Origin: a virus
Length of the DNA: 64,000 nt
Direction: 5' to 3' (one strand)
IMG/VR virus record: IMGVR_UViG_3300006919_000042
Span: 1-64,000 of that record
A program made the translations under genes and the position numbers. The notes beneath the pieces are model-generated. The model did no database searches and had not been told where the DNA came from. It saw nothing but the letters and a program-made list of their open reading frames with translations. Positions within the stretch are counted from its first letter, which is position 1. Each line of letters starts with the position of its first letter. This document shows positions 1 through 64,000 of the stretch, piece after piece.

Positions 1-2
1 CA

Positions 3-1370
3 AAAGGACTTTATGTAGATAGAAATCAAACAATACAATCACTAATTCATTTGATGAGAACTTTTCACAATCAAATGAGTAAAAGAGGGACATTATTAAT
101 ATCGACAACCACGACAGAAGATGTTGATGGAGACGACTTTGAGATTGATGGCGAATTATTAAGAGTCATCAGATATGATAAGCAGTGCGACGAGTTCATG
201 TTCGCCCCAAACAATCCTAATACGATTGGTTGGGTAGTGGACATCAACTCTCCGCTGAATAAATACATACACGATAATCCATTTCTAGTTAAATTATTTC
301 AAGACCCTACAGCAGCACCGTTGATTCAACCAGCGAGTGTTTCTCTAGTTACTGAGGATGGTTATGAAAATGTATTTAAGATTGAAAATGTACTTGATAC
401 AGAACAAGCTGGTATTGGAATAGCAGCTTTTGATGCAGACTTTGTGACTAACGTTGATCCGACAATCCCATATGAATTGCAATTTTGGGTTAAAGGTGAT
501 GGACTACTTTCAGCTACAATTGAAGGATATGACAAAGCTGACGTATTGACATTACCATCATTAACCATTCCAATCATCACAAGCACTGAGGCAATCAAAT
601 CAGCAAGTCTTGCAAATACTACTACTTGGTTCTTAGTTAAGATAATCATTTATCCTACTAACGAAGCGATAGTAACACAACCTGCAATTCAAAAGCCGAA
701 TATTGGTGTTGGATGGAATCTTAAATGGAAAGCAGGTACGTGTAAAGCAGGTATCAAAGTGTTGATGGATAGAACGATAGCAGCAAACACTCCACCTACA
801 ACAGTGGATCAGATAATTGCTGGAGTAGCAAACGATGCTTTAGTTACGTTGACACTAGATGATTTAATAGCAGAATATAACGACATTGAAGATAATCCAT
901 TTGAGTCAATTGACATCACAGCTTTTTCGGGACCTGGAGATTTATTATTAGATTCAGTCGCGATAGCAGGGTTTCCACAGACGGTGACTAAACAAGAGAT
1001 AATCGATGGGAAACTACAATTTGATGATGATGGGACAGTACTGACGAGCAAAGATATTACAATTACCTATGATGTAAATGACGAACAACCAATAGGTAGT
1101 GATGGTGATATTTTGTATATTCGTGATGTAATTTTTAAGCCACTTAAAACTACTTATGGAAAAGGGATCATTGGATCTCCACTATTAGTGGAAACTTGGC
1201 TGAAGAATAGAAGTGAGTTGTCAAACCAGAACGTCAATGAAATTATTACACAACTAATTCCACATAATGTTTCGGCGCAGAACAACTTCTTATTGGAAGA
1301 ATCCAAGACTGGATTACTTCCAATCTTAAAAGGACTATATGAAGAACGTTATGAAGACTTATATCAATAA
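3..1370 (+). CDS. Virion structural (baseplate/tail) protein, 5'-truncated by the window edge
   Basis: Frame is open from position 3; acidic, beta-rich composition; lies upstream of a tail-collar protein. Confidence 0.5.
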   Translation, partial: KGLYVDRNQTIQSLIHLMRTFHNQMSKRGTLLISTTTTEDVDGDDFEIDGELLRVIRYDKQCDEFMFAPNNPNTIGWVVDINSPLNKYIHDNPFLVKLFQDPTAAPLIQPASVSLVTEDGYENVFKIENVLDTEQAGIGIAAFDADFVTNVDPTIPYELQFWVKGDGLLSATIEGYDKADVLTLPSLTIPIITSTEAIKSASLANTTTWFLVKIIIYPTNEAIVTQPAIQKPNIGVGWNLKWKAGTCKAGIKVLMDRTIAANTPPTTVDQIIAGVANDALVTLTLDDLIAEYNDIEDNPFESIDITAFSGPGDLLLDSVAIAGFPQTVTKQEIIDGKLQFDDDGTVLTSKDITITYDVNDEQPIGSDGDILYIRDVIFKPLKTTYGKGIIGSPLLVETWLKNRSELSNQNVNEIITQLIPHNVSAQNNFLLEESKTGLLPILKGLYEERYEDLYQ

Positions 1371-1372
1371 AT

Positions 1373-2052
1373 ATGGCAGATGATTTAAAAACAATAGACC
1401 AACAGATTGATACAGCAATCAATCCAGCTGCATTGCCAGGACAGATTCTTCATTATCTCATAACGGATTACTACATGCAATAATTTCCGCTGTAGGAAAA
1501 CTTGCAGGGTACCCTTTTACAGCAAAAGCATCAGGACAAGCACCTCAAGGAACGCTTCTATGGAATGATAATGCTATGGATGGATTAACGTCATTTGTAG
1601 TGACAGTTAGTAAACTAACTGCAGATGGAAATGATTTTGGAACAGTGCTAGGCAGTATTGTTAATGGAGATATTATCAAATTCAAAGATTTTGAAGGTAA
1701 GAGTGCATTGCTACAATATCAATCACACGTAGCAGCAACAGACGGATTTGCAAACGATACATACGACATTACAGTAATAGGATTTGCTGAGAATCCTTCG
1801 TTCACATATACAACAGAGGAGAATATTTGTATATTAGATCTTCTTGGTGGCGGAGGTTCGGGAGCAACAATATTTTGGGTGGACAAGCCACTAATAATCA
1901 AAAGTCCCGCAAATTCGAGTAATGGGATATTGGAGATTGGCGATTATGTAGAAACATTTATAACAGCAACGCGATTAATCAAGGGAATATATCTTGGAGG
2001 AGATCAAACACTTCCAGCAAGCTACACTATCCTAGATGAAATCAATTTTTAA
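1373..2052 (+). CDS. Probable tail/virion protein with an apparent 1-nt deletion near 1450
   Basis: ATG 1373 (MADDLKTIDQQIDTAINPAALPGQIL) joins by a -1 shift to an open frame (SLSHNGLLHAIISAVG...) that runs into the 1576-2052 ORF. Confidence 0.6.
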
Positions 2053-2061
2053 TAATTAACT

Positions 2062-3993
2062 ATGGACTTAAAATTCTCAAATAATCTATTTCTAGGCTTT
2101 GCTGAACTGTCGCAATTGAAAGAATCTTTGAAGCAAGAAGGGTATGAGAAATTACTCAAGCAGGCGATTACTTCATATGGAATAGCTAAGCCTACGAGTA
2201 CCAGTACATTTTCAGCACTGAAAGTTAGTTCATCAGGAGTAGGGCAATTAAGCATTGCTGCAGGAATTGCTATCGATAGTGATTTGAATATCATTGATGT
2301 AGTAGAAGATCAAGTTGATGCATTAACTGTACCAGGAGATGGTGTTACAAGATTTGTGATAGCATCATACAAAACAACTTTAGTAGAGCAAGGGACTGTT
2401 GACATTTCAGCAGATGGAGTAGTCACAGGAACTGATACTGAATTCACTCAACGTTTAAGAGGACAAGGAAACTTTCCTTCAAAAATAGTATTCGTTAATG
2501 CTGACTTTGACCCTGATGTAGATACGCCAGTTGAGTATGAAGTTCAAGCAGTACAGAATGATACATTAGCTAGTCTAAATATCGCTGCAGGGGTAATTGC
2601 ACCAGCGACTGGAGTTAGATATGCAGTAGTTGGTAGTTTTACACCAGGTATTGTTGTTCCGGATGCTGATAAGTACCCATTAATATTAGATGGATATACG
2701 ATAGAGCTTAGATTATCAAGCACATTAATTACAGACAAAGAATTTTTATTAGCAGATGTAAACTACAATGGGGTTACACTTGAGATCAATGATAGGAGAG
2801 AAGAGAATATTTATAGCTTCTTAGACATTGAATTAGCGTCGATTACAGACGTTAATCCATTGATCGGGATACATAACATCAAATACGATACAATCAACGC
2901 TGTACGCGAAAAGAATTTAGTAGAGCTCGGTTGGGGTCTTAAATCACTCAATGGCAACTGGACAGTGAATCAAGGACTACAAGAAGTCACTATCACACAA
3001 GCATCAGGTGGAATCTGGGATGACATTTCTCAATTCGCAGCTGGACAGTTGGATGGCTGGAGAGTAGTGTTTGAAGAAACTGGTCAAACAATTAAAGTTG
3101 AGCAATCAACAATTGGCGCTAGTTCAATAATATTGACACTATCATTTGACCCTGAATATCCATCAACTGGAGCAATCTGTGTTGTTCCAAATAGTGATAT
3201 AGTAGAAATTCAGATATCTAGTGTAATCAATCCTACAGCAAACAAAGAACTTTCATTTTCTGCCAAACAAGGCTTTGCGATAATTCCTTGTGAAGCTGGA
3301 GTAGTGAATAACATCAAATACAGACACATTAAAGGAGATTTGACTACTCCATTTAGAAATCTTAATGACGGCGATTATCTTAATGAAGAATCATTTGATG
3401 CAACTGGAACGCCAAATGCAACTCCAGTAATAACAACATATGTGAATGGAGACATTACACCAACATTAAGTACTGATCTTAATTTAGCATTATTAAATAA
3501 AGTGCTTAGTCCTGGATTTGTTATTGATTTCTTTGGAACATTAGCTCAGGCAGAAGCTCAGGTTGGATTTGTTGTTTGTGATGGTAGATTAATTACTGAT
3601 GCAACATCTATATTTAATGGAGGTAACGCACCTAATTTAAAAGGTAGAGTGATAGTAGGACACGATCCAGCAGCATTGGATTATAATGAAGAAGGAAATG
3701 TACGAGGATCAGACAAAATCAATCTTACAGTAGCACAACTAGCAGCACATACACATCCAGGAACTACAGAGAATGATGGCGTTCATCAACATGCGATTCA
3801 AGACACTATGATTCCAAATGTAGGATCGAATCAACTGACAAACATAGACAACACACCTGGATCATTTGGAAACGCATCTACAGAAGTAGATGGTGCTCAT
3901 CAACACGCCTTCACTACAGATTCTACTGGTGATGGAGCTGACATTGATATAAGACAAAAATATTTTGTACTACATAAATTAATGAAATTATAA
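2062..3993 (+). CDS. Baseplate/tail fibre protein with C-terminal tail-collar domain
   Basis: C-terminal PGFVIDFFG..GFVVCDGR..PNLKGRVIVG..LTVAQLAAHTH, plus HQH repeats typical of tail-collar/short-fibre domains. Confidence 0.75.
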   Translation: MDLKFSNNLFLGFAELSQLKESLKQEGYEKLLKQAITSYGIAKPTSTSTFSALKVSSSGVGQLSIAAGIAIDSDLNIIDVVEDQVDALTVPGDGVTRFVIASYKTTLVEQGTVDISADGVVTGTDTEFTQRLRGQGNFPSKIVFVNADFDPDVDTPVEYEVQAVQNDTLASLNIAAGVIAPATGVRYAVVGSFTPGIVVPDADKYPLILDGYTIELRLSSTLITDKEFLLADVNYNGVTLEINDRREENIYSFLDIELASITDVNPLIGIHNIKYDTINAVREKNLVELGWGLKSLNGNWTVNQGLQEVTITQASGGIWDDISQFAAGQLDGWRVVFEETGQTIKVEQSTIGASSIILTLSFDPEYPSTGAICVVPNSDIVEIQISSVINPTANKELSFSAKQGFAIIPCEAGVVNNIKYRHIKGDLTTPFRNLNDGDYLNEESFDATGTPNATPVITTYVNGDITPTLSTDLNLALLNKVLSPGFVIDFFGTLAQAEAQVGFVVCDGRLITDATSIFNGGNAPNLKGRVIVGHDPAALDYNEEGNVRGSDKINLTVAQLAAHTHPGTTENDGVHQHAIQDTMIPNVGSNQLTNIDNTPGSFGNASTEVDGAHQHAFTTDSTGDGADIDIRQKYFVLHKLMKL

Positions 3994-3997
3994 CAAT

Positions 3998-4917
3998 ATG
4001 AAATTGTATTTCACAGGAGCAGACGGATTTGGAGATGAACAGAGTAGTAGTTTACTTTCGTTAGGAGGATATCCTTCTGCATCACAAGTACCAGCTGCAG
4101 GAATTGATAAGATATTTGGTGGAATCTCACAAAGAGATTTGCGAAACGGTAGTGTAATTACAAAAGCAGTGGTGTTAAAGAATACAACAGCAACTGATCC
4201 AGTTACTGGAGCTAAGATTTACTACAACAACAACTCAGATTTTCCAGTTGCAAATTATAGATTCGCAATCGTTACATTAGCATTAGACGATTGTGGCAAA
4301 GCAATAATGGAAGAGATAGCAAATCCTTTTGACAAACCTAATAGTGCAGTATTTGTTGATGCTAAAGGACTTTCAAATGCACTAACATTTCCTGACATTC
4401 CAGCAGATTCTTATGTAGGAATTTGGATTGAAAGATCAATTAATGTTCTTAAAGGAAAAGAGTCTTTGTCGTGTGACTTTCTATTGGCAGGGTATGACGT
4501 AGTTCCTGAGGCAAATCAAAGCACAATTCAATTCTTAGATCCAGCATTATTAGCTGGAGAATATTTCACAATTGATACAAGAGTAAATAAATATGTTATA
4601 TGGTTCAATGACGGTGTAGCTGCAATGCCAGCGATTACTAGTTCATATGAATTATTGATTATAGCTTATGCTGTTGGAAGTGAAACTGCAGATACACTTG
4701 CAGCTAAGGTTAATACCAAACTTCAAGAAATTCCTGTCCCACGAGGAGAAATGATTTCAACAGTTGCAACAGACACCGTAACAGTAACAATATAGAGCCA
4801 GGACCTATAGGTGATCCAATCATTAGCAATGCTAACGTTGTGATCGCATCAATAGTAAGTGGAGTGAGTGATAACTTAGAAAAAGTTGAAGACGTAGAAT
4901 TAATTATTACATATTAA
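3998..4917 (+). CDS. Virion structural protein with an apparent 1-nt deletion near 4790
   Basis: ORF 3998-4795 continues in the -1 frame (NIEPGPIGDPII...VELIITY*) to TAA 4915-4917. Confidence 0.6.
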
Positions 4918-4953
4918 TTTTGCTATTATAGATATTGGAAGTATATTTATGAC

Positions 4954-5532
4954 ATGAAGCTCCGTCTAATAGTAGGGGAATTGTACCATTATTTTGATTG
5001 TAAGTTTTACAACAAAGAATTTAAAATCGTCGAATTAAAGAACGCTCATATAATTACAGACTTCTTAATCAACGTGCATAAAGACTTTAACTTACAGTCA
5101 ATTAATCATCAATTCATTTTTAAGTATTTAATGTTTCAATATGACTTTTGGAACGACCAAGAGATTACCGGATTTGGCAATCACACTAGGTTAGGAACAA
5201 TATTCAGTAAGAAAGGATATCTTAGATTTCAAAAAGCACTTAAAAATGACAAGTTTAGTTGGTACAATGCAGAGAAAACCCTTCAAGATAAGTACGGAAT
5301 CAACAGATCATTTCTAATTAGATATAGAGCTAAGCAGAAGCGAGATTTAACAATTTTGAGTGTAGATGAAGAATCAGAAAAGAAGATCTTTGAAGATGGT
5401 GATGTTCAGTTAGTTCATTGTATAGACAGTACCACTTTATTCAATCACGTTAGTGAGGTTTGTATGGCATGTCCAGCAAGAGTGAAGTGTAAAAGATTAT
5501 TGAAAGTGTATTATAAGTATTTACATCAATAG
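4954..5532 (+). CDS. Hypothetical protein with C-terminal Cys cluster
   Basis: 192-aa ORF containing CMACPARVKC; -7-like TATATTTA immediately upstream. Confidence 0.6.
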   Translation: MKLRLIVGELYHYFDCKFYNKEFKIVELKNAHIITDFLINVHKDFNLQSINHQFIFKYLMFQYDFWNDQEITGFGNHTRLGTIFSKKGYLRFQKALKNDKFSWYNAEKTLQDKYGINRSFLIRYRAKQKRDLTILSVDEESEKKIFEDGDVQLVHCIDSTTLFNHVSEVCMACPARVKCKRLLKVYYKYLHQ

Positions 5533-5537
5533 AGGAT

Positions 5538-5873
5538 ATGAAGCAAATATCAAAGAAGAAAGCAGCGCGGAACAGGTCATATAAGGCTGTTTGTGAAGAG
5601 ATATTACAAGAACGGGAAAAGATATGTCAAGGTTGTGGAACCGCCGACAGATTAAGTTTTAGTCACCTAGAACCGAGATCTTTTAGTATTGTTAATGAAG
5701 CAAACAAAGCGATGATTCACATTCATTGTATGACGTTTGGGGGATTTGAGGGATGTCACGATAAGTACGAGCAACATAGATTTTCTGAGTTGAAAGATGG
5801 TGATGAAATAATGGAAGCGTTGATTGAATACGCACCAGATTATTTAAGAATAATTGAAAATAAAATAACATGA
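5538..5873 (+). CDS. HNH-type endonuclease-like protein
   Basis: CxxC..SHLEPRS..C..GCH pattern. Confidence 0.6.
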   Translation: MKQISKKKAARNRSYKAVCEEILQEREKICQGCGTADRLSFSHLEPRSFSIVNEANKAMIHIHCMTFGGFEGCHDKYEQHRFSELKDGDEIMEALIEYAPDYLRIIENKIT

Positions 5874-6394
5874 GACCACATTTAGAATATACCTCAGACG
5901 AATATGCTCAAGAAGCAGATGCACGAGGAGTGAGGCCGATTAGCGAGATTGATTGTGAGATAATTGAAGTTTTACACAATATGTTTATGAAAGGAGAACC
6001 TACTCAGATTCCATTAGGAGTAATTCTAGGAGGATGGAAGCATAATTCAGATGAACAGACTTTAAATGAAATTACCGATTATAGTAATGGAATAATTTCT
6101 GTAGTGGTGCCTGACGAAGATTTGGATGAACACTTTGCAAAACTACATCACGCATACATCAAGATTAAAGAATACACCTTCAAGGTGATGAAAATATATT
6201 CAATTGGACCGGAAGATGCCTATGAAGGTGACCGACCAATTTACAACATCGTGATTAACAAAGGACCGTTACCAGCGAATCGCTCATGGTATGAGAACAC
6301 TAGAATCAAGTGTTACACTTTAGAAGAGCGTGAAGAATTAATTAAAGTGTTAGAGACAAAATTGAACTCAATACACTTATGTAAATACATATAA
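5870..6394 (+). CDS. Hypothetical protein
   Basis: 174-aa ORF coupled by an ATGA overlap. Confidence 0.6.
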   Translation: MRPHLEYTSDEYAQEADARGVRPISEIDCEIIEVLHNMFMKGEPTQIPLGVILGGWKHNSDEQTLNEITDYSNGIISVVVPDEDLDEHFAKLHHAYIKIKEYTFKVMKIYSIGPEDAYEGDRPIYNIVINKGPLPANRSWYENTRIKCYTLEEREELIKVLETKLNSIHLCKYI

Positions 6395-6395
6395 A

Positions 6396-6638
6396 ATGGA
6401 AGAGAACAAAAGCCCGTTGACGTTATATCCAGGAGTGGATTTTACCTCAGCTAAATTAATTGAATTCTTGAACAAGAAGTACACACACAAGAAGACAGGA
6501 CAACCATTTACTACTGGAGATATCCAGCAGTATTTGAAAAGAAAGCATTTACCAAAACCTTACGGAGGACATCCAATTAACATTGTAGAGTGTCCTGAGA
6601 TAGGAGTGAAAGTGATTCGTGTATTTTTTGATTTATAA
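6396..6638 (+). CDS. Hypothetical protein
   Basis: 80-aa ORF within the operon. Confidence 0.55.
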   Translation: MEENKSPLTLYPGVDFTSAKLIEFLNKKYTHKKTGQPFTTGDIQQYLKRKHLPKPYGGHPINIVECPEIGVKVIRVFFDL

Positions 6639-6641
6639 GAT

Positions 6642-7298
6642 ATGAAGGTAGCAAACTTTATTGTTTGGGATCTCGAAACAGGAGGTTTCAAAAAAGAAGA
6701 AAATGGTCTCGCAGAAATTGCGCTGATCGCGTATGACTCAGTCACATTGGCTGAAATTGATCGATATGAAGCAATCGTTGCTCCATATGAACAGCCGTCA
6801 GGTGAAATGAGTACCTACACAAGTGGAGCACTCAATGCCAATGGATTAACCATGAGGCAGATTAATGCAGGTAAAGATGCTAAAACTGTTGCAAATGAAG
6901 TGAAAACATTTTGTTTGAAGCATAAAATATCTCTGAGAGGGGGAATGGGTAGGTGTGTATCAGTAGGACATAACATCGTCAAATTTGACATTCCATATTT
7001 GACATACTTCCTAGAAATATTCAAAATCAAATACAATGATTTGTTTCAAGAGATTCCATTTGATACAATCTTGTTTACAAGACTGAGGTGGAGTAGAGAC
7101 GGATCAATTGCAAATCATCAATTAGGAACCGCTTGTTCAGCTGCAGGAATACAGTTGATTGATGCGCACAGAGCAATGAACGATGTCGAGGGAAATGCTC
7201 AGTTAGCAATTGCCTTTATTAAAGGAATGAGAGAGCAGCAACAAACAGCAACAGCAGTATTACAAAACAATAGACTCCGAGAAAAGTTCACATACTAA
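6642..7298 (+). CDS. DEDDh 3'-5' exonuclease (DnaQ/epsilon-like)
   Basis: WDLETGG, GHNIVKFD and HRAMNDV motifs. Confidence 0.9.
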   Translation: MKVANFIVWDLETGGFKKEENGLAEIALIAYDSVTLAEIDRYEAIVAPYEQPSGEMSTYTSGALNANGLTMRQINAGKDAKTVANEVKTFCLKHKISLRGGMGRCVSVGHNIVKFDIPYLTYFLEIFKIKYNDLFQEIPFDTILFTRLRWSRDGSIANHQLGTACSAAGIQLIDAHRAMNDVEGNAQLAIAFIKGMREQQQTATAVLQNNRLREKFTY

Positions 7299-9002
7299 AT
7301 GAACAAACATCTTCAACTACCATTAACTCCAGTAACGGTGCGCAAGACTCAACTGACACTAAATCAGTTAAGGGACACTTATAGTCTAGTTGATGATATG
7401 ATTTCCAATTTTGATGAAAAAGCAATTTTGGAGTTATCATCAGGGAATGAGTCAGATGTCGATGCGATGTTGGATATTCTAATTGATGAAACAGCAGCAG
7501 TAATCACTGCGGGAAACAAAACAATCGATAGTAGTAGATATGGATATCTTGATGCATTTACTGCATCAGTTGAAGAGACTTTGAGAGTACGTTCACTCAA
7601 CTACTTTATTTTAGCATGCCTACCAGACTTCACATTAGGATGGCATAATATTGAATGGAGTAACTTACTTCAAATGCATAGATTGTTATGTGTACTTGCT
7701 GCGAGAGATCATGGTAAGTCATATCACTTTAGTTACGCATACCCACTTTGGCAGATGTATCGCTACAAAGGAAAAGGAACCGTTCTTAATAAGGTTCCTA
7801 AGGAACTTCAAATGGCCAAAGAAGGGTTGTTAATTACCAATGAGTACAAATTAGCAATGCACTTACTTGCAATCATAAAAGATGAGATTGAAAACAATGA
7901 CATCTTACGAGCAAGATTAATGCCTGATAGTAAACGTGAGGGTTGGGGTAAGGAAAAAATTACAACTAAAACTGGTGCATCATTAGCAACTAAATCTGCG
8001 ATGAGTAAGATTCGTGGATATCACCCGACTTACATCATACTAGATGATTTCTTAAATGAATCATCATTATATTCTCAAGAACAGCGTGAGAAATATCTTA
8101 ACGTATTCTTAGCTATAATTATGCCAGCACTTTCGCCAGGAGGACAATTGGCGATGGTAGGGACACCATTCTTTGAGAAGGATTTATATGCATACTTGAA
8201 AGATAAGGATATGTTCAAAGTACTTGAATATCCAGCGATCTTCCCTGATGGTAAATTACTATTCCCTCAAAGACACACATACAAGAGTCTAATGGAGAAG
8301 CGTCAGCTACTTGGGTCATTGGTATTCTCAAGAGAGATTTTAGTTAAACCAATTTCAGATGCAGCTGCAATCTTCCCGTATGATATGCTACGTAATGCAA
8401 TCAAGGGTCAGGATAGTGTTGATTTAATCAACAACATCGACAGTAGTCAGAGAAAGTTTGTTAAGATTGTAGTAGGATGTGATTTCGCTATATCATCTGC
8501 AATTGGAGCAGATTATAGCGTATTCACAATATTAGGTGTAGATGAGCTTGGAATCATTCACTTGTTAAATTGCTGGAGAAAGAAAGGAGCAAGTTATGCT
8601 CAGCAAGTTGGTGCGTTGAAGAAAATCAATAAAGATTTCAGACCCGATATCATGTATGCAGAGGATAATGGTATGCAACAAATCTTCATTCAAATGATGG
8701 AGGATGCGAACCTACCAGTAGTTGGAAGAACAACTACTGCGAAGAATAAAAAATCTTTATACGAAGGCATTCCGTCATTAGCGGTATTGTTCGAGACTAG
8801 AAGAATCAAATTCCCATACGGAACTCAGAGAGCGAAAGACTTAACTGATTTATATTTTTCTGAACTGAATAGTATTACGTACATTCAGAACACTGGAAAA
8901 TTAGAGTCAGTAAACCAACACGAAGATACTTCAATGTCTCTTTGGTGTGGAGTAAGAGGAATCAAAGGAGATGTCAAAGACTTTGACTTCTCATTTATAT
9001 AA
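7299..9002 (+). CDS. terL: Terminase large subunit
   Basis: Walker A AARDHGKS, Walker B IILDD, coupling motif VGTP, nuclease GCDFA..ADYS and C-terminal HED. Confidence 0.88.
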   Translation: MNKHLQLPLTPVTVRKTQLTLNQLRDTYSLVDDMISNFDEKAILELSSGNESDVDAMLDILIDETAAVITAGNKTIDSSRYGYLDAFTASVEETLRVRSLNYFILACLPDFTLGWHNIEWSNLLQMHRLLCVLAARDHGKSYHFSYAYPLWQMYRYKGKGTVLNKVPKELQMAKEGLLITNEYKLAMHLLAIIKDEIENNDILRARLMPDSKREGWGKEKITTKTGASLATKSAMSKIRGYHPTYIILDDFLNESSLYSQEQREKYLNVFLAIIMPALSPGGQLAMVGTPFFEKDLYAYLKDKDMFKVLEYPAIFPDGKLLFPQRHTYKSLMEKRQLLGSLVFSREILVKPISDAAAIFPYDMLRNAIKGQDSVDLINNIDSSQRKFVKIVVGCDFAISSAIGADYSVFTILGVDELGIIHLLNCWRKKGASYAQQVGALKKINKDFRPDIMYAEDNGMQQIFIQMMEDANLPVVGRTTTAKNKKSLYEGIPSLAVLFETRRIKFPYGTQRAKDLTDLYFSELNSITYIQNTGKLESVNQHEDTSMSLWCGVRGIKGDVKDFDFSFI

Positions 9003-9012
9003 ATCGTAAATA

Positions 9013-10383
9013 ATGGCAAAAGCATTAACCGGAAACTTCCTAAATGAAATGTTTAGAGCATGCACTAGAAAACAGACACTGTTTTTAGTAGCAAAAGATC
9101 ATCTGAAATACAACTATCTACCGTCAGAAGAATACAAAGAAATTTGGAAATCTATGTGTGATCACTTCGACATGACTACTAGATTAACCACTACAGGGAT
9201 ACTAGCGGAAGAATTCGTTGATAATAGAAAGGTTATCAAAGTTCTGAGTGCAATACGCAAGTCAGATGAAATTAATGAATTAGACGCCGTAGAACAGCTT
9301 GAAAAATTTATAAAAGAGAAGATGTTTATCGAGGTATATGATAAACTACCTGAGCTGTACAATAAAAATGATAAGCAGGGAGCATTCACTTTAATGTTTG
9401 AAGCAAGTGAGAAACTATCTCAATTCACACTGAAGAGTGGACAATACTACACAAAGATTTACAAAGATTTACTCAAACGACATGACCAACGATTATTAGA
9501 TAAAGAAAATGAAGATGCCTCAGGTAAGGGGATAGGTAAAGTACCAACTGGAATCAAGCCACTTGATGACTTATTACTTGGAGGAATTGCTAAAGGTAAC
9601 GCAATGTTAATTATGGCAGCTTCTGGTGTAGGTAAGAGTAAGATGGCTAAATTTGCAGGAGTGAGTGCTTCAAGAAGGGGATTTAGAGTCTTACACATTC
9701 AAGGTGAGGGAACTGAAAAAGAAGCTCGTGATGCATACGATGCAGCAATTATGGGAGTGAATACTCACCGCTTGAAGTATCATACTCTTAGCTTAAAAGA
9801 TCGAACTGAGCTAGATAAAGCAGTTAATCAAATCCAACATTTTGATGGAGAGATTTATCTGAAAGCATACGAGCAATTCGGAGCAGCAACTTATAGGGAC
9901 ATTCGAGACTATGTGGTGGACATCACTGAAAAAGAAGGACCTATCGATTTATTGATTGTTGATTACCTTGAATTATTTGATCCAGGAAATGGTAAGAAAT
10001 ATTCAACAAGTAACGAAGGAGAGAGAGCTCGTAGGTTGGCATGTGCAGAACTATTCACAAACATTTGTGTTGAGTTTAATATTGCTGGAATAATTCCTAC
10101 TCAAGCTAATGATATTGCACCGTTACTATTTAATGACGCAACATTTCAATTGACACGACACAACATCTCAGAAGCGAAAGCTGTAGTACGTCCGTTCCCA
10201 TATTTCGTTACATTGAATCAATCAATTGATGAGAAGCGTGAGAGAGTATTGAGATTGTATGTCGACAAGGCAAGGTTCGTTGACCAAAGTGCTGAGCCAG
10301 TGATACACATCTGTACAAATTATGACGTAGATAGATTCTACGACCACATAAGCACCGTAACTAAATTTGGATATGAGTTCTAA
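9013..10383 (+). CDS. DnaB-like SF4 replicative helicase
   Basis: VPTGIKPLD, AASGVGKS, LLIVDYLE, PTQAN, DKAR. Confidence 0.88.
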   Translation: MAKALTGNFLNEMFRACTRKQTLFLVAKDHLKYNYLPSEEYKEIWKSMCDHFDMTTRLTTTGILAEEFVDNRKVIKVLSAIRKSDEINELDAVEQLEKFIKEKMFIEVYDKLPELYNKNDKQGAFTLMFEASEKLSQFTLKSGQYYTKIYKDLLKRHDQRLLDKENEDASGKGIGKVPTGIKPLDDLLLGGIAKGNAMLIMAASGVGKSKMAKFAGVSASRRGFRVLHIQGEGTEKEARDAYDAAIMGVNTHRLKYHTLSLKDRTELDKAVNQIQHFDGEIYLKAYEQFGAATYRDIRDYVVDITEKEGPIDLLIVDYLELFDPGNGKKYSTSNEGERARRLACAELFTNICVEFNIAGIIPTQANDIAPLLFNDATFQLTRHNISEAKAVVRPFPYFVTLNQSIDEKRERVLRLYVDKARFVDQSAEPVIHICTNYDVDRFYDHISTVTKFGYEF

Positions 10384-10384
10384 C

Positions 10385-11437
10385 ATGACATTCATTCAAA
10401 AGAAAGTAGTAGAATACTTTCAACTGAATACCAATTATAAGTCAGCTAAGGGCTGGATTTATGGTGGCAAATGTCCTTGGTGTAATAATTCAGATAAATT
10501 TGGAGTAAAGCTCAATCAAACAACCGCACAATATAAGAATCAAATATCGTACAACTGTTTTCACGGATCATGTCAACAAAGGGGAAGCGAATTCAAGCTA
10601 CTCAACCACATTGGGTTGGGACATTTATTGAAACATGGTGAATTTATAGGAGAAAAGGAAAAGATAAAGAATACACTGTTTGCGGAGGATGAGGAATCAT
10701 CGAGCATTGAAGTTGAAGAGGTGTCTTTACCATTAGGCTTCAGAAGGGTCCTCAGTGACCCGTACCTAGAAGGTAGAGGATTTGAACCATGGCAATTTCA
10801 GTATTACATCATTGGAAGAACTAAGTGGTATGCACCACTAAAAGACTATGTACTATTTTCAATTACAGAAGATGGTAAACATAAAGGGTATATTGGAAGA
10901 TCGACATGGAGTAGGGAGCAAATGGATGATTATAACGCATCAATAAAGCTATTCAATGCTACTTGTGATAAAGAGAACCGCAAAAGGGAGCATGTCAAGT
11001 TCAACAATGAGGGCGGTGTCGATTTTGGAAAGTTGTTATTTGGATTTGATGAAGTAACCGAAAACACCGAAGAGGTGATATTAGTAGAAGGGGTAACTGA
11101 CAAAGCAAACGTTGACAAACTTCTCAGATTAGATAAGAGTGATAAACTCAAGTGTTTATGCACATTTGGTAAGAAGATCAGTGAATCTCAAATCCGAAAA
11201 CTGAAAACTAAAGGGATATCAAAAGTAATTTTAATGTATGACCCTGATGCAATAGATGAATCGAAAAAATATAGTATTGAGTTAGAATTGTGGGATATAA
11301 GAGTAAAAGTTGGATATTTACCAGACAAAGATCCAGGTGATCTGAACCGAGAAGAATTGACAACTGTATTGTCACAGACACAAACGCCAAATCAATTTGC
11401 TAGCTCAAAAATGCAAAAAAGAAAATTAGGAAAATGA
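10385..11437 (+). CDS. DNA primase (Zn finger + TOPRIM)
   Basis: CPWC..CFHGSC zinc finger; LVEGVTD, YDPD and KDPGD TOPRIM motifs. Confidence 0.85.
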   Translation: MTFIQKKVVEYFQLNTNYKSAKGWIYGGKCPWCNNSDKFGVKLNQTTAQYKNQISYNCFHGSCQQRGSEFKLLNHIGLGHLLKHGEFIGEKEKIKNTLFAEDEESSSIEVEEVSLPLGFRRVLSDPYLEGRGFEPWQFQYYIIGRTKWYAPLKDYVLFSITEDGKHKGYIGRSTWSREQMDDYNASIKLFNATCDKENRKREHVKFNNEGGVDFGKLLFGFDEVTENTEEVILVEGVTDKANVDKLLRLDKSDKLKCLCTFGKKISESQIRKLKTKGISKVILMYDPDAIDESKKYSIELELWDIRVKVGYLPDKDPGDLNREELTTVLSQTQTPNQFASSKMQKRKLGK

Positions 11438-11943
11438 ATAAATCGAGACACCAATCACTGTATGACTTTTTACAAGCACTACAATTAGAGTACGTAAGTG
11501 CAGAATTAAGAAGCAAAATCTATACATCAAACAGTGACAAACGCTACTATAAGCGAGTGATGAGTCATAAAAAAGAGAAGATTGAAGATATTTCACTACG
11601 AAATGATCTGAATACAATATTTACCGACGATTCAGTTAAGAAGGAAGTCTATGCATTAACACATACTAAGTTTGGGATACCAACTTTCGTGTATCGCAAC
11701 GATGAGGACAAAGCAAAATTTGAAGAATCAGATTTACTCAACTATTTCTCAGTTGGATCAGAAGTCAAAATTCAAGGTGATGATGAGAGCGTCGAAATAG
11801 GAATCATTGTAGATGCTCAGCAATTTGAGAATAAATGGAATGATGGAAATAACGATATAGATAGCATCCCTATCGTAGTAAAGAAGAGAAGAGATCAGAA
11901 CGAAGCAATAGTGCTCGTATCGCAGATCTCAAGAATATTATAA
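11434..11943 (+). CDS. Hypothetical protein
   Basis: 169-aa ORF, ATGA overlap. Confidence 0.6.
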   Translation: MNKSRHQSLYDFLQALQLEYVSAELRSKIYTSNSDKRYYKRVMSHKKEKIEDISLRNDLNTIFTDDSVKKEVYALTHTKFGIPTFVYRNDEDKAKFEESDLLNYFSVGSEVKIQGDDESVEIGIIVDAQQFENKWNDGNNDIDSIPIVVKKRRDQNEAIVLVSQISRIL

Positions 11944-11963
11944 CAATTTTAAAATCGTAAATA

Positions 11964-12461
11964 ATGGGAAGAAAGTACCAATCTACTAAGATCTTTGACA
12001 ACTATTCTGTCGCTCTTAGACAATGGAAAGCAGCACATAGCCACTGCCAATTACTACACGGCTACGCATTAGAATTTAAGGTGATCTTTGAATCAGTAGA
12101 GAAGGACATAGATAAGCAGTTAGATGAGATGAACTGGATTATGGACTATGGTGGATTCAAATCAACAGATGCACAACCTACTCCAGGAAATGGACTGAAA
12201 GATTGGATGAATGATATGTGGGATCACACGACATTAATCGAGAAAGACGATCCACAACTAGAAACATTTCAATACATGGAGGAATTAGGTCTATGTAAAT
12301 TGAAAGTGATGGATGCAATGGGAGCAGAATCATGCGCTAAATTAGTATTCGATCATTTTAGCGAGAGACTCGCACTTACTGGAGGAGGAAGAGTAAAAGT
12401 ATTTTCAGTTGAGTGTTGGGAAGCTAAACGTAACAGTTCAATCTACACAGAAAATGGATAG
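11964..12461 (+). CDS. queD: 6-carboxy-5,6,7,8-tetrahydropterin synthase
   Basis: SHCQLLHGY, WIMDYGG, WDHT and GAES motifs. Confidence 0.9.
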   Translation: MGRKYQSTKIFDNYSVALRQWKAAHSHCQLLHGYALEFKVIFESVEKDIDKQLDEMNWIMDYGGFKSTDAQPTPGNGLKDWMNDMWDHTTLIEKDDPQLETFQYMEELGLCKLKVMDAMGAESCAKLVFDHFSERLALTGGGRVKVFSVECWEAKRNSSIYTENG

Positions 12462-13227
12462 AATCATAGATTATAAAAAAGTGCTACCGATTGTCGAGGT
12501 TTATACTGCAGTACAATCAGAGGGTAGCAGAGCGGGTTATCCGACAGTAGTAATTAGAACTACTGGATGTACCCACAGATGCTTCTTCGGTGAAGGAGGA
12601 TGGTGTGATTCGTGGTACACGAGCATTCATCCTGAGAAAGGTAAGTTCACATTTTATAGTATTGTTGAAATGTATTACAATAATCCACACATCAAAGAAA
12701 TGATGTTAACTGGAGGAAGTCCTACAATGCACCCGAAATTAGTGAATGAGTTAACACACTTTGCTCACGAACATGGTATCTTCATTACAATGGAAACTGA
12801 GGGGAGCCATTTTATCAAGACAGACTATCCAATTGATTTGATCTCACTCAGCCCTAAATTAGGTAACTCAATTCCAGTATTAGGAGAAACGACACCGCAA
12901 GGCAAGATTGTTGATGAGAGAATGATTAAGCAACACAATAAGCTGCGATTGAATATGGGAGCAATGTTAGATACCATTGCATATCATAAAGACTATCACA
13001 TCAAACCAGTTTGGGATGGAGATGATATGAAAACGCTAGAAGAAATCAAAAAATTGATATTCTTATTAGACGTACCTGAGGATAAAGTGTGGTTTATGCC
13101 TGCAGGAGATAGTAGAGAAGCACTATTCAAGTCATATCCATTAGTATTTGATTGGGTAAGAGACAATGGATATAGAATGACATGGAGACCACACATTATA
13201 GCTTTTGAAGATGCTAGAGAAGTTTAA
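12454..13227 (+). CDS. queE: 7-carboxy-7-deazaguanine synthase (radical SAM)
   Basis: VQSEG, RTTGCTHRCFFGEGGWCDS (CX3CX7C), LTGGSP, ETEG, SPK; likely start ATG 12454. Confidence 0.93.
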   Translation: MDRIIDYKKVLPIVEVYTAVQSEGSRAGYPTVVIRTTGCTHRCFFGEGGWCDSWYTSIHPEKGKFTFYSIVEMYYNNPHIKEMMLTGGSPTMHPKLVNELTHFAHEHGIFITMETEGSHFIKTDYPIDLISLSPKLGNSIPVLGETTPQGKIVDERMIKQHNKLRLNMGAMLDTIAYHKDYHIKPVWDGDDMKTLEEIKKLIFLLDVPEDKVWFMPAGDSREALFKSYPLVFDWVRDNGYRMTWRPHIIAFEDAREV

Positions 13228-13260
13228 ATTAAGTAATCATTTATACAAACATCATATCGC

Positions 13261-13892
13261 ATAAAATTATTAAAAACTGCCAATGGCAATATTCACAGAA
13301 CTGAGGAAGAAAAAGCAAAGATGATTGCTGAAGGCGCAGTTCATTATGGAAATTTTTTAACAGCTATGGGCTTTGATTGGAGAGCTGATCAGAATACAGA
13401 GAATACTCCGTTCAGATACGCTAAAAGTTGGGTGGAGGACATGATTAGTGGAACAATAGGAACACCACCTAAGATCACTGCATTTCCATCTGATCACTAT
13501 GATGGTATCGTACTTCAAAAAGATATTCCATTCAGTTCGATGTGTTCACATCATAATCGTGAGATCACTGGAAAGGTTCATATTGCGTATATACCAAGTG
13601 ATGGTGGTGAAGTAATAGGATTATCTAAGATGAACCGACTAGTTGATTTCTATTCAAGAAGACCTCAAATTCAAGAAGGTATGACGATGCAGATTTACGA
13701 AGCATTGAATGAGGTTCTTAAGGACAATAAAGGTATTGCAGTTATTGTTAAGGAGAACATGGCTGCGTAAAATGTAGAGGAGTGAGACATCACGGTGCTG
13801 CAATGATAACATCCAAATTAACTGGATTCTTTTTTGATAACAAATTAGGAACTCGCGTTGAGCTATTCAACCTAATCGCAAACCATAAATAA
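13261..13892 (+). CDS. folE: GTP cyclohydrolase I; apparent 1-nt deletion near 13751 and uncertain start
   Basis: TPFRYAK, SMCSHH, GLSKMNR, RRPQIQE; the required H-x-C-x3-RG (EHGCVKCRG) and TSKLTG lie in the -1 frame ending at TAA 13890-13892. Confidence 0.9.
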
Positions 13893-14407
13893 TGAAAGAA
13901 TTAATCGCTGACTACAAGATTCGACGATACTGCAAGCGACTTGCGAACGAAATATCTGCAGATCATCACACTAATGGACAGTCCGAAGAGATTGTGTTGT
14001 TAGGAGTAATGAATGGAGCTATGCCTTTCTTAGTCGATTTGTCAAGATTGATCGACCCTAAGATTCCAGTGATTATCGATACAGTGAAATGTAGCAGTTA
14101 TACTGGAATGTTCACAAAAAGTAAAGTTAAAATGAGCAAAGCTCCTGATAATGACTTATCATACAAGACTGTAATTATAGTCGAGGATATAGTTGATACA
14201 GGAGATACAATGACATTTTTAGTCAATAAACTTAATTCAAAATACAATCGTATTGACTTGAAAGTGTGTTCGTTATTGAAAAGAAGAGATTGTAGATTCA
14301 GAGTTGATTATCTTGGACGGATAGTCGATGAAGGTTTGTGGTTAATAGGCTATGGACTAGACGATGATGGATTTAAACGTAACTTAAAAAGTATATTCAT
14401 AAAATGA
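13892..14407 (+). CDS. Purine phosphoribosyltransferase (HPRT-like)
   Basis: VMNGAMPF, SSY, PRPP-binding VIIVEDIVDTGDT, GYGLD. Confidence 0.9.
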   Translation: MKELIADYKIRRYCKRLANEISADHHTNGQSEEIVLLGVMNGAMPFLVDLSRLIDPKIPVIIDTVKCSSYTGMFTKSKVKMSKAPDNDLSYKTVIIVEDIVDTGDTMTFLVNKLNSKYNRIDLKVCSLLKRRDCRFRVDYLGRIVDEGLWLIGYGLDDDGFKRNLKSIFIK

Positions 14408-14931
14408 GATTAAATGCAAAACAGATCCTTGAAAGAGGGATCATCACCGGAGAGATTACTAATGATCAGATAGCACAAGTTGGTATTGATTTGAGAGTAA
14501 TCGAAATTGAGAGAGTTTTTGGTGGAGGAGTAATTCCTAGAGAAGGGAAAACACTTCTAGCCAAACGTGAAAAGGTCAAGAGACAGTCGCCAACTGAAGT
14601 AAAGTCACTAGGACTTACTGGAGCAGTTTGGATGTTAGAGCCTGGTGTATATGATATTACATTCGCAGAAGGATGTGACATGGCACCTAATGTGTCTGGA
14701 AGAATCATTCACAGAAGCTCTTTGTTGAGAAACGGAGGGATTTTGAGATCAGGTGAATTCGATCCAGGATTTAGTACTAAGAACATTGGAGCAGTTATGA
14801 CAATTAACATACCAATGTTGATTGAATTTAAAGCAAGATTAGGTCAATTCATAGTTGATGAAAACGAACCAGTCAATCCAGAAGACTTATATAACGGTCA
14901 ATGGCAAGGAGATAAACAAAGAAAATCGTAA
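14404..14931 (+). CDS. Trimeric dUTPase/dCTP-deaminase fold protein
   Basis: GIDLR, HRSSLLRNG, GEFDPGF, RLGQ, YNGQWQ. Confidence 0.8.
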   Translation: MRLNAKQILERGIITGEITNDQIAQVGIDLRVIEIERVFGGGVIPREGKTLLAKREKVKRQSPTEVKSLGLTGAVWMLEPGVYDITFAEGCDMAPNVSGRIIHRSSLLRNGGILRSGEFDPGFSTKNIGAVMTINIPMLIEFKARLGQFIVDENEPVNPEDLYNGQWQGDKQRKS

Positions 14932-15845
14932 TGAAAACAGAAATCGTAGTAAAGTTTAATATCGAAGGACTCCACGCATGGCCTGGAGTAGTAGAGAACG
15001 ACAAGCTCAAAGAAGCTGTTGGATTTCTTCAATTTCCTCACAGACATCAATTTACATTCAGAGCAACTAAGCAAGTATCTCATGCAGATCGAGATATTGA
15101 AATCATTGATTTGAAGAGAATTATGATTCACTATCTATTTACCCAATATGGTAAACCACCAGTTCCAAAAGCTGAGGGGCTTTATAACAGCCACTGTGAC
15201 TTTGGCAATCAATCATGTGAAATGATTGCTCAAGAGTTAGTGGAAAAGTTTGAATTATCTTCATGTGAAGTACTTGAGGATAATGAGAATGGTGCAATAG
15301 TGACGGTTAATCAAGGAGAACCAATACCACCAGCAATGAAAAAACCGTACGAAGAAATTGAAATAGCAGACCGAATAGGTAAGGGAGCTAGAATAGTGTT
15401 CCTCTGTGGTGCATTATGTAGTGGAAAATCTTACTACAAAAAAGCATTGTTAGAACAAGAGCAGAACAATGGATATCTTGCATTAGGTATGGAAGCATCT
15501 GATATTGTTAAGAATATTCTCAAGAAAGAAAGCAGAGCTGATCTTCAAGGACATCCTGAATTAGATGTTGAGATTGTTAAAGCGATTGATGGTATGAGAG
15601 ATATGAGTAAAGATGATAGTATTCTAATAATAGTGTCTGGAGTACGTCAAAAAACGATTTTGCAGGCGTTTCCTAAGTCTGAATGTATTTGGGTAGATGC
15701 TTCTGAGTCAATTCGATATGAGCGCTTTAAAAACAGTAAAAAAGACGAAGATGTTTCACTACTTGGATTCACTCAAGCCAATGAACGAGATAATGAGTTA
15801 GGATTAACAGAACTTAAACAATATATTTTTAACCGTAATAAATAA
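14931..15845 (+). CDS. QueD-paralog T-fold (DpdL-like) domain fused to a P-loop nucleotide kinase domain
   Basis: N-terminal EGLHAWP..FLQFPHRHQF (LxxxHRHxF)..DRDIE..SCEMIA..EDNENGA; C-terminal CGALCSGKS, SGVR and R-x2-R lid. Confidence 0.7.
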   Translation: MKTEIVVKFNIEGLHAWPGVVENDKLKEAVGFLQFPHRHQFTFRATKQVSHADRDIEIIDLKRIMIHYLFTQYGKPPVPKAEGLYNSHCDFGNQSCEMIAQELVEKFELSSCEVLEDNENGAIVTVNQGEPIPPAMKKPYEEIEIADRIGKGARIVFLCGALCSGKSYYKKALLEQEQNNGYLALGMEASDIVKNILKKESRADLQGHPELDVEIVKAIDGMRDMSKDDSILIIVSGVRQKTILQAFPKSECIWVDASESIRYERFKNSKKDEDVSLLGFTQANERDNELGLTELKQYIFNRNK

Positions 15846-15849
15846 AACT

Positions 15850-16635
15850 ATGGACTTTTACGCAATACCGCCACTAAACAATTTAGATTTAATGCATAAA
15901 GGAGATCGATATTTCTGTCTCGCACAACTTTATATTGAACATCAGCATTATAGAGACTTCTTTAAGAGTCTTCCTGATACTGCATGGGTGACGTTAGATA
16001 ATGGAGCTGGTGATCACGATTTAGTTACTGAAGATATTTTATTTGAAGTGATGAGAGACTTAATGCCAAGTGAAGTAATTCCTCCAGATATTCTCTTCAA
16101 TGCTGACCAAACAATAATCAACGCAAAGAGATTCCACAGAAGAATGTGTGAAGAAGGTCTTTGTGATGACATTGAAGTATTCTTTTGTCCTCAAGGAAAG
16201 AATCAAAAGGACTGGCTAGAATGCTATCATTGGGGACTACATACATCTTGGGTTAAAACTCTAGGAATGAGTAAGATTGGAGTTCCAAAAGCATGGGTTG
16301 GATCAATAAATGATCGAGGAATTATGGAAGGTAGAATCAACGCATTCAACTATTTGAGAGTGAATGAAATGTTAAACAAGCCACTTCACTTCTTAGGTAT
16401 GGGAGATCCAAGGGAATATGCCTATTACAAACAATTCAGTGAATTTGATTGTGTTAGAAGTAGTGATAGTTGCAACTCAATTTGGAGTGCGATGAATAGT
16501 ATCAATTGGGCTGATGGAGAGTTTGTGAGAATTCCTACACCAAAAGATTATTTCAATAGAGAAATTCCGAAAGACTTAGTAATTGAGCATATAATCAAAA
16601 CAAACATTAATTACTTGAAACTATCAGTTCGCTAA
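15850..16635 (+). CDS. TGT-fold deazaguanine transglycosylase (DpdA-like, possibly DpdA3)
   Basis: LDNGA, PPD, CPQG, LHFLG and RSSDS motifs of a divergent TGT barrel; last gene of the que cluster. Confidence 0.7.
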   Translation: MDFYAIPPLNNLDLMHKGDRYFCLAQLYIEHQHYRDFFKSLPDTAWVTLDNGAGDHDLVTEDILFEVMRDLMPSEVIPPDILFNADQTIINAKRFHRRMCEEGLCDDIEVFFCPQGKNQKDWLECYHWGLHTSWVKTLGMSKIGVPKAWVGSINDRGIMEGRINAFNYLRVNEMLNKPLHFLGMGDPREYAYYKQFSEFDCVRSSDSCNSIWSAMNSINWADGEFVRIPTPKDYFNREIPKDLVIEHIIKTNINYLKLSVR

Positions 16636-16702
16636 CATCACTAATACTGCGCAGTTGCAGAATAAATATAAAAGTACTATCTTTATAGTCTAATCGTAAA
16701 CT

Positions 16703-17161
16703 ATGTCAATTACCCAAACACTTAAAGACGGTACATTTTTCGTAACAGATGATAAAGACGTAATGTGTATATTCGAAAAGAGATATGTATCAGGATTAAT
16801 GATTTCAGATTATCCTGGAATTATTCAATCAATTGAGATCACAAAAGAGGTTGTTGCAGACGCATACTTACTCGACAAAAAACAATTTGTAGATAAGTAT
16901 GAAGAGAGATTACTTCCTAAAGCACTACTAACAACATTGCAGTTATATAGGACTTTGAGAGATATCATTGTTGATGAGAAGGTTGTGATTAAAGCTGAGA
17001 AGAAAATCATCACAAAGGCACCGAAAGGTTCGAGACTTCAACAAGTGAAAAACTTAATTGCTGCAGGTATAATCAGTCCAAAAGAAATTGCAAGCCACTT
17101 AGGAACCAATGCAGCTTATGTATCAACCTTAATCCGAAAGATCAAAAATGAAAATGAGTAA
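16703..17161 (+). CDS. Hypothetical protein with C-terminal HTH
   Basis: SPKEIASHLGTNAAYVSTL; has its own promoter. Confidence 0.6.
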   Translation: MSITQTLKDGTFFVTDDKDVMCIFEKRYVSGLMISDYPGIIQSIEITKEVVADAYLLDKKQFVDKYEERLLPKALLTTLQLYRTLRDIIVDEKVVIKAEKKIITKAPKGSRLQQVKNLIAAGIISPKEIASHLGTNAAYVSTLIRKIKNENE

Positions 17162-17783
17162 TGATATAGCAAGTAAGCTCACAGGAAAGAACTTACAGGA
17201 CGCTACAGAGAATCAAATAAAATCTGAGCTGAAATTATTCATTAAGGATAATGGTGGAGAGGATTTTCTAATTGATGATGACCTAATTACTTTGATTGAG
17301 TTAGCAGCGATATATTCAGACGTCACTGACATTGATGCTAAGATTGCTGATGTTCAAGCAGAACAAAACAACCAACCACTACCAACATATAAGAGAGTTG
17401 GATGTGTGTTACGTACAGCAGATCCAAAACACAAGAAGATTGTTGAGAAGATAGCTGAGTTGATTTGCAATTTTCATTTAGACTTGACTTTTGTAATTAA
17501 AGATAAAGGCATAGCGCTAATTGATGCAACTAATGCAGTATTCACATTTGAGAATCTCAGACAGATTGAGGGAATGTCGACAGAATATAGTGGTATAGTT
17601 ACATTATCAAATATCAAAACAGATGAAGAGTTACAGAAAGTTGTTAGCCCTCAATATTATAGAGATAAGACTTGGGACTTTTTAGGAAGACTCAAGCGCT
17701 GTGAAGGAAAGTACTTTACTGTTACCGAGCTATTAGACTTGGTTGCAGATCGCAAAATAATCACATTCGACCGTTATGAATAA
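17148..17783 (+). CDS. Hypothetical protein
   Basis: 211-aa ORF overlapping both neighbours. Confidence 0.6.
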   Translation: MKMSNDIASKLTGKNLQDATENQIKSELKLFIKDNGGEDFLIDDDLITLIELAAIYSDVTDIDAKIADVQAEQNNQPLPTYKRVGCVLRTADPKHKKIVEKIAELICNFHLDLTFVIKDKGIALIDATNAVFTFENLRQIEGMSTEYSGIVTLSNIKTDEELQKVVSPQYYRDKTWDFLGRLKRCEGKYFTVTELLDLVADRKIITFDRYE

Positions 17784-20700
17784 AGAATTAGAAAATTGGT
17801 TTTTCGACAATTACATTAACTACGAAAACTACGGAGCAAATAAGTATAAGACTGCATTAGGAATAATGCAGTTATTGCCGTACAGCAATTGCATTGATGT
17901 TGAAGAAAATCAAATGGATTTACATTTGACTTATGATATTTCAGAAGATATTATAGATCAGAAGATCGATTATGTGATTTACAAATTTGGTGGGAAGTTT
18001 TACTATAACCCAATCACAGAGATTTCTAACGTTGAGCTCAAAGAACTAAAGTACATAGGAGACTACACAGAATATTTACCGAAGAATGAAGAGTCACACG
18101 TGTTCGCTGGTGTTCACGGTAGGTATGAGGTGATGAGCGGTACTCGTGACTATAAAGATTGGTGTAAAAAAGCAAAATTTCTACAATACAAGACACTTGC
18201 AATTTGTGAGAAGAATACTTTAGCTGGAACACTACCATTTCAAATGGCATGTAACAAAGCTGGATTAAACGCAATCATAGGATACTCAGCTTCGGTTGAA
18301 AATACTAACGGAGATGTCTATCAACTCAAGTTATTTTGCATTAACCATAGTGGTTGGATCAATTTGCTTGAGATCAATACAATTATCAACATTGACAATG
18401 AAGGAGTAATTGATGAAGCAGATTTGTTACCACTACTCAAAGGACTTGTCGCGGTGATTCCTCCAGGAATGCATTCACATAGAGCAGTATTATCACAATA
18501 CAATAAACACGCAGACAAAGCGTTCTTTCAGATTACAACAAACGAATATCTTTCAAATCAAAAAGACGAGACAGTACTGATATCTAGCAAGGAGTATATT
18601 GATAAGGATATGGATATAATCAATCCAATTCTAATTAGTGATGCATATTGCTTAGACCTAGAAGACACTCATATTAAACAAGTACTGAATAAGCAGGGTT
18701 CTGTTAAGCAAGAATATGCTACATCAAACCACTATCTACGTAGTTTTCAAGAGCTTGCAGACGAATTTGCAAATCTATTTGAACTCAAGGATATGAGATA
18801 TCCACAAATTTGGAATCAATCAGTCAATTCACTAGCGTGGATCAATAATCAATGTAAATTTAATATCAATACAAAAGAACTATTTTTGCCCAAATATGAA
18901 ATGACCGACAAAGAGGTTGTTAAGTATGGGACGCCTGAGAAGATGTTTGAGATGTTAATTTATGAAGGCTTGATAAAAAAGTTTCCTGATAATGTAGCTC
19001 AGTCTGATGATATCTGGAAAAGAATTCACATGGAACAAGATGTAATCACTAGAGGTGGTTTTATTGACTATTTCTTAATTCTATGGGACATCATCAATTG
19101 GTGTAAAACACAGAACATTCAAGTGGGACCTGGAAGGGGATCAGCTGCAGGATGTTTGATATCATATTTGCTAGGTGTAGTTAAAATTAATCCACTTCAA
19201 TTTGGATTAATCTTTGAGCGGTTCCTAAATGAATCTCGTATCAAAGAAGAGATGCCAGATATTGATTTAGATTTCGCGTCAGACAGAAGAGATGAGGTGA
19301 TTGAATATATGAGGACCCGATACGGACACGACTTTGTTTGTAGAGTAGGGACGTATGGGACACTACAGATGAGAGGTGTGATTAAAGAACTTGCACGTGC
19401 ATATAGTTACAATGGGACCTATGAAATGAACTTCATAACACACCTAATTGAAGACAACGAAGATTGGCAATTCATATTCAAGAATTCATTAGGAAATCCA
19501 GTACTGAAAAACTTCATTGTTGATAATCCTGAGATAGTAAATGATGCAAAGATTGTATTTAATTCAATCAAGTCAACATCAATGCACGCTTGTGCTACAA
19601 TTATAGTACCAAAAATTAAAGATAAGGATGGAAACTTATTAAATATCTATCAACAAATTCCTGTCAGAAAAGAGAATGGAATGGTCGTTAGTGAGTGGGA
19701 GGGAGATATAATGGCAGATGCTGGATTCTTGAAAGAGGATATCTTATCAACCAAACAGATGGCTAAGATCGGTCACATATTTGATTTAGTTAAAGAGAGA
19801 ACTGGGATACAACTTGACATGGAGAAGATTCCACTTGATGACCCTGAAGTATTTAATCTATTCAAACAAGGGTATAATCAAGACGTATTCCACTTTGGAT
19901 CTACTGGATTAACATCATATTTGAAGCAATTGAAGCCTGACAATATTGAAGAGCTTATTGCAGCAATTGCATTATATCGTCCAGGAGCAATGGCATCTAA
20001 TTCACATACACAGTACGTTAAGTTTAAAGACAAAGAGCTGCGAGCTACATATGATTTCGGACTAAAAGATGTCACTCAAGATACTTACGGACTGTACATA
20101 TATCAAGAACAGATTATGAAGGCTGTGCAGGTATTAGGTGGGTTTACAATGACCGAAGCAGATGGTGTTAGAAAGGCAATGGGTAAAAAGATAAAGTCTA
20201 AGATGGACAGTTATCGTGTTCAATTCCTTGAGAATGCAGTACAGAAAGGTTGTGATGAAAAAGAAGCAATATTAATTTGGGATAAGTTAGAGGTGTTCTC
20301 AGGATATGGATTCAATAAGTCGCATGCTGCAGCATATGCAGTAATTGGTTACTATTGTAATTGGCTAAAACATCATCATCCACTAGAATTCTGGACAGTA
20401 GCATTTCAATTTGCTGATGAGAAGAAGATATTGGATTATGTAGGAGAGATTCATAGAGTAGGGGACATCGAGATTGTTGCACCAGATATCAATAATTCAC
20501 AAATGGAGTTTAAGAGTGATGTTGAAAAGAACAGAATTTACTGGAACCTAAGTAGTATCAAATTTGTAGGTGAAGTTGCATCAACTGATATTATAGAAGA
20601 GCGAACTAAAAACGGCAAGTTCTTTAGCATGGAAGAGTTCACTGAAAGACTCGGTGGCAAATCTGTTAATAAAAGAGTTGTTGAACAACTGATTCTTGCT

Positions 20701-21276
20701 GGATGCTTTGATGATATGTATAAAGTGGTTAATCCTAGAGAGCGATTCAAAGCACTAGAAGACTACTACACAACGACTAAGCATAAAATGAAGGAGGAAT
20801 TTTCTGATAATAAGTCAGTGGACTACTACTGGTCAATCAAGCAGTCAGAGGTAAGTAAATTGAGTAATTTAGATTACGATAAGCTGATTGCAGAATCTAT
20901 GTTTGCGCCATTTAGTGATAAAACATATATAACATTAGAGAAATTGAATTCACTCAAACTTGGTACCGACAAAAGTAAGACAGCAATCATCGCTGGAATG
21001 GTAGAAGAGATAGTAGTTCGTAAGACTAAAGACAAAAGATCGTATTGCGTGATAACAATCCAACAGCATGATGACAAAGCCTACATCAGAGCTTGGCCAC
21101 AGCAATTAGAATTAGTGGAAGATGACCCGAGATTTTTTCAGTTAGGGCAACTCATTGCATCAAACGAAAAGAAACTCGCAATTTTCAGAGGAAAGTTAGC
21201 ATACAACTCATATATAAACGGTAATGAGTTAGTGATGAGTGATAGGCTACAAGGACCAATGTTACAAATTTTCTAA
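17776..21276 (+). CDS. dnaE: DNA polymerase III alpha subunit (family C)
   Basis: PHP-like domain, GPGRGSAAG, FERFLN, MPDIDLDF, LYRPG, IYQEQ, YGFNKSH. Confidence 0.96.
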   Translation: MNKELENWFFDNYINYENYGANKYKTALGIMQLLPYSNCIDVEENQMDLHLTYDISEDIIDQKIDYVIYKFGGKFYYNPITEISNVELKELKYIGDYTEYLPKNEESHVFAGVHGRYEVMSGTRDYKDWCKKAKFLQYKTLAICEKNTLAGTLPFQMACNKAGLNAIIGYSASVENTNGDVYQLKLFCINHSGWINLLEINTIINIDNEGVIDEADLLPLLKGLVAVIPPGMHSHRAVLSQYNKHADKAFFQITTNEYLSNQKDETVLISSKEYIDKDMDIINPILISDAYCLDLEDTHIKQVLNKQGSVKQEYATSNHYLRSFQELADEFANLFELKDMRYPQIWNQSVNSLAWINNQCKFNINTKELFLPKYEMTDKEVVKYGTPEKMFEMLIYEGLIKKFPDNVAQSDDIWKRIHMEQDVITRGGFIDYFLILWDIINWCKTQNIQVGPGRGSAAGCLISYLLGVVKINPLQFGLIFERFLNESRIKEEMPDIDLDFASDRRDEVIEYMRTRYGHDFVCRVGTYGTLQMRGVIKELARAYSYNGTYEMNFITHLIEDNEDWQFIFKNSLGNPVLKNFIVDNPEIVNDAKIVFNSIKSTSMHACATIIVPKIKDKDGNLLNIYQQIPVRKENGMVVSEWEGDIMADAGFLKEDILSTKQMAKIGHIFDLVKERTGIQLDMEKIPLDDPEVFNLFKQGYNQDVFHFGSTGLTSYLKQLKPDNIEELIAAIALYRPGAMASNSHTQYVKFKDKELRATYDFGLKDVTQDTYGLYIYQEQIMKAVQVLGGFTMTEADGVRKAMGKKIKSKMDSYRVQFLENAVQKGCDEKEAILIWDKLEVFSGYGFNKSHAAAYAVIGYYCNWLKHHHPLEFWTVAFQFADEKKILDYVGEIHRVGDIEIVAPDINNSQMEFKSDVEKNRIYWNLSSIKFVGEVASTDIIEERTKNGKFFSMEEFTERLGGKSVNKRVVEQLILAGCFDDMYKVVNPRERFKALEDYYTTTKHKMKEEFSDNKSVDYYWSIKQSEVSKLSNLDYDKLIAESMFAPFSDKTYITLEKLNSLKLGTDKSKTAIIAGMVEEIVVRKTKDKRSYCVITIQQHDDKAYIRAWPQQLELVEDDPRFFQLGQLIASNEKKLAIFRGKLAYNSYINGNELVMSDRLQGPMLQIF

Positions 21277-21333
21277 ATAATGGTTGGTTATAAATATAAA
21301 ATTATTATCTTTAACGAAATATAAATCGTAAAA

Positions 21334-22008
21334 ATGGAATCACTAGTAAAATTCACACAAGAACATTTATCAAAACTAAATGACGCTCAACTCCGTAAGG
21401 TATTGAGAAAGGACTTTGGGTTCGCAAAAGGAACTAGCATCATGAGCTCACAAGAGCTTGTCGATCAAATTCTAAAGCTCAAACAAGCAAAACAAGATGA
21501 GATTGACGCAAATAGTGGCTTAGATGAAGATGTAATTTATACAGATCTTACAAGGAGTGAGTGGAAGATTGAGAAAATTAAAGATGGTGTAGTGCATATC
21601 TATAATGCAGATGGTCACAAAACCAATACTACAATCACTTCAATGAAACAAACATTCTCTCAGATGAGATACACCAAGTTCACTGTACAAGCTGCAGCAG
21701 AAGTTGATGAGGTAGTAGAACAAGATGTTACAGAACAAGATGTTACAGAAAATGCATGTACTCAAGTAGAGATGTTTGATGAGGCACCGGAACCTAAAGT
21801 GGATGTATTAAAAAAGAGTAAAATTGAAATCACAGTTGATGGTAAGAAGATATCTAAAAGTGGAATAGTTCGTGCATTAATACAGCGTGAGAGTGAAGCT
21901 GGAAATGACTTCAACTCAGGTTCAATTATGAAAATGTTGGAAGCTGAGCATGGATTAAAGATTCATCGTAGTTTCTGCTCTTCATTAATAGCTAAAGCCA
22001 AAGTCTAA
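21334..22008 (+). CDS. Hypothetical protein, possible DNA-binding
   Basis: 224-aa ORF with its own promoter; internal EQDVT duplication. Confidence 0.6.
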   Translation: MESLVKFTQEHLSKLNDAQLRKVLRKDFGFAKGTSIMSSQELVDQILKLKQAKQDEIDANSGLDEDVIYTDLTRSEWKIEKIKDGVVHIYNADGHKTNTTITSMKQTFSQMRYTKFTVQAAAEVDEVVEQDVTEQDVTENACTQVEMFDEAPEPKVDVLKKSKIEITVDGKKISKSGIVRALIQRESEAGNDFNSGSIMKMLEAEHGLKIHRSFCSSLIAKAKV

Positions 22009-22529
22009 TGTCGCAAAAAGAAACAGTAACCATACCTCTAAGAGGTAAGGTCGTAAATCTACACTTCACTGAATTTGGTAGTGATGTTGATGTAGATGAA
22101 TTGTGTAGAATTGATTACTCAAATATGTACGCTGAGCTAATTACAATATCATCATTGATGAATCGTGTTGGATTGTGGAAAGCTGAGGCAGATAATGCAG
22201 AACAGGAAGCTAGACTTGAAAGAGATGTTGTCATTGCTACAGCTGCAGAGAGAATAGAACAAGAAGAGTTGCCAAAGAAACTAACTGGACCTCAAATGAC
22301 CAAGAAGCTCGATTTAGATCCGGTAGTAATGAAAGCACGTAGAGTTCGTTTACGAAAAGGAAAGGAAGCTGCGTACTTAGATTCACTGTATTGGGCCGTA
22401 AAAAGTAAAGAAAAGAAGGTGGGAGTCATCGGAGAAAAGATGAACTTGACGCCAGAAGAATTTGAGAATAATCTCATTGAAGGTGTCTGGAATGGCATTT
22501 TAGTAAATACGAAGAAAAAATTAATTTAA
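22008..22529 (+). CDS. Coiled-coil protein, possibly UvsY-like recombination mediator
   Basis: Helical composition; near SSB/RecA; function is inferred only. Confidence 0.4.
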   Translation: MSQKETVTIPLRGKVVNLHFTEFGSDVDVDELCRIDYSNMYAELITISSLMNRVGLWKAEADNAEQEARLERDVVIATAAERIEQEELPKKLTGPQMTKKLDLDPVVMKARRVRLRKGKEAAYLDSLYWAVKSKEKKVGVIGEKMNLTPEEFENNLIEGVWNGILVNTKKKLI

Positions 22530-22539
22530 AATCAAAATC

Positions 22540-22890
22540 ATGAAAAAAGTATTATTTATTGTATTAGTAGCATTGTTCACATTTAGTTGTGCAGAAGATG
22601 AATGCACTCAAGACTGTTATGTAGTTGAAGTAGGGTCCTCTGCGAGAGGAATTAGTACTAAAGGAAAAGTATTCGTTTGTCATAAAGGCAGTACGTTGGA
22701 AATTGAGCAATCATCATTGCAAGAACACTTAGATCACGATGATACTGAAGGTAAGTGTGAAACATTGTCAGTTGGTGGTTTAACATATGGAAATGGAATT
22801 AACGTTGAGATAGCTTGTAAGTATGACTTACCATTCATATCAACAGATCCTGATACCGGAAAACAGTATCTATATACAGAATCAAAGTAA
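22540..22890 (+). CDS. Lipoprotein
   Basis: MKKVLFIVLVALFTFS-C signal peptide II; Cys-rich. Confidence 0.7.
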   Translation: MKKVLFIVLVALFTFSCAEDECTQDCYVVEVGSSARGISTKGKVFVCHKGSTLEIEQSSLQEHLDHDDTEGKCETLSVGGLTYGNGINVEIACKYDLPFISTDPDTGKQYLYTESK

Positions 22891-22901
22891 CAAGAATATA
22901 C

Positions 22902-22912
22902 GTTCTTTAACA
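22902..22912 (+). promoter_or_regulatory. boxA-like element upstream of tmRNA
   Basis: GTTCTTTAACA versus rrn boxA (T)GCTCTTTAACA. Confidence 0.45.
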
Positions 22913-22929
22913 TAAATTATTTTCGATAA

Positions 22930-23218
22930 AGACTTAGCTGTGATGCTATTGTTGGGACCCGAGTTCGATTCTCGGCAGCTCCACCAATTGGGATCCTTGA
23001 AGCTGGATGGTAACGAAAGAGATTAGAGAAAGCCTTGGCAATGTGCCTACGTCTCTTTCCCCTCGCCGTATAACCCTGGGGCTGACTGGTTTTGACTGCA
23101 ATTTGTAAGCAATTAAGAGAAGATAATTAATATAACTCCAAAAGTTATAAACCTTTTTGAGCCTCAGCTTAGAGCTGTGGCATAAGACGTCTGGGACGTA
23201 CGACAACGTCCCTTTTTT
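22930..23218 (+). ncRNA. ssrA: Circularly permuted (two-piece) tmRNA
   Basis: Acceptor piece comes first: GAC, T-arm CCGAG-TTCGATT-CTCGG (22959-22975), CAGCTCC-A-CCA (22976-22986). Then a 91-nt spacer, then GGGGCTG-ACTGGTTTTGAC (23078-23096), giving a 7-bp acceptor stem with G3.U70. Tag ORF ends RAVA* at 23185, followed by a terminator. The 5' end is approximate. Confidence 0.9.
23193..23218 (+). terminator. Intrinsic terminator closing tmRNA
   Basis: GGGACGT-acgaca-ACGTCCC-TTTTTT. Confidence 0.85.
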
Positions 23219-23274
23219 AAGAATCAATCGATCCGACAAGATCAAATAGATAATTATTAATCAAATTTAAACAC

Positions 23275-24591
23275 ATGGAAAACAAACCATTTGACCGTAG
23301 TGCCTATAAGGCTACTAGCGTTTCGACCTTAAAAGAGGACGAAGAAAAAGTAAAAGAGCTCACTGGGAATAACCTGGGAGACAGAATCGCATTCTTGAAA
23401 TTACCACCAGGTAAAAGTAAAGTCAGAATATTCCCTGCTCATCTTGATGCAAAATCATTCTGTTATGCACGTACAGTTCACTTCTTAGAATTAGAGTCTA
23501 AGGACAAGGATGGTAAAACGGTTAAGAATGACGCTGGTCAGACAGAATTCAAAAGACGTCCAGTATTCAATGCCAAAATCCATGGAGCATTCCCTAAAGG
23601 AGTTGAGCCAATTGACATCATCGACGATTACATCTCGCGTGTATTTAAGAAAGCACATGCTGAGATCCAAGATGACACTCAACGAAAGAACTACCTCAAT
23701 CCACTTACATTTTTGAAAACTGGAATTATTGGTAAGACCAAATGGTTGGTGTACGCTAACGTGTATAATGAGAATGGTGTGCCTGAGTTTGGTAAACTAG
23801 AAATGGCTACCACTGTCAAAGATAAGTTGAATGAAATTTCAGCAAACCAAGATGGTGAAGGACCGATGACAGTTGACCCATTCACAGATCCAGATGATGG
23901 AAGATGTGTATTTGTTACATACACTCCAGATGAGAAAGATCCGAAGAAGAAGTATTCTGCTGCAATTGACTTTATGAAGCCAACACCGTTGACAGATGAA
24001 GAGATGCAGAATTGGGCTAGTCAAGATTCGTTAGAGAAGCAATTAGTTGGTTCGTATTCATACAGTGATTTCATGAATGCTGTCGCTGGACTTAAAAGGT
24101 TTGATGACCAAAGTACTCACTTACTAAGAGCAAACGGATTCTCTGCAGGATATGGTATCTTTGCTGATGAAGACTTCTTAGATGTATGTGAAAAAGTTGC
24201 CACTTATTTCCCTGAGAAATTTGAAGATGCTGCAGAACCTAACAGTTTTATTGATGGACCTGAGAAAGTCGAGACTCACAAAACTGAGGCAACGACTGAG
24301 AAAGTTTCGCCATTGAAAGCACCAACATTAGAAGAGATGAGTTTAGACCAGTTAGCAGCATATGTTGACAAGCAAGGTTTAGATGTAACCATTCTTCCAG
24401 ATGATGCTGAGGCAGATGTCATTCAAGCAATTCGTGACGAAGAAGCAGATCAAATTGGAGACGTTGCAGCAACTACACCAAATGCAGAAGCAGACGGTGA
24501 AAAAGCATGGGAGGATTTAACTAGTGATTCTGCAGAAGAAGTTGTAGAGACTAGAAAAGCAAGAGGTACAAGAAGTACTCAACTAGATTAA
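23275..24591 (+). CDS. Single-stranded DNA-binding protein (gp32-like)
   Basis: KVRIFPAH, DPFTDPDDG, long acidic C-terminal tail; recombination gene context. Confidence 0.65.
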   Translation: MENKPFDRSAYKATSVSTLKEDEEKVKELTGNNLGDRIAFLKLPPGKSKVRIFPAHLDAKSFCYARTVHFLELESKDKDGKTVKNDAGQTEFKRRPVFNAKIHGAFPKGVEPIDIIDDYISRVFKKAHAEIQDDTQRKNYLNPLTFLKTGIIGKTKWLVYANVYNENGVPEFGKLEMATTVKDKLNEISANQDGEGPMTVDPFTDPDDGRCVFVTYTPDEKDPKKKYSAAIDFMKPTPLTDEEMQNWASQDSLEKQLVGSYSYSDFMNAVAGLKRFDDQSTHLLRANGFSAGYGIFADEDFLDVCEKVATYFPEKFEDAAEPNSFIDGPEKVETHKTEATTEKVSPLKAPTLEEMSLDQLAAYVDKQGLDVTILPDDAEADVIQAIRDEEADQIGDVAATTPNAEADGEKAWEDLTSDSAEEVVETRKARGTRSTQLD

Positions 24592-24606
24592 GAGTAGGAA
24601 CCCTGG

Positions 24607-24640
24607 AAAATGCCACCGCTGATTCATGTGGCATTTTTTT
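24607..24640 (+). terminator. Intrinsic terminator
   Basis: AAAATGCCAC...GTGGCATTTT plus T-run. Confidence 0.8.
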
Positions 24641-24651
24641 AAACTATCGTT

Positions 24652-25689
24652 ATGAGCAAACCGGTATTTACAATTATTACAGATTTACATCTTCAAGACG
24701 ATAACGTCAATGAGGTTGTTTCAGTTGTTGAACAAGCAATTGAAAAGACAGCACAATTAGGACTTCACTGGATTTTCTGTGCAGGAGACATTTTCAATTC
24801 AAGAAAGAGTCTGAGCTTCACAGTACTACAAGCGTGGAGTAACCTATTAGAATACTGTATGTCACATGATGTGTGTATGGTAGGTATTCCAGGAAACCAT
24901 GATAAATTAGATTACACTTCAAAAAGCAGCTATTTAGACATCTTCAAGGACCATCCCAACTTTATGTTGTATGATGAGTACGGATGTAAGGAGATAGTTG
25001 ATCAAGAAATATATGTTCATTTAATACCATACTTTGATGAGAAATCAGAGTTTGCAAATCAATTTGCAAAAGTAAAGATGCAACCAAACGCAATGAACTA
25101 CCTAATAACTCACATTGCAATAAACGGAGTAAGTAACAACGATGGTAGTGTAGTAGATACTGCAATCACACCAAACTCATTTCATAAATTTAAGAAGGTA
25201 TTTGTTGGACATTATCACAACAAACAAGATGTACTATCCAACATACATTACATTGGATCTATTAGACAGAATAATTACGGAGAGGACACTGATAAAGGAA
25301 TGATAGTGATATATGAGAATGGATTTCATGAACAAATCAAACTTAATTCAATTGAATATCACACAGTAAAGATTGATATTGATAAAGCAAGTGACGAAGA
25401 GATTACCAAACTATGCACCAAATGGGGAGATTCACAAAACAATGTTAGGTTCAAGTTTGAAGGAACTAAAGCAAAAATTGACGCACTAGATAAAACCAAG
25501 TTCGATTTACTCGATATCGATGTTAAGTGCACTTACAACGATCCGAATGTAGATTTGTCATATAAAGATGCTGTGACATTCACTGGATTTGATAAGGAAA
25601 GTATAATTGAAGAATGGGACGGATTCTGTAAAGAGAATCTTGAATTGGATCATAAATTAGGAACCGAATACTTACAAAAAATATTATGA
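24652..25689 (+). CDS. Mre11/SbcD-like nuclease
   Basis: TDLH, AGDIF, PGNHD, GHYH, YIGS; near the SbcC-like gene. Confidence 0.88.
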   Translation: MSKPVFTIITDLHLQDDNVNEVVSVVEQAIEKTAQLGLHWIFCAGDIFNSRKSLSFTVLQAWSNLLEYCMSHDVCMVGIPGNHDKLDYTSKSSYLDIFKDHPNFMLYDEYGCKEIVDQEIYVHLIPYFDEKSEFANQFAKVKMQPNAMNYLITHIAINGVSNNDGSVVDTAITPNSFHKFKKVFVGHYHNKQDVLSNIHYIGSIRQNNYGEDTDKGMIVIYENGFHEQIKLNSIEYHTVKIDIDKASDEEITKLCTKWGDSQNNVRFKFEGTKAKIDALDKTKFDLLDIDVKCTYNDPNVDLSYKDAVTFTGFDKESIIEEWDGFCKENLELDHKLGTEYLQKIL

Positions 25690-26651
25690 GTAAAGAATCA
25701 GCAATTGCAGACCTAGAAAAAAGATACGGTAAAGGGTCGATTGGAAAGGTCAAGGACTTTGAGAAGATTGATATACCGCGCATAAACTCAGGTCTATTGT
25801 CATTAAATCATCACACTGGTGGAGGATATCCTAGAGGAAGAATCATTGAAATTTATGGTCCTGAGTCATCAGGTAAGACCACACTATGTCTACATGCAAT
25901 GGCAGAAGAACAGATGCTTGGCAATACCGTAGCATTCATAGATGCAGAGCACAGTTTTGATAGAGACTACGCAGAAGCATTAGGTATGGATGTTGATGAG
26001 ATGATTTTAGGTATCCCTAGTAATGGTGAAGAAGCAATGGAGCAAGTTCGTGGATTGATTGCTGGAGGAGGAGTAAGTTTAATTGTGGTTGATTCTGTAG
26101 CAGCAATGATACCTAAAGCTGAAATGGAAGGAGAAGTTGGTGATTCTAAGATGGGTCTTCATGCAAGACTAATGTCCCAAGCATGTAGAATGATATCGGG
26201 ACCTGCTGAGAAAACTAAAACTACAGTAATGTTCATTAATCAATTACGTATGAAGATTGGTGTGATGTTCGGCAATCCTGAGACTACCACTGGTGGTAAT
26301 GCACTAAAGTTCTACGCATCAATTAGATTAGATGTCCGTGGAAGTACTCAGATAAAAGACAAAGAGGGAACATCAATTGCACGTAAAACTAGAATCAAAG
26401 TAGTTAAGAATAAAGTAGGTAAACCATTCGGAGGATGTGAAATAGACATGACTTTCGGTCAAGGATTTGATGTTATTGCTGAGATGCTCGATATGGCAGT
26501 TGAGGCTAAAATCATAAATAAAAGTGGATCTTGGTTCAGTTATCAAGAGACTAAACTTGGACAGGGTCGTAATGCAGTAATAGAATTACTGCGAGACAAC
26601 ATCGAGCTTCAAGATGAAATAAGAGAACAAGTAGTAAAAGCAATCGTATAA
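25686..26651 (+). CDS. recA: RecA recombinase
   Basis: GPESSGKTT, FIDAEH, VVDSVAA, INQLRMKIGVMFGNPETTTGGNALKFY. Confidence 0.97.
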   Translation: MSKESAIADLEKRYGKGSIGKVKDFEKIDIPRINSGLLSLNHHTGGGYPRGRIIEIYGPESSGKTTLCLHAMAEEQMLGNTVAFIDAEHSFDRDYAEALGMDVDEMILGIPSNGEEAMEQVRGLIAGGGVSLIVVDSVAAMIPKAEMEGEVGDSKMGLHARLMSQACRMISGPAEKTKTTVMFINQLRMKIGVMFGNPETTTGGNALKFYASIRLDVRGSTQIKDKEGTSIARKTRIKVVKNKVGKPFGGCEIDMTFGQGFDVIAEMLDMAVEAKIINKSGSWFSYQETKLGQGRNAVIELLRDNIELQDEIREQVVKAIV

Positions 26652-28543
26652 TGTGGCATGTTAAAAAATTATCGTTAATAGACTTCATGTCTCATCGTGA
26701 TACCGTCCTGGAAATAGTCCAGGACCAAGCGACAATGATATATGGAATCAACAAAACTAACAAAGGTCAGAGTAGTAATGGAAGTGGCAAAAGTGCAGTT
26801 CTTGAGGGAATTGTCATAGGTGTATTTGGAGAGCCATTACGAAAAGTATCAACAAAAGTAATGGTAAGACGAGGAGGTCCTACTCATGCAAATGTGATAC
26901 TAGAACTACATAACGACAAGTTAGATCACACCGTAATCATTACAAGAACAGTATTCAAGAATACCAAGTCAAGTGAGGTAGACATTACAATCAATGGTAT
27001 AGCACCACAAGGACTTCAACGTAATGGAGCAAACAAGTATGATGTTCGTGAAGCGAATAAGTGGATATTGAATCAAATTGGAATATCAAAAGAAGACTTA
27101 TTGAATTACTTTTTGGTTAGTAAAAAGCAATATAAATCATTCTTTGCATTAGGAGACGTTGCTAAGAAGGAAGTGATAGGAAGATTCAGTCAATCAAATC
27201 AGATTGAACCAGTGTTTGAAGTAATTAAATCAGAGATCGATCATATAACTTCGAGTAAAACGCTGATAGAACAGAAAATTACCGCGAATAAAACAAAGAT
27301 CGACGTGTACCAGGAGCAATTGGATAGATTTGATCTAAACGCGTTGCAAATCAACGATAAACAAGCCGAACTAACTTTGCAAGATAATCTACTTACACTT
27401 AAAGAGAAAACTAAGCCGCTTGAAATATTAATTCAAACACTGAATGGTACGTTAGATCAACTTAATTTGCAACTCAATACAATTCCAAAGGTTGAAGGCG
27501 ATAGTACTAAGGATGAACAAACATTGAAAGAGTATAACGCTGAGCTTGCTGGATTTACTACAGAGGCAAATGAGGTAATGAATAAACTGACTGAGTATGA
27601 GAATAATTTAAGAGGAGCAATCAACTGTCCGAAATGTCAACATAAATTTAATCCAGGAAAGGTTGATGTCGATATGGAGAAGCAAGAAGAGCTTAAAGCA
27701 AAGGCGATTAAATTAGTTGGTGAGATTAATGTTGATGTAACTGCAGTTAAGGCGGACATTAAAAAGGTTGGAGAAGCAATTAGTGTTCGTGATCAAAAAT
27801 TGGCCGCTAGAAGAGCGATTGTCCGCGCGAAGCAGTTAGAAATTGATGATAAGACTGCAGAGATCACTCGTGAGACTAGAAACTTGACAAATAATAAAGC
27901 GTCAATAAAGTCAGTTGAAGACCAGATAGCAATCTTGAAGAATAAGGTAATAACTGATCCAACTGCAGATTTGGAAAAGAGTATTAGAGATCACACTAAC
28001 GCTAATATGGAGCATCAAGGTAAAATTGATGCACTAGACATTAAGTTAGGTGATAAGAAGCAGTGGGAGAGTCATTTCATTCGATTTAAAACGCACTTAT
28101 CGAACAAAACAATAGGTGTAATGCAGGCTCATTGTAATGAATACCTAGATAGAATAGGGACAGACCTATCACTGAACATTGAGGGGTACAAAGTTAATCG
28201 CGATAAAAGTATCCGAGAAAACATAACAACCAATGTTTTGAGAGATGGCGTTGATGAAGGAGTATTGGATGCTTTCTCAAGTGGAGAAGAAGCTAAAATC
28301 ATCGTTAGTATGATATTGACGCAGCAGAAGTTAATTAACTCAAGTTGCGCAAATGGAGGATTTGGCTTATGTTTCCTAGATGAAATAATCGAATCAGTCG
28401 ACACCGTAGGTATATCTGGATTGATGACAGCACTAAACAGTTTAGGGCAAACAATTGTAGTTATCACGCACGGAACGTTCGACCAACAGTATGAAAATAC
28501 ACTAAGCGTAGTTAAGAAAAATGGAATCTCCGAAATTAGTTAG
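26651..28543 (+). CDS. Rad50/SbcC-like ATPase
   Basis: NGSGKS, coiled coil with CPKC zinc hook, FSSGE signature, FLDE, ITH. Confidence 0.9.
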   Translation: MWHVKKLSLIDFMSHRDTVLEIVQDQATMIYGINKTNKGQSSNGSGKSAVLEGIVIGVFGEPLRKVSTKVMVRRGGPTHANVILELHNDKLDHTVIITRTVFKNTKSSEVDITINGIAPQGLQRNGANKYDVREANKWILNQIGISKEDLLNYFLVSKKQYKSFFALGDVAKKEVIGRFSQSNQIEPVFEVIKSEIDHITSSKTLIEQKITANKTKIDVYQEQLDRFDLNALQINDKQAELTLQDNLLTLKEKTKPLEILIQTLNGTLDQLNLQLNTIPKVEGDSTKDEQTLKEYNAELAGFTTEANEVMNKLTEYENNLRGAINCPKCQHKFNPGKVDVDMEKQEELKAKAIKLVGEINVDVTAVKADIKKVGEAISVRDQKLAARRAIVRAKQLEIDDKTAEITRETRNLTNNKASIKSVEDQIAILKNKVITDPTADLEKSIRDHTNANMEHQGKIDALDIKLGDKKQWESHFIRFKTHLSNKTIGVMQAHCNEYLDRIGTDLSLNIEGYKVNRDKSIRENITTNVLRDGVDEGVLDAFSSGEEAKIIVSMILTQQKLINSSCANGGFGLCFLDEIIESVDTVGISGLMTALNSLGQTIVVITHGTFDQQYENTLSVVKKNGISEIS

Positions 28544-28823
28544 AGAAAAATTATATGTTCATGCAGGGACGTTTGCTGAGTTTCAGCGCTACGCGAAAGC
28601 TAACATTGACTATGATTGTGAATATATTGTAGATGACAATACTCTTCGTGGCAAGCAGCCTGGAAGAGTTATTCGTATTGACACCTATCAAGAGAAATGG
28701 AACGACCAGGCAATTGAAGAATCAATACAAACAGCACTAGAACAGTGGGAAGCTAACGCACCACAAGGACCAATTCAAACTAATGAAGATGGTGAAGACA
28801 TGACAAGTTATGGAGTCTCATAG
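28521..28823 (+). CDS. Hypothetical protein
   Basis: 100-aa ORF within the operon. Confidence 0.55.
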   Translation: MESPKLVREKLYVHAGTFAEFQRYAKANIDYDCEYIVDDNTLRGKQPGRVIRIDTYQEKWNDQAIEESIQTALEQWEANAPQGPIQTNEDGEDMTSYGVS

Positions 28824-29370
28824 ATATATAGGAATAGATCCAGGAAAGTCCGGTTATTGGGTAATGCTTGATGGAACTGGTAAGGTTGTTAATCACGACA
28901 AAACACCACTAGTTGGTAGAGCTTACGATAAACAATCAATGGTACAATTACTTCAAGAATGTGCTGCTCTAACTAAGTATGTCAGAGTTCATGCAGTACT
29001 TGAAGATGTTCATGCGAATGTAATTGGAGGGAAGGCAAGTAACTTTGATTTAGGAAATGGCAAAGGACTCTGGGAGATGGCGCTGATGGCACTTAAAATA
29101 CCTCATACAATGGTCACTCCAAAAGAGTGGCAGAAATATATGTTTCAAGGAGCCAAGACTCAGTATCAACCAACCAAAAGAATAACCAAAAAAGGCACTG
29201 CAGTTAAAAAGGTAGACACCAAAGCAACCGCCCTACTCGCAGCAAAAATGCTTATGCCGCAGCAAGACTGGAGAGTGGTAGGTAAGACTGGAAAATTTAC
29301 AACAAAAATCGACGATGGATTTGTAGATGCGTATTTAATGGCGGAATATTGTAGAAGAAAATTTAAGTAA
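28810..29370 (+). CDS. RuvC-like Holliday junction resolvase
   Basis: IGIDPGKSG, VLED, VTPKEWQK, DGFVDA. Confidence 0.8.
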   Translation: MESHRYIGIDPGKSGYWVMLDGTGKVVNHDKTPLVGRAYDKQSMVQLLQECAALTKYVRVHAVLEDVHANVIGGKASNFDLGNGKGLWEMALMALKIPHTMVTPKEWQKYMFQGAKTQYQPTKRITKKGTAVKKVDTKATALLAAKMLMPQQDWRVVGKTGKFTTKIDDGFVDAYLMAEYCRRKFK

Positions 29371-29372
29371 AA

Positions 29373-29678
29373 ATGATTACATATAACTATTGTTGTATTC
29401 AAGATGATTGTGAAGTGTCTGGAATTATTCCTATTAAGAAGGAAGAAGAGCATGAAGACCGCGTAGAGTACTGTTATGGCTGCGATAAACCATTAAAGCA
29501 TGTAGGTCAACTGTGTAATGTAGCTATTCGAGGAGACATTCAAAGTAGAATGTTACGCAACCAAGCACACTTCAAGAGAAGAGCTAAAAGGCACTCAGCT
29601 AGTGAAGACCAACAGGCATTAAAAAAGAAACGTCAAGACGAGGAGTTCGCAACAATGGGACTTCATAAAAAGAAATAG
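29373..29678 (+). CDS. Zn-ribbon (FmdB-like) protein
   Basis: TYNYCC..C and CYGC; basic tail. Confidence 0.5.
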   Translation: MITYNYCCIQDDCEVSGIIPIKKEEEHEDRVEYCYGCDKPLKHVGQLCNVAIRGDIQSRMLRNQAHFKRRAKRHSASEDQQALKKKRQDEEFATMGLHKKK

Positions 29679-29679
29679 T

Positions 29680-29991
29680 ATGCAACACGTAAAGAACAAC
29701 GAGCACAGAACAATGATTGATTTCCTTGAGTTGCTCAACAGTATTGGTTATAATATCGTATCAATCGACAACACATTTTATATATTTACTGCCTTTCAAG
29801 AGGTAGATGATGTAATTAATGAAATTGAACTTACTGGCAAGAATGCTACATTCTTAATCGAGAATACAGTAGCAACTGCAGCAGCCAATATTTTAAAGAA
29901 GAACGAGCTTATTAGCAGAATCGACGAGATTCCTAGTAGAAGAAGAGTTTTTCATCCAAACACCTTATACGTAAAATATTTATCAAGCTAG
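29680..29991 (+). CDS. Hypothetical protein
   Basis: 103-aa ORF. Confidence 0.55.
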   Translation: MQHVKNNEHRTMIDFLELLNSIGYNIVSIDNTFYIFTAFQEVDDVINEIELTGKNATFLIENTVATAAANILKKNELISRIDEIPSRRRVFHPNTLYVKYLSS

Positions 29992-29992
29992 A

Positions 29993-30265
29993 ATGCAAGA
30001 TATTGTTATTAGGAATGTCCTAATTATTCAAAAGTCACAGTTAAAAGCATACGTTAGAAGAGAGATGTTAAAACGACCTGGCTTAATGAGTCATGTCACT
30101 AATCGATCAGTGTTAGAAGCACTTATATTCATTAAGGGATATGCTAGTGCAATTGAAAAGGACATAATGTTACCCGTAATCAAAGCTGAAGTTCAACAAC
30201 TATTGTTGGAGCAAGGCCTAAAATATATAATACAAAAAATTGAATCGACACTTAAAAATTCCTAA
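29993..30265 (+). CDS. Hypothetical protein
   Basis: 90-aa ORF. Confidence 0.55.
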   Translation: MQDIVIRNVLIIQKSQLKAYVRREMLKRPGLMSHVTNRSVLEALIFIKGYASAIEKDIMLPVIKAEVQQLLLEQGLKYIIQKIESTLKNS

Positions 30266-31088
30266 AGACTGTTTCCGTCGCTCTAAGGACCGCAATATCT
30301 TAACAGATGTTTGCTTCTACTATGAGCTTAAAACGATCTCAGACAATGGCTTTTTCGCCAAAGGAACGTTGAATTCACTTCATAAAGAGCTAGAATATTC
30401 TCAATCTAATATATGGAAGAGACTTGCCCGTCTAGTTAAACTTAAACTAATAAAACAAAACGCCAATGGATATCAGGTCGTATCATACGACCAATTGTTT
30501 GAAGTGTTAGGATATGACCTAACACCAACCGAAACACGTAGAGGAACGTTTAAAATACATAGGGTTCCGCTACAACAATGCAAACATATAAAGGACTTGC
30601 TAGCTTTCTTAGAGATAAGAGACAACTTAAAAAGCCAAGTTTACAGAGCCTTCAATAATCTGAGACGAACGGATCAGTACACAGGACAAAAACTTTACTG
30701 CGCTAATAATGAGGATAGAAAGAAATATCTGAATGAATATGCGAACAAAAATTACGTACAGATGATTGTCAGTAACGATCAGAATATCGAACTTTGTAAT
30801 ATGTTAGAAGCATTTGGGAAAGGAAAGAGTACACATTGTAATCCAGACGTTACATTATCCCTACAAGGGATTTGTAATCTATTAGGGTTATCTAATACTT
30901 CTTGCGCCCATTTAATTATCAACCGTTTAGTTGCTCAGAAGAGATTGACTAGTACTAGGAGAGAAGCGTTCATCGAAACCACTACTTTAACCTACACTGA
31001 ATTCAAAGCAAAATATTCTGATCAATATACTATGAGAAACGGAATGATATTTAGAACTTTAAGTAATCAACTTACTTGTATCAATTAA
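30240..31088 (+). CDS. Tandem winged-HTH protein (possible replication initiator or regulator)
   Basis: LHKELEYSQSNIWKRLARLVKLKLI and LSLQGICNLLG..RLVAQKRL wHTH-like segments. Confidence 0.5.
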   Translation: MNRHLKIPKDCFRRSKDRNILTDVCFYYELKTISDNGFFAKGTLNSLHKELEYSQSNIWKRLARLVKLKLIKQNANGYQVVSYDQLFEVLGYDLTPTETRRGTFKIHRVPLQQCKHIKDLLAFLEIRDNLKSQVYRAFNNLRRTDQYTGQKLYCANNEDRKKYLNEYANKNYVQMIVSNDQNIELCNMLEAFGKGKSTHCNPDVTLSLQGICNLLGLSNTSCAHLIINRLVAQKRLTSTRREAFIETTTLTYTEFKAKYSDQYTMRNGMIFRTLSNQLTCIN

Positions 31089-31140
31089 TAACACTACTTA
31101 CCTCCCTGAGGTAGATAATAAAAGCTATATATAAATCTAT

Positions 31141-31287
31141 ATGAATGATTTAGAATCAAAATATATATTTTTACCAGAACCAGAGAAGCCATTTGTTAGG
31201 TGTATACTCAACGAGACTATTCTAGTGCGCTACAACACCAAAGCATGGGAACATCCAATCGAAATGAACACACTTTGTTTGAATTAA
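31141..31287 (+). CDS. Small protein (48 aa), below the ORF-track cutoff
   Basis: MNDLESKY...NTLCLN*. Confidence 0.45.
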   Translation: MNDLESKYIFLPEPEKPFVRCILNETILVRYNTKAWEHPIEMNTLCLN

Positions 31288-31309
31288 TTAGGAAATAATG
31301 CACCAAAAA

Positions 31310-31340
31310 GTTGCACCATAGATATATAATGGGTATCTTT
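31310..31340 (+). promoter_or_regulatory. Conserved phage promoter GTTGC-N4/5-AGATA-N9-TATCTTT (representative copy)
   Basis: Other copies start at 31563, 33313, 42403, 47876, 49716, 51237, 52164, 52757, 53832, 56783 and 62399; variants at 16654, 21283 and 35807. Confidence 0.85.
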
Positions 31341-31394
31341 ATCTCAGAATAAAGCACGAAGCCTTATTTGAATCACAACTTAAATCGGAATATT

Positions 31395-31535
31395 ATGAAA
31401 ACTTTAAACAACATTTTAAACACAGACACAGTAACAAAAGTAGGTTATTTAATCGCTGCTACATTAATCACATTAGCTATTACAGCTGCAATCTTTGCAG
31501 TAAACAACCCTGAAAGAATTTCACTTTCATTTTAA
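31395..31535 (+). CDS. Small membrane protein (46 aa)
   Basis: AAATCGGAA leader; single hydrophobic helix VGYLIAATLITLAITAAIFAV. Confidence 0.7.
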   Translation: MKTLNNILNTDTVTKVGYLIAATLITLAITAAIFAVNNPERISLSF

Positions 31536-31623
31536 TACTGCACTAAAATAATGCACTTAAATGTTGCATAGAGATATAAAATGTGTATCTTTATGCAACA
31601 TTAATCGTTTAAATACATATATT

Positions 31624-32472
31624 ATGTCACTACAAATCGGATTCGCAACACAGTTCTTCACTCTTTGGAGCGTAGGAGAACCTTTCAAACATTTTTTTAA
31701 TAAGTATGACTTTGAGTACAGAACAAGTATTCAATACCTTAGAAACCTTTCTAAGGATGAAGCTAAAGCAATTGACAAAGCAGTTAAATTTGGTGCTACA
31801 GATACATCAGTACATGAGTACCTAAGAGGTAAGAGTCAATCATTCACAGTTAGTGGATCAAAAGGAACTGATCGTCCAGATTGGGAATTTCCTGATGGGA
31901 TTCATAGACATGGATTTGGTGATATCAGAAAATTTGGTATTGCTCAGGAAGGTGAAGATCCGATGACTAGGGGATTCGTTGAGAGAAAAGCTGATAAGAT
32001 CAAAGCTCTATGGACTTTGTACTTGAAGAAAGAGATACTTTTCGGTGAGAATAGTGCTCGTCCTGATTGGATTCGTCCATGCGTATATGCTAGAAGACAA
32101 CTTATTAACTTAGGTGTAATCGTTAAGCATGATGGTCAGTATATGACTCCAGCACAAGTTGAGAAACATGATGCTAGAAAAGCACTTGAGGTAATAAAGA
32201 ATACTGCAACTGCAGGTCATCACGAGAATGATGGTGATAAAGTTCAATTGAACCTGAAACAGATTGATTCATTTGGATTTGAAAGTCAATTCGGATACAC
32301 TCACATCATTACTTATATCGACGACCAAAACCGTCTATTCAAATATATGGGAGCTTCTGCACCAGGAATATCTACGGAGAATTTCTCAACAATAAAATGT
32401 ACAATTAAGCACGCTGAATATAAAGAGGTCAAAGAGACTAAGATTCAGAGAGCTAGAGTATTAACTAAATAA
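31624..32472 (+). CDS. Accessory protein with C-terminal OB-fold-like domain
   Basis: Start moved to ATG 31624, downstream of the promoter; C-terminal ..ESQFG..IKCTIKHAEYKEVKETKIQR. Confidence 0.55.
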   Translation: MSLQIGFATQFFTLWSVGEPFKHFFNKYDFEYRTSIQYLRNLSKDEAKAIDKAVKFGATDTSVHEYLRGKSQSFTVSGSKGTDRPDWEFPDGIHRHGFGDIRKFGIAQEGEDPMTRGFVERKADKIKALWTLYLKKEILFGENSARPDWIRPCVYARRQLINLGVIVKHDGQYMTPAQVEKHDARKALEVIKNTATAGHHENDGDKVQLNLKQIDSFGFESQFGYTHIITYIDDQNRLFKYMGASAPGISTENFSTIKCTIKHAEYKEVKETKIQRARVLTK

Positions 32473-32483
32473 AATCGGAAATC

Positions 32484-33308
32484 ATGTCAGACGAAAAATT
32501 ATTAGACAAAATTAAAAAATTAATCACCCTTGCAAATGATGCAGGGGCAACGGAAGCAGAGGCAGATACTGCAATGAGTATGGCCAACAGACTGTTATTA
32601 ATGCACAACCTTACAATGGCTGATGTCAAGTTAAAGCCTGATGCTAAGTTTGAACGTAAGGATGGCGCAATCATCATTGGTGAGGGTCATCACGAAGGTA
32701 GTTGGGAAGATGCATTGATGGCAGTATTATGTCAATTCAATATGTGTTCAAGTATTATTCATAGAACAAAAGGTCTTCGTAGAGCTGGCATTACTATTAT
32801 TGGTGCCAAAGCTAATGTTGAGATCGTACTATACTTATTTGATAGTGCACGTAATATGTATAGAGGACTTGCAAGTAAACGTTACAGTGAATACAGTAAG
32901 GCTATTGTTAATTTGTTCAAGCCACATGGTTATGATAGAAAATCACTTTACAAATTGACTCACAACGACCTTTATTCTAACGGTAATAAGGACCGAGTTT
33001 TAGAACGTAGAGGTGTTTGGAGACCACAATACCTAAAAGGATGTGTATGTGGCCTGCAAAACAAGTTACAAGCGCAAAAAGATGAGATGATGCAACAAGA
33101 ATATGCTGGAGGTATGGAATTAATGTTAGTTGATAACATGAAAGAGCTTGAAGAATTTGTTAAAATGGAATTTGACAATCTTAAACAAGGTAAGTCAAGA
33201 CAGATGCCAACTAGAAAACAGGCATTCTCAAAAGGAGTTAGAGATGCTCGTGAAACTGAATTGGTTCAAGGACTAGGAGACTTCACTCCATCAGAAAAAA
33301 TTGCATAA
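32484..33308 (+). CDS. DUF2786-domain protein
   Basis: N-terminal KLLDKIKKLITLA...TEAEADTAMSMANRLLLMHNL. Confidence 0.75.
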   Translation: MSDEKLLDKIKKLITLANDAGATEAEADTAMSMANRLLLMHNLTMADVKLKPDAKFERKDGAIIIGEGHHEGSWEDALMAVLCQFNMCSSIIHRTKGLRRAGITIIGAKANVEIVLYLFDSARNMYRGLASKRYSEYSKAIVNLFKPHGYDRKSLYKLTHNDLYSNGNKDRVLERRGVWRPQYLKGCVCGLQNKLQAQKDEMMQQEYAGGMELMLVDNMKELEEFVKMEFDNLKQGKSRQMPTRKQAFSKGVRDARETELVQGLGDFTPSEKIA

Positions 33309-33367
33309 AAAAGTTGCACTAAAGATATAGGATGTGTATCTTTCCGTAGAATTAAAATCGGAATATC

Positions 33368-33619
33368 ATGGAATACATTGTAATTTTAGGAAAAGGATCA
33401 GTTAAAGGAACAACAATTCCCACGTCATTAAAGGTGTGGTCATCTAAATTCAATCGTGAGGTTGGAGATAAGATCACATTTGAAGGAGAAGTTTGGACAG
33501 TGCAACAAGCAGAGCTTTCATCTAAACAAGAAGCTATTGAATTGAAGAATAGCATCATCGAACTCTTTATCGAGAAAGGATATTGGAAATCAGTAAGAAC
33601 ATTTAGAACAAAATTTTAA
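33368..33619 (+). CDS. Hypothetical protein
   Basis: Conserved promoter and leader box upstream. Confidence 0.65.
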   Translation: MEYIVILGKGSVKGTTIPTSLKVWSSKFNREVGDKITFEGEVWTVQQAELSSKQEAIELKNSIIELFIEKGYWKSVRTFRTKF

Positions 33620-33637
33620 TAATAAAATCGGAAAATC

Positions 33638-35815
33638 ATGAAATTAGTACAAGAATCGTTTAATGACACAGTAATGGGATCTGAAAAAGAGATGAATTTC
33701 TCTATCAGTGACGATAATCCTATCATCTTCGAAATCCTTAGAGATAAGATGTATAGCAATAAGATCGGTAGTATCTGTAGAGAAGTATCTTCAAACTCAC
33801 GTGATGCTAATAGAGAAGCTGGAAATGCTGATCTACCAATTGAGATCACAATTATCAAACCATCAGATAAGATTAATATCAACGCATTAGTTGGTCACTT
33901 GAGTATATCATTCAAGGATTATGGTGTTGGAATTACTCCTGACCGTATGGAAAACGTATTCGTAAAGTATGCTGCGTCAACTAAAAGAGATACAAATTCA
34001 CAAACCGGTGGATTCGGATTAGGTGCAAAGACACCATTCGCATATACTGACACTTTCACAATCGTTACAATTTGTAATTGGGAAGGAAAACTTCAGAAAT
34101 TCACATATACTGCAATGATTGATGCTAGTAGAAAAGGTAAGATGATACTTTTTGAAACTGAGGATGCTCCAGATCAATCTACTGGAACTCAGATAATTAT
34201 ACCAATTAACACTCCAAATGACAGAGCACAATTTGAGAGAGAATGTGTAAACTACACATCATTCTGGGGAGTTGGTCAGGTTAAGTACAATGGATTTGAG
34301 AATGAGCCTAGTGTAAATGCAATCATTCAAGACACAGATCAGTTCACGATATATTATAATGAAGACCTTGACAAAAGGTATAAGTTACTTATTGATGGTG
34401 TGCCTTATCCACTTGACAGAGACTACGTTAAAGTTAGTCGTTTAGGATTAGGTAGTGGATATTGCTTAGCTCTAAAATTTGGAGTTGGTCAACTGAATAT
34501 CAGTGCAAATCGTGAGTCAATCCAATATGATGACGCTACAGTTAAGAAAATCAACAAGTTATATGCTGATATCAAAGCTGATATCCTTAAAATGTTTGTT
34601 GAGAAATTAAGTAGTGCAGACAACTATTTAGAGGCTTGTATCAAACATGCTACAGTTAATGCTAAGTTTCATGATATCAGATACATTGAAGATATTGACA
34701 CTCGATTAATCGCATATGCATTTGCTGATGGTGGATATGGTAGTGAGAGAGGAATTCTTTGGGATTGTAAAAGACAAGTGTTGAAATCAAATGATTATGA
34801 AGGGAAGAAGATAATCACTAGATTTCAATTCAAACACCATAAGGTGATCTTTGTTAAGAATCCAGGCACTTATGATAAAGTGAAGTACGCAGAGACTTCA
34901 TCATTTGGAATTAGCCCACGTAATATCAAGATTGCAAAATACTACGGGGACAAGAAGAGAAACATCAGAAGAAACCGCACTATTTGGGATGAGCAGATTG
35001 CCAATGAAATGGATACATTTATGTTAATCGTTCCAACCGGCGATGATGTTAAAGGTCAGAATAATGAAATGCTTGCATTTCAAGATGTTGGATTTGAATT
35101 CAAGATGTATGGTGATGTGCCAATGAAGAAGGGTGATTCAACTTACAGTAAGTACGTTAAACAACCTAACGTTTGGGTTAAATGTAGAGAATTCAACAGT
35201 AGCATTTATAACGATAATGAGAGCTTTGATTTAGATATAGACAGAGCAACGTTGAAAATTAATCCCACACAAGGAAAAACCAAAGATTTTGTGTACTATA
35301 TGATTGATACATTGAAGGACGCAAATGAGGTTTGTTCGTGGAGAAAACATACTATGTTCAAAGCGCTAACTAAGTTAGGTGGAAAAAGAGTGATATTAGT
35401 CAATGAGAGATCACATAGAAACTATATTTCTAAGATGAAGATGCAAAGTGCAGACGATGCATTTAAGGCTCTTAGAACGAAGCATTTGGCTGCTTGGACG
35501 GTACAGAGAGATTTGAAAGCAATCAAACGATTCTCAAGAGATTGTGGCTTTCCTGAGAAAGGAATTGAGAAGCTCCCTGAGCTGTTTCCAAAAGTATTGG
35601 TTGAAGCACTAACAACTGATACAGATAAACATCACAATTTCAATGAGTTATGTGGAGATAAGATTCCAGCATTAGATATCAATAAGATGAAAGAGGACAT
35701 TAATGCAATGAATAAAAAGTATCCAATGTTGAAGCCATTCATATATAACAGAGGAAGTGGAATCACAGCAGAAGAATTAACTCACGTCAGAAATTACATT
35801 AAGACAGTTGTGTAG
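33638..35815 (+). CDS. rIIA: rIIA-like protein (GHKL ATPase N-terminus)
   Basis: MYSNK..REVSSNSRDA, KDYGVG, STK..TGGFGLGAKTPFAY, SANRESI. Confidence 0.85.
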   Translation: MKLVQESFNDTVMGSEKEMNFSISDDNPIIFEILRDKMYSNKIGSICREVSSNSRDANREAGNADLPIEITIIKPSDKININALVGHLSISFKDYGVGITPDRMENVFVKYAASTKRDTNSQTGGFGLGAKTPFAYTDTFTIVTICNWEGKLQKFTYTAMIDASRKGKMILFETEDAPDQSTGTQIIIPINTPNDRAQFERECVNYTSFWGVGQVKYNGFENEPSVNAIIQDTDQFTIYYNEDLDKRYKLLIDGVPYPLDRDYVKVSRLGLGSGYCLALKFGVGQLNISANRESIQYDDATVKKINKLYADIKADILKMFVEKLSSADNYLEACIKHATVNAKFHDIRYIEDIDTRLIAYAFADGGYGSERGILWDCKRQVLKSNDYEGKKIITRFQFKHHKVIFVKNPGTYDKVKYAETSSFGISPRNIKIAKYYGDKKRNIRRNRTIWDEQIANEMDTFMLIVPTGDDVKGQNNEMLAFQDVGFEFKMYGDVPMKKGDSTYSKYVKQPNVWVKCREFNSSIYNDNESFDLDIDRATLKINPTQGKTKDFVYYMIDTLKDANEVCSWRKHTMFKALTKLGGKRVILVNERSHRNYISKMKMQSADDAFKALRTKHLAAWTVQRDLKAIKRFSRDCGFPEKGIEKLPELFPKVLVEALTTDTDKHHNFNELCGDKIPALDINKMKEDINAMNKKYPMLKPFIYNRGSGITAEELTHVRNYIKTVV

Positions 35816-35866
35816 AACATATATAGTAAGTATCTTTAAACAATAATAATCGTAAAATAATTCACC

Positions 35867-37372
35867 ATGAGTAAAAAAATCAAAGCAATCGTAAGTGAGA
35901 AAACAATCGTTATCCACTACGACGGGAAAAAAGTTAACATCCAAAAACAGACGGATCAAACACTATTCCAAGAAGTATCTCTGTTGATTGACAACAAAGA
36001 TGAAAAGGCATTAATTGCCAAATTCAAATCGATCAAAGAGATCGCAGAAAAATTCTCCAACAAGATGATTGAAGTTGATAATGATGGCAAAGCCACTCTG
36101 AAAGGAAGTGACCGAGTTATTCCACCTGCAGTGATTAAGAAGATGTTAGAGCTTGAAAAAGACCAACAAGACTTCTTACCACTAATCAGATTCTGGAGAA
36201 AACTTCAAAAGAACCCTAGTACTAATTCACGTGAACAACTTTATGGATTCATGCTTGCCAATCATATTCCGATTACAGAGCAAGGTGACATAGTTGTTGA
36301 AAAAGGAGTTAGTCAAAAACGAGGTGGAGTTCCAGGTCATTTAATTGACGGACACTCAGGAACAGTTGATAATAGTGTTGGACAGACTGTAGAAATGCCT
36401 AGAAGTGGTGTCGTTGATGATCCAAAACAAACTTGTAGTCGAGGACTTCATGTTGGAGCACCTGACTTCGTTAGAAATCACTGGAACCAAAAGATCATCA
36501 TTGAATGTGTAGTTAATCCTGAGGACGTAGTATCTGTTCCAGTTGATTATAGGAACACCAAGATGAGAGTTTGTAAGTATAAAGTAATGGGATATAGTTC
36601 TAAGAGTGAGAGAACTAATCAAGTCGTTGCAGTATCCGATTTTGTTACACTACCAAGTGAGGCTGTATTGAAACTTCTTAAAGATGGTGTTGAAGGTGGA
36701 AAAGAGCAGAATGAGCCTAATGAGAAGCAGGCTGTAGTTACTAGCATTAAAGTCAATAAATCAATTACAACTACCAATGAGTATGTTGAAACATTGAGTA
36801 AGATGACTGCAGGTAAAATCATCACACACGTTGAGGAGGTTACAGGAACGAAGATTACCCTTAATCCTAAGAACAAGAAAGCCATCATCAAGAAAGGTGC
36901 TGAGTTACTTGAGATATTCCACACCACTAAACAGATTGCTGCGACGCAAGAAACTCAAGATGAAGTAATTGCTACTGTCAAGAAGCAAGAAACTGGTCCT
37001 TGGAGTGTAAGAATGACAAGTGCTGGTAGCAGTAAACTTGCAGTAGCTAAACTATATGTTGAACAATTCAATTGTGGTTTAAGAGCTGGTAAGCAGATGA
37101 TTGATAAAGCACCATTCGTTATGATATCAGGTGCTAGTAAAAGATTTGCTGAAAGATATGTAAAGCTGTTTACTGAGGTTGGTGCTAAGATGGAGACGTT
37201 CAAACCGAATGTTGATAAGAAAGAGATCGTTCTTTCAAACCACACAATTCCTCAACTAATTGGAATGGTACAAGCTAAATTCAATGAGAGAATTAAGAGT
37301 AGAGCGCCTAGAACAGAGGTTGAATCTATCACAAGAAAGCTGTATGAAAGTGCAGGTTATAAAGTAATCTAA
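35867..37372 (+). CDS. rIIB: rIIB-like protein with a fused ribosomal bL12 CTD-like domain
   Basis: NPS..QLYGF, EMPRSGV, CSRGLHVG, VNPEDVVSVP, KMRVCKY; L12-like segment at about 37001-37204. Confidence 0.85.
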   Translation: MSKKIKAIVSEKTIVIHYDGKKVNIQKQTDQTLFQEVSLLIDNKDEKALIAKFKSIKEIAEKFSNKMIEVDNDGKATLKGSDRVIPPAVIKKMLELEKDQQDFLPLIRFWRKLQKNPSTNSREQLYGFMLANHIPITEQGDIVVEKGVSQKRGGVPGHLIDGHSGTVDNSVGQTVEMPRSGVVDDPKQTCSRGLHVGAPDFVRNHWNQKIIIECVVNPEDVVSVPVDYRNTKMRVCKYKVMGYSSKSERTNQVVAVSDFVTLPSEAVLKLLKDGVEGGKEQNEPNEKQAVVTSIKVNKSITTTNEYVETLSKMTAGKIITHVEEVTGTKITLNPKNKKAIIKKGAELLEIFHTTKQIAATQETQDEVIATVKKQETGPWSVRMTSAGSSKLAVAKLYVEQFNCGLRAGKQMIDKAPFVMISGASKRFAERYVKLFTEVGAKMETFKPNVDKKEIVLSNHTIPQLIGMVQAKFNERIKSRAPRTEVESITRKLYESAGYKVI

Positions 37373-37380
37373 TTCACAAA

Positions 37381-37404
37381 AGGGCCATTAACGTGGCCCT
37401 TTTT
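37381..37404 (+). terminator. Intrinsic terminator
   Basis: AGGGCCA-ttaacg-TGGCCCT-TTTT. Confidence 0.8.
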
Positions 37405-37417
37405 AAATTCACAAAAC

Positions 37418-37630
37418 ATGATAGTTTATAGAGAAGAGAAAGGTGGACTGATTACATTAGATGTATCAACACTGACGGCTGAGGAACTGACTGAGGAAGT
37501 CTTAGACAGATTCTATGTAATAGTAAGAAAGAAGTGGTGGGAGTCTCATCGTAGATTCTTGAAGAGAATTGCTAAAGTTTATAAGCAAAAGTCAAACACA
37601 ATGGTAACATATAAAGGAAAAGTATTATGA
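37418..37630 (+). CDS. Hypothetical protein
   Basis: 70-aa ORF. Confidence 0.5.
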   Translation: MIVYREEKGGLITLDVSTLTAEELTEEVLDRFYVIVRKKWWESHRRFLKRIAKVYKQKSNTMVTYKGKVL

Positions 37631-38238
37631 TAATAGCAATCTCCGGTAAGGCTGGATCAGGAAAGGATGAAGTAGGTAAGATTATTCAATATCTTACAAG
37701 TCCAAGTGCAATATCAAAAGGAACTTATACACATTGTCAACAGTACGGTCACGTATATGACGTTGACTTTGTAATTCATAAGTTCGCTGCAAAGCTCAAA
37801 TCAAGTATCGAGCATAAGTTTCCAAACGATTTCAATGCATTCTTGTGGGAGACCTCAGGATCTGAATATCGTGATGAAGTAATTAAATGCTTAGGAATGA
37901 CTCGTAGAGAGTTGTTGATTGATGAAGCAATGGCACTCAGAGGGATTAATAAGGATTATTGGGTAGCAGCATTGATGGGAGAATACACTCTAGCAAGAAA
38001 GTGGTTGATAACAGATATGAGATTTCCAAACGAACTTGAAGCTGTTGTTGAGAAACAAGGGTTCTGCTTACGTGTAGAACGTCCAGGAGCAAAGTTAATC
38101 GACTCAATCTCAGAAACTAGCTTAGACCACATCGTAGGTCAAGGAAAAGGCTTAGATGACGTAATCATCAATGATGGAACTATTGAGCAATTAGTTCAGT
38201 GCGTTCGTCATTGGATGATAGAGAGAGAGTTGCTTTGA
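37627..38238 (+). CDS. Deoxynucleoside monophosphate kinase
   Basis: ISGKAGSGKD, FAAKLK, ITDMRFPNE, SETSLD, INDGT. Confidence 0.88.
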   Translation: MIIAISGKAGSGKDEVGKIIQYLTSPSAISKGTYTHCQQYGHVYDVDFVIHKFAAKLKSSIEHKFPNDFNAFLWETSGSEYRDEVIKCLGMTRRELLIDEAMALRGINKDYWVAALMGEYTLARKWLITDMRFPNELEAVVEKQGFCLRVERPGAKLIDSISETSLDHIVGQGKGLDDVIINDGTIEQLVQCVRHWMIERELL

Positions 38239-38729
38239 ATTTAGTGACAATACATACTGACGGAAGCGCAGTCAATAACAAGACTGTACACAACTCAGGC
38301 CATGGAGGGGCTGGTGTGGTATTTCATCATGGTGAAAGAGAAGTGACTCGACATTTTGGGTCATTCAGAAATACCACATCCGCACGCATGGAAATCTTCG
38401 CAATCATTAAAGCACTCGAACTAACACGTCCAGGAGTTTTGATTAAATTATTCACAGATAATCAATACTGTAGTAATACAATAAATCATGATTGGTACAA
38501 TAAATGGATCACTACTCAAGCTGATAAAGCCAATATGGATCTGTGGAGACGATTCAAAAAGATATATCAAACACATACATGCAACGGTAGTAGGATTGAA
38601 GTGACTTGGATAAAAGGTCACGCAAAGGGAAAGTATATTCATAATGAGACAGCAGACCGTTTGGCCACTAAGGGTCGCCTAAAAGTCCGCGAGATTGTTG
38701 ACAACCGAGATGGATTCAAAAATTGTTAA
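38235..38729 (+). CDS. rnhA: Ribonuclease HI
   Basis: HTDGS, RMEIFA, TDNQY, NMDLW, WIKGHA, NETADRLA; probable TTG start. Confidence 0.9.
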   Translation: MNLVTIHTDGSAVNNKTVHNSGHGGAGVVFHHGEREVTRHFGSFRNTTSARMEIFAIIKALELTRPGVLIKLFTDNQYCSNTINHDWYNKWITTQADKANMDLWRRFKKIYQTHTCNGSRIEVTWIKGHAKGKYIHNETADRLATKGRLKVREIVDNRDGFKNC

Positions 38730-38813
38730 AAAATACAATCGAATAACCCATTCAAGAACTAAAGATTGTTAGTATTTTTATACTTCAATTTCAAAAAAAT
38801 AACACCCACCAAC

Positions 38814-40808
38814 ATGGCGAGAAAATTCAAACTCAAGCAAGCATTTATAGAGCAATACAAAACCAAAAAGCCTCCATTCGGATTTAATGGCTTGGGAGAA
38901 TTAACATACATCAGGACATATTCAAGAGTAAAAGCAGATGGGACCAACGAGGTTTGGTATGAAACAGTAAGAAGAGTAGTCGAAGGTACGTACAGAATTC
39001 AGCAGCGACATATTGAAAAGTATGGACTTGGCTGGAGTGAGTGGAAAGCTAATAATTCAGCTGAGGAGATGTATGATCGAATGTTCTCAATGAAGTTCCT
39101 TCCTCCTGGAAGAGGACTTTGGGCAATGGGAACAGCACTAACTGAGGAGCGAGATTTGTTTGCAGCATTAAACAACTGTGCATTCGTATCGACTGAGAAT
39201 ATTGGTTATAGTGGCGATGAAGCAGTTAAGCCATTTACATTCCTGATGGATATGAGTATGTTGGGAGTAGGAGTAGGATTTGATGTTCATGGAGAAAATA
39301 AGATTATTCTTGAAACACCTGATACAGAACAAATTACCTATAAGATTCCAGATACACGTGAAGGTTGGGTAGAGTCAGTTTCAATACTACTCAAGAATTA
39401 TTTCATGAAAGGACAGAAGCAAGTAGAATTTGATTATTCAGACATTCGTCCATATGGAACGCTAATTAAAACGTTTGGAGGTACTGCCTCAGGACCAGAT
39501 CCATTAATAGAACTACACAATCAGATCCGCAAGACATTCTCAGATAGACAAGATGAAAGAATCACTCAAACAGATATCGTTGATATCATGAACCACATTG
39601 GTTGCTGCGTAGTTGCAGGTAATGTCAGACGTACAGCTGAAATAGTATTTGGAAGTCCTAAAAGTGATGAGTATTTGAAGCTTAAAAGTTACACATACAA
39701 TGCAGAAAAGGGTATTTATGAAGGAGAAATGGCTCACAGAGCTGATTATGGTTGGACATCAAACAATAGCGTTTATGCTGAATTAGGAATGGATTATTCC
39801 AAAGTAGCTAATCAAACAGCACGTAACGGAGAACCAGGATATGCATGGCTACAGAATATGCAAAAGTTTGGAAGAATGGTTGATCCACCAAACTGGAAAG
39901 ATAAGAAAGCTAAGGGAGCAAATCCTTGTGTAGAACAAACACTAGAATCATTTGAACTATGTTGTTTGGTTGAAACTTTTCCTACACTACATACTGACAT
40001 GGAAGATTACCTAAAGACGTTAAAATACGCTTATTTATATGCCAAAACAGTAACATTAGGGAAGACTCACTGGAGTGAAACTAATAAAGTGATGCTACGT
40101 AACAGAAGAATTGGAACATCACAAAGTGGAATTGCACAATTTGTTGAGAAGCACGGATTAGAAACTTACAGACAATGGTGTAATAATGGATACAATACAA
40201 TTCAAGCATACGATGAAGAGTACAGTGATTGGTTATGTATTCCAAGATCGATCAAAACAACTAGTGTAAAGCCAAGTGGAACAGTAAGTCTGTTGCCAGG
40301 AGTTACACCAGGAATGCACTATCCTGAGGCAGCTTGGTATAAGAGAAGAATCAGAATAGCTACAACCAGCGCACTTGTACAGAAATGTATTGATGCTGGA
40401 TATCACGTTGAGCCTGATGTAGTTAGTAGTAAAACAATGGTAGTTACAGTTCCTGTTCACATTCCAGGAGTGAGAACAATTGATCAAGTGTCGATGTGGG
40501 AACAACTGTCATTAGCTGCATTCATACAGCATTGGTGGGCAGACAATCAGGTAAGTTGTACAGTAACTTTCCAAAAAGAAGAGGGATCGCAGATTAAAGC
40601 TGCGTTGAACTACTTTCAATACAAGCTAAAAGGGATCAGTTTTCTACCAAAGACGGAAGCAGGTGCGTTTGCACAGATGCCTTACGAAGAGATAACAGAA
40701 CAAGAGTATGAAGATAGCGTCAAAGGGATTAAAGCACTAGACTTTAGTGGTGTTGGAGAGGATAGTACTCCAGAGAAGTATTGTGACTCAAGCAGTTGTG
40801 AGATATAA
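38814..40808 (+). CDS. nrdJ: Class II (adenosylcobalamin) ribonucleotide reductase, monomeric type
   Basis: RTYSR, PPGRGLW, LNNC, GNVRR, NPCVEQ, VKPSGT, C-terminal CDSSSC; no beta subunit nearby. Confidence 0.92.
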   Translation: MARKFKLKQAFIEQYKTKKPPFGFNGLGELTYIRTYSRVKADGTNEVWYETVRRVVEGTYRIQQRHIEKYGLGWSEWKANNSAEEMYDRMFSMKFLPPGRGLWAMGTALTEERDLFAALNNCAFVSTENIGYSGDEAVKPFTFLMDMSMLGVGVGFDVHGENKIILETPDTEQITYKIPDTREGWVESVSILLKNYFMKGQKQVEFDYSDIRPYGTLIKTFGGTASGPDPLIELHNQIRKTFSDRQDERITQTDIVDIMNHIGCCVVAGNVRRTAEIVFGSPKSDEYLKLKSYTYNAEKGIYEGEMAHRADYGWTSNNSVYAELGMDYSKVANQTARNGEPGYAWLQNMQKFGRMVDPPNWKDKKAKGANPCVEQTLESFELCCLVETFPTLHTDMEDYLKTLKYAYLYAKTVTLGKTHWSETNKVMLRNRRIGTSQSGIAQFVEKHGLETYRQWCNNGYNTIQAYDEEYSDWLCIPRSIKTTSVKPSGTVSLLPGVTPGMHYPEAAWYKRRIRIATTSALVQKCIDAGYHVEPDVVSSKTMVVTVPVHIPGVRTIDQVSMWEQLSLAAFIQHWWADNQVSCTVTFQKEEGSQIKAALNYFQYKLKGISFLPKTEAGAFAQMPYEEITEQEYEDSVKGIKALDFSGVGEDSTPEKYCDSSSCEI

Positions 40809-40861
40809 CTGTGGAAGTCTGATGTAGGATCCGTATATTTAAGCTCTTTAAAACATAACCT

Positions 40862-42400
40862 ATGAGTCGTTATACAACGAAAGCAAAGGAATTATCGAAT
40901 GAGATAAAACCGCTAGTAGAAGCAAATCCACTCTTATCAAATGTTAAAATAGCACAACTGATGGTCCTTAACGGGAATACATCAGGAGCTCAATACTTAC
41001 GACACATCGTAGGAGCATGGAAAGCAATGCAAGGGCTGTCAGATCAGGCACTACCACAAGCAAAAGCAATACCACCTGATACAATTGGTAAAGTAGCTTC
41101 ACCAACAGCTCCGAAGAAAGGAATTGAGATTAGAGGAGACCATATTGTTGTCAATTGGGATACTCAAACAATTATAACAACACTAGGAGATTGGGGTACT
41201 TACGTATCATCCTTCGATAGACATAGTTTAATTCAGAGAAAATATGTGTATTCGCATGGCAACGAGACAGCTGCGATTGTTGCAATGGAATTTGACTTTC
41301 CTCACACCAAAGCAGTTTATGTCTATGCAAGACTCCACGGATTTAGTAAAGCGTCTCCAGGACAAACTGACCTAGAATTTGAATTAGGTAAGAGTGTAGA
41401 GGACGCAGTTGAGGAGAATATCCAGACAATTAAGCGTAGAGTTTATAAAGGGACCAAAAAAGCTGAGTGGAAACAGACTCAAGAAGCTGCAACTAAGTGG
41501 TGGAACTTAGAGAATACATTACTAGAATCAATTGAAGTACTAGCTGCAGAACTTAAAGCTGAGAAGCCGAAACAACTACAATTCATCATACCTGAGACTG
41601 ACTATCAATTCGCAGCATTTGTAGGAATTACAGACGTACATTATCTCAAGATGTGCTATGACCATGCTGGAGGAATCACTTACAACAGAGAAATAGCAAA
41701 GACCAGACTTGAAGACCATGTAGTTAAATTAGCTGCAGAGGCTTCGCGTTACGGAAGACCTGAGAAGTTCTTTGTTACGTTAGGTAATGACAATATTCAT
41801 GTAGATGGTATTCATCAATCAACAACTAGATTAACAAGTCAACATGAAGCGAGTGATGGGATTTGGAGATTGGAGTTGAAGAACTACATACGTATTCAAA
41901 TCGACCTAATTAATTACTACAAACAAATAGCACCAGTCACTGTGATTCCAGTTAAAGGTAATCACGATTACGAAACATCAATAGCAATCCAAGCATTCAT
42001 TGACCTATATTATGAAAATGATGACCAAGTTGATGTGATTACCTGTCATGATGCACGTGCATATGTTCAGTATCATCAAGTATGTTTAATAACTACACAT
42101 GGAGATGAGCTCAAATCTATAAATAACTTGGAAAGCCAAATACACAAGTTAATAATGGGTGAGGCTAAGAATCAAGGAATTGATGTGATGGAGGTTGAGT
42201 ATTACATCATATTTCACGGACACGAGCACGTTGGATCTACAAGAGATCTTAATGGTAGAGTACAGAGAATAGGACTAAGCTCATTGAGTGACATAGATGA
42301 TTTCTGGCACAAAGCTAACGGGTATGTTGGTCGTCAACAAGAAAGTCAGATTATAATTATAGATCCAAAAAGAGGAAGAAAAGCAATTATGTACGCTTAA
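40862..42400 (+). CDS. Calcineurin-like metallophosphoesterase with N-terminal extension
   Basis: TDVH, GND, GNHD, THGD, GHEH. Confidence 0.8.
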   Translation: MSRYTTKAKELSNEIKPLVEANPLLSNVKIAQLMVLNGNTSGAQYLRHIVGAWKAMQGLSDQALPQAKAIPPDTIGKVASPTAPKKGIEIRGDHIVVNWDTQTIITTLGDWGTYVSSFDRHSLIQRKYVYSHGNETAAIVAMEFDFPHTKAVYVYARLHGFSKASPGQTDLEFELGKSVEDAVEENIQTIKRRVYKGTKKAEWKQTQEAATKWWNLENTLLESIEVLAAELKAEKPKQLQFIIPETDYQFAAFVGITDVHYLKMCYDHAGGITYNREIAKTRLEDHVVKLAAEASRYGRPEKFFVTLGNDNIHVDGIHQSTTRLTSQHEASDGIWRLELKNYIRIQIDLINYYKQIAPVTVIPVKGNHDYETSIAIQAFIDLYYENDDQVDVITCHDARAYVQYHQVCLITTHGDELKSINNLESQIHKLIMGEAKNQGIDVMEVEYYIIFHGHEHVGSTRDLNGRVQRIGLSSLSDIDDFWHKANGYVGRQQESQIIIIDPKRGRKAIMYA

Positions 42401-42463
42401 TGGTTGCTAGATAGATATATAATATGTATCTTTGACCATTATAAACAATTAAAATCGGAAATC

Positions 42464-42997
42464 GTGAACAAAAATGTAATAGTTATCACAAAAAAAGAGC
42501 AAGTACTGTTGAACAACTTTCCACAGTATCAGCCAATTAAAGGAGATCAATTTCATGGAGCAGTAACTGTTGCTTCTGCTAATCCAGCAAAATTTATTGT
42601 CAGTGTAGACGACGATGTAGTAATGTCTGAGGAGACATTCACTTCAATCTACGACAAAAGTAGTCTTAGAGCTGGATGGATTGATAGTACATTAACTATT
42701 CGCAGTCTTGAATTAATTAGACAAGAACTGATATCACTTCAAACAAAATACATCAACAACGACATCGATATAATTATATTGACTTACGGTTATAATGAGT
42801 TATTTGCAGACGTTAAGAATGCAGACATCATCAAACAAACCGGAGATTTAGTTCGTTTATGGAAGAAACAAACCAAACAATTAATGGGATTTGATATTCC
42901 TGTAGTTATTCAGATCAAACGTAGAGTAAGTTTGCTGTCAACTGAGGAAGAACAGAAGATAGATCGGTTGTTATTAACACATTTGAGTCATGAATAA
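42464..42997 (+). CDS. Hypothetical protein
   Basis: GTG start after the conserved promoter and AAATCGGAA box. Confidence 0.6.
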   Translation: MNKNVIVITKKEQVLLNNFPQYQPIKGDQFHGAVTVASANPAKFIVSVDDDVVMSEETFTSIYDKSSLRAGWIDSTLTIRSLELIRQELISLQTKYINNDIDIIILTYGYNELFADVKNADIIKQTGDLVRLWKKQTKQLMGFDIPVVIQIKRRVSLLSTEEEQKIDRLLLTHLSHE

Positions 42998-43214
42998 ACT
43001 GTATTTAAAAGCACTATGTACAGTTAATAGCTGTAGAAATAGAGAACAATTAGTTAGTGCATTGAGATATGTTGAGCTAATTAGAAAGATAGATCACTTT
43101 ACGTGGATTAGAGCAAAGGCTTATGCAGAGTCGGTGTTAAAATCATATGACAAGACATATAAAGGAAAAATACATTCACAAACAAAAACACATGATAATA
43201 GCAATAGATTTTGA
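42990..43214 (+). CDS. Hypothetical protein
   Basis: 74-aa ORF. Confidence 0.5.
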   Translation: MNKLYLKALCTVNSCRNREQLVSALRYVELIRKIDHFTWIRAKAYAESVLKSYDKTYKGKIHSQTKTHDNSNRF

Positions 43215-43587
43215 TGGAACGATATTTGAGGCTGAGTGGCCTGAGGTAGGATCTATAAGACTCAACGCAAAGAGAATTATAAACAGACTATTCAAAGAAG
43301 GTCACACAATTATTATCAACACGTGTAGAAGTGGTAGAGCAGAAGAATTAGCTATATTAGCACTAAACAAGAATGACATTGACTATCATCATATTAATGA
43401 GAACTGTCCAATTAGGCAGGCTGAATATCAAGGTGAAGATTGTAGAAAAATCAGCGCTGATGTATATATTGACGACAAGTGTGTAGGAGGATTGCCAACA
43501 TGGAATCAAATCTACTCAATAATAGATAAATTAGAAAATCCTGAGAATTATAAGACCTCAGGTAAGCGTAAAATGAATAAATTATGA
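43192..43587 (+). CDS. HAD-superfamily phosphatase
   Basis: IAIDFDGTI, NTCR, RKISADVYIDDK. Confidence 0.85.
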   Translation: MIIAIDFDGTIFEAEWPEVGSIRLNAKRIINRLFKEGHTIIINTCRSGRAEELAILALNKNDIDYHHINENCPIRQAEYQGEDCRKISADVYIDDKCVGGLPTWNQIYSIIDKLENPENYKTSGKRKMNKL

Positions 43588-44171
43588 AAAAAATCGTAAC
43601 ATTGGCACTAATCCTATTATGGATAGGACCTGTCACAGCACAGTTTAAGTATGGAAAGAAAGATCCAGCACACTACTTTTACACAAACCTATCAGTTGAT
43701 GCCAATATGGCATTTGGCTTGAAAGACAATAGCAATACAGCAGCACCTGATCGAGGATTTGATTGGGACTTAGAGGTAGGAGTTAGAACAGATGAAATCG
43801 TTGGAGTATATATATTCTATGGTAGATTCAATGAATTTGATTACCAAAACTATGGAGCTGGTGTTGATGTATATATTCAACCACTGAGAGACTTTGGCAT
43901 TGACCTACACAATCCGTTTAATGGCAAGAGACTATTCAAAGTATTTGATGGCATTGAAGCTAGTATAGGAGCTTACTACTCAGCAATACTTAGAAAAGAC
44001 GGTAATGGTAATTGGGCAAGTGGTACATCATGGATAAGTCCCAAAGCTCAAATAATCTTTTGGAATGGTGACTTAGGTTTCACATTGAGTGGAAAGTTTC
44101 AAGGAAGACCTGAGCTTGGTAAGAGAGTGTTTGAAGGTCAGTTTGGACTAACACTAAAATTCGATAGGTAA
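43584..44171 (+). CDS. Putative outer-membrane beta-barrel protein
   Basis: Signal peptide; amphipathic aromatic beta-strands; terminal FGLTLKF. Confidence 0.6.
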   Translation: MKKIVTLALILLWIGPVTAQFKYGKKDPAHYFYTNLSVDANMAFGLKDNSNTAAPDRGFDWDLEVGVRTDEIVGVYIFYGRFNEFDYQNYGAGVDVYIQPLRDFGIDLHNPFNGKRLFKVFDGIEASIGAYYSAILRKDGNGNWASGTSWISPKAQIIFWNGDLGFTLSGKFQGRPELGKRVFEGQFGLTLKFDR

Positions 44172-44401
44172 TGGATATCAGACAACAAATATGGGAGGCT
44201 CGTAATGCACACTTCAACAAGAATAGGCACGATCCGACAATAGTAATAATGACACCAAAGAATTACGCTGAACTTATCAGAGAACTTGCTGGCGATCAAA
44301 GAATTGGAAGTGATATGATTAATGGAGAACTCACTCAAATTTTTGGACTAGAACCATTCAGATCACACGACGTTGAACAAAATAAATTTATAATAAAATG
44401 A
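44171..44401 (+). CDS. Hypothetical protein
   Basis: 76-aa coupled ORF. Confidence 0.5.
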   Translation: MDIRQQIWEARNAHFNKNRHDPTIVIMTPKNYAELIRELAGDQRIGSDMINGELTQIFGLEPFRSHDVEQNKFIIK

Positions 44402-44697
44402 TTACACAATTAATTAAGATTTTAGTATTAGCGTTCATCCAGAACATTAGCTTCACGTTAGTAAGTAGAAGTAGAAACCGTGACAACAAGAGATACCATG
44501 TAATTGCTGCAGTATTTTCAAACAGTATATGGTTCTTAACGTTTAGGGAATTAATCCTGGGAGACATGAACTACATCCTTTTTGTGCCGTATGTAATTGG
44601 TACAGTACTTGGAAGTGTATATGGAATGACCTTATCAATGAAGATTGAGAAGTGGTTAGGAGCATCTGCAGATGGACATTTATCAAAGAAAAAGTAG
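44398..44697 (+). CDS. Small multi-pass membrane protein
   Basis: Three hydrophobic segments; YVIGTVLGSVYG. Confidence 0.65.
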   Translation: MITQLIKILVLAFIQNISFTLVSRSRNRDNKRYHVIAAVFSNSIWFLTFRELILGDMNYILFVPYVIGTVLGSVYGMTLSMKIEKWLGASADGHLSKKK

Positions 44698-44701
44698 AAG
44701 T

Positions 44702-45650
44702 ATGACTCAAGTAAAGAGCTTTACTGAAATTAACGCAGAACAGAAATGTAATGAGTTTCTCAAGAAGATAGGAGACGATGTCATTGCAGTATTTCCACAG
44801 TATAGCGCACTGTTAGGAAGATTAGTTTACACAGTACATTACACAGTAACACAATAAAAGATGTATCACACATTAGGACAATTATTAGTATTAGGATTGC
44901 TTGCAGTATTCATACTGATTTGTGCTTTGATAGTTATTCAAGTTGTCAAAGGAATCATTCAAATCCTTTATGAGATAATTGACCTTATCAAGTATCTAAT
45001 CAAAGCGATAGTAGGAAGATAATGGCAGATCCAAATAGACCACCACTATCATTAAAGGTAGAAAAGAAACTAGAGCCGAAACTCACTCGTAGACAAAGAA
45101 GAGAGCTCGGACGCAAACTAAATAAGAAAATACGTGATGGAAGATAGAATAAAAGGTAAAATAATAGCAATAGCAATCTGGATGATTGCACTGTTAGTAG
45201 CAGCAATCTGGATAGGATGATACAAACAATTCAAGACGTAAAAGTAGGAGATTCAGTTAGTAATGCAATCAAAGGAGATGGTATAGTGATTAAGACAACT
45301 CCAAGAACAATAACAATCAAATTCGATAAGAGTACGTCTAAGCTGACATACAGACATAAAGACGCATACTTTTATCCATCAGACTTTTAATTATGGAAGC
45401 AATAACAATTGAATTACCATTATGGGCACACTTACTGGTATTAAGTGCATGTGGATATACTATTTTTTCGTTGGTACGTTCGTTAGTAAAGAGAGATCAG
45501 CCGGCCGATGCACTGGAGACATTGGAGACGGTAACCAGAGTAGAGGTCATCGATAAGAGCGGAAGAGCATATGTTAAGATGAATACTGGAAAGGTGCAGT
45601 TGAGTATGCAAGATAGAGATAAGACGCTAAAGGTATTCATATCAAATTGA
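44702..45650 (+). other. Run of closely packed small ORFs (44702-44857, 44861-45022, 45022-45147, 45137-45220, 45217-45390, 45393-45650)
   Basis: Stop/start overlaps or gaps of a few nt; several are hydrophobic or basic peptides. Confidence 0.55.
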
Positions 45651-45723
45651 CCCTAGGGACATACCAAAAGGTCCCATAGGGACATAAAATTAATGCGTAT
45701 CTTTATTTGGTAAATAGGGACAC
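45648..45723 (+). repeat. Three TAGGGACA repeats, two within GTCCC/GGGAC dyads
   Basis: 45654-45661, 45677-45684, 45715-45722; GTCCC-ATA-GGGAC at 45671-45683. Confidence 0.75.
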
Positions 45724-45741
45724 ACCATAACAATAGGCACC

Positions 45742-46893
45742 ATGCAAGAAGAGGTACATAAAGATGTAGATAAAAGGGAGCAAGAAATACTTGCTAAGCC
45801 TGAGGGCGCACTATTAGTGGTGCCAGAGTCGGTTATCGATGTAGAATCATATAAGAAATATAGGGCACTCAAGGATAGTAAAGCGTTATTGTTACCTGAG
45901 CGCTTGATAGAAACCAGCGACATTCATACGGTGATTGACCCGATGGCACATTACGTTGCCAACACCAAGAAGATAGCACACCTACCGAGTGATGAACAAG
46001 ATAACATCATCAAACGTATGAAGTCAATCAAGGTGTTATACCTGCGAATTGGCGCGTTGAAGAAGTCTGCGTTTGGTTTAAAAAGAAGAAAGCACCATCC
46101 GTCCCTACTTATGGGACTACTTGATGAAAGAGGTGGGGAGCTGATTGAATACTTCGGACAGATGTTAACCGACGAAGAGGTGCATAAGATTGTCAATAAG
46201 GAATGGGGTTATGAAGCGTCCCTACATTCGATTAAGAAATTCCGGTTAGGGAACAAAGAGTTAATTGACCAAGCTAAAGATAAATTTGTAAAAGACTTCA
46301 GTTCTCTGCGACTATCGCATAAGAGAGGACGGTTAGAAGAGCTTCAAAAGATATTCATTGCACGAAAGTTAAAGTGGGAAACCACCAAGAATCGTGAGGA
46401 TGAGAAGATGTTGGTTGGGATACTTAGGGAGATCCGTAATGAGACTGAAGACAAGACCCTACGCATTGATGCTAACATAAATGCAAACATCAATGTATCA
46501 ATTCAGCACCACATTGAGAAAGAAGTTATGAATGGCCTGACCATCAATGATATCATACTGGCTAGGGCAGCGAGTAGAATGCAAGTCAACCCAGGATTCT
46601 TAATAAGTAGGTTACACAATTCAATTTATGCTAAGTTCAGTGGTTTCGCACCAAAAGACGAAGGTGTGGTAGAGTACCCATCTGCAATGGTGTATAATTG
46701 GAAAGAGATTAAAAAGCAGCATGATGAAGTTGGTGACTCTGACACAGAACTTACTGAGTGGGAAGATGTAACTGACGAAAAGAAAACTGAGGCACTAGAT
46801 ATTAAAGATGTCCTACTTGCAAAATTACGTCAGAAAAAGGACGATGTTAGTATCGCCAAAGATAGAGTACAACAAGCTAAAAAGAATCAATAA
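45742..46893 (+). CDS. Putative terminase small subunit-like protein
   Basis: HTH-like segment, then LSHKRGRLEELQ..ILREIRNET, reminiscent of DUF2280/TerS. Confidence 0.45.
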   Translation: MQEEVHKDVDKREQEILAKPEGALLVVPESVIDVESYKKYRALKDSKALLLPERLIETSDIHTVIDPMAHYVANTKKIAHLPSDEQDNIIKRMKSIKVLYLRIGALKKSAFGLKRRKHHPSLLMGLLDERGGELIEYFGQMLTDEEVHKIVNKEWGYEASLHSIKKFRLGNKELIDQAKDKFVKDFSSLRLSHKRGRLEELQKIFIARKLKWETTKNREDEKMLVGILREIRNETEDKTLRIDANINANINVSIQHHIEKEVMNGLTINDIILARAASRMQVNPGFLISRLHNSIYAKFSGFAPKDEGVVEYPSAMVYNWKEIKKQHDEVGDSDTELTEWEDVTDEKKTEALDIKDVLLAKLRQKKDDVSIAKDRVQQAKKNQ

Positions 46894-47072
46894 TGGAAGC
46901 AATACCATATCAAAAGTGCCCTAAATGTGATGGGCAAGGCTGTGTAAGCAAACCACCACACGTTGCTGGTGATGTTTATCAATGGACTAGTACAGCAACA
47001 TCATTCATTTGTGATGTGTGTGCTGGAAGTAAAGTAATTTTAATGTTTAAACCACAAGAAGATGTGGGATAA
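46893..47072 (+). CDS. Small DnaJ-type Zn-finger protein (59 aa)
   Basis: CPKCDGQG and CDVCAGS. Confidence 0.65.
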   Translation: MEAIPYQKCPKCDGQGCVSKPPHVAGDVYQWTSTATSFICDVCAGSKVILMFKPQEDVG

Positions 47073-47186
47073 TCCATTTTATAGCAATCCAGCAGTAGAT
47101 CTACTTGAACGTAAACGTATTGCTGCCAAGAAAAAGCATAATGCAACTTGTGCTCGCAACCGAGCTAAACGAAAAAACAAACGCAA

Positions 47187-47642
47187 ATGAGCCGTTCAAT
47201 AGACATACCTACTGATAAGTTCCAAGATTTATATTTGGAGTACTTACAAGACGGATTTAACTCATTCAATGGATGGTTGCTAACACTAAGTGATGAAGAG
47301 TTCTTAGAACTACACCCTAAACTTAATTTAGATCCAGATAATTCAACTGATGATGAGGTAGATTATCAAGGCAACTTCATTTACATCACGTTGACTAAAA
47401 GTTCAGTAGTAACCGAAGATATGGTTCAGCGACTGTCATATGGCGACTTAATTGACAAATGGGACGAATTGTATGGAATAATAATGGCATCAGTTAATTT
47501 GATCTACTTATTAAAGAATGGGTATATTAAAACAGTACACAGATCAGATATCGATAATGATTGGAAGTTCGAGTTGACTGACTTAGGACACAATCAATTA
47601 AATCTTCCTGGAGAAGGTTTTCTCAAATTTAGCAAAAATTAG
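47187..47642 (+). CDS. Hypothetical acidic protein
   Basis: 151-aa ORF. Confidence 0.6.
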   Translation: MSRSIDIPTDKFQDLYLEYLQDGFNSFNGWLLTLSDEEFLELHPKLNLDPDNSTDDEVDYQGNFIYITLTKSSVVTEDMVQRLSYGDLIDKWDELYGIIMASVNLIYLLKNGYIKTVHRSDIDNDWKFELTDLGHNQLNLPGEGFLKFSKN

Positions 47643-47930
47643 CATGAAATTAACAATCGTAGTAATAATAGTTGGAGTGATTATAAACATATGGTTACTA
47701 TCACAAGCAGAAGATTATGATGATGATATACAAGACAGACATAAGTAATATGCAGAAGATCCGAGCGATCTTCAGTGGTTATATCTTCAGGAGAACAGCT
47801 GATGGAGTAGGATACGTTAAATGCTCACAGAAACAGCATGACAGAATACTTCGACACAACATTTCATTAGAACTGGTTGCTCAATAGATATAAAGTAAGT
47901 ATCTTTGTGTCATATTAAAATCGGAAAATC

Positions 47931-48287
47931 ATGAAAAATGCAATACACCACATCATCAACGTACGGTCAGGACAACAACCTTTGTACTACGACCATTTAG
48001 GTAACGACTACATCCCAACAATCAAAGAGCTACACACAGACGTGCAGAGTATGATATGGGGAATAGAGTTTAAAGAAGGTTACTTCTTTTCAATGATCGG
48101 AATCGCTGATCAGAGAGACTTGACTAAAGCTGAGTTTAACAAGCTATCACACGATTTTAGACACTACGAAAGAGAGATGCACCTTCACAATGAAGAACAA
48201 GGATTTGAGATGGATATGTCAGGTGATTGTAGAGAGCCAGACTTGAATCCTGGAGGAGGACCATATAACGTTGCAGATTGTATATAA
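47931..48287 (+). CDS. Hypothetical protein
   Basis: Conserved promoter and leader box. Confidence 0.65.
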   Translation: MKNAIHHIINVRSGQQPLYYDHLGNDYIPTIKELHTDVQSMIWGIEFKEGYFFSMIGIADQRDLTKAEFNKLSHDFRHYEREMHLHNEEQGFEMDMSGDCREPDLNPGGGPYNVADCI

Positions 48288-48290
48288 ACG

Positions 48291-48547
48291 ATGAAAGCAC
48301 GAACTAGAACATTATCACCCAAACAGATGAGAGAGAAGCTCGCAACTAAAATGAGGCATGCTGAAATGCTATCAATTAGTGAAGTGAGAGCTCATTATCA
48401 TAACCTATTCAAATCATTAAACCAGTAACATTAGAAACATTAATAGCAGATCAGAAAGATCGAATCGATAGATGTAATGCCAAACCAGGAGACAATGCTG
48501 TGATGGACTACATCAACGATATAAATGATGAATTAAAACAATCGTAA
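48291..48547 (+). CDS. Hypothetical protein with an apparent 1-nt deletion near 48421
   Basis: MKARTRTLSP..KSL joins the -1 frame PVTLETLIADQ...KQS*. Confidence 0.5.
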
Positions 48548-48828
48548 TGAAAAAACTAACAACACTATTCGTATTAGCACTAGCATTGAGCTGTGCACCC
48601 GACTCATTAGATGACCCGACAATATTCGAAAGGTTTGATCAGTCATATATTTCAGTAAGTGATGTATCTAATCAAGAAGGTCTTTGGACAGGGACAATGC
48701 AAGAATTTATTCAATCACCACTATATGTGTCAGGTAACAGTTATCACTTCGACATATACACGTTAGATTGTATACAACCGTGTGAAAGCTACAAATATTG
48801 CTGTTCATTCATAGAAACCATACAGTAA
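48547..48828 (+). CDS. Lipoprotein
   Basis: MKKLTTLFVLALALS-C lipobox. Confidence 0.7.
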   Translation: MKKLTTLFVLALALSCAPDSLDDPTIFERFDQSYISVSDVSNQEGLWTGTMQEFIQSPLYVSGNSYHFDIYTLDCIQPCESYKYCCSFIETIQ

Positions 48829-49108
48829 TGGCACGCAACTATCATGGTAAACCGAACTATGACAATGATGGCTTTGAACCAAGTGTCATACCAGCATTGA
48901 AGCGTATGAACATACCACACCGCACAATAAAGGTGGGCAATAAGACTAGAGTAAGAGTAAAAGTAAGATTATCAGATGAAGAATTTTATTAACAAATTCT
49001 AATGAATCAGCGATATAAAACAAAATACAGACCACGTAAACCAAAGAACGTAAATAAAGGTTCTAATGCTGCATTTCAATTGAGCATAGCTGAAAAAATG
49101 GTAAAGAA

Positions 49109-49381
49109 ATGAATGATCTAAAATACATAATCGTAAACATGAAAGGATGGCGCAAAGACCAAGCGAGAGCAATCATCTTCAATGGAATGGTTACACACAG
49201 TACAGTGGTACCTCAAGACTTTGAGTGCATTGGTGCTGGATTTATGATATTAGGTAACATAGATGGAAAGCTCGCAGCAAAGTGTTGGGGTAAGTCAGTG
49301 AGTTTAGATATCAAGAGCGACCCTATATTTGATGCACAGATCATTAGAAAGACATTAACAAGAACACACCCATACATATAA
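49109..49381 (+). CDS. Hypothetical protein
   Basis: 90 aa; GAGF..CWGKSVSL. Confidence 0.6.
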   Translation: MNDLKYIIVNMKGWRKDQARAIIFNGMVTHSTVVPQDFECIGAGFMILGNIDGKLAAKCWGKSVSLDIKSDPIFDAQIIRKTLTRTHPYI

Positions 49382-49383
49382 TC

Positions 49384-49530
49384 ATGAGTAGAGTATTCAA
49401 AGATGAAAAGGAAAAAGAGTTTGTTTGTAGGCAATGCGCCACTTTCTTAAACGCGAATGAATTGATGAAAGGGAAATGTCCTAATTGTGACAACGATGAA
49501 GATGTGTTTTTAAACGAAAATGAGGGATAA
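49384..49530 (+). CDS. Small Zn-ribbon protein (48 aa)
   Basis: CRQC..CPNC. Confidence 0.6.
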   Translation: MSRVFKDEKEKEFVCRQCATFLNANELMKGKCPNCDNDEDVFLNENEG

Positions 49531-49727
49531 TGGCATTTTACACAGGAAGAGGAGTACCAGGCGACCCAGACTTTGAAATTGAAGAATTCAAAGGATTTCC
49601 GGTTAGTAAGTGTGGCAATTATTGGGGCAGCACTCAGGAGATTGCAGATAATGCATGGAGATCGGATGTTAAGTTGACAAGACGTGAAAGAAGAGCTCGT
49701 CAAAGAGCAAAAATATTTGGTAAATAG
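49530..49727 (+). CDS. Hypothetical protein
   Basis: 65-aa coupled ORF. Confidence 0.5.
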   Translation: MAFYTGRGVPGDPDFEIEEFKGFPVSKCGNYWGSTQEIADNAWRSDVKLTRRERRARQRAKIFGK

Positions 49728-49766
49728 ATATGAACAACATATCTTTAAAACATTAAAATCGGAATT

Positions 49767-49976
49767 ATGAATACACAAGCATTATTATCATTGTACGACT
49801 ACTTAGGCCACGCAGCTGGATCTGAATTAGGTAAAAGAGTAAATAACTTCGCAATGTCTCGAAATGAAGAGAATGAAACACGAGATGTTAAGACACAGAG
49901 CTATGAAGGTAAGATTCAACTATACCGTAGAGAGTTCTTAGATGAGTTCTTCGCAGCAAATCCACAAGACAGATGA
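49767..49976 (+). CDS. Hypothetical protein
   Basis: Promoter and leader box; LSLYDYLG..Y..EFLDEFF. Confidence 0.65.
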   Translation: MNTQALLSLYDYLGHAAGSELGKRVNNFAMSRNEENETRDVKTQSYEGKIQLYRREFLDEFFAANPQDR

Positions 49977-50299
49977 TACTCAAAGCAACATTAATAAAAT
50001 ATAATCAAGTAGATAGTGATGGCAACATCTTCTTACCAGGAAGCATCAACTGCGGTAAAACGTGTTTTCCGATTACGTTAGCATTTGATGCTGGTAAGAT
50101 GATTGGCATTGGTATGGAGCTTGAGAACACTAAAGATGGTGTAGAAGGAGAGCTTCACATAACTGACGCAGATCAATATAGGTTCGCACACCTACTTGAG
50201 CCAGCAATTGGAGGAATAGTCAGAGAAAGAGATGGAAACAAGATTGCCAAATTCGACTTGAGAACAGTTGGTATGGTACCTAAACAAGATAAGTCATGA
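49973..50299 (+). CDS. Prohead-protease-fold-like small protein
   Basis: NQVDSDGNIFLPGS..IG..ENTKDGV resembles the HK97 protease N-terminus; catalytic His is not evident. Confidence 0.35.
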   Translation: MILKATLIKYNQVDSDGNIFLPGSINCGKTCFPITLAFDAGKMIGIGMELENTKDGVEGELHITDADQYRFAHLLEPAIGGIVRERDGNKIAKFDLRTVGMVPKQDKS

Positions 50300-50882
50300 A
50301 AAAGAATATTGGATCATTATTAGCAATGGCGCTGATGGCAGAGGGAATAGGAATGGGTATGGAAGGTGGAATACCAAATACATCATCAAAACGTGTTCGT
50401 GACCATAATAGAGTGAGAGTACCAGCCAAGAAAGTGATTCCAAAAGGATGTAAACAATATTTCTTCAATCAAAATGGATATTGGGACAATACAAGTGGTG
50501 AGAAGAACAGCTACTTTACATGCATTGCATCAAGTGATAAGGTTGCACACAAGAAATTCAACAAGTATCAACTAATCTTAATTAAACAATCATTTGATAA
50601 TCTGATACACATTGAGTGCTTACGTACTGGTAAGTGTCAGGAGACAGAAGGTCTAGTTGGCACCGAATACGAAGGAATATCTGTGTGTGACGATGGCTGT
50701 GTTCAGTTCAATCCAAGAACGAAAGGAGCAATATATATGCAAGCATTAGGAGATCGAGTATATTATTGCAATAATGTAAAGGACTGACAAAATCGACGGT
50801 ATGTGAGAACCCATCATGTCCAGATATGCCGTGCTGTGGGCAACCAAGAGAGATATGTGAAACTAATTGTAAAGGCAAATAG
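50296..50882 (+). CDS. Cys-rich protein with an apparent 1-nt deletion near 50774
   Basis: YYCN joins the -1 frame CKGLTKSTVCENPSCPDMPCCG...*, restoring a CxxC. Confidence 0.55.
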
Positions 50883-50884
50883 AT

Positions 50885-51112
50885 ATGGCAATTCAAACAA
50901 TTGAAATCAGAGATGTTGGTGATGAGGTAGTCGTTTTATCAAAAAATGGAGTTGAGAGAGGGATAGTTGCACATCGTGATGTACAGAAAGACAATGCAGT
51001 CAAATATGCTATTAGAACTGAATCTCAACGTAATAACACACACCGATTATCACAAGAGGTGTTTGATGACATAGATCAATTATTAACGTACTATAAAGAC
51101 AAATTTGCATGA
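50885..51112 (+). CDS. Hypothetical protein
   Basis: 75-aa ORF. Confidence 0.55.
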   Translation: MAIQTIEIRDVGDEVVVLSKNGVERGIVAHRDVQKDNAVKYAIRTESQRNNTHRLSQEVFDDIDQLLTYYKDKFA

Positions 51113-51165
51113 AAACAATCGCAGATCACAATTACTCTGCAATCGATGTTCGCAACAGAAAATAA

Positions 51166-51236
51166 GGTGTAGAGTTTTTTTTCCGATTTCTTTACATTTA
51201 CATTAGTCCCTGCGATTTTAAGTTGTGGGGATTTTT
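51166..51236 (+). ncRNA. Candidate U-rich small RNA or 3'UTR antisense to the AAATCGGAA leader box
   Basis: TTTTTTTTCCGATTT at 51175-51189, followed by a terminator hairpin at 51205-51236. Confidence 0.35.
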
Positions 51237-51297
51237 GTTGTTTAATAGATATATATAAGTTATCTTTAGTCATTATTAACATATTAAATCGGAAATT

Positions 51298-52059
51298 ATG
51301 CCAAGAAAATCAATTGTTACACCAGAGAACATCGCAGCATTGCGAGACTTCCTATTGAAGGTTAGAGCGACTAACCACGATGGCTTAAAGCCAAAAGTAA
51401 CATCTCAGCAAGGAAGAGACTTCCTTAAAGAGTATGACATTCCAAATCCACAAGGAGTATGGAAAATCTTAGTTAGTGAAGGATTCGTTAGAAAACGTTT
51501 GAAGTCACTTAGAGGTGGTATAGTATGGATCAATCCAGTAGTGCCATGTAATCAAATGGCTAAGAAAATCTACAAAGAAGCCACTGCATTTAGAGCTACT
51601 CAGAATCAGAAATCTCTTCAGAAGAAGAACACACCAGTTGTAGTTGTTCAAGGGAATCAAAAGCAGCCACTTACTATCTTAGATCAGAGAGTGTTAGATG
51701 TATTGTCACAATCATTCACTATTGAGCAAGCATATGAATGTGGACAAATTTTCAACCTTAATCGTTCGTCAATTGATCGATTAGTTCGTAAATTAATTGA
51801 CGCAAGTAAGATTGTAAGTAATGGTACACGCTCATGGGTTAAAGTTCCAAAAGACGTTGAGGTGGAGGCAACGGGAACATTAGTATCTAACCAAGAGGTT
51901 GAAAGTGTTGATCTAAACACTACTTACAAACAATCATTGAAGAATTCAATCAAGGTACTATCTGACAAGATGGAGAAGGACAAAATCCTAATCGAAGAAC
52001 TCAAGTTGGAGTATATTAATAACCAGATTGCATTGCTTCAATTGAAAAAGTTGCAATAA
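51298..52059 (+). CDS. Basic protein with a wHTH-like segment
   Basis: Promoter and leader box; FTIEQAYECG..SIDRLVRKL. Confidence 0.6.
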   Translation: MPRKSIVTPENIAALRDFLLKVRATNHDGLKPKVTSQQGRDFLKEYDIPNPQGVWKILVSEGFVRKRLKSLRGGIVWINPVVPCNQMAKKIYKEATAFRATQNQKSLQKKNTPVVVVQGNQKQPLTILDQRVLDVLSQSFTIEQAYECGQIFNLNRSSIDRLVRKLIDASKIVSNGTRSWVKVPKDVEVEATGTLVSNQEVESVDLNTTYKQSLKNSIKVLSDKMEKDKILIEELKLEYINNQIALLQLKKLQ

Positions 52060-52122
52060 GCTCCGCAAAGCTACTTGCTGGCCACAGACGTGTGTAGATC
52101 AGTATTGTTAGCCTAAGAGTTT

Positions 52123-52157
52123 AAGTCCCTACATTATATCGATGTAGGGATTTTTTT
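52123..52157 (+). terminator. Intrinsic terminator
   Basis: TCCCTACAT...ATGTAGGGA-T7. Confidence 0.85.
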
Positions 52158-52223
52158 ATTAAAGTTGCTAAAGAGATGTAAAGACCATATCTTCGAGCCT
52201 CATTAATATAAAACAATGTAAAA

Positions 52224-52691
52224 ATGAAAAAAGTATTATTAGTATTAGCATTGTGCTTCTCTGCGATGATCGTAGTAGCACAAGAAACAGTAAACAAGGC
52301 AGATATAATTGATCTAGCTGTGTACAAAACGTTAGATGCCGGAATGGGTACAGATATCTTCTTAGCTGAAGTAGATGTGACTTTAGTAGGTATCAATACA
52401 TCGGTAGGTTATATGTTTGCTGGTGGAGAGTCTACCAAGCAGATATCGCTAGGTTTAGGTAAATCAATTGATGTAGGAACATTAACTCTTACACCGTCTA
52501 TTTATGGAGCAACTCTTATCAATACCGGAGGAGGCGACTACATTTACGGTTTAGATGGAGAACTCGACGTCAAAGTATTTAATTGGTTGGCAGCAACTGG
52601 TAAGTATCAATGGACACAAAACAACAGTCAACCCTTTGCGCTGGATAACTTTGGAGCCAATTATTTGGTAGGAGTTAAGGTCACGTTATAA
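52224..52691 (+). CDS. Putative 8-stranded outer-membrane beta-barrel protein
   Basis: Signal peptide; beta-strand pattern; terminal YLVGVKVTL. Confidence 0.6.
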   Translation: MKKVLLVLALCFSAMIVVAQETVNKADIIDLAVYKTLDAGMGTDIFLAEVDVTLVGINTSVGYMFAGGESTKQISLGLGKSIDVGTLTLTPSIYGATLINTGGGDYIYGLDGELDVKVFNWLAATGKYQWTQNNSQPFALDNFGANYLVGVKVTL

Positions 52692-52711
52692 AGAGAGACA
52701 TAAATTATTTG

Positions 52712-52746
52712 AAATCCCACATCTTAATTGGTGTGGGATTTTTTTT
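52712..52746 (+). terminator. Intrinsic terminator
   Basis: AAATCCCACATC-ttaatt-GGTGTGGGATTT plus T-run. Confidence 0.85.
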
Positions 52747-52812
52747 GCACTAAAAAGTTGCTCAATAGATATAAGTTGGTTATCTTTAGGCATAATTAAA
52801 ATCGGAAAAATT

Positions 52813-53367
52813 ATGAAAACTCAATTAACACCTCAAGAAAGAAAAGCAGCCAAAGCTGCAAAAGAACGTCAACATCAGTTAGATAAAGCGTTCAAATTCC
52901 TTAGCAAACAGACCACTTTAATGAGAGAGCGTTATTATAACGCTGCTATCTCATTTGGTACACGTCAGATCGAGAATGCAATTACTGATATGGAACAGCA
53001 GATCGCAGAGCATGGTATGACAGATAATAGAAAACATTGGTTGAAACTACGTATGGATAGAAGAAACTACATTACTACTTCAAGTTGTGGTTGGTTGAAA
53101 GACGCAGAGGAAGTGTTCGACTCACGTTTAATTAAGATGTCAACAAGATTAGAAGAATTCGGATTCTTGAACAGTAGATTATATATGAAAGTAGCTAACG
53201 TTAATAGTGAAGACTCAAGAGAATTCAGTTTCGAGATTGATATCACTAAGTACGAACATGGTAAGACAGAACCAACTAAGGTAGGTACAGCTCACGCTCG
53301 TTTAATTTGGGTTGAGTGTACTGAGAAGACTTCACATTGGAGATTCATCTGCACAAAAAGAAAATAA
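52813..53367 (+). CDS. Hypothetical protein
   Basis: Promoter and leader box; C-terminal HWRFICT. Confidence 0.65.
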   Translation: MKTQLTPQERKAAKAAKERQHQLDKAFKFLSKQTTLMRERYYNAAISFGTRQIENAITDMEQQIAEHGMTDNRKHWLKLRMDRRNYITTSSCGWLKDAEEVFDSRLIKMSTRLEEFGFLNSRLYMKVANVNSEDSREFSFEIDITKYEHGKTEPTKVGTAHARLIWVECTEKTSHWRFICTKRK

Positions 53368-53423
53368 TATTTATTATTAATCGAGTGCATCCTATAAGAT
53401 GCACTCACAATACATCGGAAATT

Positions 53424-53786
53424 ATGAACAAAAAGATGATTTTAGTAAGATTCGCATTCGGTCCAAGTATCGAGGTGAATAAAGTGTTGGTAGAGCACAT
53501 GACACAGAGAGGAAGTATGACAGTACTTCCAGGAGTTGTAGTAACTGTTTTTGACACAGATAGTACAATTGCTCAGATTGATACAGATCTACGTGCAATC
53601 GACGTATTTTACACTTTAAGTGAAATGAATGATGAAACATTCAAAGGTAACGTTCCAGGATTGGATGAAGGACCAGATCAAATCGGTGCACCTGAGATGT
53701 CACTTGAAGATCAACTTGCAGCTGCAGTTGCAGAACAAGATTATGAGAAGGCTGCATTACTACAAAAGCAGATATCTGCGCAGTAA
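53424..53786 (+). CDS. Protein with a C-terminal UVR (UvrB/UvrC) motif
   Basis: LEDQLAAAVAEQDYEKAALLQKQI; start reassigned to follow the ACATCGGAA box. Confidence 0.7.
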   Translation: MNKKMILVRFAFGPSIEVNKVLVEHMTQRGSMTVLPGVVVTVFDTDSTIAQIDTDLRAIDVFYTLSEMNDETFKGNVPGLDEGPDQIGAPEMSLEDQLAAAVAEQDYEKAALLQKQISAQ

Positions 53787-53802
53787 TCAGTAAGTTAAGT
53801 AT

Positions 53803-53831
53803 AAAAGGCTCCACATTGGGGCCTTTTTTTT
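53803..53831 (+). terminator. Intrinsic terminator
   Basis: AAAAGGCTCCA-cat-TGGGGCCTTTT plus T-run. Confidence 0.8.
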
Positions 53832-53892
53832 GTTGCAAGAAAGATATATAAAGTGTATCTTTATGTATTATTAACAGTTAAAATCGGAAATC

Positions 53893-55035
53893 ATGAGAAA
53901 ATCAGTTAAATTTTTATACAATCACAAGCAAGTTTGCGTTGAGAACATCGCAGATAGTAGTTTTAGTAAATCACCATTGAAGCCTATGCTTTATATGAAG
54001 GATGTTGTAGCACGTTTAGGTAAGTCAGGACTAATTGACATTATATCGAACTTCAAGCCATTCAGAACACGTGACTTTAAGAACGCACACACAGATGAGT
54101 ATGTCAACGATTTCTTCACAGGAGGTCCTAAAAGAGAGTCGAACAGTATTCCTTGGAGCAAGAAACTTGCCAATTCAGTTAAGTGGACAAACAGTAGTCT
54201 TTACAATGCAGTTGAACAATCATATTTAGATCCAAACAATCTTTATGTTAGTCCTACAAGTGGCTTTCATCATGCTGGACCAAACGGAGGTATGGGATTC
54301 TGTACATTTAGTGGTCAGGTGATTGCTAGTTTGAAGATGTACCGTAAATATGGTGTTAAAGGTGCTTATTTAGATTTAGATGGTCACTATGGTAACAGTA
54401 TCGGTGATTCAAGAGAATTTGTTCAAAACAAATATGGTTGGAACCTAGATGATATCATTCAAATGAACATCAACCCAAGAGGAACGGGATCTCAATATAT
54501 TGATGATTTCGTGATGAGCTTAGGTACATTAGCTAATAAGATCCGTCAAGGTGACGTTGATTATATCGTATGGTGTCATGGTGCTGATTCTCACAAGGAT
54601 GATGACTTAGGTAGCCAATTAACTACCAATGAGTGGAAGAGCGTTAGTTCAATATTCTATACTTGGTTAAACAAATTAGAGCTTGAACTTGGACGTAAGA
54701 TTCCTTTGACATTATCGTTATTTGGTGGGTACAGAAGAGATGATTATCAAAGTGTTATCAACTTACATCTTAGTGATTTGATGATAGGTATATCAGTATT
54801 GCTTGGGAAGTTCATGCCAATCGATGATTTAGAGATTAAAGATAAAGTCAGAGTAGTTGACACTACCATCTACATAGATGAAGGTGACTTAGCTGATATG
54901 ATTGATATCACAGGATTGAGTAGAAGCGTTTGTAAATCAGCTCTAGTGAATGCTAAAGGTGATTTCGAAGATGCATTCAAAGCTCTTGATGAAAACAAAG
55001 TTGAAGGCAAGCAAACAAAATTGGTGTTATTTTAG
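53893..55035 (+). CDS. Zn-dependent histone-deacetylase-family protein with a C-terminal UBA-like domain
   Basis: GFHHA, GFCTF, LDLDGHYGN, GADSHKDDDLG, FGGY. Confidence 0.88.
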   Translation: MRKSVKFLYNHKQVCVENIADSSFSKSPLKPMLYMKDVVARLGKSGLIDIISNFKPFRTRDFKNAHTDEYVNDFFTGGPKRESNSIPWSKKLANSVKWTNSSLYNAVEQSYLDPNNLYVSPTSGFHHAGPNGGMGFCTFSGQVIASLKMYRKYGVKGAYLDLDGHYGNSIGDSREFVQNKYGWNLDDIIQMNINPRGTGSQYIDDFVMSLGTLANKIRQGDVDYIVWCHGADSHKDDDLGSQLTTNEWKSVSSIFYTWLNKLELELGRKIPLTLSLFGGYRRDDYQSVINLHLSDLMIGISVLLGKFMPIDDLEIKDKVRVVDTTIYIDEGDLADMIDITGLSRSVCKSALVNAKGDFEDAFKALDENKVEGKQTKLVLF

Positions 55036-55059
55036 TAAATTGCCGAAAATTAATTCGGC

Positions 55060-56790
55060 ATGAATATTGACAACATACAAAAAGGAGATTACATTTTCAT
55101 TGATGGTCCGCTAGATAGTAAAGCTGTAGTAAACAGACTTGCCAATTTAGGGGACCTTCCGACGTTCATTGAGAGCGTCGATGTAATAAAGGCATTTGGA
55201 GATATGAATCAAGATGTCACAGATCTTGTATCAAAGGCTAGAAACATCGGAAATCTAGTTGCAGTTAAGCGTATGATGGTTAGTAAGAATGGCCGAGCAT
55301 ACATGAAGACTGTTTATGTCAAGAAAGAAGAGATTGAAGAAAGTCCGAAAACCAAACGATTCTTAGAGCAACATGAAGCTGAAATGGGATTGAGTGCTGG
55401 AGATAAGGTTACAGCTAAGTTCGTTGGATACAGCACTGGAACTAAATATGAATTTGAGCACTTCAAAGTAAAAACAATCACTGCAGATAAAGTGACGTTA
55501 GAATTCACTAAGCCATTTACAGCAAACAGAAACTACACATATTCAGTAGGAGCAGAAATAGTAGTACCAAGATCGAGTTCTCCTGATTGGAACCCAGACA
55601 CATCATTCGCTAAACCTAAAGTGGTGGCACCAACACCAGTTGTAGCTGATATGAAGGTAGTTGAGTCGATTGATGATATATCAGTAGGTGACGAAGTATT
55701 AGTTAAACAAAGAGGTGATGCACCAGATGTACCAGGAGAGATCCGCTACATACATCCTGCAGGTAATTTTATCGACATCAAAGTAGGCACCAAAGTATTG
55801 CGTAGAAAACTAGGTAGATTTTCAATTGGTAATATACCAACAGCACAGCCATTAACCATTGCTGGAATAAGTGATTTAACACAACATGGAATTGTTGTTA
55901 GTTTACCAGGTGTGCGAACCATTCCACGTATTGATAGAAATCGCGTTATAGGAACAGAAGATTATCAAGCAACAATTCGCGTTGACAGATTCGGCAATCC
56001 AAATGATAGAGGGAGAAGTAGAGCAACGGTTACTAGACAACGAAACACATACTATTCAAGAACAGATGCTGAGATGGCAGCACTACAAGGTTCACAGACC
56101 TCTGATGCACTTGATAAATTCAATGAAGCATTTCCAGGAATCAACCTAGAGCAATATGCAAACGAAACCAAAGCCGCTTTTAGAGCAGCTTATCCTGGTA
56201 TCAGTGATAGTTCAATTGGTGAGATTAAGATTGATATCAACAGAGACGGTGGGTTTGGATTAGCTATTGATAATAGCAAAATAAGAATGACGCGTAAGTT
56301 TAATGCTACAGCTAAGTCAGTATATCATTCATACTTCGTAGTTAAAGGTGGCACATCTGCACAAGGAAATGGAGTAGGTAAAGGTTTATTTAGAGCACTT
56401 TATAAACAATATAAGAATATGGGAATCAAGAAAATCTCAGTTAGTGCTAATATTAATGTTGGTGGTTATGCTTGGGGAAGATATGGTTTCACAGCAGGAA
56501 ATGCACAAGCAGAAAGGTATGTTCGATCATTTGAACAAAATGTTGGTCGTGAGAAAGCTGGATACACAATCACTCGAGAAGATGCTCAGACAGCAAGACG
56601 TGTTTATGAGGATTGGACCAATGCAAATGGATCTGATGCTAGATTTCCAATGAACTTACTGTGTTGTATAGGAACGAATAATAAAGCAGGGAAAGGAATA
56701 CTACTTAACACAAGTTGGAGTGGTGAATTAAACCTAACTAACACCAGACAGAGAACACACTTTGAGAATTACATAGGATTTAGTGGCTAG
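55060..56790 (+). CDS. Multidomain protein with a C-terminal GNAT acetyltransferase-like domain
   Basis: QGNGVGKGLF (acetyl-CoA motif A), SANINVGGYAWGRYGF. Confidence 0.6.
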   Translation: MNIDNIQKGDYIFIDGPLDSKAVVNRLANLGDLPTFIESVDVIKAFGDMNQDVTDLVSKARNIGNLVAVKRMMVSKNGRAYMKTVYVKKEEIEESPKTKRFLEQHEAEMGLSAGDKVTAKFVGYSTGTKYEFEHFKVKTITADKVTLEFTKPFTANRNYTYSVGAEIVVPRSSSPDWNPDTSFAKPKVVAPTPVVADMKVVESIDDISVGDEVLVKQRGDAPDVPGEIRYIHPAGNFIDIKVGTKVLRRKLGRFSIGNIPTAQPLTIAGISDLTQHGIVVSLPGVRTIPRIDRNRVIGTEDYQATIRVDRFGNPNDRGRSRATVTRQRNTYYSRTDAEMAALQGSQTSDALDKFNEAFPGINLEQYANETKAAFRAAYPGISDSSIGEIKIDINRDGGFGLAIDNSKIRMTRKFNATAKSVYHSYFVVKGGTSAQGNGVGKGLFRALYKQYKNMGIKKISVSANINVGGYAWGRYGFTAGNAQAERYVRSFEQNVGREKAGYTITREDAQTARRVYEDWTNANGSDARFPMNLLCCIGTNNKAGKGILLNTSWSGELNLTNTRQRTHFENYIGFSG

Positions 56791-56837
56791 AAAGATATAA
56801 AAGATGTATCTTTATTGATTATAAATACAATACAATT

Positions 56838-57044
56838 ATGAATAACAATGAAGTTTCAGTTGAACTCGCTGGCGACAATGGGTTTACGATAGAGACACAA
56901 GCAGCAGAAAGCTACGCTGACTATGAGGCGTACTTAGAATTGAAGAAATTGCAGTTTTCCGATGAAGATGCAGCAGCCCATATGGGTATGACTGTAAAGA
57001 AATTAAACATCATTATAGAAGCATACGATCCAGGAACAGAATAA
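56838..57044 (+). CDS. Small acidic protein with its own conserved promoter
   Basis: 68 aa; promoter at 56783-56813. Confidence 0.6.
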   Translation: MNNNEVSVELAGDNGFTIETQAAESYADYEAYLELKKLQFSDEDAAAHMGMTVKKLNIIIEAYDPGTE

Positions 57045-57079
57045 TTACTATCTTTGAGACAAAATTAAAATAGAAACAG

Positions 57080-57544
57080 ATGACAGACCAACAATTATTT
57101 TATCAGTTGATTCAATCAATATCTTCCGAGACTAGCGTTTCAGTCAACACAACAGAAGCAGAGCAGCTTTCAGTAGTAGCTCAATTTTTATCGAAGTTAA
57201 AACCACAAAAGACAATTGCAATGAACATAAGTCAAAGTGGTGGAGCAGTTGCTCCGGATATGATTATGGTACTCAACGAAACAGAATATCAAGTTACGTG
57301 GACCTATGTAGCGGTAGGCTCGTATGCCTTCGTATTACCAGGAGACCTAACAAGTAAGGCGTTGTGGATAGTTGGAGGAGGATATGAAAGTTCTCAATCT
57401 CAAATCACAGCATCAATAGTCTATTCTTCAAAAACCGACGAGACATCCTTTGGGGTATCGACGAGAGAGGGCGCTGGTTGGCCGTTAACGTCAGCAGAAG
57501 GTCTGTTAGACCTACTTTCTTGTAAGTTAGAAATCTACGAGTAG
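57080..57544 (+). CDS. Hypothetical protein (possibly virion)
   Basis: 154 aa; TATCTTTG upstream. Confidence 0.55.
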   Translation: MTDQQLFYQLIQSISSETSVSVNTTEAEQLSVVAQFLSKLKPQKTIAMNISQSGGAVAPDMIMVLNETEYQVTWTYVAVGSYAFVLPGDLTSKALWIVGGGYESSQSQITASIVYSSKTDETSFGVSTREGAGWPLTSAEGLLDLLSCKLEIYE

Positions 57545-58029
57545 TGGATTATAGTGAAAACAGTCGTAGGTATAAAGAGTACTTAAAACAAACATCACAC
57601 TTAATAGATAACAATAGAGAAACTACGTATTGGGGCAATATTCCAGTACGTAGTCGCTTTTTAAGACCACTACACTTAGCATATAAGAGTGGAATGCGAT
57701 TCGTTGATTTAGGATGCGGAGCAGGCAATGTATTGCGATTTGCACACAATATTGGCTATCAAGTTACAGGAGTGGAGATTGACGGTAAATTTATTGAATA
57801 TATTGATGATTTTGAGTGGTACATTACCAACATGGAAGACTTAGAGCCAGCGTTTTATAAAAGGTTTGATGTAATATACAGCTACTTACCAATTAAGGAG
57901 GGAAAGCAACAATATTTAGACAAGATAGTCACTCACATGAACGTCGGATCATTCATACTTACACCTGACACACACATTAAAGATAAAAGATTGATTAGAT
58001 TAGAGGAGTATTTTTACAAAAGGATCTAA
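57544..58029 (+). CDS. Class I SAM-dependent methyltransferase
   Basis: FVDLGCGAG, GVEID, FDVIYSY. Confidence 0.85.
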   Translation: MDYSENSRRYKEYLKQTSHLIDNNRETTYWGNIPVRSRFLRPLHLAYKSGMRFVDLGCGAGNVLRFAHNIGYQVTGVEIDGKFIEYIDDFEWYITNMEDLEPAFYKRFDVIYSYLPIKEGKQQYLDKIVTHMNVGSFILTPDTHIKDKRLIRLEEYFYKRI

Positions 58030-58106
58030 TTTACCACTGAACTCGTGGGGACTTTTTTTTGGGTCGCAATCCAATAATAAGTACCTTTAGACAAATTATC
58101 ACACAC

Positions 58107-59402
58107 ATGGACTTAGAACAACAAATCAGGAATCAAAGAGTAGAACGAGCAAATCAATTACGCAAATCAATGTCATCTGACATATCCAAAGGAGGGGCCT
58201 TAGGTCAGGAAGGTGAAGTAAGAACATACGCAAATGGGAAAAAGTATAAGAAAACGGGTAATAAGTGGGTTGAAGTGGGCTCTGATAAGAAGTCTAAGAA
58301 GCAAGATGAAAAGGGCGGTGAGAAGAATAAAGCGCAGGCTGGAGAATCTTCTGTAGATCGACACGAGACAGCTCAACTTACGCACATGAAATCATTAGTT
58401 GAGAGTGGAGATCATGCAAAAGCATATGAAATCTACCAATCACTATCTCCAGAAGCTCAGAACGCTGTGCCTCAAAATATTGTCAATGATATGGTTAAGG
58501 ATGGTCACTCTGAAAAGACTGATCCAGCTAAAGAGATATTTGAAGACAAAAAAGACGTAAAGAAGGAAGAGAAGCCTGCTGAAAAACCTACTGAGAAGAA
58601 AGAATCTCTCAAAGTAGGAGATACATTTGATATGTATGGAAGAGAAGCTAAAATTCTTTCAATTGATGGAGATAAAGCTACAATTCAATGGGGTAATGGA
58701 GATCCTATGACGCAAGATAAAGCAGGTTTAGAAAAAATGAAGAATGAAGGACCTGAGTTACAAAAAAAGATTGATGCGATAGATGAGAAGAATAAGCAAA
58801 AAGAGCAACAGAAAAAAGAAATACAAGCATCTGTAAAAAATGTAATAAAAGAAGCTCTTGGAGGCGATTTGAGATTAAGTTCAGTTTCAGAAAGAGGAGG
58901 AAGATATAGTCAAGGAAGCGTCACTCCAGAACAGAGAGCTAAGGTATTATCTGCGTTCAAGAATGCAGATAATTCAGTTAAAACAGATGCAAAAGGAACG
59001 TATGATGGAGATACTGGATATTTAGATTTTGGATCTCATACAGTACATTTAATAAATGCACGAAATAAACCAGAGGAGAGAATTGCATTTGAGATAAGGC
59101 CTAAGCGAGACGTTCAAATCAAAAAGGCTTGGGATACATTAGGTTTTACTAAAGCAGAAGACCTTAAAGGTGGTCTTGCAGACGGAATGTCATGTGGAGA
59201 TATAGCTAAGAAGCATGGTGTAACAAAAGAGGCTATTGAAGCGCAATTAGCAATGGGGATTAAAGTGGAAATGGAACACACCAACGATAAGAGTAAAGCA
59301 TCAGAGATTGCACACGATCACTTATTTGAAGATCCAAAATACTACACCAAACTCGCTAAGATGGAGAGTGTAAAGAAATCATTTAAAATACTAGGACTAT
59401 AA
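58107..59402 (+). CDS. Probable internal head protein with a C-terminal DUF5661-like module
   Basis: Shared N-terminal motif; GIKVEMEH..A..IAHDHL.E.PKYYTKL. Confidence 0.55.
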   Translation: MDLEQQIRNQRVERANQLRKSMSSDISKGGALGQEGEVRTYANGKKYKKTGNKWVEVGSDKKSKKQDEKGGEKNKAQAGESSVDRHETAQLTHMKSLVESGDHAKAYEIYQSLSPEAQNAVPQNIVNDMVKDGHSEKTDPAKEIFEDKKDVKKEEKPAEKPTEKKESLKVGDTFDMYGREAKILSIDGDKATIQWGNGDPMTQDKAGLEKMKNEGPELQKKIDAIDEKNKQKEQQKKEIQASVKNVIKEALGGDLRLSSVSERGGRYSQGSVTPEQRAKVLSAFKNADNSVKTDAKGTYDGDTGYLDFGSHTVHLINARNKPEERIAFEIRPKRDVQIKKAWDTLGFTKAEDLKGGLADGMSCGDIAKKHGVTKEAIEAQLAMGIKVEMEHTNDKSKASEIAHDHLFEDPKYYTKLAKMESVKKSFKILGL

Positions 59403-60598
59403 TGGACCAAATTAGAAAAGCGATATTACAACAACAGCTTGAAAGAGCTGAGAACATAGCTGAAACCTTCGAGAAGGGTCAGGCACTTCCTAATGGTACT
59501 ATACGTAGAAGACCTAATGGCAACTTCATCAAAACACCTGCAGGGTGGAAGTATCATTCAAGTTTGAGTGCTAATAGTTCAAATGCTGTTGAGAGTGCTA
59601 ATAATGCACAAGCAGTGAGAAATGCACCAGCACCACAACCACAATTGTTGGGGATAGTTGATAATCAAAAAGTTTATAATATGCCATCTAGTCCGGAAAA
59701 AGAGTCCGCTGAATATGTTGGATTAGTAGAAAGTCAGAGAGCATATAAAAGAATAGCAACTAAACCTTCAATGCCTAAAGTAGGCGCTAGTGTTAAAATC
59801 AGTCAGCAAGGAGCTAAGCTGATATCACTACAGCCATTTGAAGGAAAAACTCTTACAGTAGAAAAGATTGTTGATACCGGACTGATAAGTGAACCTCAAC
59901 AAGTTAAGGTGACTGATGGTAAGGGAAGTTCGATCATTGTTAGTGTAAAAGACCTTCAACCAGTAAAGGAGGCTACTAAAGCTGCATCAAAAGAAAAGAT
60001 TACTACATTCGCTAATATGAGTGATGAAGGCAAGAAGGAATTAACAAAAATTGTTACCGATCCAAGTTTAGAGAAATTAAGCTCTTGGAATGGTGACCGA
60101 AACAATAAGATAATAGAGATGGTCTCAGCTAAATTTAAGCTCGATCCATCAAGAGAAGCTAAAGAGCAGGTTGTTGCTTTATATAAAGAAAGAAGTGCTG
60201 TAAAGAAACTTGCAATAAGTGCAATTTTAGATAAGTATCGACCTAATCACGGTAAGCCTATAACTAAACAAGCTGTTAAAGAGGCTATGCAAATCGACCC
60301 AAAAACTGCTCAGACGTTGATGAATCATAAGCTCAGAGCGGCGAATTGGGAATCGAGTGGCAATCCATCAAGTCATCAAACAATCAAAGGAGACAAATTA
60401 ATAATCAGAATGCCAAGAGGATCTCGTGATTGGGATAGACCGAAAGGGAATGATAAGACTCAGATGAAAACAATTATGAGTGACTTAGGATTTAAGTTGT
60501 TGAAGGAAGATTTGACTGATCCGTATGAATGGCAAGATGATAAGGGAGGTTCGGGAACGTCGAGAGATGATCAATTCACATTCAAAATGCCTAAATAA
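59402..60598 (+). CDS. Probable internal head protein (paralog)
   Basis: IRKA..FEKG-QALPNGTIR..FIKTPAGWKYH. Confidence 0.5.
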   Translation: MDQIRKAILQQQLERAENIAETFEKGQALPNGTIRRRPNGNFIKTPAGWKYHSSLSANSSNAVESANNAQAVRNAPAPQPQLLGIVDNQKVYNMPSSPEKESAEYVGLVESQRAYKRIATKPSMPKVGASVKISQQGAKLISLQPFEGKTLTVEKIVDTGLISEPQQVKVTDGKGSSIIVSVKDLQPVKEATKAASKEKITTFANMSDEGKKELTKIVTDPSLEKLSSWNGDRNNKIIEMVSAKFKLDPSREAKEQVVALYKERSAVKKLAISAILDKYRPNHGKPITKQAVKEAMQIDPKTAQTLMNHKLRAANWESSGNPSSHQTIKGDKLIIRMPRGSRDWDRPKGNDKTQMKTIMSDLGFKLLKEDLTDPYEWQDDKGGSGTSRDDQFTFKMPK

Positions 60599-61860
60599 TG
60601 GACGATATACAAAAAGCAAACCAAGCACAACGATTACAAGTACAAGAAAACGTAGAGACGATGTCTAAGGGCGAATCTCTACCCGTTGGCACAACTCGTA
60701 CTCATGGAGGTAGAACTTTCATTAAAACGCCAGGAGGATGGAAATATCATGGTAAAGGAGCTGCAAGTGTAAAGTCAGGTACTGATGCGAAAGCAGCTAG
60801 TACATCACATACATCTTCAGTTGAGAAAGTAAATGACATTACATTTGTGGTTGATATTAAAAGTCAATATGGAACAACTCGTCAAACATATTCAAACGTT
60901 CAAGAAGCGAATAGAGCTAAGAAGCAAGTTGATGATGCATTCAGATCAGGTAGCATCAAATCAACAGGTGATGTAGGTAAAGTACTTAACAGTAGTGGTA
61001 ATTCAGATAAAATATACGGCGATTTATACAAATTGAAATCATAAGGAAAGATCACTCAACAAGAATGGGCTGGAATGAAGAATGACGTTGCTGCTGGAAA
61101 GAGTGAGAAGGTCAATAAGATGATTGCTGCGATTAACACTAAATCTAAGGGAGCTGGTCAAGGAAAGCATATAGGTGATATGACTCCAGCTGACAAACAG
61201 AAGTGGGCAGCTCAATTAGGAGTTGATACTAAAGGCAAAAGTGCATCTCAAATCAATAAACTACTTGTTGAAAAGAATGTCGACAGACAGATTGCTAATT
61301 TCAAAGCAAGTAAGAACGATAAGATGTTGGATGGATTATCTATGGCAGCGAGAATGAGAGGAGATAAAGATTCAGCAGCTCAATATCAAGCTAGAAAAAA
61401 CAGACCTGCAAGTGAACGTAGGCCAGTTGGTAAACGTGAACCAATGACATTCAGAGAGATACTTGCTGACCCTAAAGGGAAAGCGATATTTGAATCAATT
61501 GAAGAATATATTGTTGATCTACGAGATGACCCAACAAGAAAAGAGCATTTAGATGGTTTAAAAGATGCGGTACAAGAACTTGAAAGAGGTAGTGGTTACA
61601 AATACGACATCTCAGAGCAATTAGCAGCAGCTAAAGACAGTAAAACTAAAAGTAGGACTGAATTAGATAGAATCAGATCAGTCTCTCACAATCTATCTGC
61701 TGGAAATCATGCAAGTAGTGCCAATAACTTGACTAGAAAGATAAAGAACCTTCAAAGAGAAGATAAGACGAGACCATCAGGTCAGAAGAGAACACTTCAC
61801 ATTAAAGAATTACAAGCAAAGCTGAAAATTCAGACAGCACTTTATAACGAGAAGAAGTAG
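60598..61860 (+). CDS. Probable internal head protein (paralog) interrupted by an in-frame TAA at 61042-61044
   Basis: IQKA..MSKG-ESLPVGTTR..FIKTPGGWKYH; ORFs 60598 and 61075 are in the same frame. Confidence 0.5.
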
Positions 61861-61901
61861 GTTAGGGACATTTGGTTGATTAGTTGATTGAAGTAGGGAC
61901 A

Positions 61902-61926
61902 TCTTTCGGGACGTCCCTACTTTTTT
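61902..61926 (+). terminator. Intrinsic terminator (whole hairpin and T-run)
   Basis: AGTAGGGAC...GTCCCTACT-TTTTT; the hairpin's 5' arm starts near 61892. Confidence 0.75.
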
Positions 61927-61943
61927 GTTGGTACCTTTACCGA

Positions 61944-62399
61944 ATGAATTTAACCACGAAACAACTTGAGCTCGCTGTGATCAGTTATGAGAAGCAGGCT
62001 GAGCTGAAAAGCGTTAGAACGTCCCTACCATGGGAGTGTGACGTTTTAACTGTTTCAAAAAGTAGGTATGCAACCGAATGGGAGATCAAGAGGTCCCGCT
62101 CAGATTTCAAAAGTGATTTCAAGAAACCAAAGCACATCAAGTTCAAGAGAGGGCAAGGTGGTCACATCAAGTATTTCTGGTTTGTGGTACCTAAAGGATT
62201 GGTTCGTGAGAGTGAAGTACCATCGTATGCTGGCCTAATGTATGTTAATGATGAGATGGTGTGTAGTATAGTTAGAAGACCTAAGCGACTGAAGTGCAAG
62301 AAGATAGGTGATGCTACTATGAGAAAATTGTACAGATCTATGATGTTTCGATTTTTAAAGTTGAACTTCGATGGAATGAAAACAAACTTTTTATTTTAG
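61944..62399 (+). CDS. PD-(D/E)xK nuclease, MmcB-like
   Basis: ECDVL..EWEIKRSRSDFKSD..K, FWFVVP, VPSYAGL. Confidence 0.7.
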   Translation: MNLTTKQLELAVISYEKQAELKSVRTSLPWECDVLTVSKSRYATEWEIKRSRSDFKSDFKKPKHIKFKRGQGGHIKYFWFVVPKGLVRESEVPSYAGLMYVNDEMVCSIVRRPKRLKCKKIGDATMRKLYRSMMFRFLKLNFDGMKTNFLF

Positions 62400-62459
62400 T
62401 TGCATAAGAGATATAACTTAGTTATCTTTATGTCATGTTAATCATTTAAAACCGTAATT

Positions 62460-62699
62460 ATGTTTACCAAAGTAATAGGAAAATTCAAGAAAAGCAGAGA
62501 AGACGAAAGGAACATGGTCATTGCAGGTATTGTCACGACAATAACTGACAACGTAGTACAGTTCACTCACGAAGAGATCGCAGATATTATTCAGAGATCA
62601 ACTGATAGAGTGATTCAAGTACAGAAGGATAGAAGAGCTGCAGTTAGAGCAGAGCTTAATTCACTAAACTCAACAATCAAACAAATACAAAACAAATAA
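62460..62699 (+). CDS. Hypothetical protein
   Basis: Conserved promoter upstream. Confidence 0.6.
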   Translation: MFTKVIGKFKKSREDERNMVIAGIVTTITDNVVQFTHEEIADIIQRSTDRVIQVQKDRRAAVRAELNSLNSTIKQIQNK

Positions 62700-62701
62700 T
62701 C

Positions 62702-63184
62702 ATGAAAACCATAAAAGGAGATTTAATCAAACTAGCACTTCAAGGTGAGTTTGATGCAATAGTGCACGGATGCAACTGTCACAATGTGATGGAAGCTGGA
62801 ATTGCTGCACAGATAAAAAGATACTTTCCAGCAGCATATCAGGCTGATGAGGTGTTTGCAGATGGTATCTCAAACTATAACAAATTAGGATGCTTATCAT
62901 TTGCAGACATTGAGGTTCATGGCGATGAAGATGATATTACTACAGTAACCGAAAGATTCACTGTTGTAAATGCATACACACAATATGATTTGGGACGTAA
63001 TCTTGATGAAGATGCACTAATAATGTGTTTGAAGAAGATTAATCACTACTATAAAGGAAAGAGTGTAGGGTTGCCTCAAATAGGTTGTGGAATTGCAGGA
63101 GGCAATTGGGCAGTAGTTAGTCAACTAATAGATAAATATACACCGGATTGTGATGTCACAGTAGTGATGTACGATCCGAAATAG
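62702..63184 (+). CDS. Macrodomain (ADP-ribose processing) protein
   Basis: KGDL, IVHGCNC..MEAGIA, NAYTQY, PQIGCGIAGGNW. Confidence 0.9.
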   Translation: MKTIKGDLIKLALQGEFDAIVHGCNCHNVMEAGIAAQIKRYFPAAYQADEVFADGISNYNKLGCLSFADIEVHGDEDDITTVTERFTVVNAYTQYDLGRNLDEDALIMCLKKINHYYKGKSVGLPQIGCGIAGGNWAVVSQLIDKYTPDCDVTVVMYDPK

Positions 63185-63189
63185 CATAA

Positions 63190-63400
63190 CAGTGAGGGTG
63201 ATGGATGCAGTAGAACCTGGTCAAGTTCACATCAGGTCTGAAATACGTCTGCTACGATCAACAAAGAGTTCCCTAACAGCCCATTGTGGGTGATTTAATT
63301 ACTCGTTGATTCATGGTCAAGGAAGATTCATCAGGAGAGAGCATAACTTCTAAAGACGTTTTAAGTGAATATTTGCCCCTGAGAAATCAGGGGCATTTTT
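63190..63400 (+). ncRNA. Candidate structured ncRNA ending in a terminator
   Basis: Multiple complementary helices (see finding); terminator TGCCCCTGA-gaaa-TCAGGGGCA-TTTTT at 63374-63400. Confidence 0.55.
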
Positions 63401-63457
63401 ATTGGTGTGAATTCAACTTAGTTTCGTATCTTTGCAACGAATAAAATTCAGAAAAGA

Positions 63458-63826
63458 ATGAAACCACAAGTTAGAAATTCCGGAAATATAAGCACTGGAG
63501 AACATCACTCGTTTGAGTTCAACCTTGCAGATGAAGCTCCGAACAAAAGCATATCAATTCCAGCATTAGGATTCAATCAAGCATCATTGAGTTTACTTAC
63601 AATAGGTGCTACAGGAACAAGTGGTACTGCAGTAGTTGAACAAACAGTAACTAATGGAGGTGTTCAAGGAGCATTGCCAACGCCAGTATCATTGATATTA
63701 GGAGCTGGTGTAAGTTTACAAGCATTCGGAATAGCTTTTAGTGGACAAAATCTTGTGATTGATTTCACACCTTGCACATTTGGGGTTGTTGGGAAGATTA
63801 AGTTTGACGTAGTATTGAAACGATAA
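63458..63826 (+). CDS. Hypothetical beta-rich protein (possibly virion)
   Basis: 122 aa; TATCTTTG -7 box upstream. Confidence 0.55.
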   Translation: MKPQVRNSGNISTGEHHSFEFNLADEAPNKSISIPALGFNQASLSLLTIGATGTSGTAVVEQTVTNGGVQGALPTPVSLILGAGVSLQAFGIAFSGQNLVIDFTPCTFGVVGKIKFDVVLKR

Positions 63827-63851
63827 TAATTTTTAATCCCTACAAGTATCT

Positions 63852-64000
63852 ATGGATGAAGGTAACAACACTATGTTAATCATAGGCGCAATTGCTACGA
63901 TTGTCGGAATAGTAGCAGCACTATTAAAGATTTACTCCGACAATAAAACTCAAATCAGAAAAGCAGCTGAAGTTGAGCAAAGAACGAAAAATGAAATCTA
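63852..64000 (+). CDS. Membrane-anchored coiled-coil protein, 3'-truncated
   Basis: MLIIGAIATIVGIVAALLKIY followed by a charged helix. Confidence 0.5.
   Translation, partial: MDEGNNTMLIIGAIATIVGIVAALLKIYSDNKTQIRKAAEVEQRTKNEI

Follow-up and report, generated by a model that had tools for sequence, protein, structure and literature searches.

In the Cellulophaga phage phiST, 2'-deoxy-7-deazaguanine (dDG) replaces all dG (100%), and the responsible cluster encodes QueD, QueE, FolE, a MazG-like enzyme (gp039), DpdL (gp040), an AAA_18 ATPase (gp041), DpdA3 (gp042) and DnaE (Hutinet et al. 2023, PMC10516641). Two further phages with all G replaced, immuto_2-6A and CP220, carry other final bases and have no DpdL in either cluster; that of immuto_2-6A holds a 6-oxopurine-type phosphoribosyltransferase (PRTase), a MazG/PRA-PH-like gene, DpdA3 and an AAA_28 kinase, and that of CP220 an HD::AAA_33-kinase fusion, DpdA3 and a second kinase (AAA_28). 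An ADG nucleoside was detected in cytoplasm from cells infected with CP220 (PMC10516641). Views differ on how some phages come to have a 7-deazaguanine in place of every guanine. For Campylobacter phages, a route by way of modified dGTP was put forward in 2019 (Crippen et al. 2019, as relayed by Hutinet 2019 and 2023), and the idea was dropped in 2023 upon the discovery of DpdA3, which is assigned as the inserting enzyme in the published model, where all 7-deazaguanine modifications are called post-replicative (Hutinet 2023, PMC10516641). No DpdA3 has yet been demonstrated to exchange bases on DNA (PMC10516641), and our literature search turned up nothing later on how DpdA3 works.

A phiST-type module in the window

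We analysed the first 64,000 nucleotides of the IMG/VR virus record IMGVR_UViG_3300006919_000042 (88 kb, estimated to be 86% complete), hereafter the window. Positions 13892–15845 hold three overlapping forward-strand genes, which encode an HPRT-like enzyme (171 aa), a DCD/dUTPase-superfamily protein (175 aa) and a fusion of DpdL to a P-loop kinase (14931–15845, 304 aa). QueD, QueE and FolE lie upstream and DpdA3 and then DnaE downstream, giving the cluster order QueD, QueE, FolE, HPRT, DCD/dUTPase-like, DpdL::kinase, DpdA3, DnaE (Table 1). The HPRT ATG shares the sequence TAATG with the stop of the frame carrying the FolE C-terminus (TAA at 13890–13892), the HPRT stop and the start of the DCD-like gene overlap as ATGA, and the start of the fusion gene sits in another TAATG. 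These overlaps, together with the TIGR01203 match, bear out the original prediction of a translationally coupled HPRT-like gene within the cluster; the separate dNMP kinase, NrdJ and the phage DnaE that it named are present as well. The middle gene of the three went unmentioned there.

Table 1 Features of the 7-deazaguanine cluster and of associated nucleotide genes in the window
Feature	Position	Strand	Supporting match or motif
QueD (6-carboxytetrahydropterin synthase, PTPS family)	11964..12461	+	Pfam PTPS E 5e-10; motif CQLLHGY in translation
QueE (7-carboxy-7-deazaguanine synthase, radical SAM)	12409..13227	+	TIGR03365 E 8e-15
FolE (GTP cyclohydrolase I), two lesions	13261..13892	+	Pfam GTP_cyclohydroI E 5e-35 over 13321-13770
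6-oxopurine phosphoribosyltransferase (HPRT/HGPRT family)	13892..14407	+	Pfam Pribosyltran E 9e-15; TIGR01203 HGPRTase E 5e-32
DCD/dUTPase-superfamily protein	14404..14931	+	PF22769 E 2e-11; NF002598 (archaeal-type dUTPase) E 4e-19
DpdL domain (QueD-paralogue T-fold, proposed CDG decarboxylase), residues 1-128	14931..15314	+	LQFPHRHQF; phrog_17812 E 2e-19
Variable linker of fusion	15315..15374	+	pLDDT <50 at residues 129-142; length-variable in alignment A1
P-loop NMP-kinase-fold domain, residues ~149-304	15375..15845	+	AAA_18 E 5e-8
DpdA3 (minimal TGT-fold transglycosylase-like, 261 aa)	15850..16635	+	phrog_20335 E 1e-70; 47% identity to phiST gp042
DnaE-type DNA polymerase III alpha subunit	17776..21276	+	NF004226 E 6e-198
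Separate T4 gp1-type dNMP kinase	37627..38238	+	PF21448 DNMK E 1e-7
NrdJ, class II (B12-dependent) ribonucleotide reductase	38766..40808	+	PF17975 E 3e-39, PF21995 E 1e-18

This stretch is the middle of a phiST-type dDG module, and the phage, of marine type, probably carries 7-deazaguanine in place of guanine in its own DNA. The module shares with phiST its pathway genes, arranged alike, DnaE lies downstream in both, and QueE is 69–74% identical at the DNA level to the QueE genes of phiST and immuto_2-6A. QueC is absent from phiST and was not found in our record, where the incomplete assembly means that its absence is not absolute. Four differences from phiST are seen: DpdL and the kinase are separate neighbours there and one polypeptide here; a MazG-like enzyme stands in the slot that the DCD/dUTPase-fold protein has here; HPRT is added here and was not found in the phiST locus examined; and FolE of the window has a start-codon change and a frameshift. 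Relatives have an ATG start, in a comparison of their starts, at the position where the window reads ATA (13261), and a −1 frame change at about 13753–13758 places the C-terminal part (HGCVKCRGV...) in another frame, as also seen in a tblastn search with the FolE of a related locus, whose match is split over the two frames. By its sequence, this FolE looks damaged. For two other genes of the cluster, 17148–17783 and 11434–11943, an ESM Atlas look-up gave nothing usable.

Genes of this kind could in principle serve host tRNA queuosine or general purine metabolism, with the fusion incidental, a reading raised historically for phages that have queuosine-precursor genes but no recognised DpdA. For the window we consider it scarcely credible, given that the cluster corresponds to that of phiST, a phage with dDG for dG in its DNA, and that it includes DpdL and DpdA3 and the record shows no QueC.

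The DpdL::kinase fusion and the DCD-like protein

The N-terminal domain of the fusion carries LQFPHRHQF at residues 33–41, in agreement with the published DpdL signature LxxxHRHxF, where QueD has CxxxHGH (PMC10516641). His37, Arg38, His39 and Phe41 are invariant in 16 homologues, the domain is 37% identical to phiST gp040, and its AF2 model gives Foldseek matches to E. coli QueD (4ntk) and to PTPS, both of the T-fold. The genomic context is that expected of a DpdL, with FolE, QueD, QueE and a DpdA present and QueC absent from the 86%-complete record. DpdL is proposed to be a CDG decarboxylase, acting on the base or on a nucleotide, an activity that is unproven even for the phiST protein (PMC10516641).

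The linker that follows is modelled as disordered and leads to a kinase domain with the Walker A sequence CGALCSGKS, 27% identical to phiST gp041. Foldseek matches for this domain are adenylate and UMP/CMP kinases (3lw7, 4pzl and 1uke, E 3e-6 to 2e-5), and the family profile matches the AdkA-like Sulfolobus protein SSO1041 (3lw7/3h0k, E 1e-9); the nearest solved relative was crystallised with AMP. The motifs GxxxxGKS, R..LQ, GVRQ, W and RxxR are conserved in the family alignment (A3), in which Arg54, Arg91 (within GVRQ) and Arg117 are invariant. Arg91 with its GVRQ motif recalls the DGFPR motif, and the three arginines may match the acceptor-phosphate and LID arginines of adenylate kinases. 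Proteins of the NMP-kinase fold can also act as ATPase cofactors or polynucleotide kinases, and the fused domain may be one of these; phiST gp041 and CPT_0055 have weak matches to Pnkp and KTI12.

The original prediction of a DpdL-like domain joined to an NMP-kinase-like P-loop domain agrees with these motifs and folds and with 15 further full-length metagenomic homologues of 284–332 aa, which also rule out an assembly artefact. Related loci were not matched in a search with the single fusion protein and were found in IMG/VR by an alignment-based scan; the gene context of the metagenomic homologues (P0005–P0019) is drawn only from IMG/VR loci. In the DpdA3 tree the fusions fall in two clades, for which parsimony needs two changes, whereas the well-supported branches alone are compatible with a single origin of the fusion.

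The DCD/dUTPase-superfamily protein scores 44.5 bits against PF22769 (cut-off 27 bits) and stays below equivalog level for both NF002598 (68.8 against 130 bits) and TIGR02274 (24.5 against 92.8 bits). Its family alignment (A4) contains RHRSSLLRNG and FDPGF (the RSS..R and D-P-G-F motifs) and, as we read the alignment, no Glu at the catalytic Glu position of dCTP deaminases. The protein is probably a dNTP pyrophosphatase. It may be an ordinary dUTPase, since it is the sole dUTPase-like gene of the record, with no other dUTPase or MazG found in the 88 kb.

Nucleotide enzymes encoded beside DpdA3

The 112 viral DpdA3 loci that we collected form 30 clusters at 70% identity. They bear on the co-occurrence across phages that had been put forward as a check: a small P-loop kinase is encoded in 24 clusters, an NTP-pyrophosphatase-like gene in 16 and a 6-oxopurine PRTase in 12. 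The kinase is a conserved partner of DpdA3, often together with the other two enzymes; its phiST-type family, said to have no homologue in other deazaguanine phages (PMC10516641), is the gene found most constantly next to DpdA3 (24 of 30 lineages), and the window has it fused to DpdL. The NTPase-like gene is found in all 13 clusters that have an adjacent FolE. In a first sample of 84 loci, DpdA3 and the kinase family occurred together in 29, neither in 49 and DpdA3 alone in five; the single kinase-only locus is cut by a contig end. The kinase is thus seen in none of the 49 DpdL loci without DpdA3, at least one of which (L009) has a long TGT-like gene, with a weak TGT hit, adjoining DpdL. The TGT model PF01702 gave no match in five DpdL-only virus records, phage DpdA being too divergent for it.

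The order DpdL, kinase, DpdA3 recurs in many viral contigs, including T4-like phages, where the trio adjoins tail genes and is separated from FolE, QueD and QueE. The longer order PRTase, DCD-like, DpdL, kinase recurs in several lineages, with the PRTase slot taken by an HPRT-type or a Gpt/XPRT-type enzyme, and ThyX or ThyA lies nearby in some loci. The NTPase slot is filled by non-homologous enzymes, namely DCD-like, MazG-like (phiST gp039, immuto gene 63), DUF1599 and HD-domain proteins. As in the window, a P-loop kinase and an NTP/phosphohydrolase-type enzyme flank DpdA3 in immuto_2-6A and CP220, and the kinase has been fused to pathway or nucleotide enzymes twice independently, as DpdL::kinase in the window and HD::kinase in CP220. 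The immuto_2-6A and CP220 kinases (AAA_28, AAA_33) align with the window profile in hhalign over the P-loop only, which counts against the pool route, and we treat them as analogous to the window family, not orthologous. We note also that phage nucleotide-metabolism genes often cluster anyway, and that a kinase within 6 kb was not seen in six of the 30 clusters. The recurrence of nucleotide enzymes around DpdA3 in many unrelated phages suggests that the unusual base is assembled among free nucleotides, not swapped into finished DNA. To this extent the nucleotide-level route of the original prediction fits the comparison of genomes, such enzymes recurring beside DpdA3 also in the three full-replacement phages; the PRTase as the main entry is not supported.

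Taken literally, that prediction follows a tubercidin-type scheme, in which the HPRT-like enzyme would couple DG (or CDG, as TubE does) to PRPP, DpdL would decarboxylate the product, the fused kinase would form the diphosphate, NrdJ would reduce it and DnaE would incorporate it, leaving DpdA3 only to patch residual G. TubE, a purine PRTase homologue from a FolE/QueD/QueE cluster, does make the CDG ribonucleotide from PRPP, and it rejected 7-deazaguanine itself (PMC6112128). The tubercidin and toyocamycin pathways (TubE/ToyH, CDG or preQ0) resemble the window in their FolE, QueD, QueE and purine PRTase homologue and in decarboxylation at the deazapurine stage; unlike the window they use a UbiD-family decarboxylase on a ribonucleotide, have no TGT-like enzyme and yield a secondary metabolite, not DNA. 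The coupled PRTase gene, the recurring gene order and the presence of NrdJ, whose reduction step is needed only if the PRTase route holds, speak for this scheme. However, the universal partner of the kinase is DpdA3, whereas the PRTase is found in only 12 of the 30 clusters and was not seen in the phiST locus despite the 100% dDG of that phage, and the PRTase therefore probably does not provide the main way into nucleotides. The scheme as a whole appears improbable to us.

The sequence of the HPRT itself bears on the same point. Its TIGR01203 score of 111 bits lies under the 150-bit equivalog cut-off, and by this measure it is a divergent family member, whose substrate range is not guaranteed by annotation. 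Aligned to solved bacterial HGPRTs (about 30% identity), it shows VIIVEDIVDTGDT, CSSY (the SSY of the flexible loop), LLKRR and GLWLIGYGLD, and so contains the PRPP motif (an acidic pair followed by D-T-G), SSY, the Lys for O6, the N7-facing Asp, the aromatic stacker and G-Y-G-L-D; Asp102, Trp150 and G-x-G-x-D are invariant in the phage HPRT clade. The canonical guanine/hypoxanthine contacts are retained, including the Asp that contacts purine N7, and both PRTase types near DpdA3 belong to ordinary 6-oxopurine salvage families (HPRT-like and Gpt/XPRT-like). For these two reasons guanine recycling for FolE, the alternative role offered in the original prediction, fits the PRTase better, and salvage of released guanine appears more likely than deazaguanine attachment; such salvage is compatible with a nucleotide route run by DpdA3.

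DpdA3 and the place of base exchange

DpdA3 of the window is homologous to phiST CGPG_00065 and to the DpdA3 proteins of CP220 (profile match, E 8e-28) and immuto_2-6A (hhalign probability 99.5%); the latter two phages were beyond the reach of tblastn with either the DpdA3 or the kinase of the window as query, and profiles were needed. The AF2 model (pLDDT 94) superimposes on Z. mobilis TGT with a Z score of 16.7 and 226–232 residues aligned, in keeping with a (beta/alpha)8 barrel, and the solved DpdA 7ui4 is among its Foldseek matches. The DpdA3 profile had no match among PDB sequences, so that the relation to TGT is seen by fold comparison only. With 261 residues, compared with 326–577 for the matched solved TGT-type chains, the protein is a trimmed version of the fold. 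Asp50, Asp80, Asp206 and the HLLGMG motif are invariant, Asp206 being the putative counterpart of the TGT nucleophile. No Cys is invariant among 22 sequences, from which it follows that DpdA3 lacks the conserved Zn site (TGT Cys/His).

We tentatively favour, at slightly less than even chances, a model in which the deaza-nucleotide of DpdA3 systems arises in the pool and the modified base reaches DNA from there, a pre-replicative incorporation to which gene linkage and fold point. GTP would be converted to CDG by FolE, QueD and QueE, and DpdA3 would put CDG or DG in place of guanine on a free deoxyguanosine nucleotide, dGMP being the simplest case. DpdL would take off the 7-carboxyl group, from either the base or the nucleotide. 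The ligand of QueD/PTPS enzymes is a guanine-like ring with a triphosphate chain, and DpdL, as their paralogue, would therefore be pre-adapted to bind a nucleotide. The kinase fused to it would phosphorylate dDG monophosphate, a host NDP kinase would finish dDGTP, and the phage DnaE would incorporate it. The DCD/dUTPase-like enzyme would act as a hydrolase on a canonical dNTP; in the case of dGTP, a competitor would be removed and dGMP supplied. The HPRT would be accessory, most likely returning released guanine through GMP to GTP and so feeding FolE. In line with the pool route are also the two clades of DpdL::kinase fusions, the missing Zn site of DpdA3, the lack of dDG in E. coli given DpdA3 and DpdL, the ADG nucleoside of CP220-infected cells and the earlier modified-dGTP proposal. 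The damaged-looking FolE of the window counts against it.

The same classes of enzyme are used by phages with other rewritten bases. T4 makes hydroxymethyl-dC with the dCTPase gp56, gp42 and the dNMP kinase gp1, and Z-genome phages employ PurZ, DatZ and MazZ. Their scheme, in which a hydrolase clears the canonical dNTP, another enzyme forms the modified dNMP, and a kinase of its own and a phage polymerase follow, matches the enzyme classes of the window, but no enzyme is homologous, and the dNMP step proposed here is a TGT-fold base exchange. To our knowledge, such an exchange is without precedent as a dNMP-forming step. All characterised TGT/DpdA enzymes act on polynucleotides, or on protein (Cap10), which speaks against the pool route. 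DpdA3 would be the first TGT-family enzyme to exchange the base of a free deoxyguanosine nucleotide, instead of a DNA transglycosylase, and with DpdL, the kinase and a dGTP-removing pyrophosphatase would form a pre-replicative 7-deaza-dGTP pathway; this full assignment is possible, and we advance it with reserve.

The published post-replicative model is a strong rival, which we rank somewhat below the pool route. In it, DpdA3 is a DNA transglycosylase that exchanges every G for DG or CDG after replication, the P-loop protein either assists as an ATPase (like DpdB) or serves as a polynucleotide kinase or a housekeeping one, the DCD-like protein acts simply as a dUTPase, and HPRT recycles the guanine excised in large amounts from DNA. 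The TGT fold with a solved DpdA among the matches, the Pnkp/KTI12-type matches, the lack of a further dUTPase in the record and the guanine-salvage families of both PRTase types are all in line with it, as is the need of bacterial DpdA for ATP hydrolysis by DpdB (PMC10164549). On the other hand, complete replacement is known only with DpdA3, whereas the DpdA subfamilies proven to act on DNA reach 0.1–30% (PMC10516641), and DpdA3 with DpdL left the DNA of E. coli without dDG (PMC10516641). The kinase family has an NMP-kinase fold and an AMP-bound nearest relative, it is fused to a small-molecule enzyme (DpdL) or an HD phosphohydrolase and is missing from DpdL loci without DpdA3, and the NTP-hydrolase slot is kept by enzymes that share no ancestry. 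The two models are separable by concrete, cheap enzyme assays.

Linkage of the kinase to DpdA3 may be the reason why DpdA3 and DpdL did not work on their own in E. coli. 7-Deaza-G DNA is resistant to restriction enzymes, and synthetic biology already makes use of 7-deazaguanines (PMC10516641); if the pool route is right, these phages would offer a small set of genes with which fully 7-deaza-G DNA could be produced in vivo. If true, exchange on the free nucleotide would account for the restriction of 100% G replacement to DpdA3 phages, and would add to the T4-type modified pyrimidines and the diaminopurine of Z-genomes a third natural way of rewriting the DNA alphabet.

Gene order and protein families in the cluster

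The interval originally described as encoding a PRTase and a DpdL–kinase fusion holds three open reading frames rather than two, all on the plus strand (see table); both described proteins are there, and the gene between them, for a DCD/dUTPase-superfamily protein, had gone unmentioned. The HPRT ATG shares an A with the upstream TAA (TAATG at 13890-13894), the start of the DCD-like gene overlaps the HPRT stop (ATGA at 14404-14407), and the DpdL::kinase start lies within a second TAATG (14929-14933). These overlaps are the classic arrangement of genes predicted to be translationally coupled, as had been proposed for the HPRT-like enzyme.

Open reading frames of the coupled block in the window
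Feature	Position	Strand	Basis
ORF 1, HPRT	13892-14407	+	ORF call
ORF 2, DCD/dUTPase-superfamily protein	14404-14931	+	ORF call
ORF 3, DpdL::kinase fusion	14931-15845	+	ORF call

Upstream lie terminase, DnaB, primase, an unassigned 169-aa gene, QueD, QueE and FolE; directly downstream is DpdA3, a minimal TGT-fold transglycosylase-like protein, followed by two genes without known family and then DnaE. The entire 64-kb window, part of an 88-kb IMG/VR virus record, has a single transcription direction and ~37% G+C. The separate dNMP kinase noted originally is of the T4 type and lies, with a class II RNR, 20 kb from the cluster; neither QueC nor NDK was found in the 88-kb record. By homology and gene order the cluster is of the type of Cellulophaga phage phiST, in whose DNA all detectable dG is replaced by dDG, 2'-deoxy-7-deazaguanine (Hutinet et al. 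2023, PMC10516641). Three in-cluster genes without family (11434-11943, 16703-17161 and 17148-17783) are kept only in the close relatives L003-L007, and an ESM Atlas structure look-up gave nothing usable for the first and third. Elsewhere in the window, residues 380-443 of a 501-aa protein (35867-37372) match the C-terminal domain of ribosomal L7/L12 (PF00542, E 4e-9); the gene just before it, of 725 aa, has a GHKL ATPase domain.

The FolE gene looks damaged. Its start site at 13261 reads ATA-AAA, whereas four relatives have ATG-AAA, and its C-terminal catalytic part (HGCVKCRGV..., the last ~40 residues) is in the -1 frame, with the change at about 13753-13758; the TAA closing this shifted frame is the one shared with the start of HPRT (affected region, 13237-13892). 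The lesions may reflect an assembly error, a decaying gene with host FolE as backup, or a recoding site.

The first gene of the block is, by its motifs, a type I 6-oxopurine phosphoribosyltransferase. It matches Pfam Pribosyltran (E 9e-15) and TIGR01203 HGPRTase (E 5e-32; 111 bits, under the 150-bit equivalog cut-off), and aligns end to end with solved HGPRTs at ~30% identity. The alignment retains the flexible-loop SSY, the PRPP motif VIIVEDIVDTGDT, with the Asp that in HGPRTs faces purine N7, the Lys in LLKRR, and GYGLD; a Trp takes the place of the HGPRT stacking Phe, retaining an aromatic residue. D102, W150 and G-x-G-x-D are invariant across seven phage HPRT homologues, and the HPRT sequence bears no mark of specialisation for a 7-deaza substrate.

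The second gene scores over the cut-off against PF22769 (E 2e-11) and under it against the archaeal-type dUTPase NF002598 (E 4e-19). RHRSSLLRNG and FDPGF are retained in the family alignment. Because in our reading of that alignment no Glu occupies the catalytic-Glu position of dCTP deaminases, we regard the protein as a putative dNTP pyrophosphatase. No other dUTPase or MazG gene was found in the 88-kb record, and the protein could be an ordinary dUTPase.

In the third gene, residues 33-41 (LQFPHRHQF) fit the LxxxHRHxF signature that separates DpdL, the proposed decarboxylase of CDG (the FolE/QueD/QueE product base), from QueD (CxxxHGH) (Hutinet et al. 2023, PMC10516641). The N-terminal domain shares 37% identity with phiST gp040 (DpdL), and the C-terminal domain 27% with its neighbour gp041 (an AAA_18 'ATPase'). 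A structure search with the AlphaFold model (mean pLDDT 86.6; disordered linker, residues 129-142) relates the first domain to E. coli QueD and PTPS, and the second to adenylate kinases, UMP/CMP kinases and 3lw7, an AdkA-like Sulfolobus protein with AMP bound; the kinase-family profile likewise finds 3lw7/3h0k (E 1e-9). Signature, phiST homology and fold matches bear out the predicted joining of a DpdL-like to a P-loop NMP-kinase-like domain, and 15 further full-length fused homologues in metagenomes (284-332 aa, identity down to 34%) show that the fusion is real. On the DpdA3 tree the fused forms fall into two clades, that of the window and that of loci L146-L156; parsimony gives two changes, and the strongly supported branches taken alone are still compatible with a single origin. 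Two close relatives, L004 (8182-9324) and L006 (9608-10705), have extra ~370-aa ORFs between DpdL::kinase and DpdA3, which may be mobile elements.

The 261-aa DpdA3 of the window belongs to phrog_20335 (E 1e-70) and shares 47% identity with phiST gp042, the founding DpdA3. Its model (pLDDT 94) can be overlaid on Z. mobilis TGT with Z 16.7 and 226-232 residues aligned, and Foldseek matches include solved DpdA, which inserts preQ0 into DNA, and Cap10, which modifies protein. There is no invariant Cys among 22 family members, and the TGT zinc site is therefore not conserved.

Linkage of the kinase to DpdA3

We compared 80 viral loci gathered via DpdL and 80 via DpdA3, with phiST, MA9V-3, immuto_2-6A and CP220 added. 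In the first sample, DpdA3 and the kinase family of the window occur together in 29 loci, and 49 loci with DpdL lack both; five have DpdA3 without this kinase family, and the one locus with the kinase alone is on a contig that ends just past it. In at least one locus without DpdA3 (L009), a long, weakly TGT-like gene adjoins DpdL. The kinase therefore follows DpdA3 rather than DpdL.

The pooled 112 DpdA3 loci, which are metagenomic fragments, form 30 clusters at 70% identity; these clusters are still not fully independent. Looked at across phages, as the original prediction suggested, a P-loop kinase (within 6 kb, 24/30) and an NTP-pyrophosphatase-like gene (16/30, including 13/13 with adjacent FolE) recur around DpdA3, but a PRTase is present in only 12/30 and was not found in the phiST locus examined; neighbours were classed with seed sequences and small profiles, which makes absences soft. 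In a large T4-like clade, DpdL, kinase and DpdA3 stay together by tail genes, far from FolE, QueD and QueE; this speaks against their simply sharing an island of nucleotide-metabolism genes. For CGPG_00066, the kinase gene of phiST, it was stated that other deazaguanine phages have no homologue (Hutinet et al. 2023, PMC10516641); in metagenomic viruses, however, this kinase type is in fact the most constant neighbour of DpdA3.

Several loci carry further genes. In T4-like contigs a conserved block follows the trio (L043:9548-12477; also L026, L029, L040, L046, L052, L057, L060, L062 and L070), in which one protein is glycosyltransferase-like (PF13712, E 8e-6), another is weakly DUF366-like and three small genes are unassigned; FolE, QueD and QueE are not near. 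ThyX (PF02511, E 1e-47) sits between DpdL and kinase in L040 (8315-8977), and L037 has an ORF matching it in size and place (421-1083). In L045 (8300-9256) and L020 (9047-10057), which have DpdL and no DpdA3, a group 1 glycosyltransferase beside or near DpdL may hint at further decoration of deazaguanine.

The order PRTase, DCD-like, DpdL, kinase repeats in several lineages with different proteins in the same positions. The PRTase is HPRT-like or Gpt/XPRT-like; the hydrolase is DCD-like in the window, MA9V-3 and many contigs, MazG-like in phiST (gp039) and DUF1599 in L016 and L017. In these last two (8318-8818 and 8306-8794), the DUF1599 gene ('nucleotide modification associated domain 1') lies between DpdL and DpdA3, where others have the kinase.

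The other two characterised DpdA3 phages fit the pattern: Flavobacterium phage immuto_2-6A and Campylobacter phage CP220, in which all G is replaced by fdPreQ1 and dADG, respectively (Hutinet et al. 2023, PMC10516641). Between QueE and polymerase, the genes of immuto_2-6A include 60 (PRTase), 63 (pyrophosphohydrolase of the MazG/PRA-PH type), 65 (DpdA3), 67 (DpdN) and 68 (AAA_28 kinase, with the annotation thymidylate kinase). In CP220, DpdA3 (CPT_0056; profile E 8e-28) is flanked directly upstream by CPT_0055 (L087:9543-10574) and directly downstream by an AAA_28 kinase (CPT_0057). CPT_0055 joins an HD phosphohydrolase domain to an AAA_33 kinase domain, so that DpdA3 clusters provide a second case of a fused kinase. 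The kinases of both phages have the P-loop alone in common with the window family and are taken as analogues rather than orthologues, which makes their recurrence more telling.

Possible routes to the modified nucleotide

Beyond the gene identities, the reading given here is inferred from linkage and fold. The fusion and the conserved adjacency of the genes indicate that DpdL, kinase and DpdA3 would serve a single process. An NMP-kinase-fold enzyme and a dNTP hydrolase would fit readily into a free-nucleotide pathway, whereas neither has an evident task if bases are exchanged in completed DNA. In addition, 100% replacement occurs only in DpdA3 phages, against 0.1-30% for DNA-acting DpdA subfamilies, no dDG was obtained in E. 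coli with DpdA3 plus DpdL, and CP220-infected cells were seen to contain the ADG nucleoside in their cytoplasm (Hutinet et al. 2023, PMC10516641); a modified-dGTP route was also proposed for Campylobacter phages before DpdA3 was recognised. For these reasons we tentatively favour, as plausible if not quite probable, the building of the deaza-nucleotide from free nucleotides before incorporation. Acting on a free deoxyguanosine nucleotide, DpdA3 would put CDG or 7-deazaguanine (DG) in place of guanine, DpdL would decarboxylate, the fused kinase would phosphorylate the product, host NDK would complete dDGTP, and DnaE would incorporate it; clearing dGTP and providing dGMP may fall to the hydrolase.

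The published post-replicative model is a strong rival, if somewhat less likely. It would accommodate the kinase-fold protein as an ATPase helper, comparable to DpdB for bacterial DpdA (PMC10164549), or as a polynucleotide kinase, given weak matches of phiST gp041 and CPT_0055 to Pnkp/KTI12, and the DCD-like protein as possibly no more than a dUTPase.

The nucleotide-level idea of the original prediction gains from the recurring kinase and hydrolase neighbours; the PRTase as main entry into nucleotides does not. For a literal route from PRTase through kinase to NrdJ there is a precedent: TubE joins CDG to PRPP, although deazaguanine is not accepted (PMC6112128). We consider this route improbable because it gives the universal DpdA3 no main role. 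The ordinary salvage type and accessory distribution of the HPRT better fit the alternative that had been offered, and in the pool scheme its likeliest task is to return released guanine to GTP as substrate of FolE, which would be useful for guanine from nucleotides or from DNA alike.

Follow-up and report, generated by a model that had tools for sequence, protein, structure and literature searches.

[quoted passage not shown] Copies of this domain embedded in phage proteins were listed by Mizuno et al. 2019, who found that they retain the residues contacting EF-G and EF-Tu, described homologues that specifically lack the domain and argued for its repeated acquisition (PMC6375957). In the same study, a tagged phage bL12-domain protein proved unusable for ribosome purification, and one peptide of such a protein was seen in ribosome fractions (PMC6375957). 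The bL12-domain entries in Table 1 of that work include a 724-aa protein of Erwinia phage Ea9-2, and a 418-aa protein of Salmonella phage FSL SP-058 is also listed (PMC6375957). Stand-alone L12-CTD genes are known in phages as well, for example in Streptomyces phage Riptide (PMC12509530).

The Ea9-2 protein was verified to be an rIIB. Its gene lies after that of rIIA, and the product (AHI60108, 724 aa) matches phrog_2886 ('RIIB') with an E-value of 7e-197 and carries Pfam PF00542 at aa 146-210. RefSeq annotates it as RIIB lysis inhibitor; the L12 segment is shared with related Erwinia phages, and related copies occur in phages Tellus, Frozen, Rexella and Gutmeister. The bL12-in-rIIB type of fusion was thus already published in 2019, and the fusion described below is a separately arisen variant of it.

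The rII locus counters RexAB exclusion and also acts as a trigger of the bacterial CARD/gasdermin defence. The biochemical mechanism of the rIIB family is unknown (PMC10312443), though rII is among the founding loci of molecular genetics. We analysed a window of 64,000 nucleotides, positions 1 to 64,000 of an 88-kb IMG/VR virus record (IMGVR_UViG_3300006919_000042) that is estimated to be 86% complete and is unclassified. In addition to the rII genes, the window encodes a terminase, a DnaB-like helicase, a large DNA polymerase and SbcCD-type nucleases; N4-type markers were not seen among the ORFs scanned in it.

A bL12 head in the C-terminal extension of an rIIB protein

The carrier of the inserted domain is an ORF of 501 aa plus stop (35867..37372, + strand) that matches PHROG 609 (RIIB) with an E-value of 1.4e-53 and for which both PF26926 and PF00542 are precomputed. 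Directly upstream lies an rIIA homologue of 725 aa (33638..35815, + strand; PHROG 612 RIIA, E 1e-66) with an N-terminal GHKL ATPase domain (Pfam HATPase_c, aa 42-131), and the identical rIIA-rIIB order is found in the related contigs L006 and L007. The rIIB core, approximately aa 1-260 (35867..36646, + strand), corresponds to PF26926, named Phage_T4_rIIB in the Atlas, whose clusters are 99% PF26926. AlphaFold2 modelled the core with a pLDDT of 91.7, and the model matches rIIB of T4-like and N4-like phages in BFVD, with E-values down to 1.7e-22. Among 79 rIIB homologues, C190, H195, K232, R234 and C236 are invariant. Searched against the PDB, the core model gave zero Foldseek matches at E <= 0.001, and the profile of the 79 homologues returned nothing meaningful among PDB sequences. 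The carrier is a true rIIB: it shares with T4 rIIB the conserved core and the rIIA-rIIB gene pair. T4-type rIIB, however, is shorter than the window protein (~300 aa), and the L12 domain is missing from the closer short relatives recovered here.

An earlier note, made from the sequence alone, had read positions 37001-37204 as a bL12 CTD that lies inside rIIB and aligns without gaps to the L7/L12 pattern, and had proposed a profile search with aa ~379-446. This stretch is in frame on the + strand and encodes the 68 residues quoted in that note, aa 379-446 of the 501-aa ORF; we place the domain at aa 378-445 (36998..37201, + strand). Pfam PF00542 (Ribosomal_L12) matches aa 380-443 (37004-37195) over profile positions 2-65 of 67, with 37.0 bits and an E-value of 4.4e-9 (gathering cut-off, 25.9 bits), and the genome-record search agrees. 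When PDB sequences were searched with phmmer, bL12 chains were the only significant matches; the best, 1ctf (E. coli L7/L12 CTD; E 7.6e-5), aligned over 69 residues without a gap. When aa 300-501 were modelled by AlphaFold2 together with six orthologues, aa 379-445 took up the bL12 topology (strand-helix-helix-strand-helix-strand), with block pLDDT values of 83-90. Foldseek ranked bL12 chains at the top for this model, 1ctf reaching a TM score of 0.93 and an rmsd of 0.9 Å over 67 residues at 33% identity. Profile and structure thus both returned bL12, and the gapless match and its location within an ORF carrying PHROG 609 and PF26926 were confirmed. The similarity is far beyond chance, and what rIIB carries here is a true copy of the globular bL12 head (CTD). 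An assembly chimera was ruled out because the same in-frame fusion is present on the independent metagenome contigs L004, L005 and L006. The G+C content of the domain equals that of the surrounding rIIB gene. ClpS, an N-degron adaptor with a related alpha/beta fold and the other known fold with a shape like that of the bL12 CTD, was a weaker match: its Foldseek matches (E ~0.04, 12-13% identity, TM 0.67-0.71) fell below all bL12 chains, and all sequence profiles pick bL12.

The protein is ordered as core, poorly conserved linker, first two-helix module, long helix and tether, L12 domain, second two-helix module. The first module (aa 313-352; 36803..36922, + strand), modelled as helices, resembles HeH/SAP by pattern only and is conserved in relatives with or without L12. 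Next comes a segment (aa 353-377; 36923..36997, + strand) that starts as a long helix and continues as a disordered tether, aa 364-373 having pLDDT values <50; mean pairwise identity in this segment is 0.21 among the seven fused proteins from the survey below. The second module (aa 452-501; 37220..37369, + strand), also present in relatives without L12, is a repeat of the first, the two being homologous according to hhalign (probability 93%, E 3.8e-7). No Pfam family matched the two-helix modules at E <= 1. The L12 domain is therefore placed behind a disordered tether and between two homologous modules, and tether plus domain echo the layout of bL12 itself, where the globular head hangs on a flexible hinge. 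In four sister rIIB proteins (P0015, P0016, P0019, P0030), a third two-helix module fills the L12 slot (alignment A1, columns 400-500), so that the C-terminal extension of rIIB behaves as a cassette site.

Separate origins and distribution of the fusion

The window protein and Ea9-2 rIIB are alike in that each is encoded beside rIIA and contains one embedded PF00542 domain. Their cores are recognizably related, Ea9-2 aa 285-449 aligning with aa 76-242 of the window protein at 34% identity (E 3e-21). However, the Ea9-2 L12 domain (aa 146-210) lies upstream of the core (aa 285-449), whereas that of the window (aa 380-443) lies downstream of it, between two-helix repeats. The best matches also assign the two proteins to different subfamilies, phrog_2886 for Ea9-2 and phrog_609, not the N4-type 2886, for the window, so that neither mark of the Ea9-2 type (L12 N-terminal to the core, phrog_2886) is found here. 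Finally, Ea9-2 belongs to the Schitoviridae (N4-like), whereas the window comes from an unclassified record of ~88 kb in a cluster whose longest contig reaches 106 kb. Because the domain lies on the opposite side of the core, in a different rIIB subfamily and in a different kind of phage, at least two separate rIIB-L12 fusion events have to be assumed. By itself, the window adds a second, separate instance and no new principle.

Not every N4-like phage has the fusion, since the 683-aa rIIB of IME11 (N4-like, Gamaleyavirus) has no PF00542 match. For FSL SP-058, the first 50 kb hold no rII annotation; the gene for its 418-aa bL12-domain protein is expected beyond this part, judging by accession order.

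A survey of rIIB domain architectures, which the earlier note had also called for, recovered PF26926 together with PF00542 in seven clusters of ~500 aa (43-63% identical) among 526 rIIB homologues. All seven rIIB-borne L12 copies exceed the Pfam cut-off, with 31-49 bits. The closest relatives (P0007 and P0010-13; 426-434 aa) lack exactly the L12 segment and keep both two-helix modules, and the gene order (rIIA, rIIB, a ~200-aa gene, a ~160-aa gene) is unchanged with or without the domain. A metagenome scan with alignment A3 yielded 80 rIIB loci, in which the L12 domain was found only inside rIIB (L004-L006); no separate L12-CTD gene was present within +-10 kb of rIIB in any of the 80, relatives without the insert included.

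When the tree is built from the N-terminal core, five of the carriers fall into a single clade (support 100/98) and the other two, P0009 and P0008, are placed elsewhere, so that three gains or losses of the L12 domain are needed. In a poorly resolved tree of 280 short L12-CTD segments, five of the seven rIIB copies group together, and P0008 and P0009 are unplaced. Mean pairwise identity among the seven carriers is 0.62 in the core, 0.52 in the first module and 0.38 in the L12 domain, but 0.21-0.24 in the linkers; the L12 domain is therefore under constraint, less so than the core.

A word-indexed protein search with aa 372-447 led back to the query's own cluster alone, and when 50,697 phage records were searched with the domain by tblastn, two Staphylococcus records were the only matches, at 39% identity and unannotated there. 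An IMG/VR pattern scan with alignment A2 confirmed none of 95 candidates. An exhaustive HMMER search with an 82-aa segment retrieved 254 proteins at E <= 0.001. Its top matches are non-ribosomal proteins of up to 2154 aa with, by HMMER, two to eight L12-CTD stretches; the largest array scored by Pfam has 7 copies (set P0122-P0270). Pfam also revealed fusions of L12-CTD to TIR (P0129), LRR (P0141), LRV/HEAT (P0133) and zinc ribbons (P0236, P0135). Some of these proteins are encoded on long, cellular-looking contigs (326 kb for P0124, 177 kb for P0141), and an alphaproteobacterial genome has an annotated gene for P0251, a small CTD-only protein. P0246 and P0242, which are true bL12 proteins and possess the N-terminal domain, share ~40% identity with the phage domain. 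The non-ribosomal copies keep the signature K65/K70/R73/L80/K84 (E. coli numbering). The window copy resembles them in being used outside the ribosome and in keeping K65, K70 and K84; they differ from it in that they are arrays in cellular genomes, are joined there to effector or repeat domains, or are small phage genes standing alone, and in no case is the partner rIIB.

The factor-binding face and candidate roles of the domain

In bL12, K65, K70, L80 and K84 reportedly lie on helices 4 and 5, the factor-binding face, and a longer list of factor-binding residues attributed, like this one, to Kothe 2004 and Helgstrand 2007 is said to comprise K65, V66, I69, K70, R73, L80, K81, E82, A83 and K84. 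In the seven rIIB-borne copies, G62, K65, L80, K84, A103 and G114 are invariant; K70 is present in six of the seven, a K or R at position 81 likewise in six, E82 in five and a basic residue at position 73 in four. The window copy retains K65, K70, G79, L80 and K84 and has L at position 66 and R at position 81. It also carries the substitutions I69A, R73V, E82A and A83G, other members keeping more of the factor-binding residues; R73 and E82 are lost in its closest relative (P0003) as well. Compared with bL12 (PF00542; 1CTF), the window copy has the same fold, the same five residues and a flexible tether before the domain. In contrast to bL12, it is embedded in a phage protein without the N-terminal dimerisation and uL10-binding domain, has I69, R73, E82 and A83 replaced, and is more basic.

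Our preferred, though tentative, reading is that the L12 domain makes rIIB a tethered mimic of the stalk that binds translational GTPases or another stalk client; judged from sequence and model, continued stalk-client binding, with the consequences that follow from it, is the most likely role. The partner of the L12 head would be one of the proteins for which bL12 is the usual docking site, the prime candidates being EF-Tu, EF-G, IF2 and RF3. Binding would hold the rIIA/rIIB counter-defence pair beside the stalk client early in infection. An alternative effect might be that the stalk client is titrated at this stage; with one head only, and at the micromolar affinities usual for bL12, it would compete weakly. 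This reading is favoured by the bL12 fold, the tether-head layout, the retention of K65, K70, L80 and K84, the maintenance of the domain and the recurrence of the fusion. Because the same domain was fused to rIIB twice, separately, a functional link can be argued, and its presence at two positions in two unrelated phage groups hints that rIIB works at or beside the translation-factor cycle.

Several findings count against a stalk mimic. Four residues of the binding face (I69, R73, E82, A83) are lost from the window copy. The domain is dispensable in nature, the closest relatives being cleanly without it in an unchanged gene order; three gains or losses are needed on the core tree, and identity within the domain is lower than in the core (0.38 vs 0.62). 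The tagged phage bL12-domain protein that failed for ribosome purification is a further such point (Mizuno 2019, PMC6375957). The surface also appears to have changed: W379 and an SKRFA motif with which helix 6 begins are specific to the five-member clade and absent from bL12, and, taken with the loss of seven acidic residues, these clade-specific residues suggest an altered surface.

Such changes fit a second, possible but less probable reading, in which the L12 fold was re-purposed as a stable scaffold whose target has nothing to do with translation and might be nucleic acid, the membrane, rIIA or a different part of rIIB. Conservation of W379 and SKRFA within the clade and the absence of R73 and E82 from the window copy would agree with it, as would the flanking two-helix modules, which resemble HeH/SAP nucleic-acid binders by pattern only. 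The fold is, moreover, widely reused, many bacterial non-ribosomal L12-CTD proteins occurring as arrays and fusions. The earlier note had remarked that acidic residues are replaced by basic ones and had considered nucleic-acid binding on this ground. For the window copy the remark holds, since a hand count on the 1ctf alignment gives a net charge of +6 vs ~-2 for the E. coli CTD, and the shift comes mainly from acidic loss. It does not extend to the family: net charge among the rIIB-borne copies ranges from 0 to +7 (P0005 being at 0), so that the basic shift is lineage-specific and lends weak support to a switch to nucleic-acid binding. Against re-purposing, the invariant surface residues K65 and K84 are the canonical factor-binding ones, and the same signature in non-ribosomal repeat proteins suggests a client of the same kind and not a free change of use.

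The head might instead act as a decoy: free bL12 heads would soak up a stalk-grabbing defence effector or toxin, sparing translation of phage mRNA. We consider this unlikely. It would suit the standing of rIIA and rIIB as counter-defence genes against RexAB (PMC13716836, PMC10312443), and a plant ribosome-inactivating protein is reported to inhibit E. coli ribosomes in an L12-stalk-dependent manner (PMC12737465). One of the fold matches, 8phj, is a solved structure in which the CRISPR-associated effector Cami1 is complexed with a bL12-containing 70S ribosome. Cami1 is reportedly captured by the ribosomal stalk, in work attributed to Mogila 2023. Against a decoy, no stalk-docking effector is known for the host of this phage, and each rIIB protein offers one head, whereas a ribosome has four to six and the cellular bL12 concentration is tens of micromolar (PMC12548414).

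The domain could also be a functionless passenger, acquired by illegitimate recombination into a tolerant linker. The slot is variable, since relatives are empty there or hold a third two-helix module, as in P0015, P0016, P0019 and P0030; the domain was gained or lost three times on the tree and is less conserved than the core. Seven lineages, now 43-63% identical, have nevertheless kept it in frame, able to fold and with a score exceeding the Pfam cut-off, its conservation exceeds that of the adjacent linkers, and the same domain is fused to rIIB elsewhere, in N4-like phages, all of which makes a passenger improbable.

The N-terminal domain of bL12 provides dimerisation and anchors the protein to uL10 on the stalk. 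That the phage protein replaces host bL12 there can be dismissed almost entirely because this uL10 anchor is absent (no PF16320 match at E <= 1 in the 501-aa protein, whereas true bL12 P0246 and P0242 have PF16320) and the domain is internal to a 501-aa protein, notwithstanding the single phage bL12-domain peptide in ribosome fractions (Mizuno 2019, PMC6375957).

Sequences flanking rIIB and a permuted tmRNA

Immediately upstream of the rIIB start (35840-35869), the window reads aaaataattcacc-ATG, without a Shine-Dalgarno-like purine run. Its absence might point to a host in which translation can do without Shine-Dalgarno pairing. On the 3' side of rIIB (37627-38729), a P-loop kinase-like ORF (203 aa, with a GKAGSGKD motif) and an overlapping ORF of 176 aa are present, and ORFs of similar length are found downstream of rIIB in the relatives L006 and L007.

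ARAGORN reported no tRNA or tmRNA anywhere in the window. A permuted tmRNA (Rfam RF04321) was matched at 22936-23185 on the + strand over the full model length, with 52.4 bits against a cut-off of 47 and an E-value of 2e-7. This RF04321 match is a second translation-related element in the phage, ~13 kb upstream of the rIIB-bL12 fusion.
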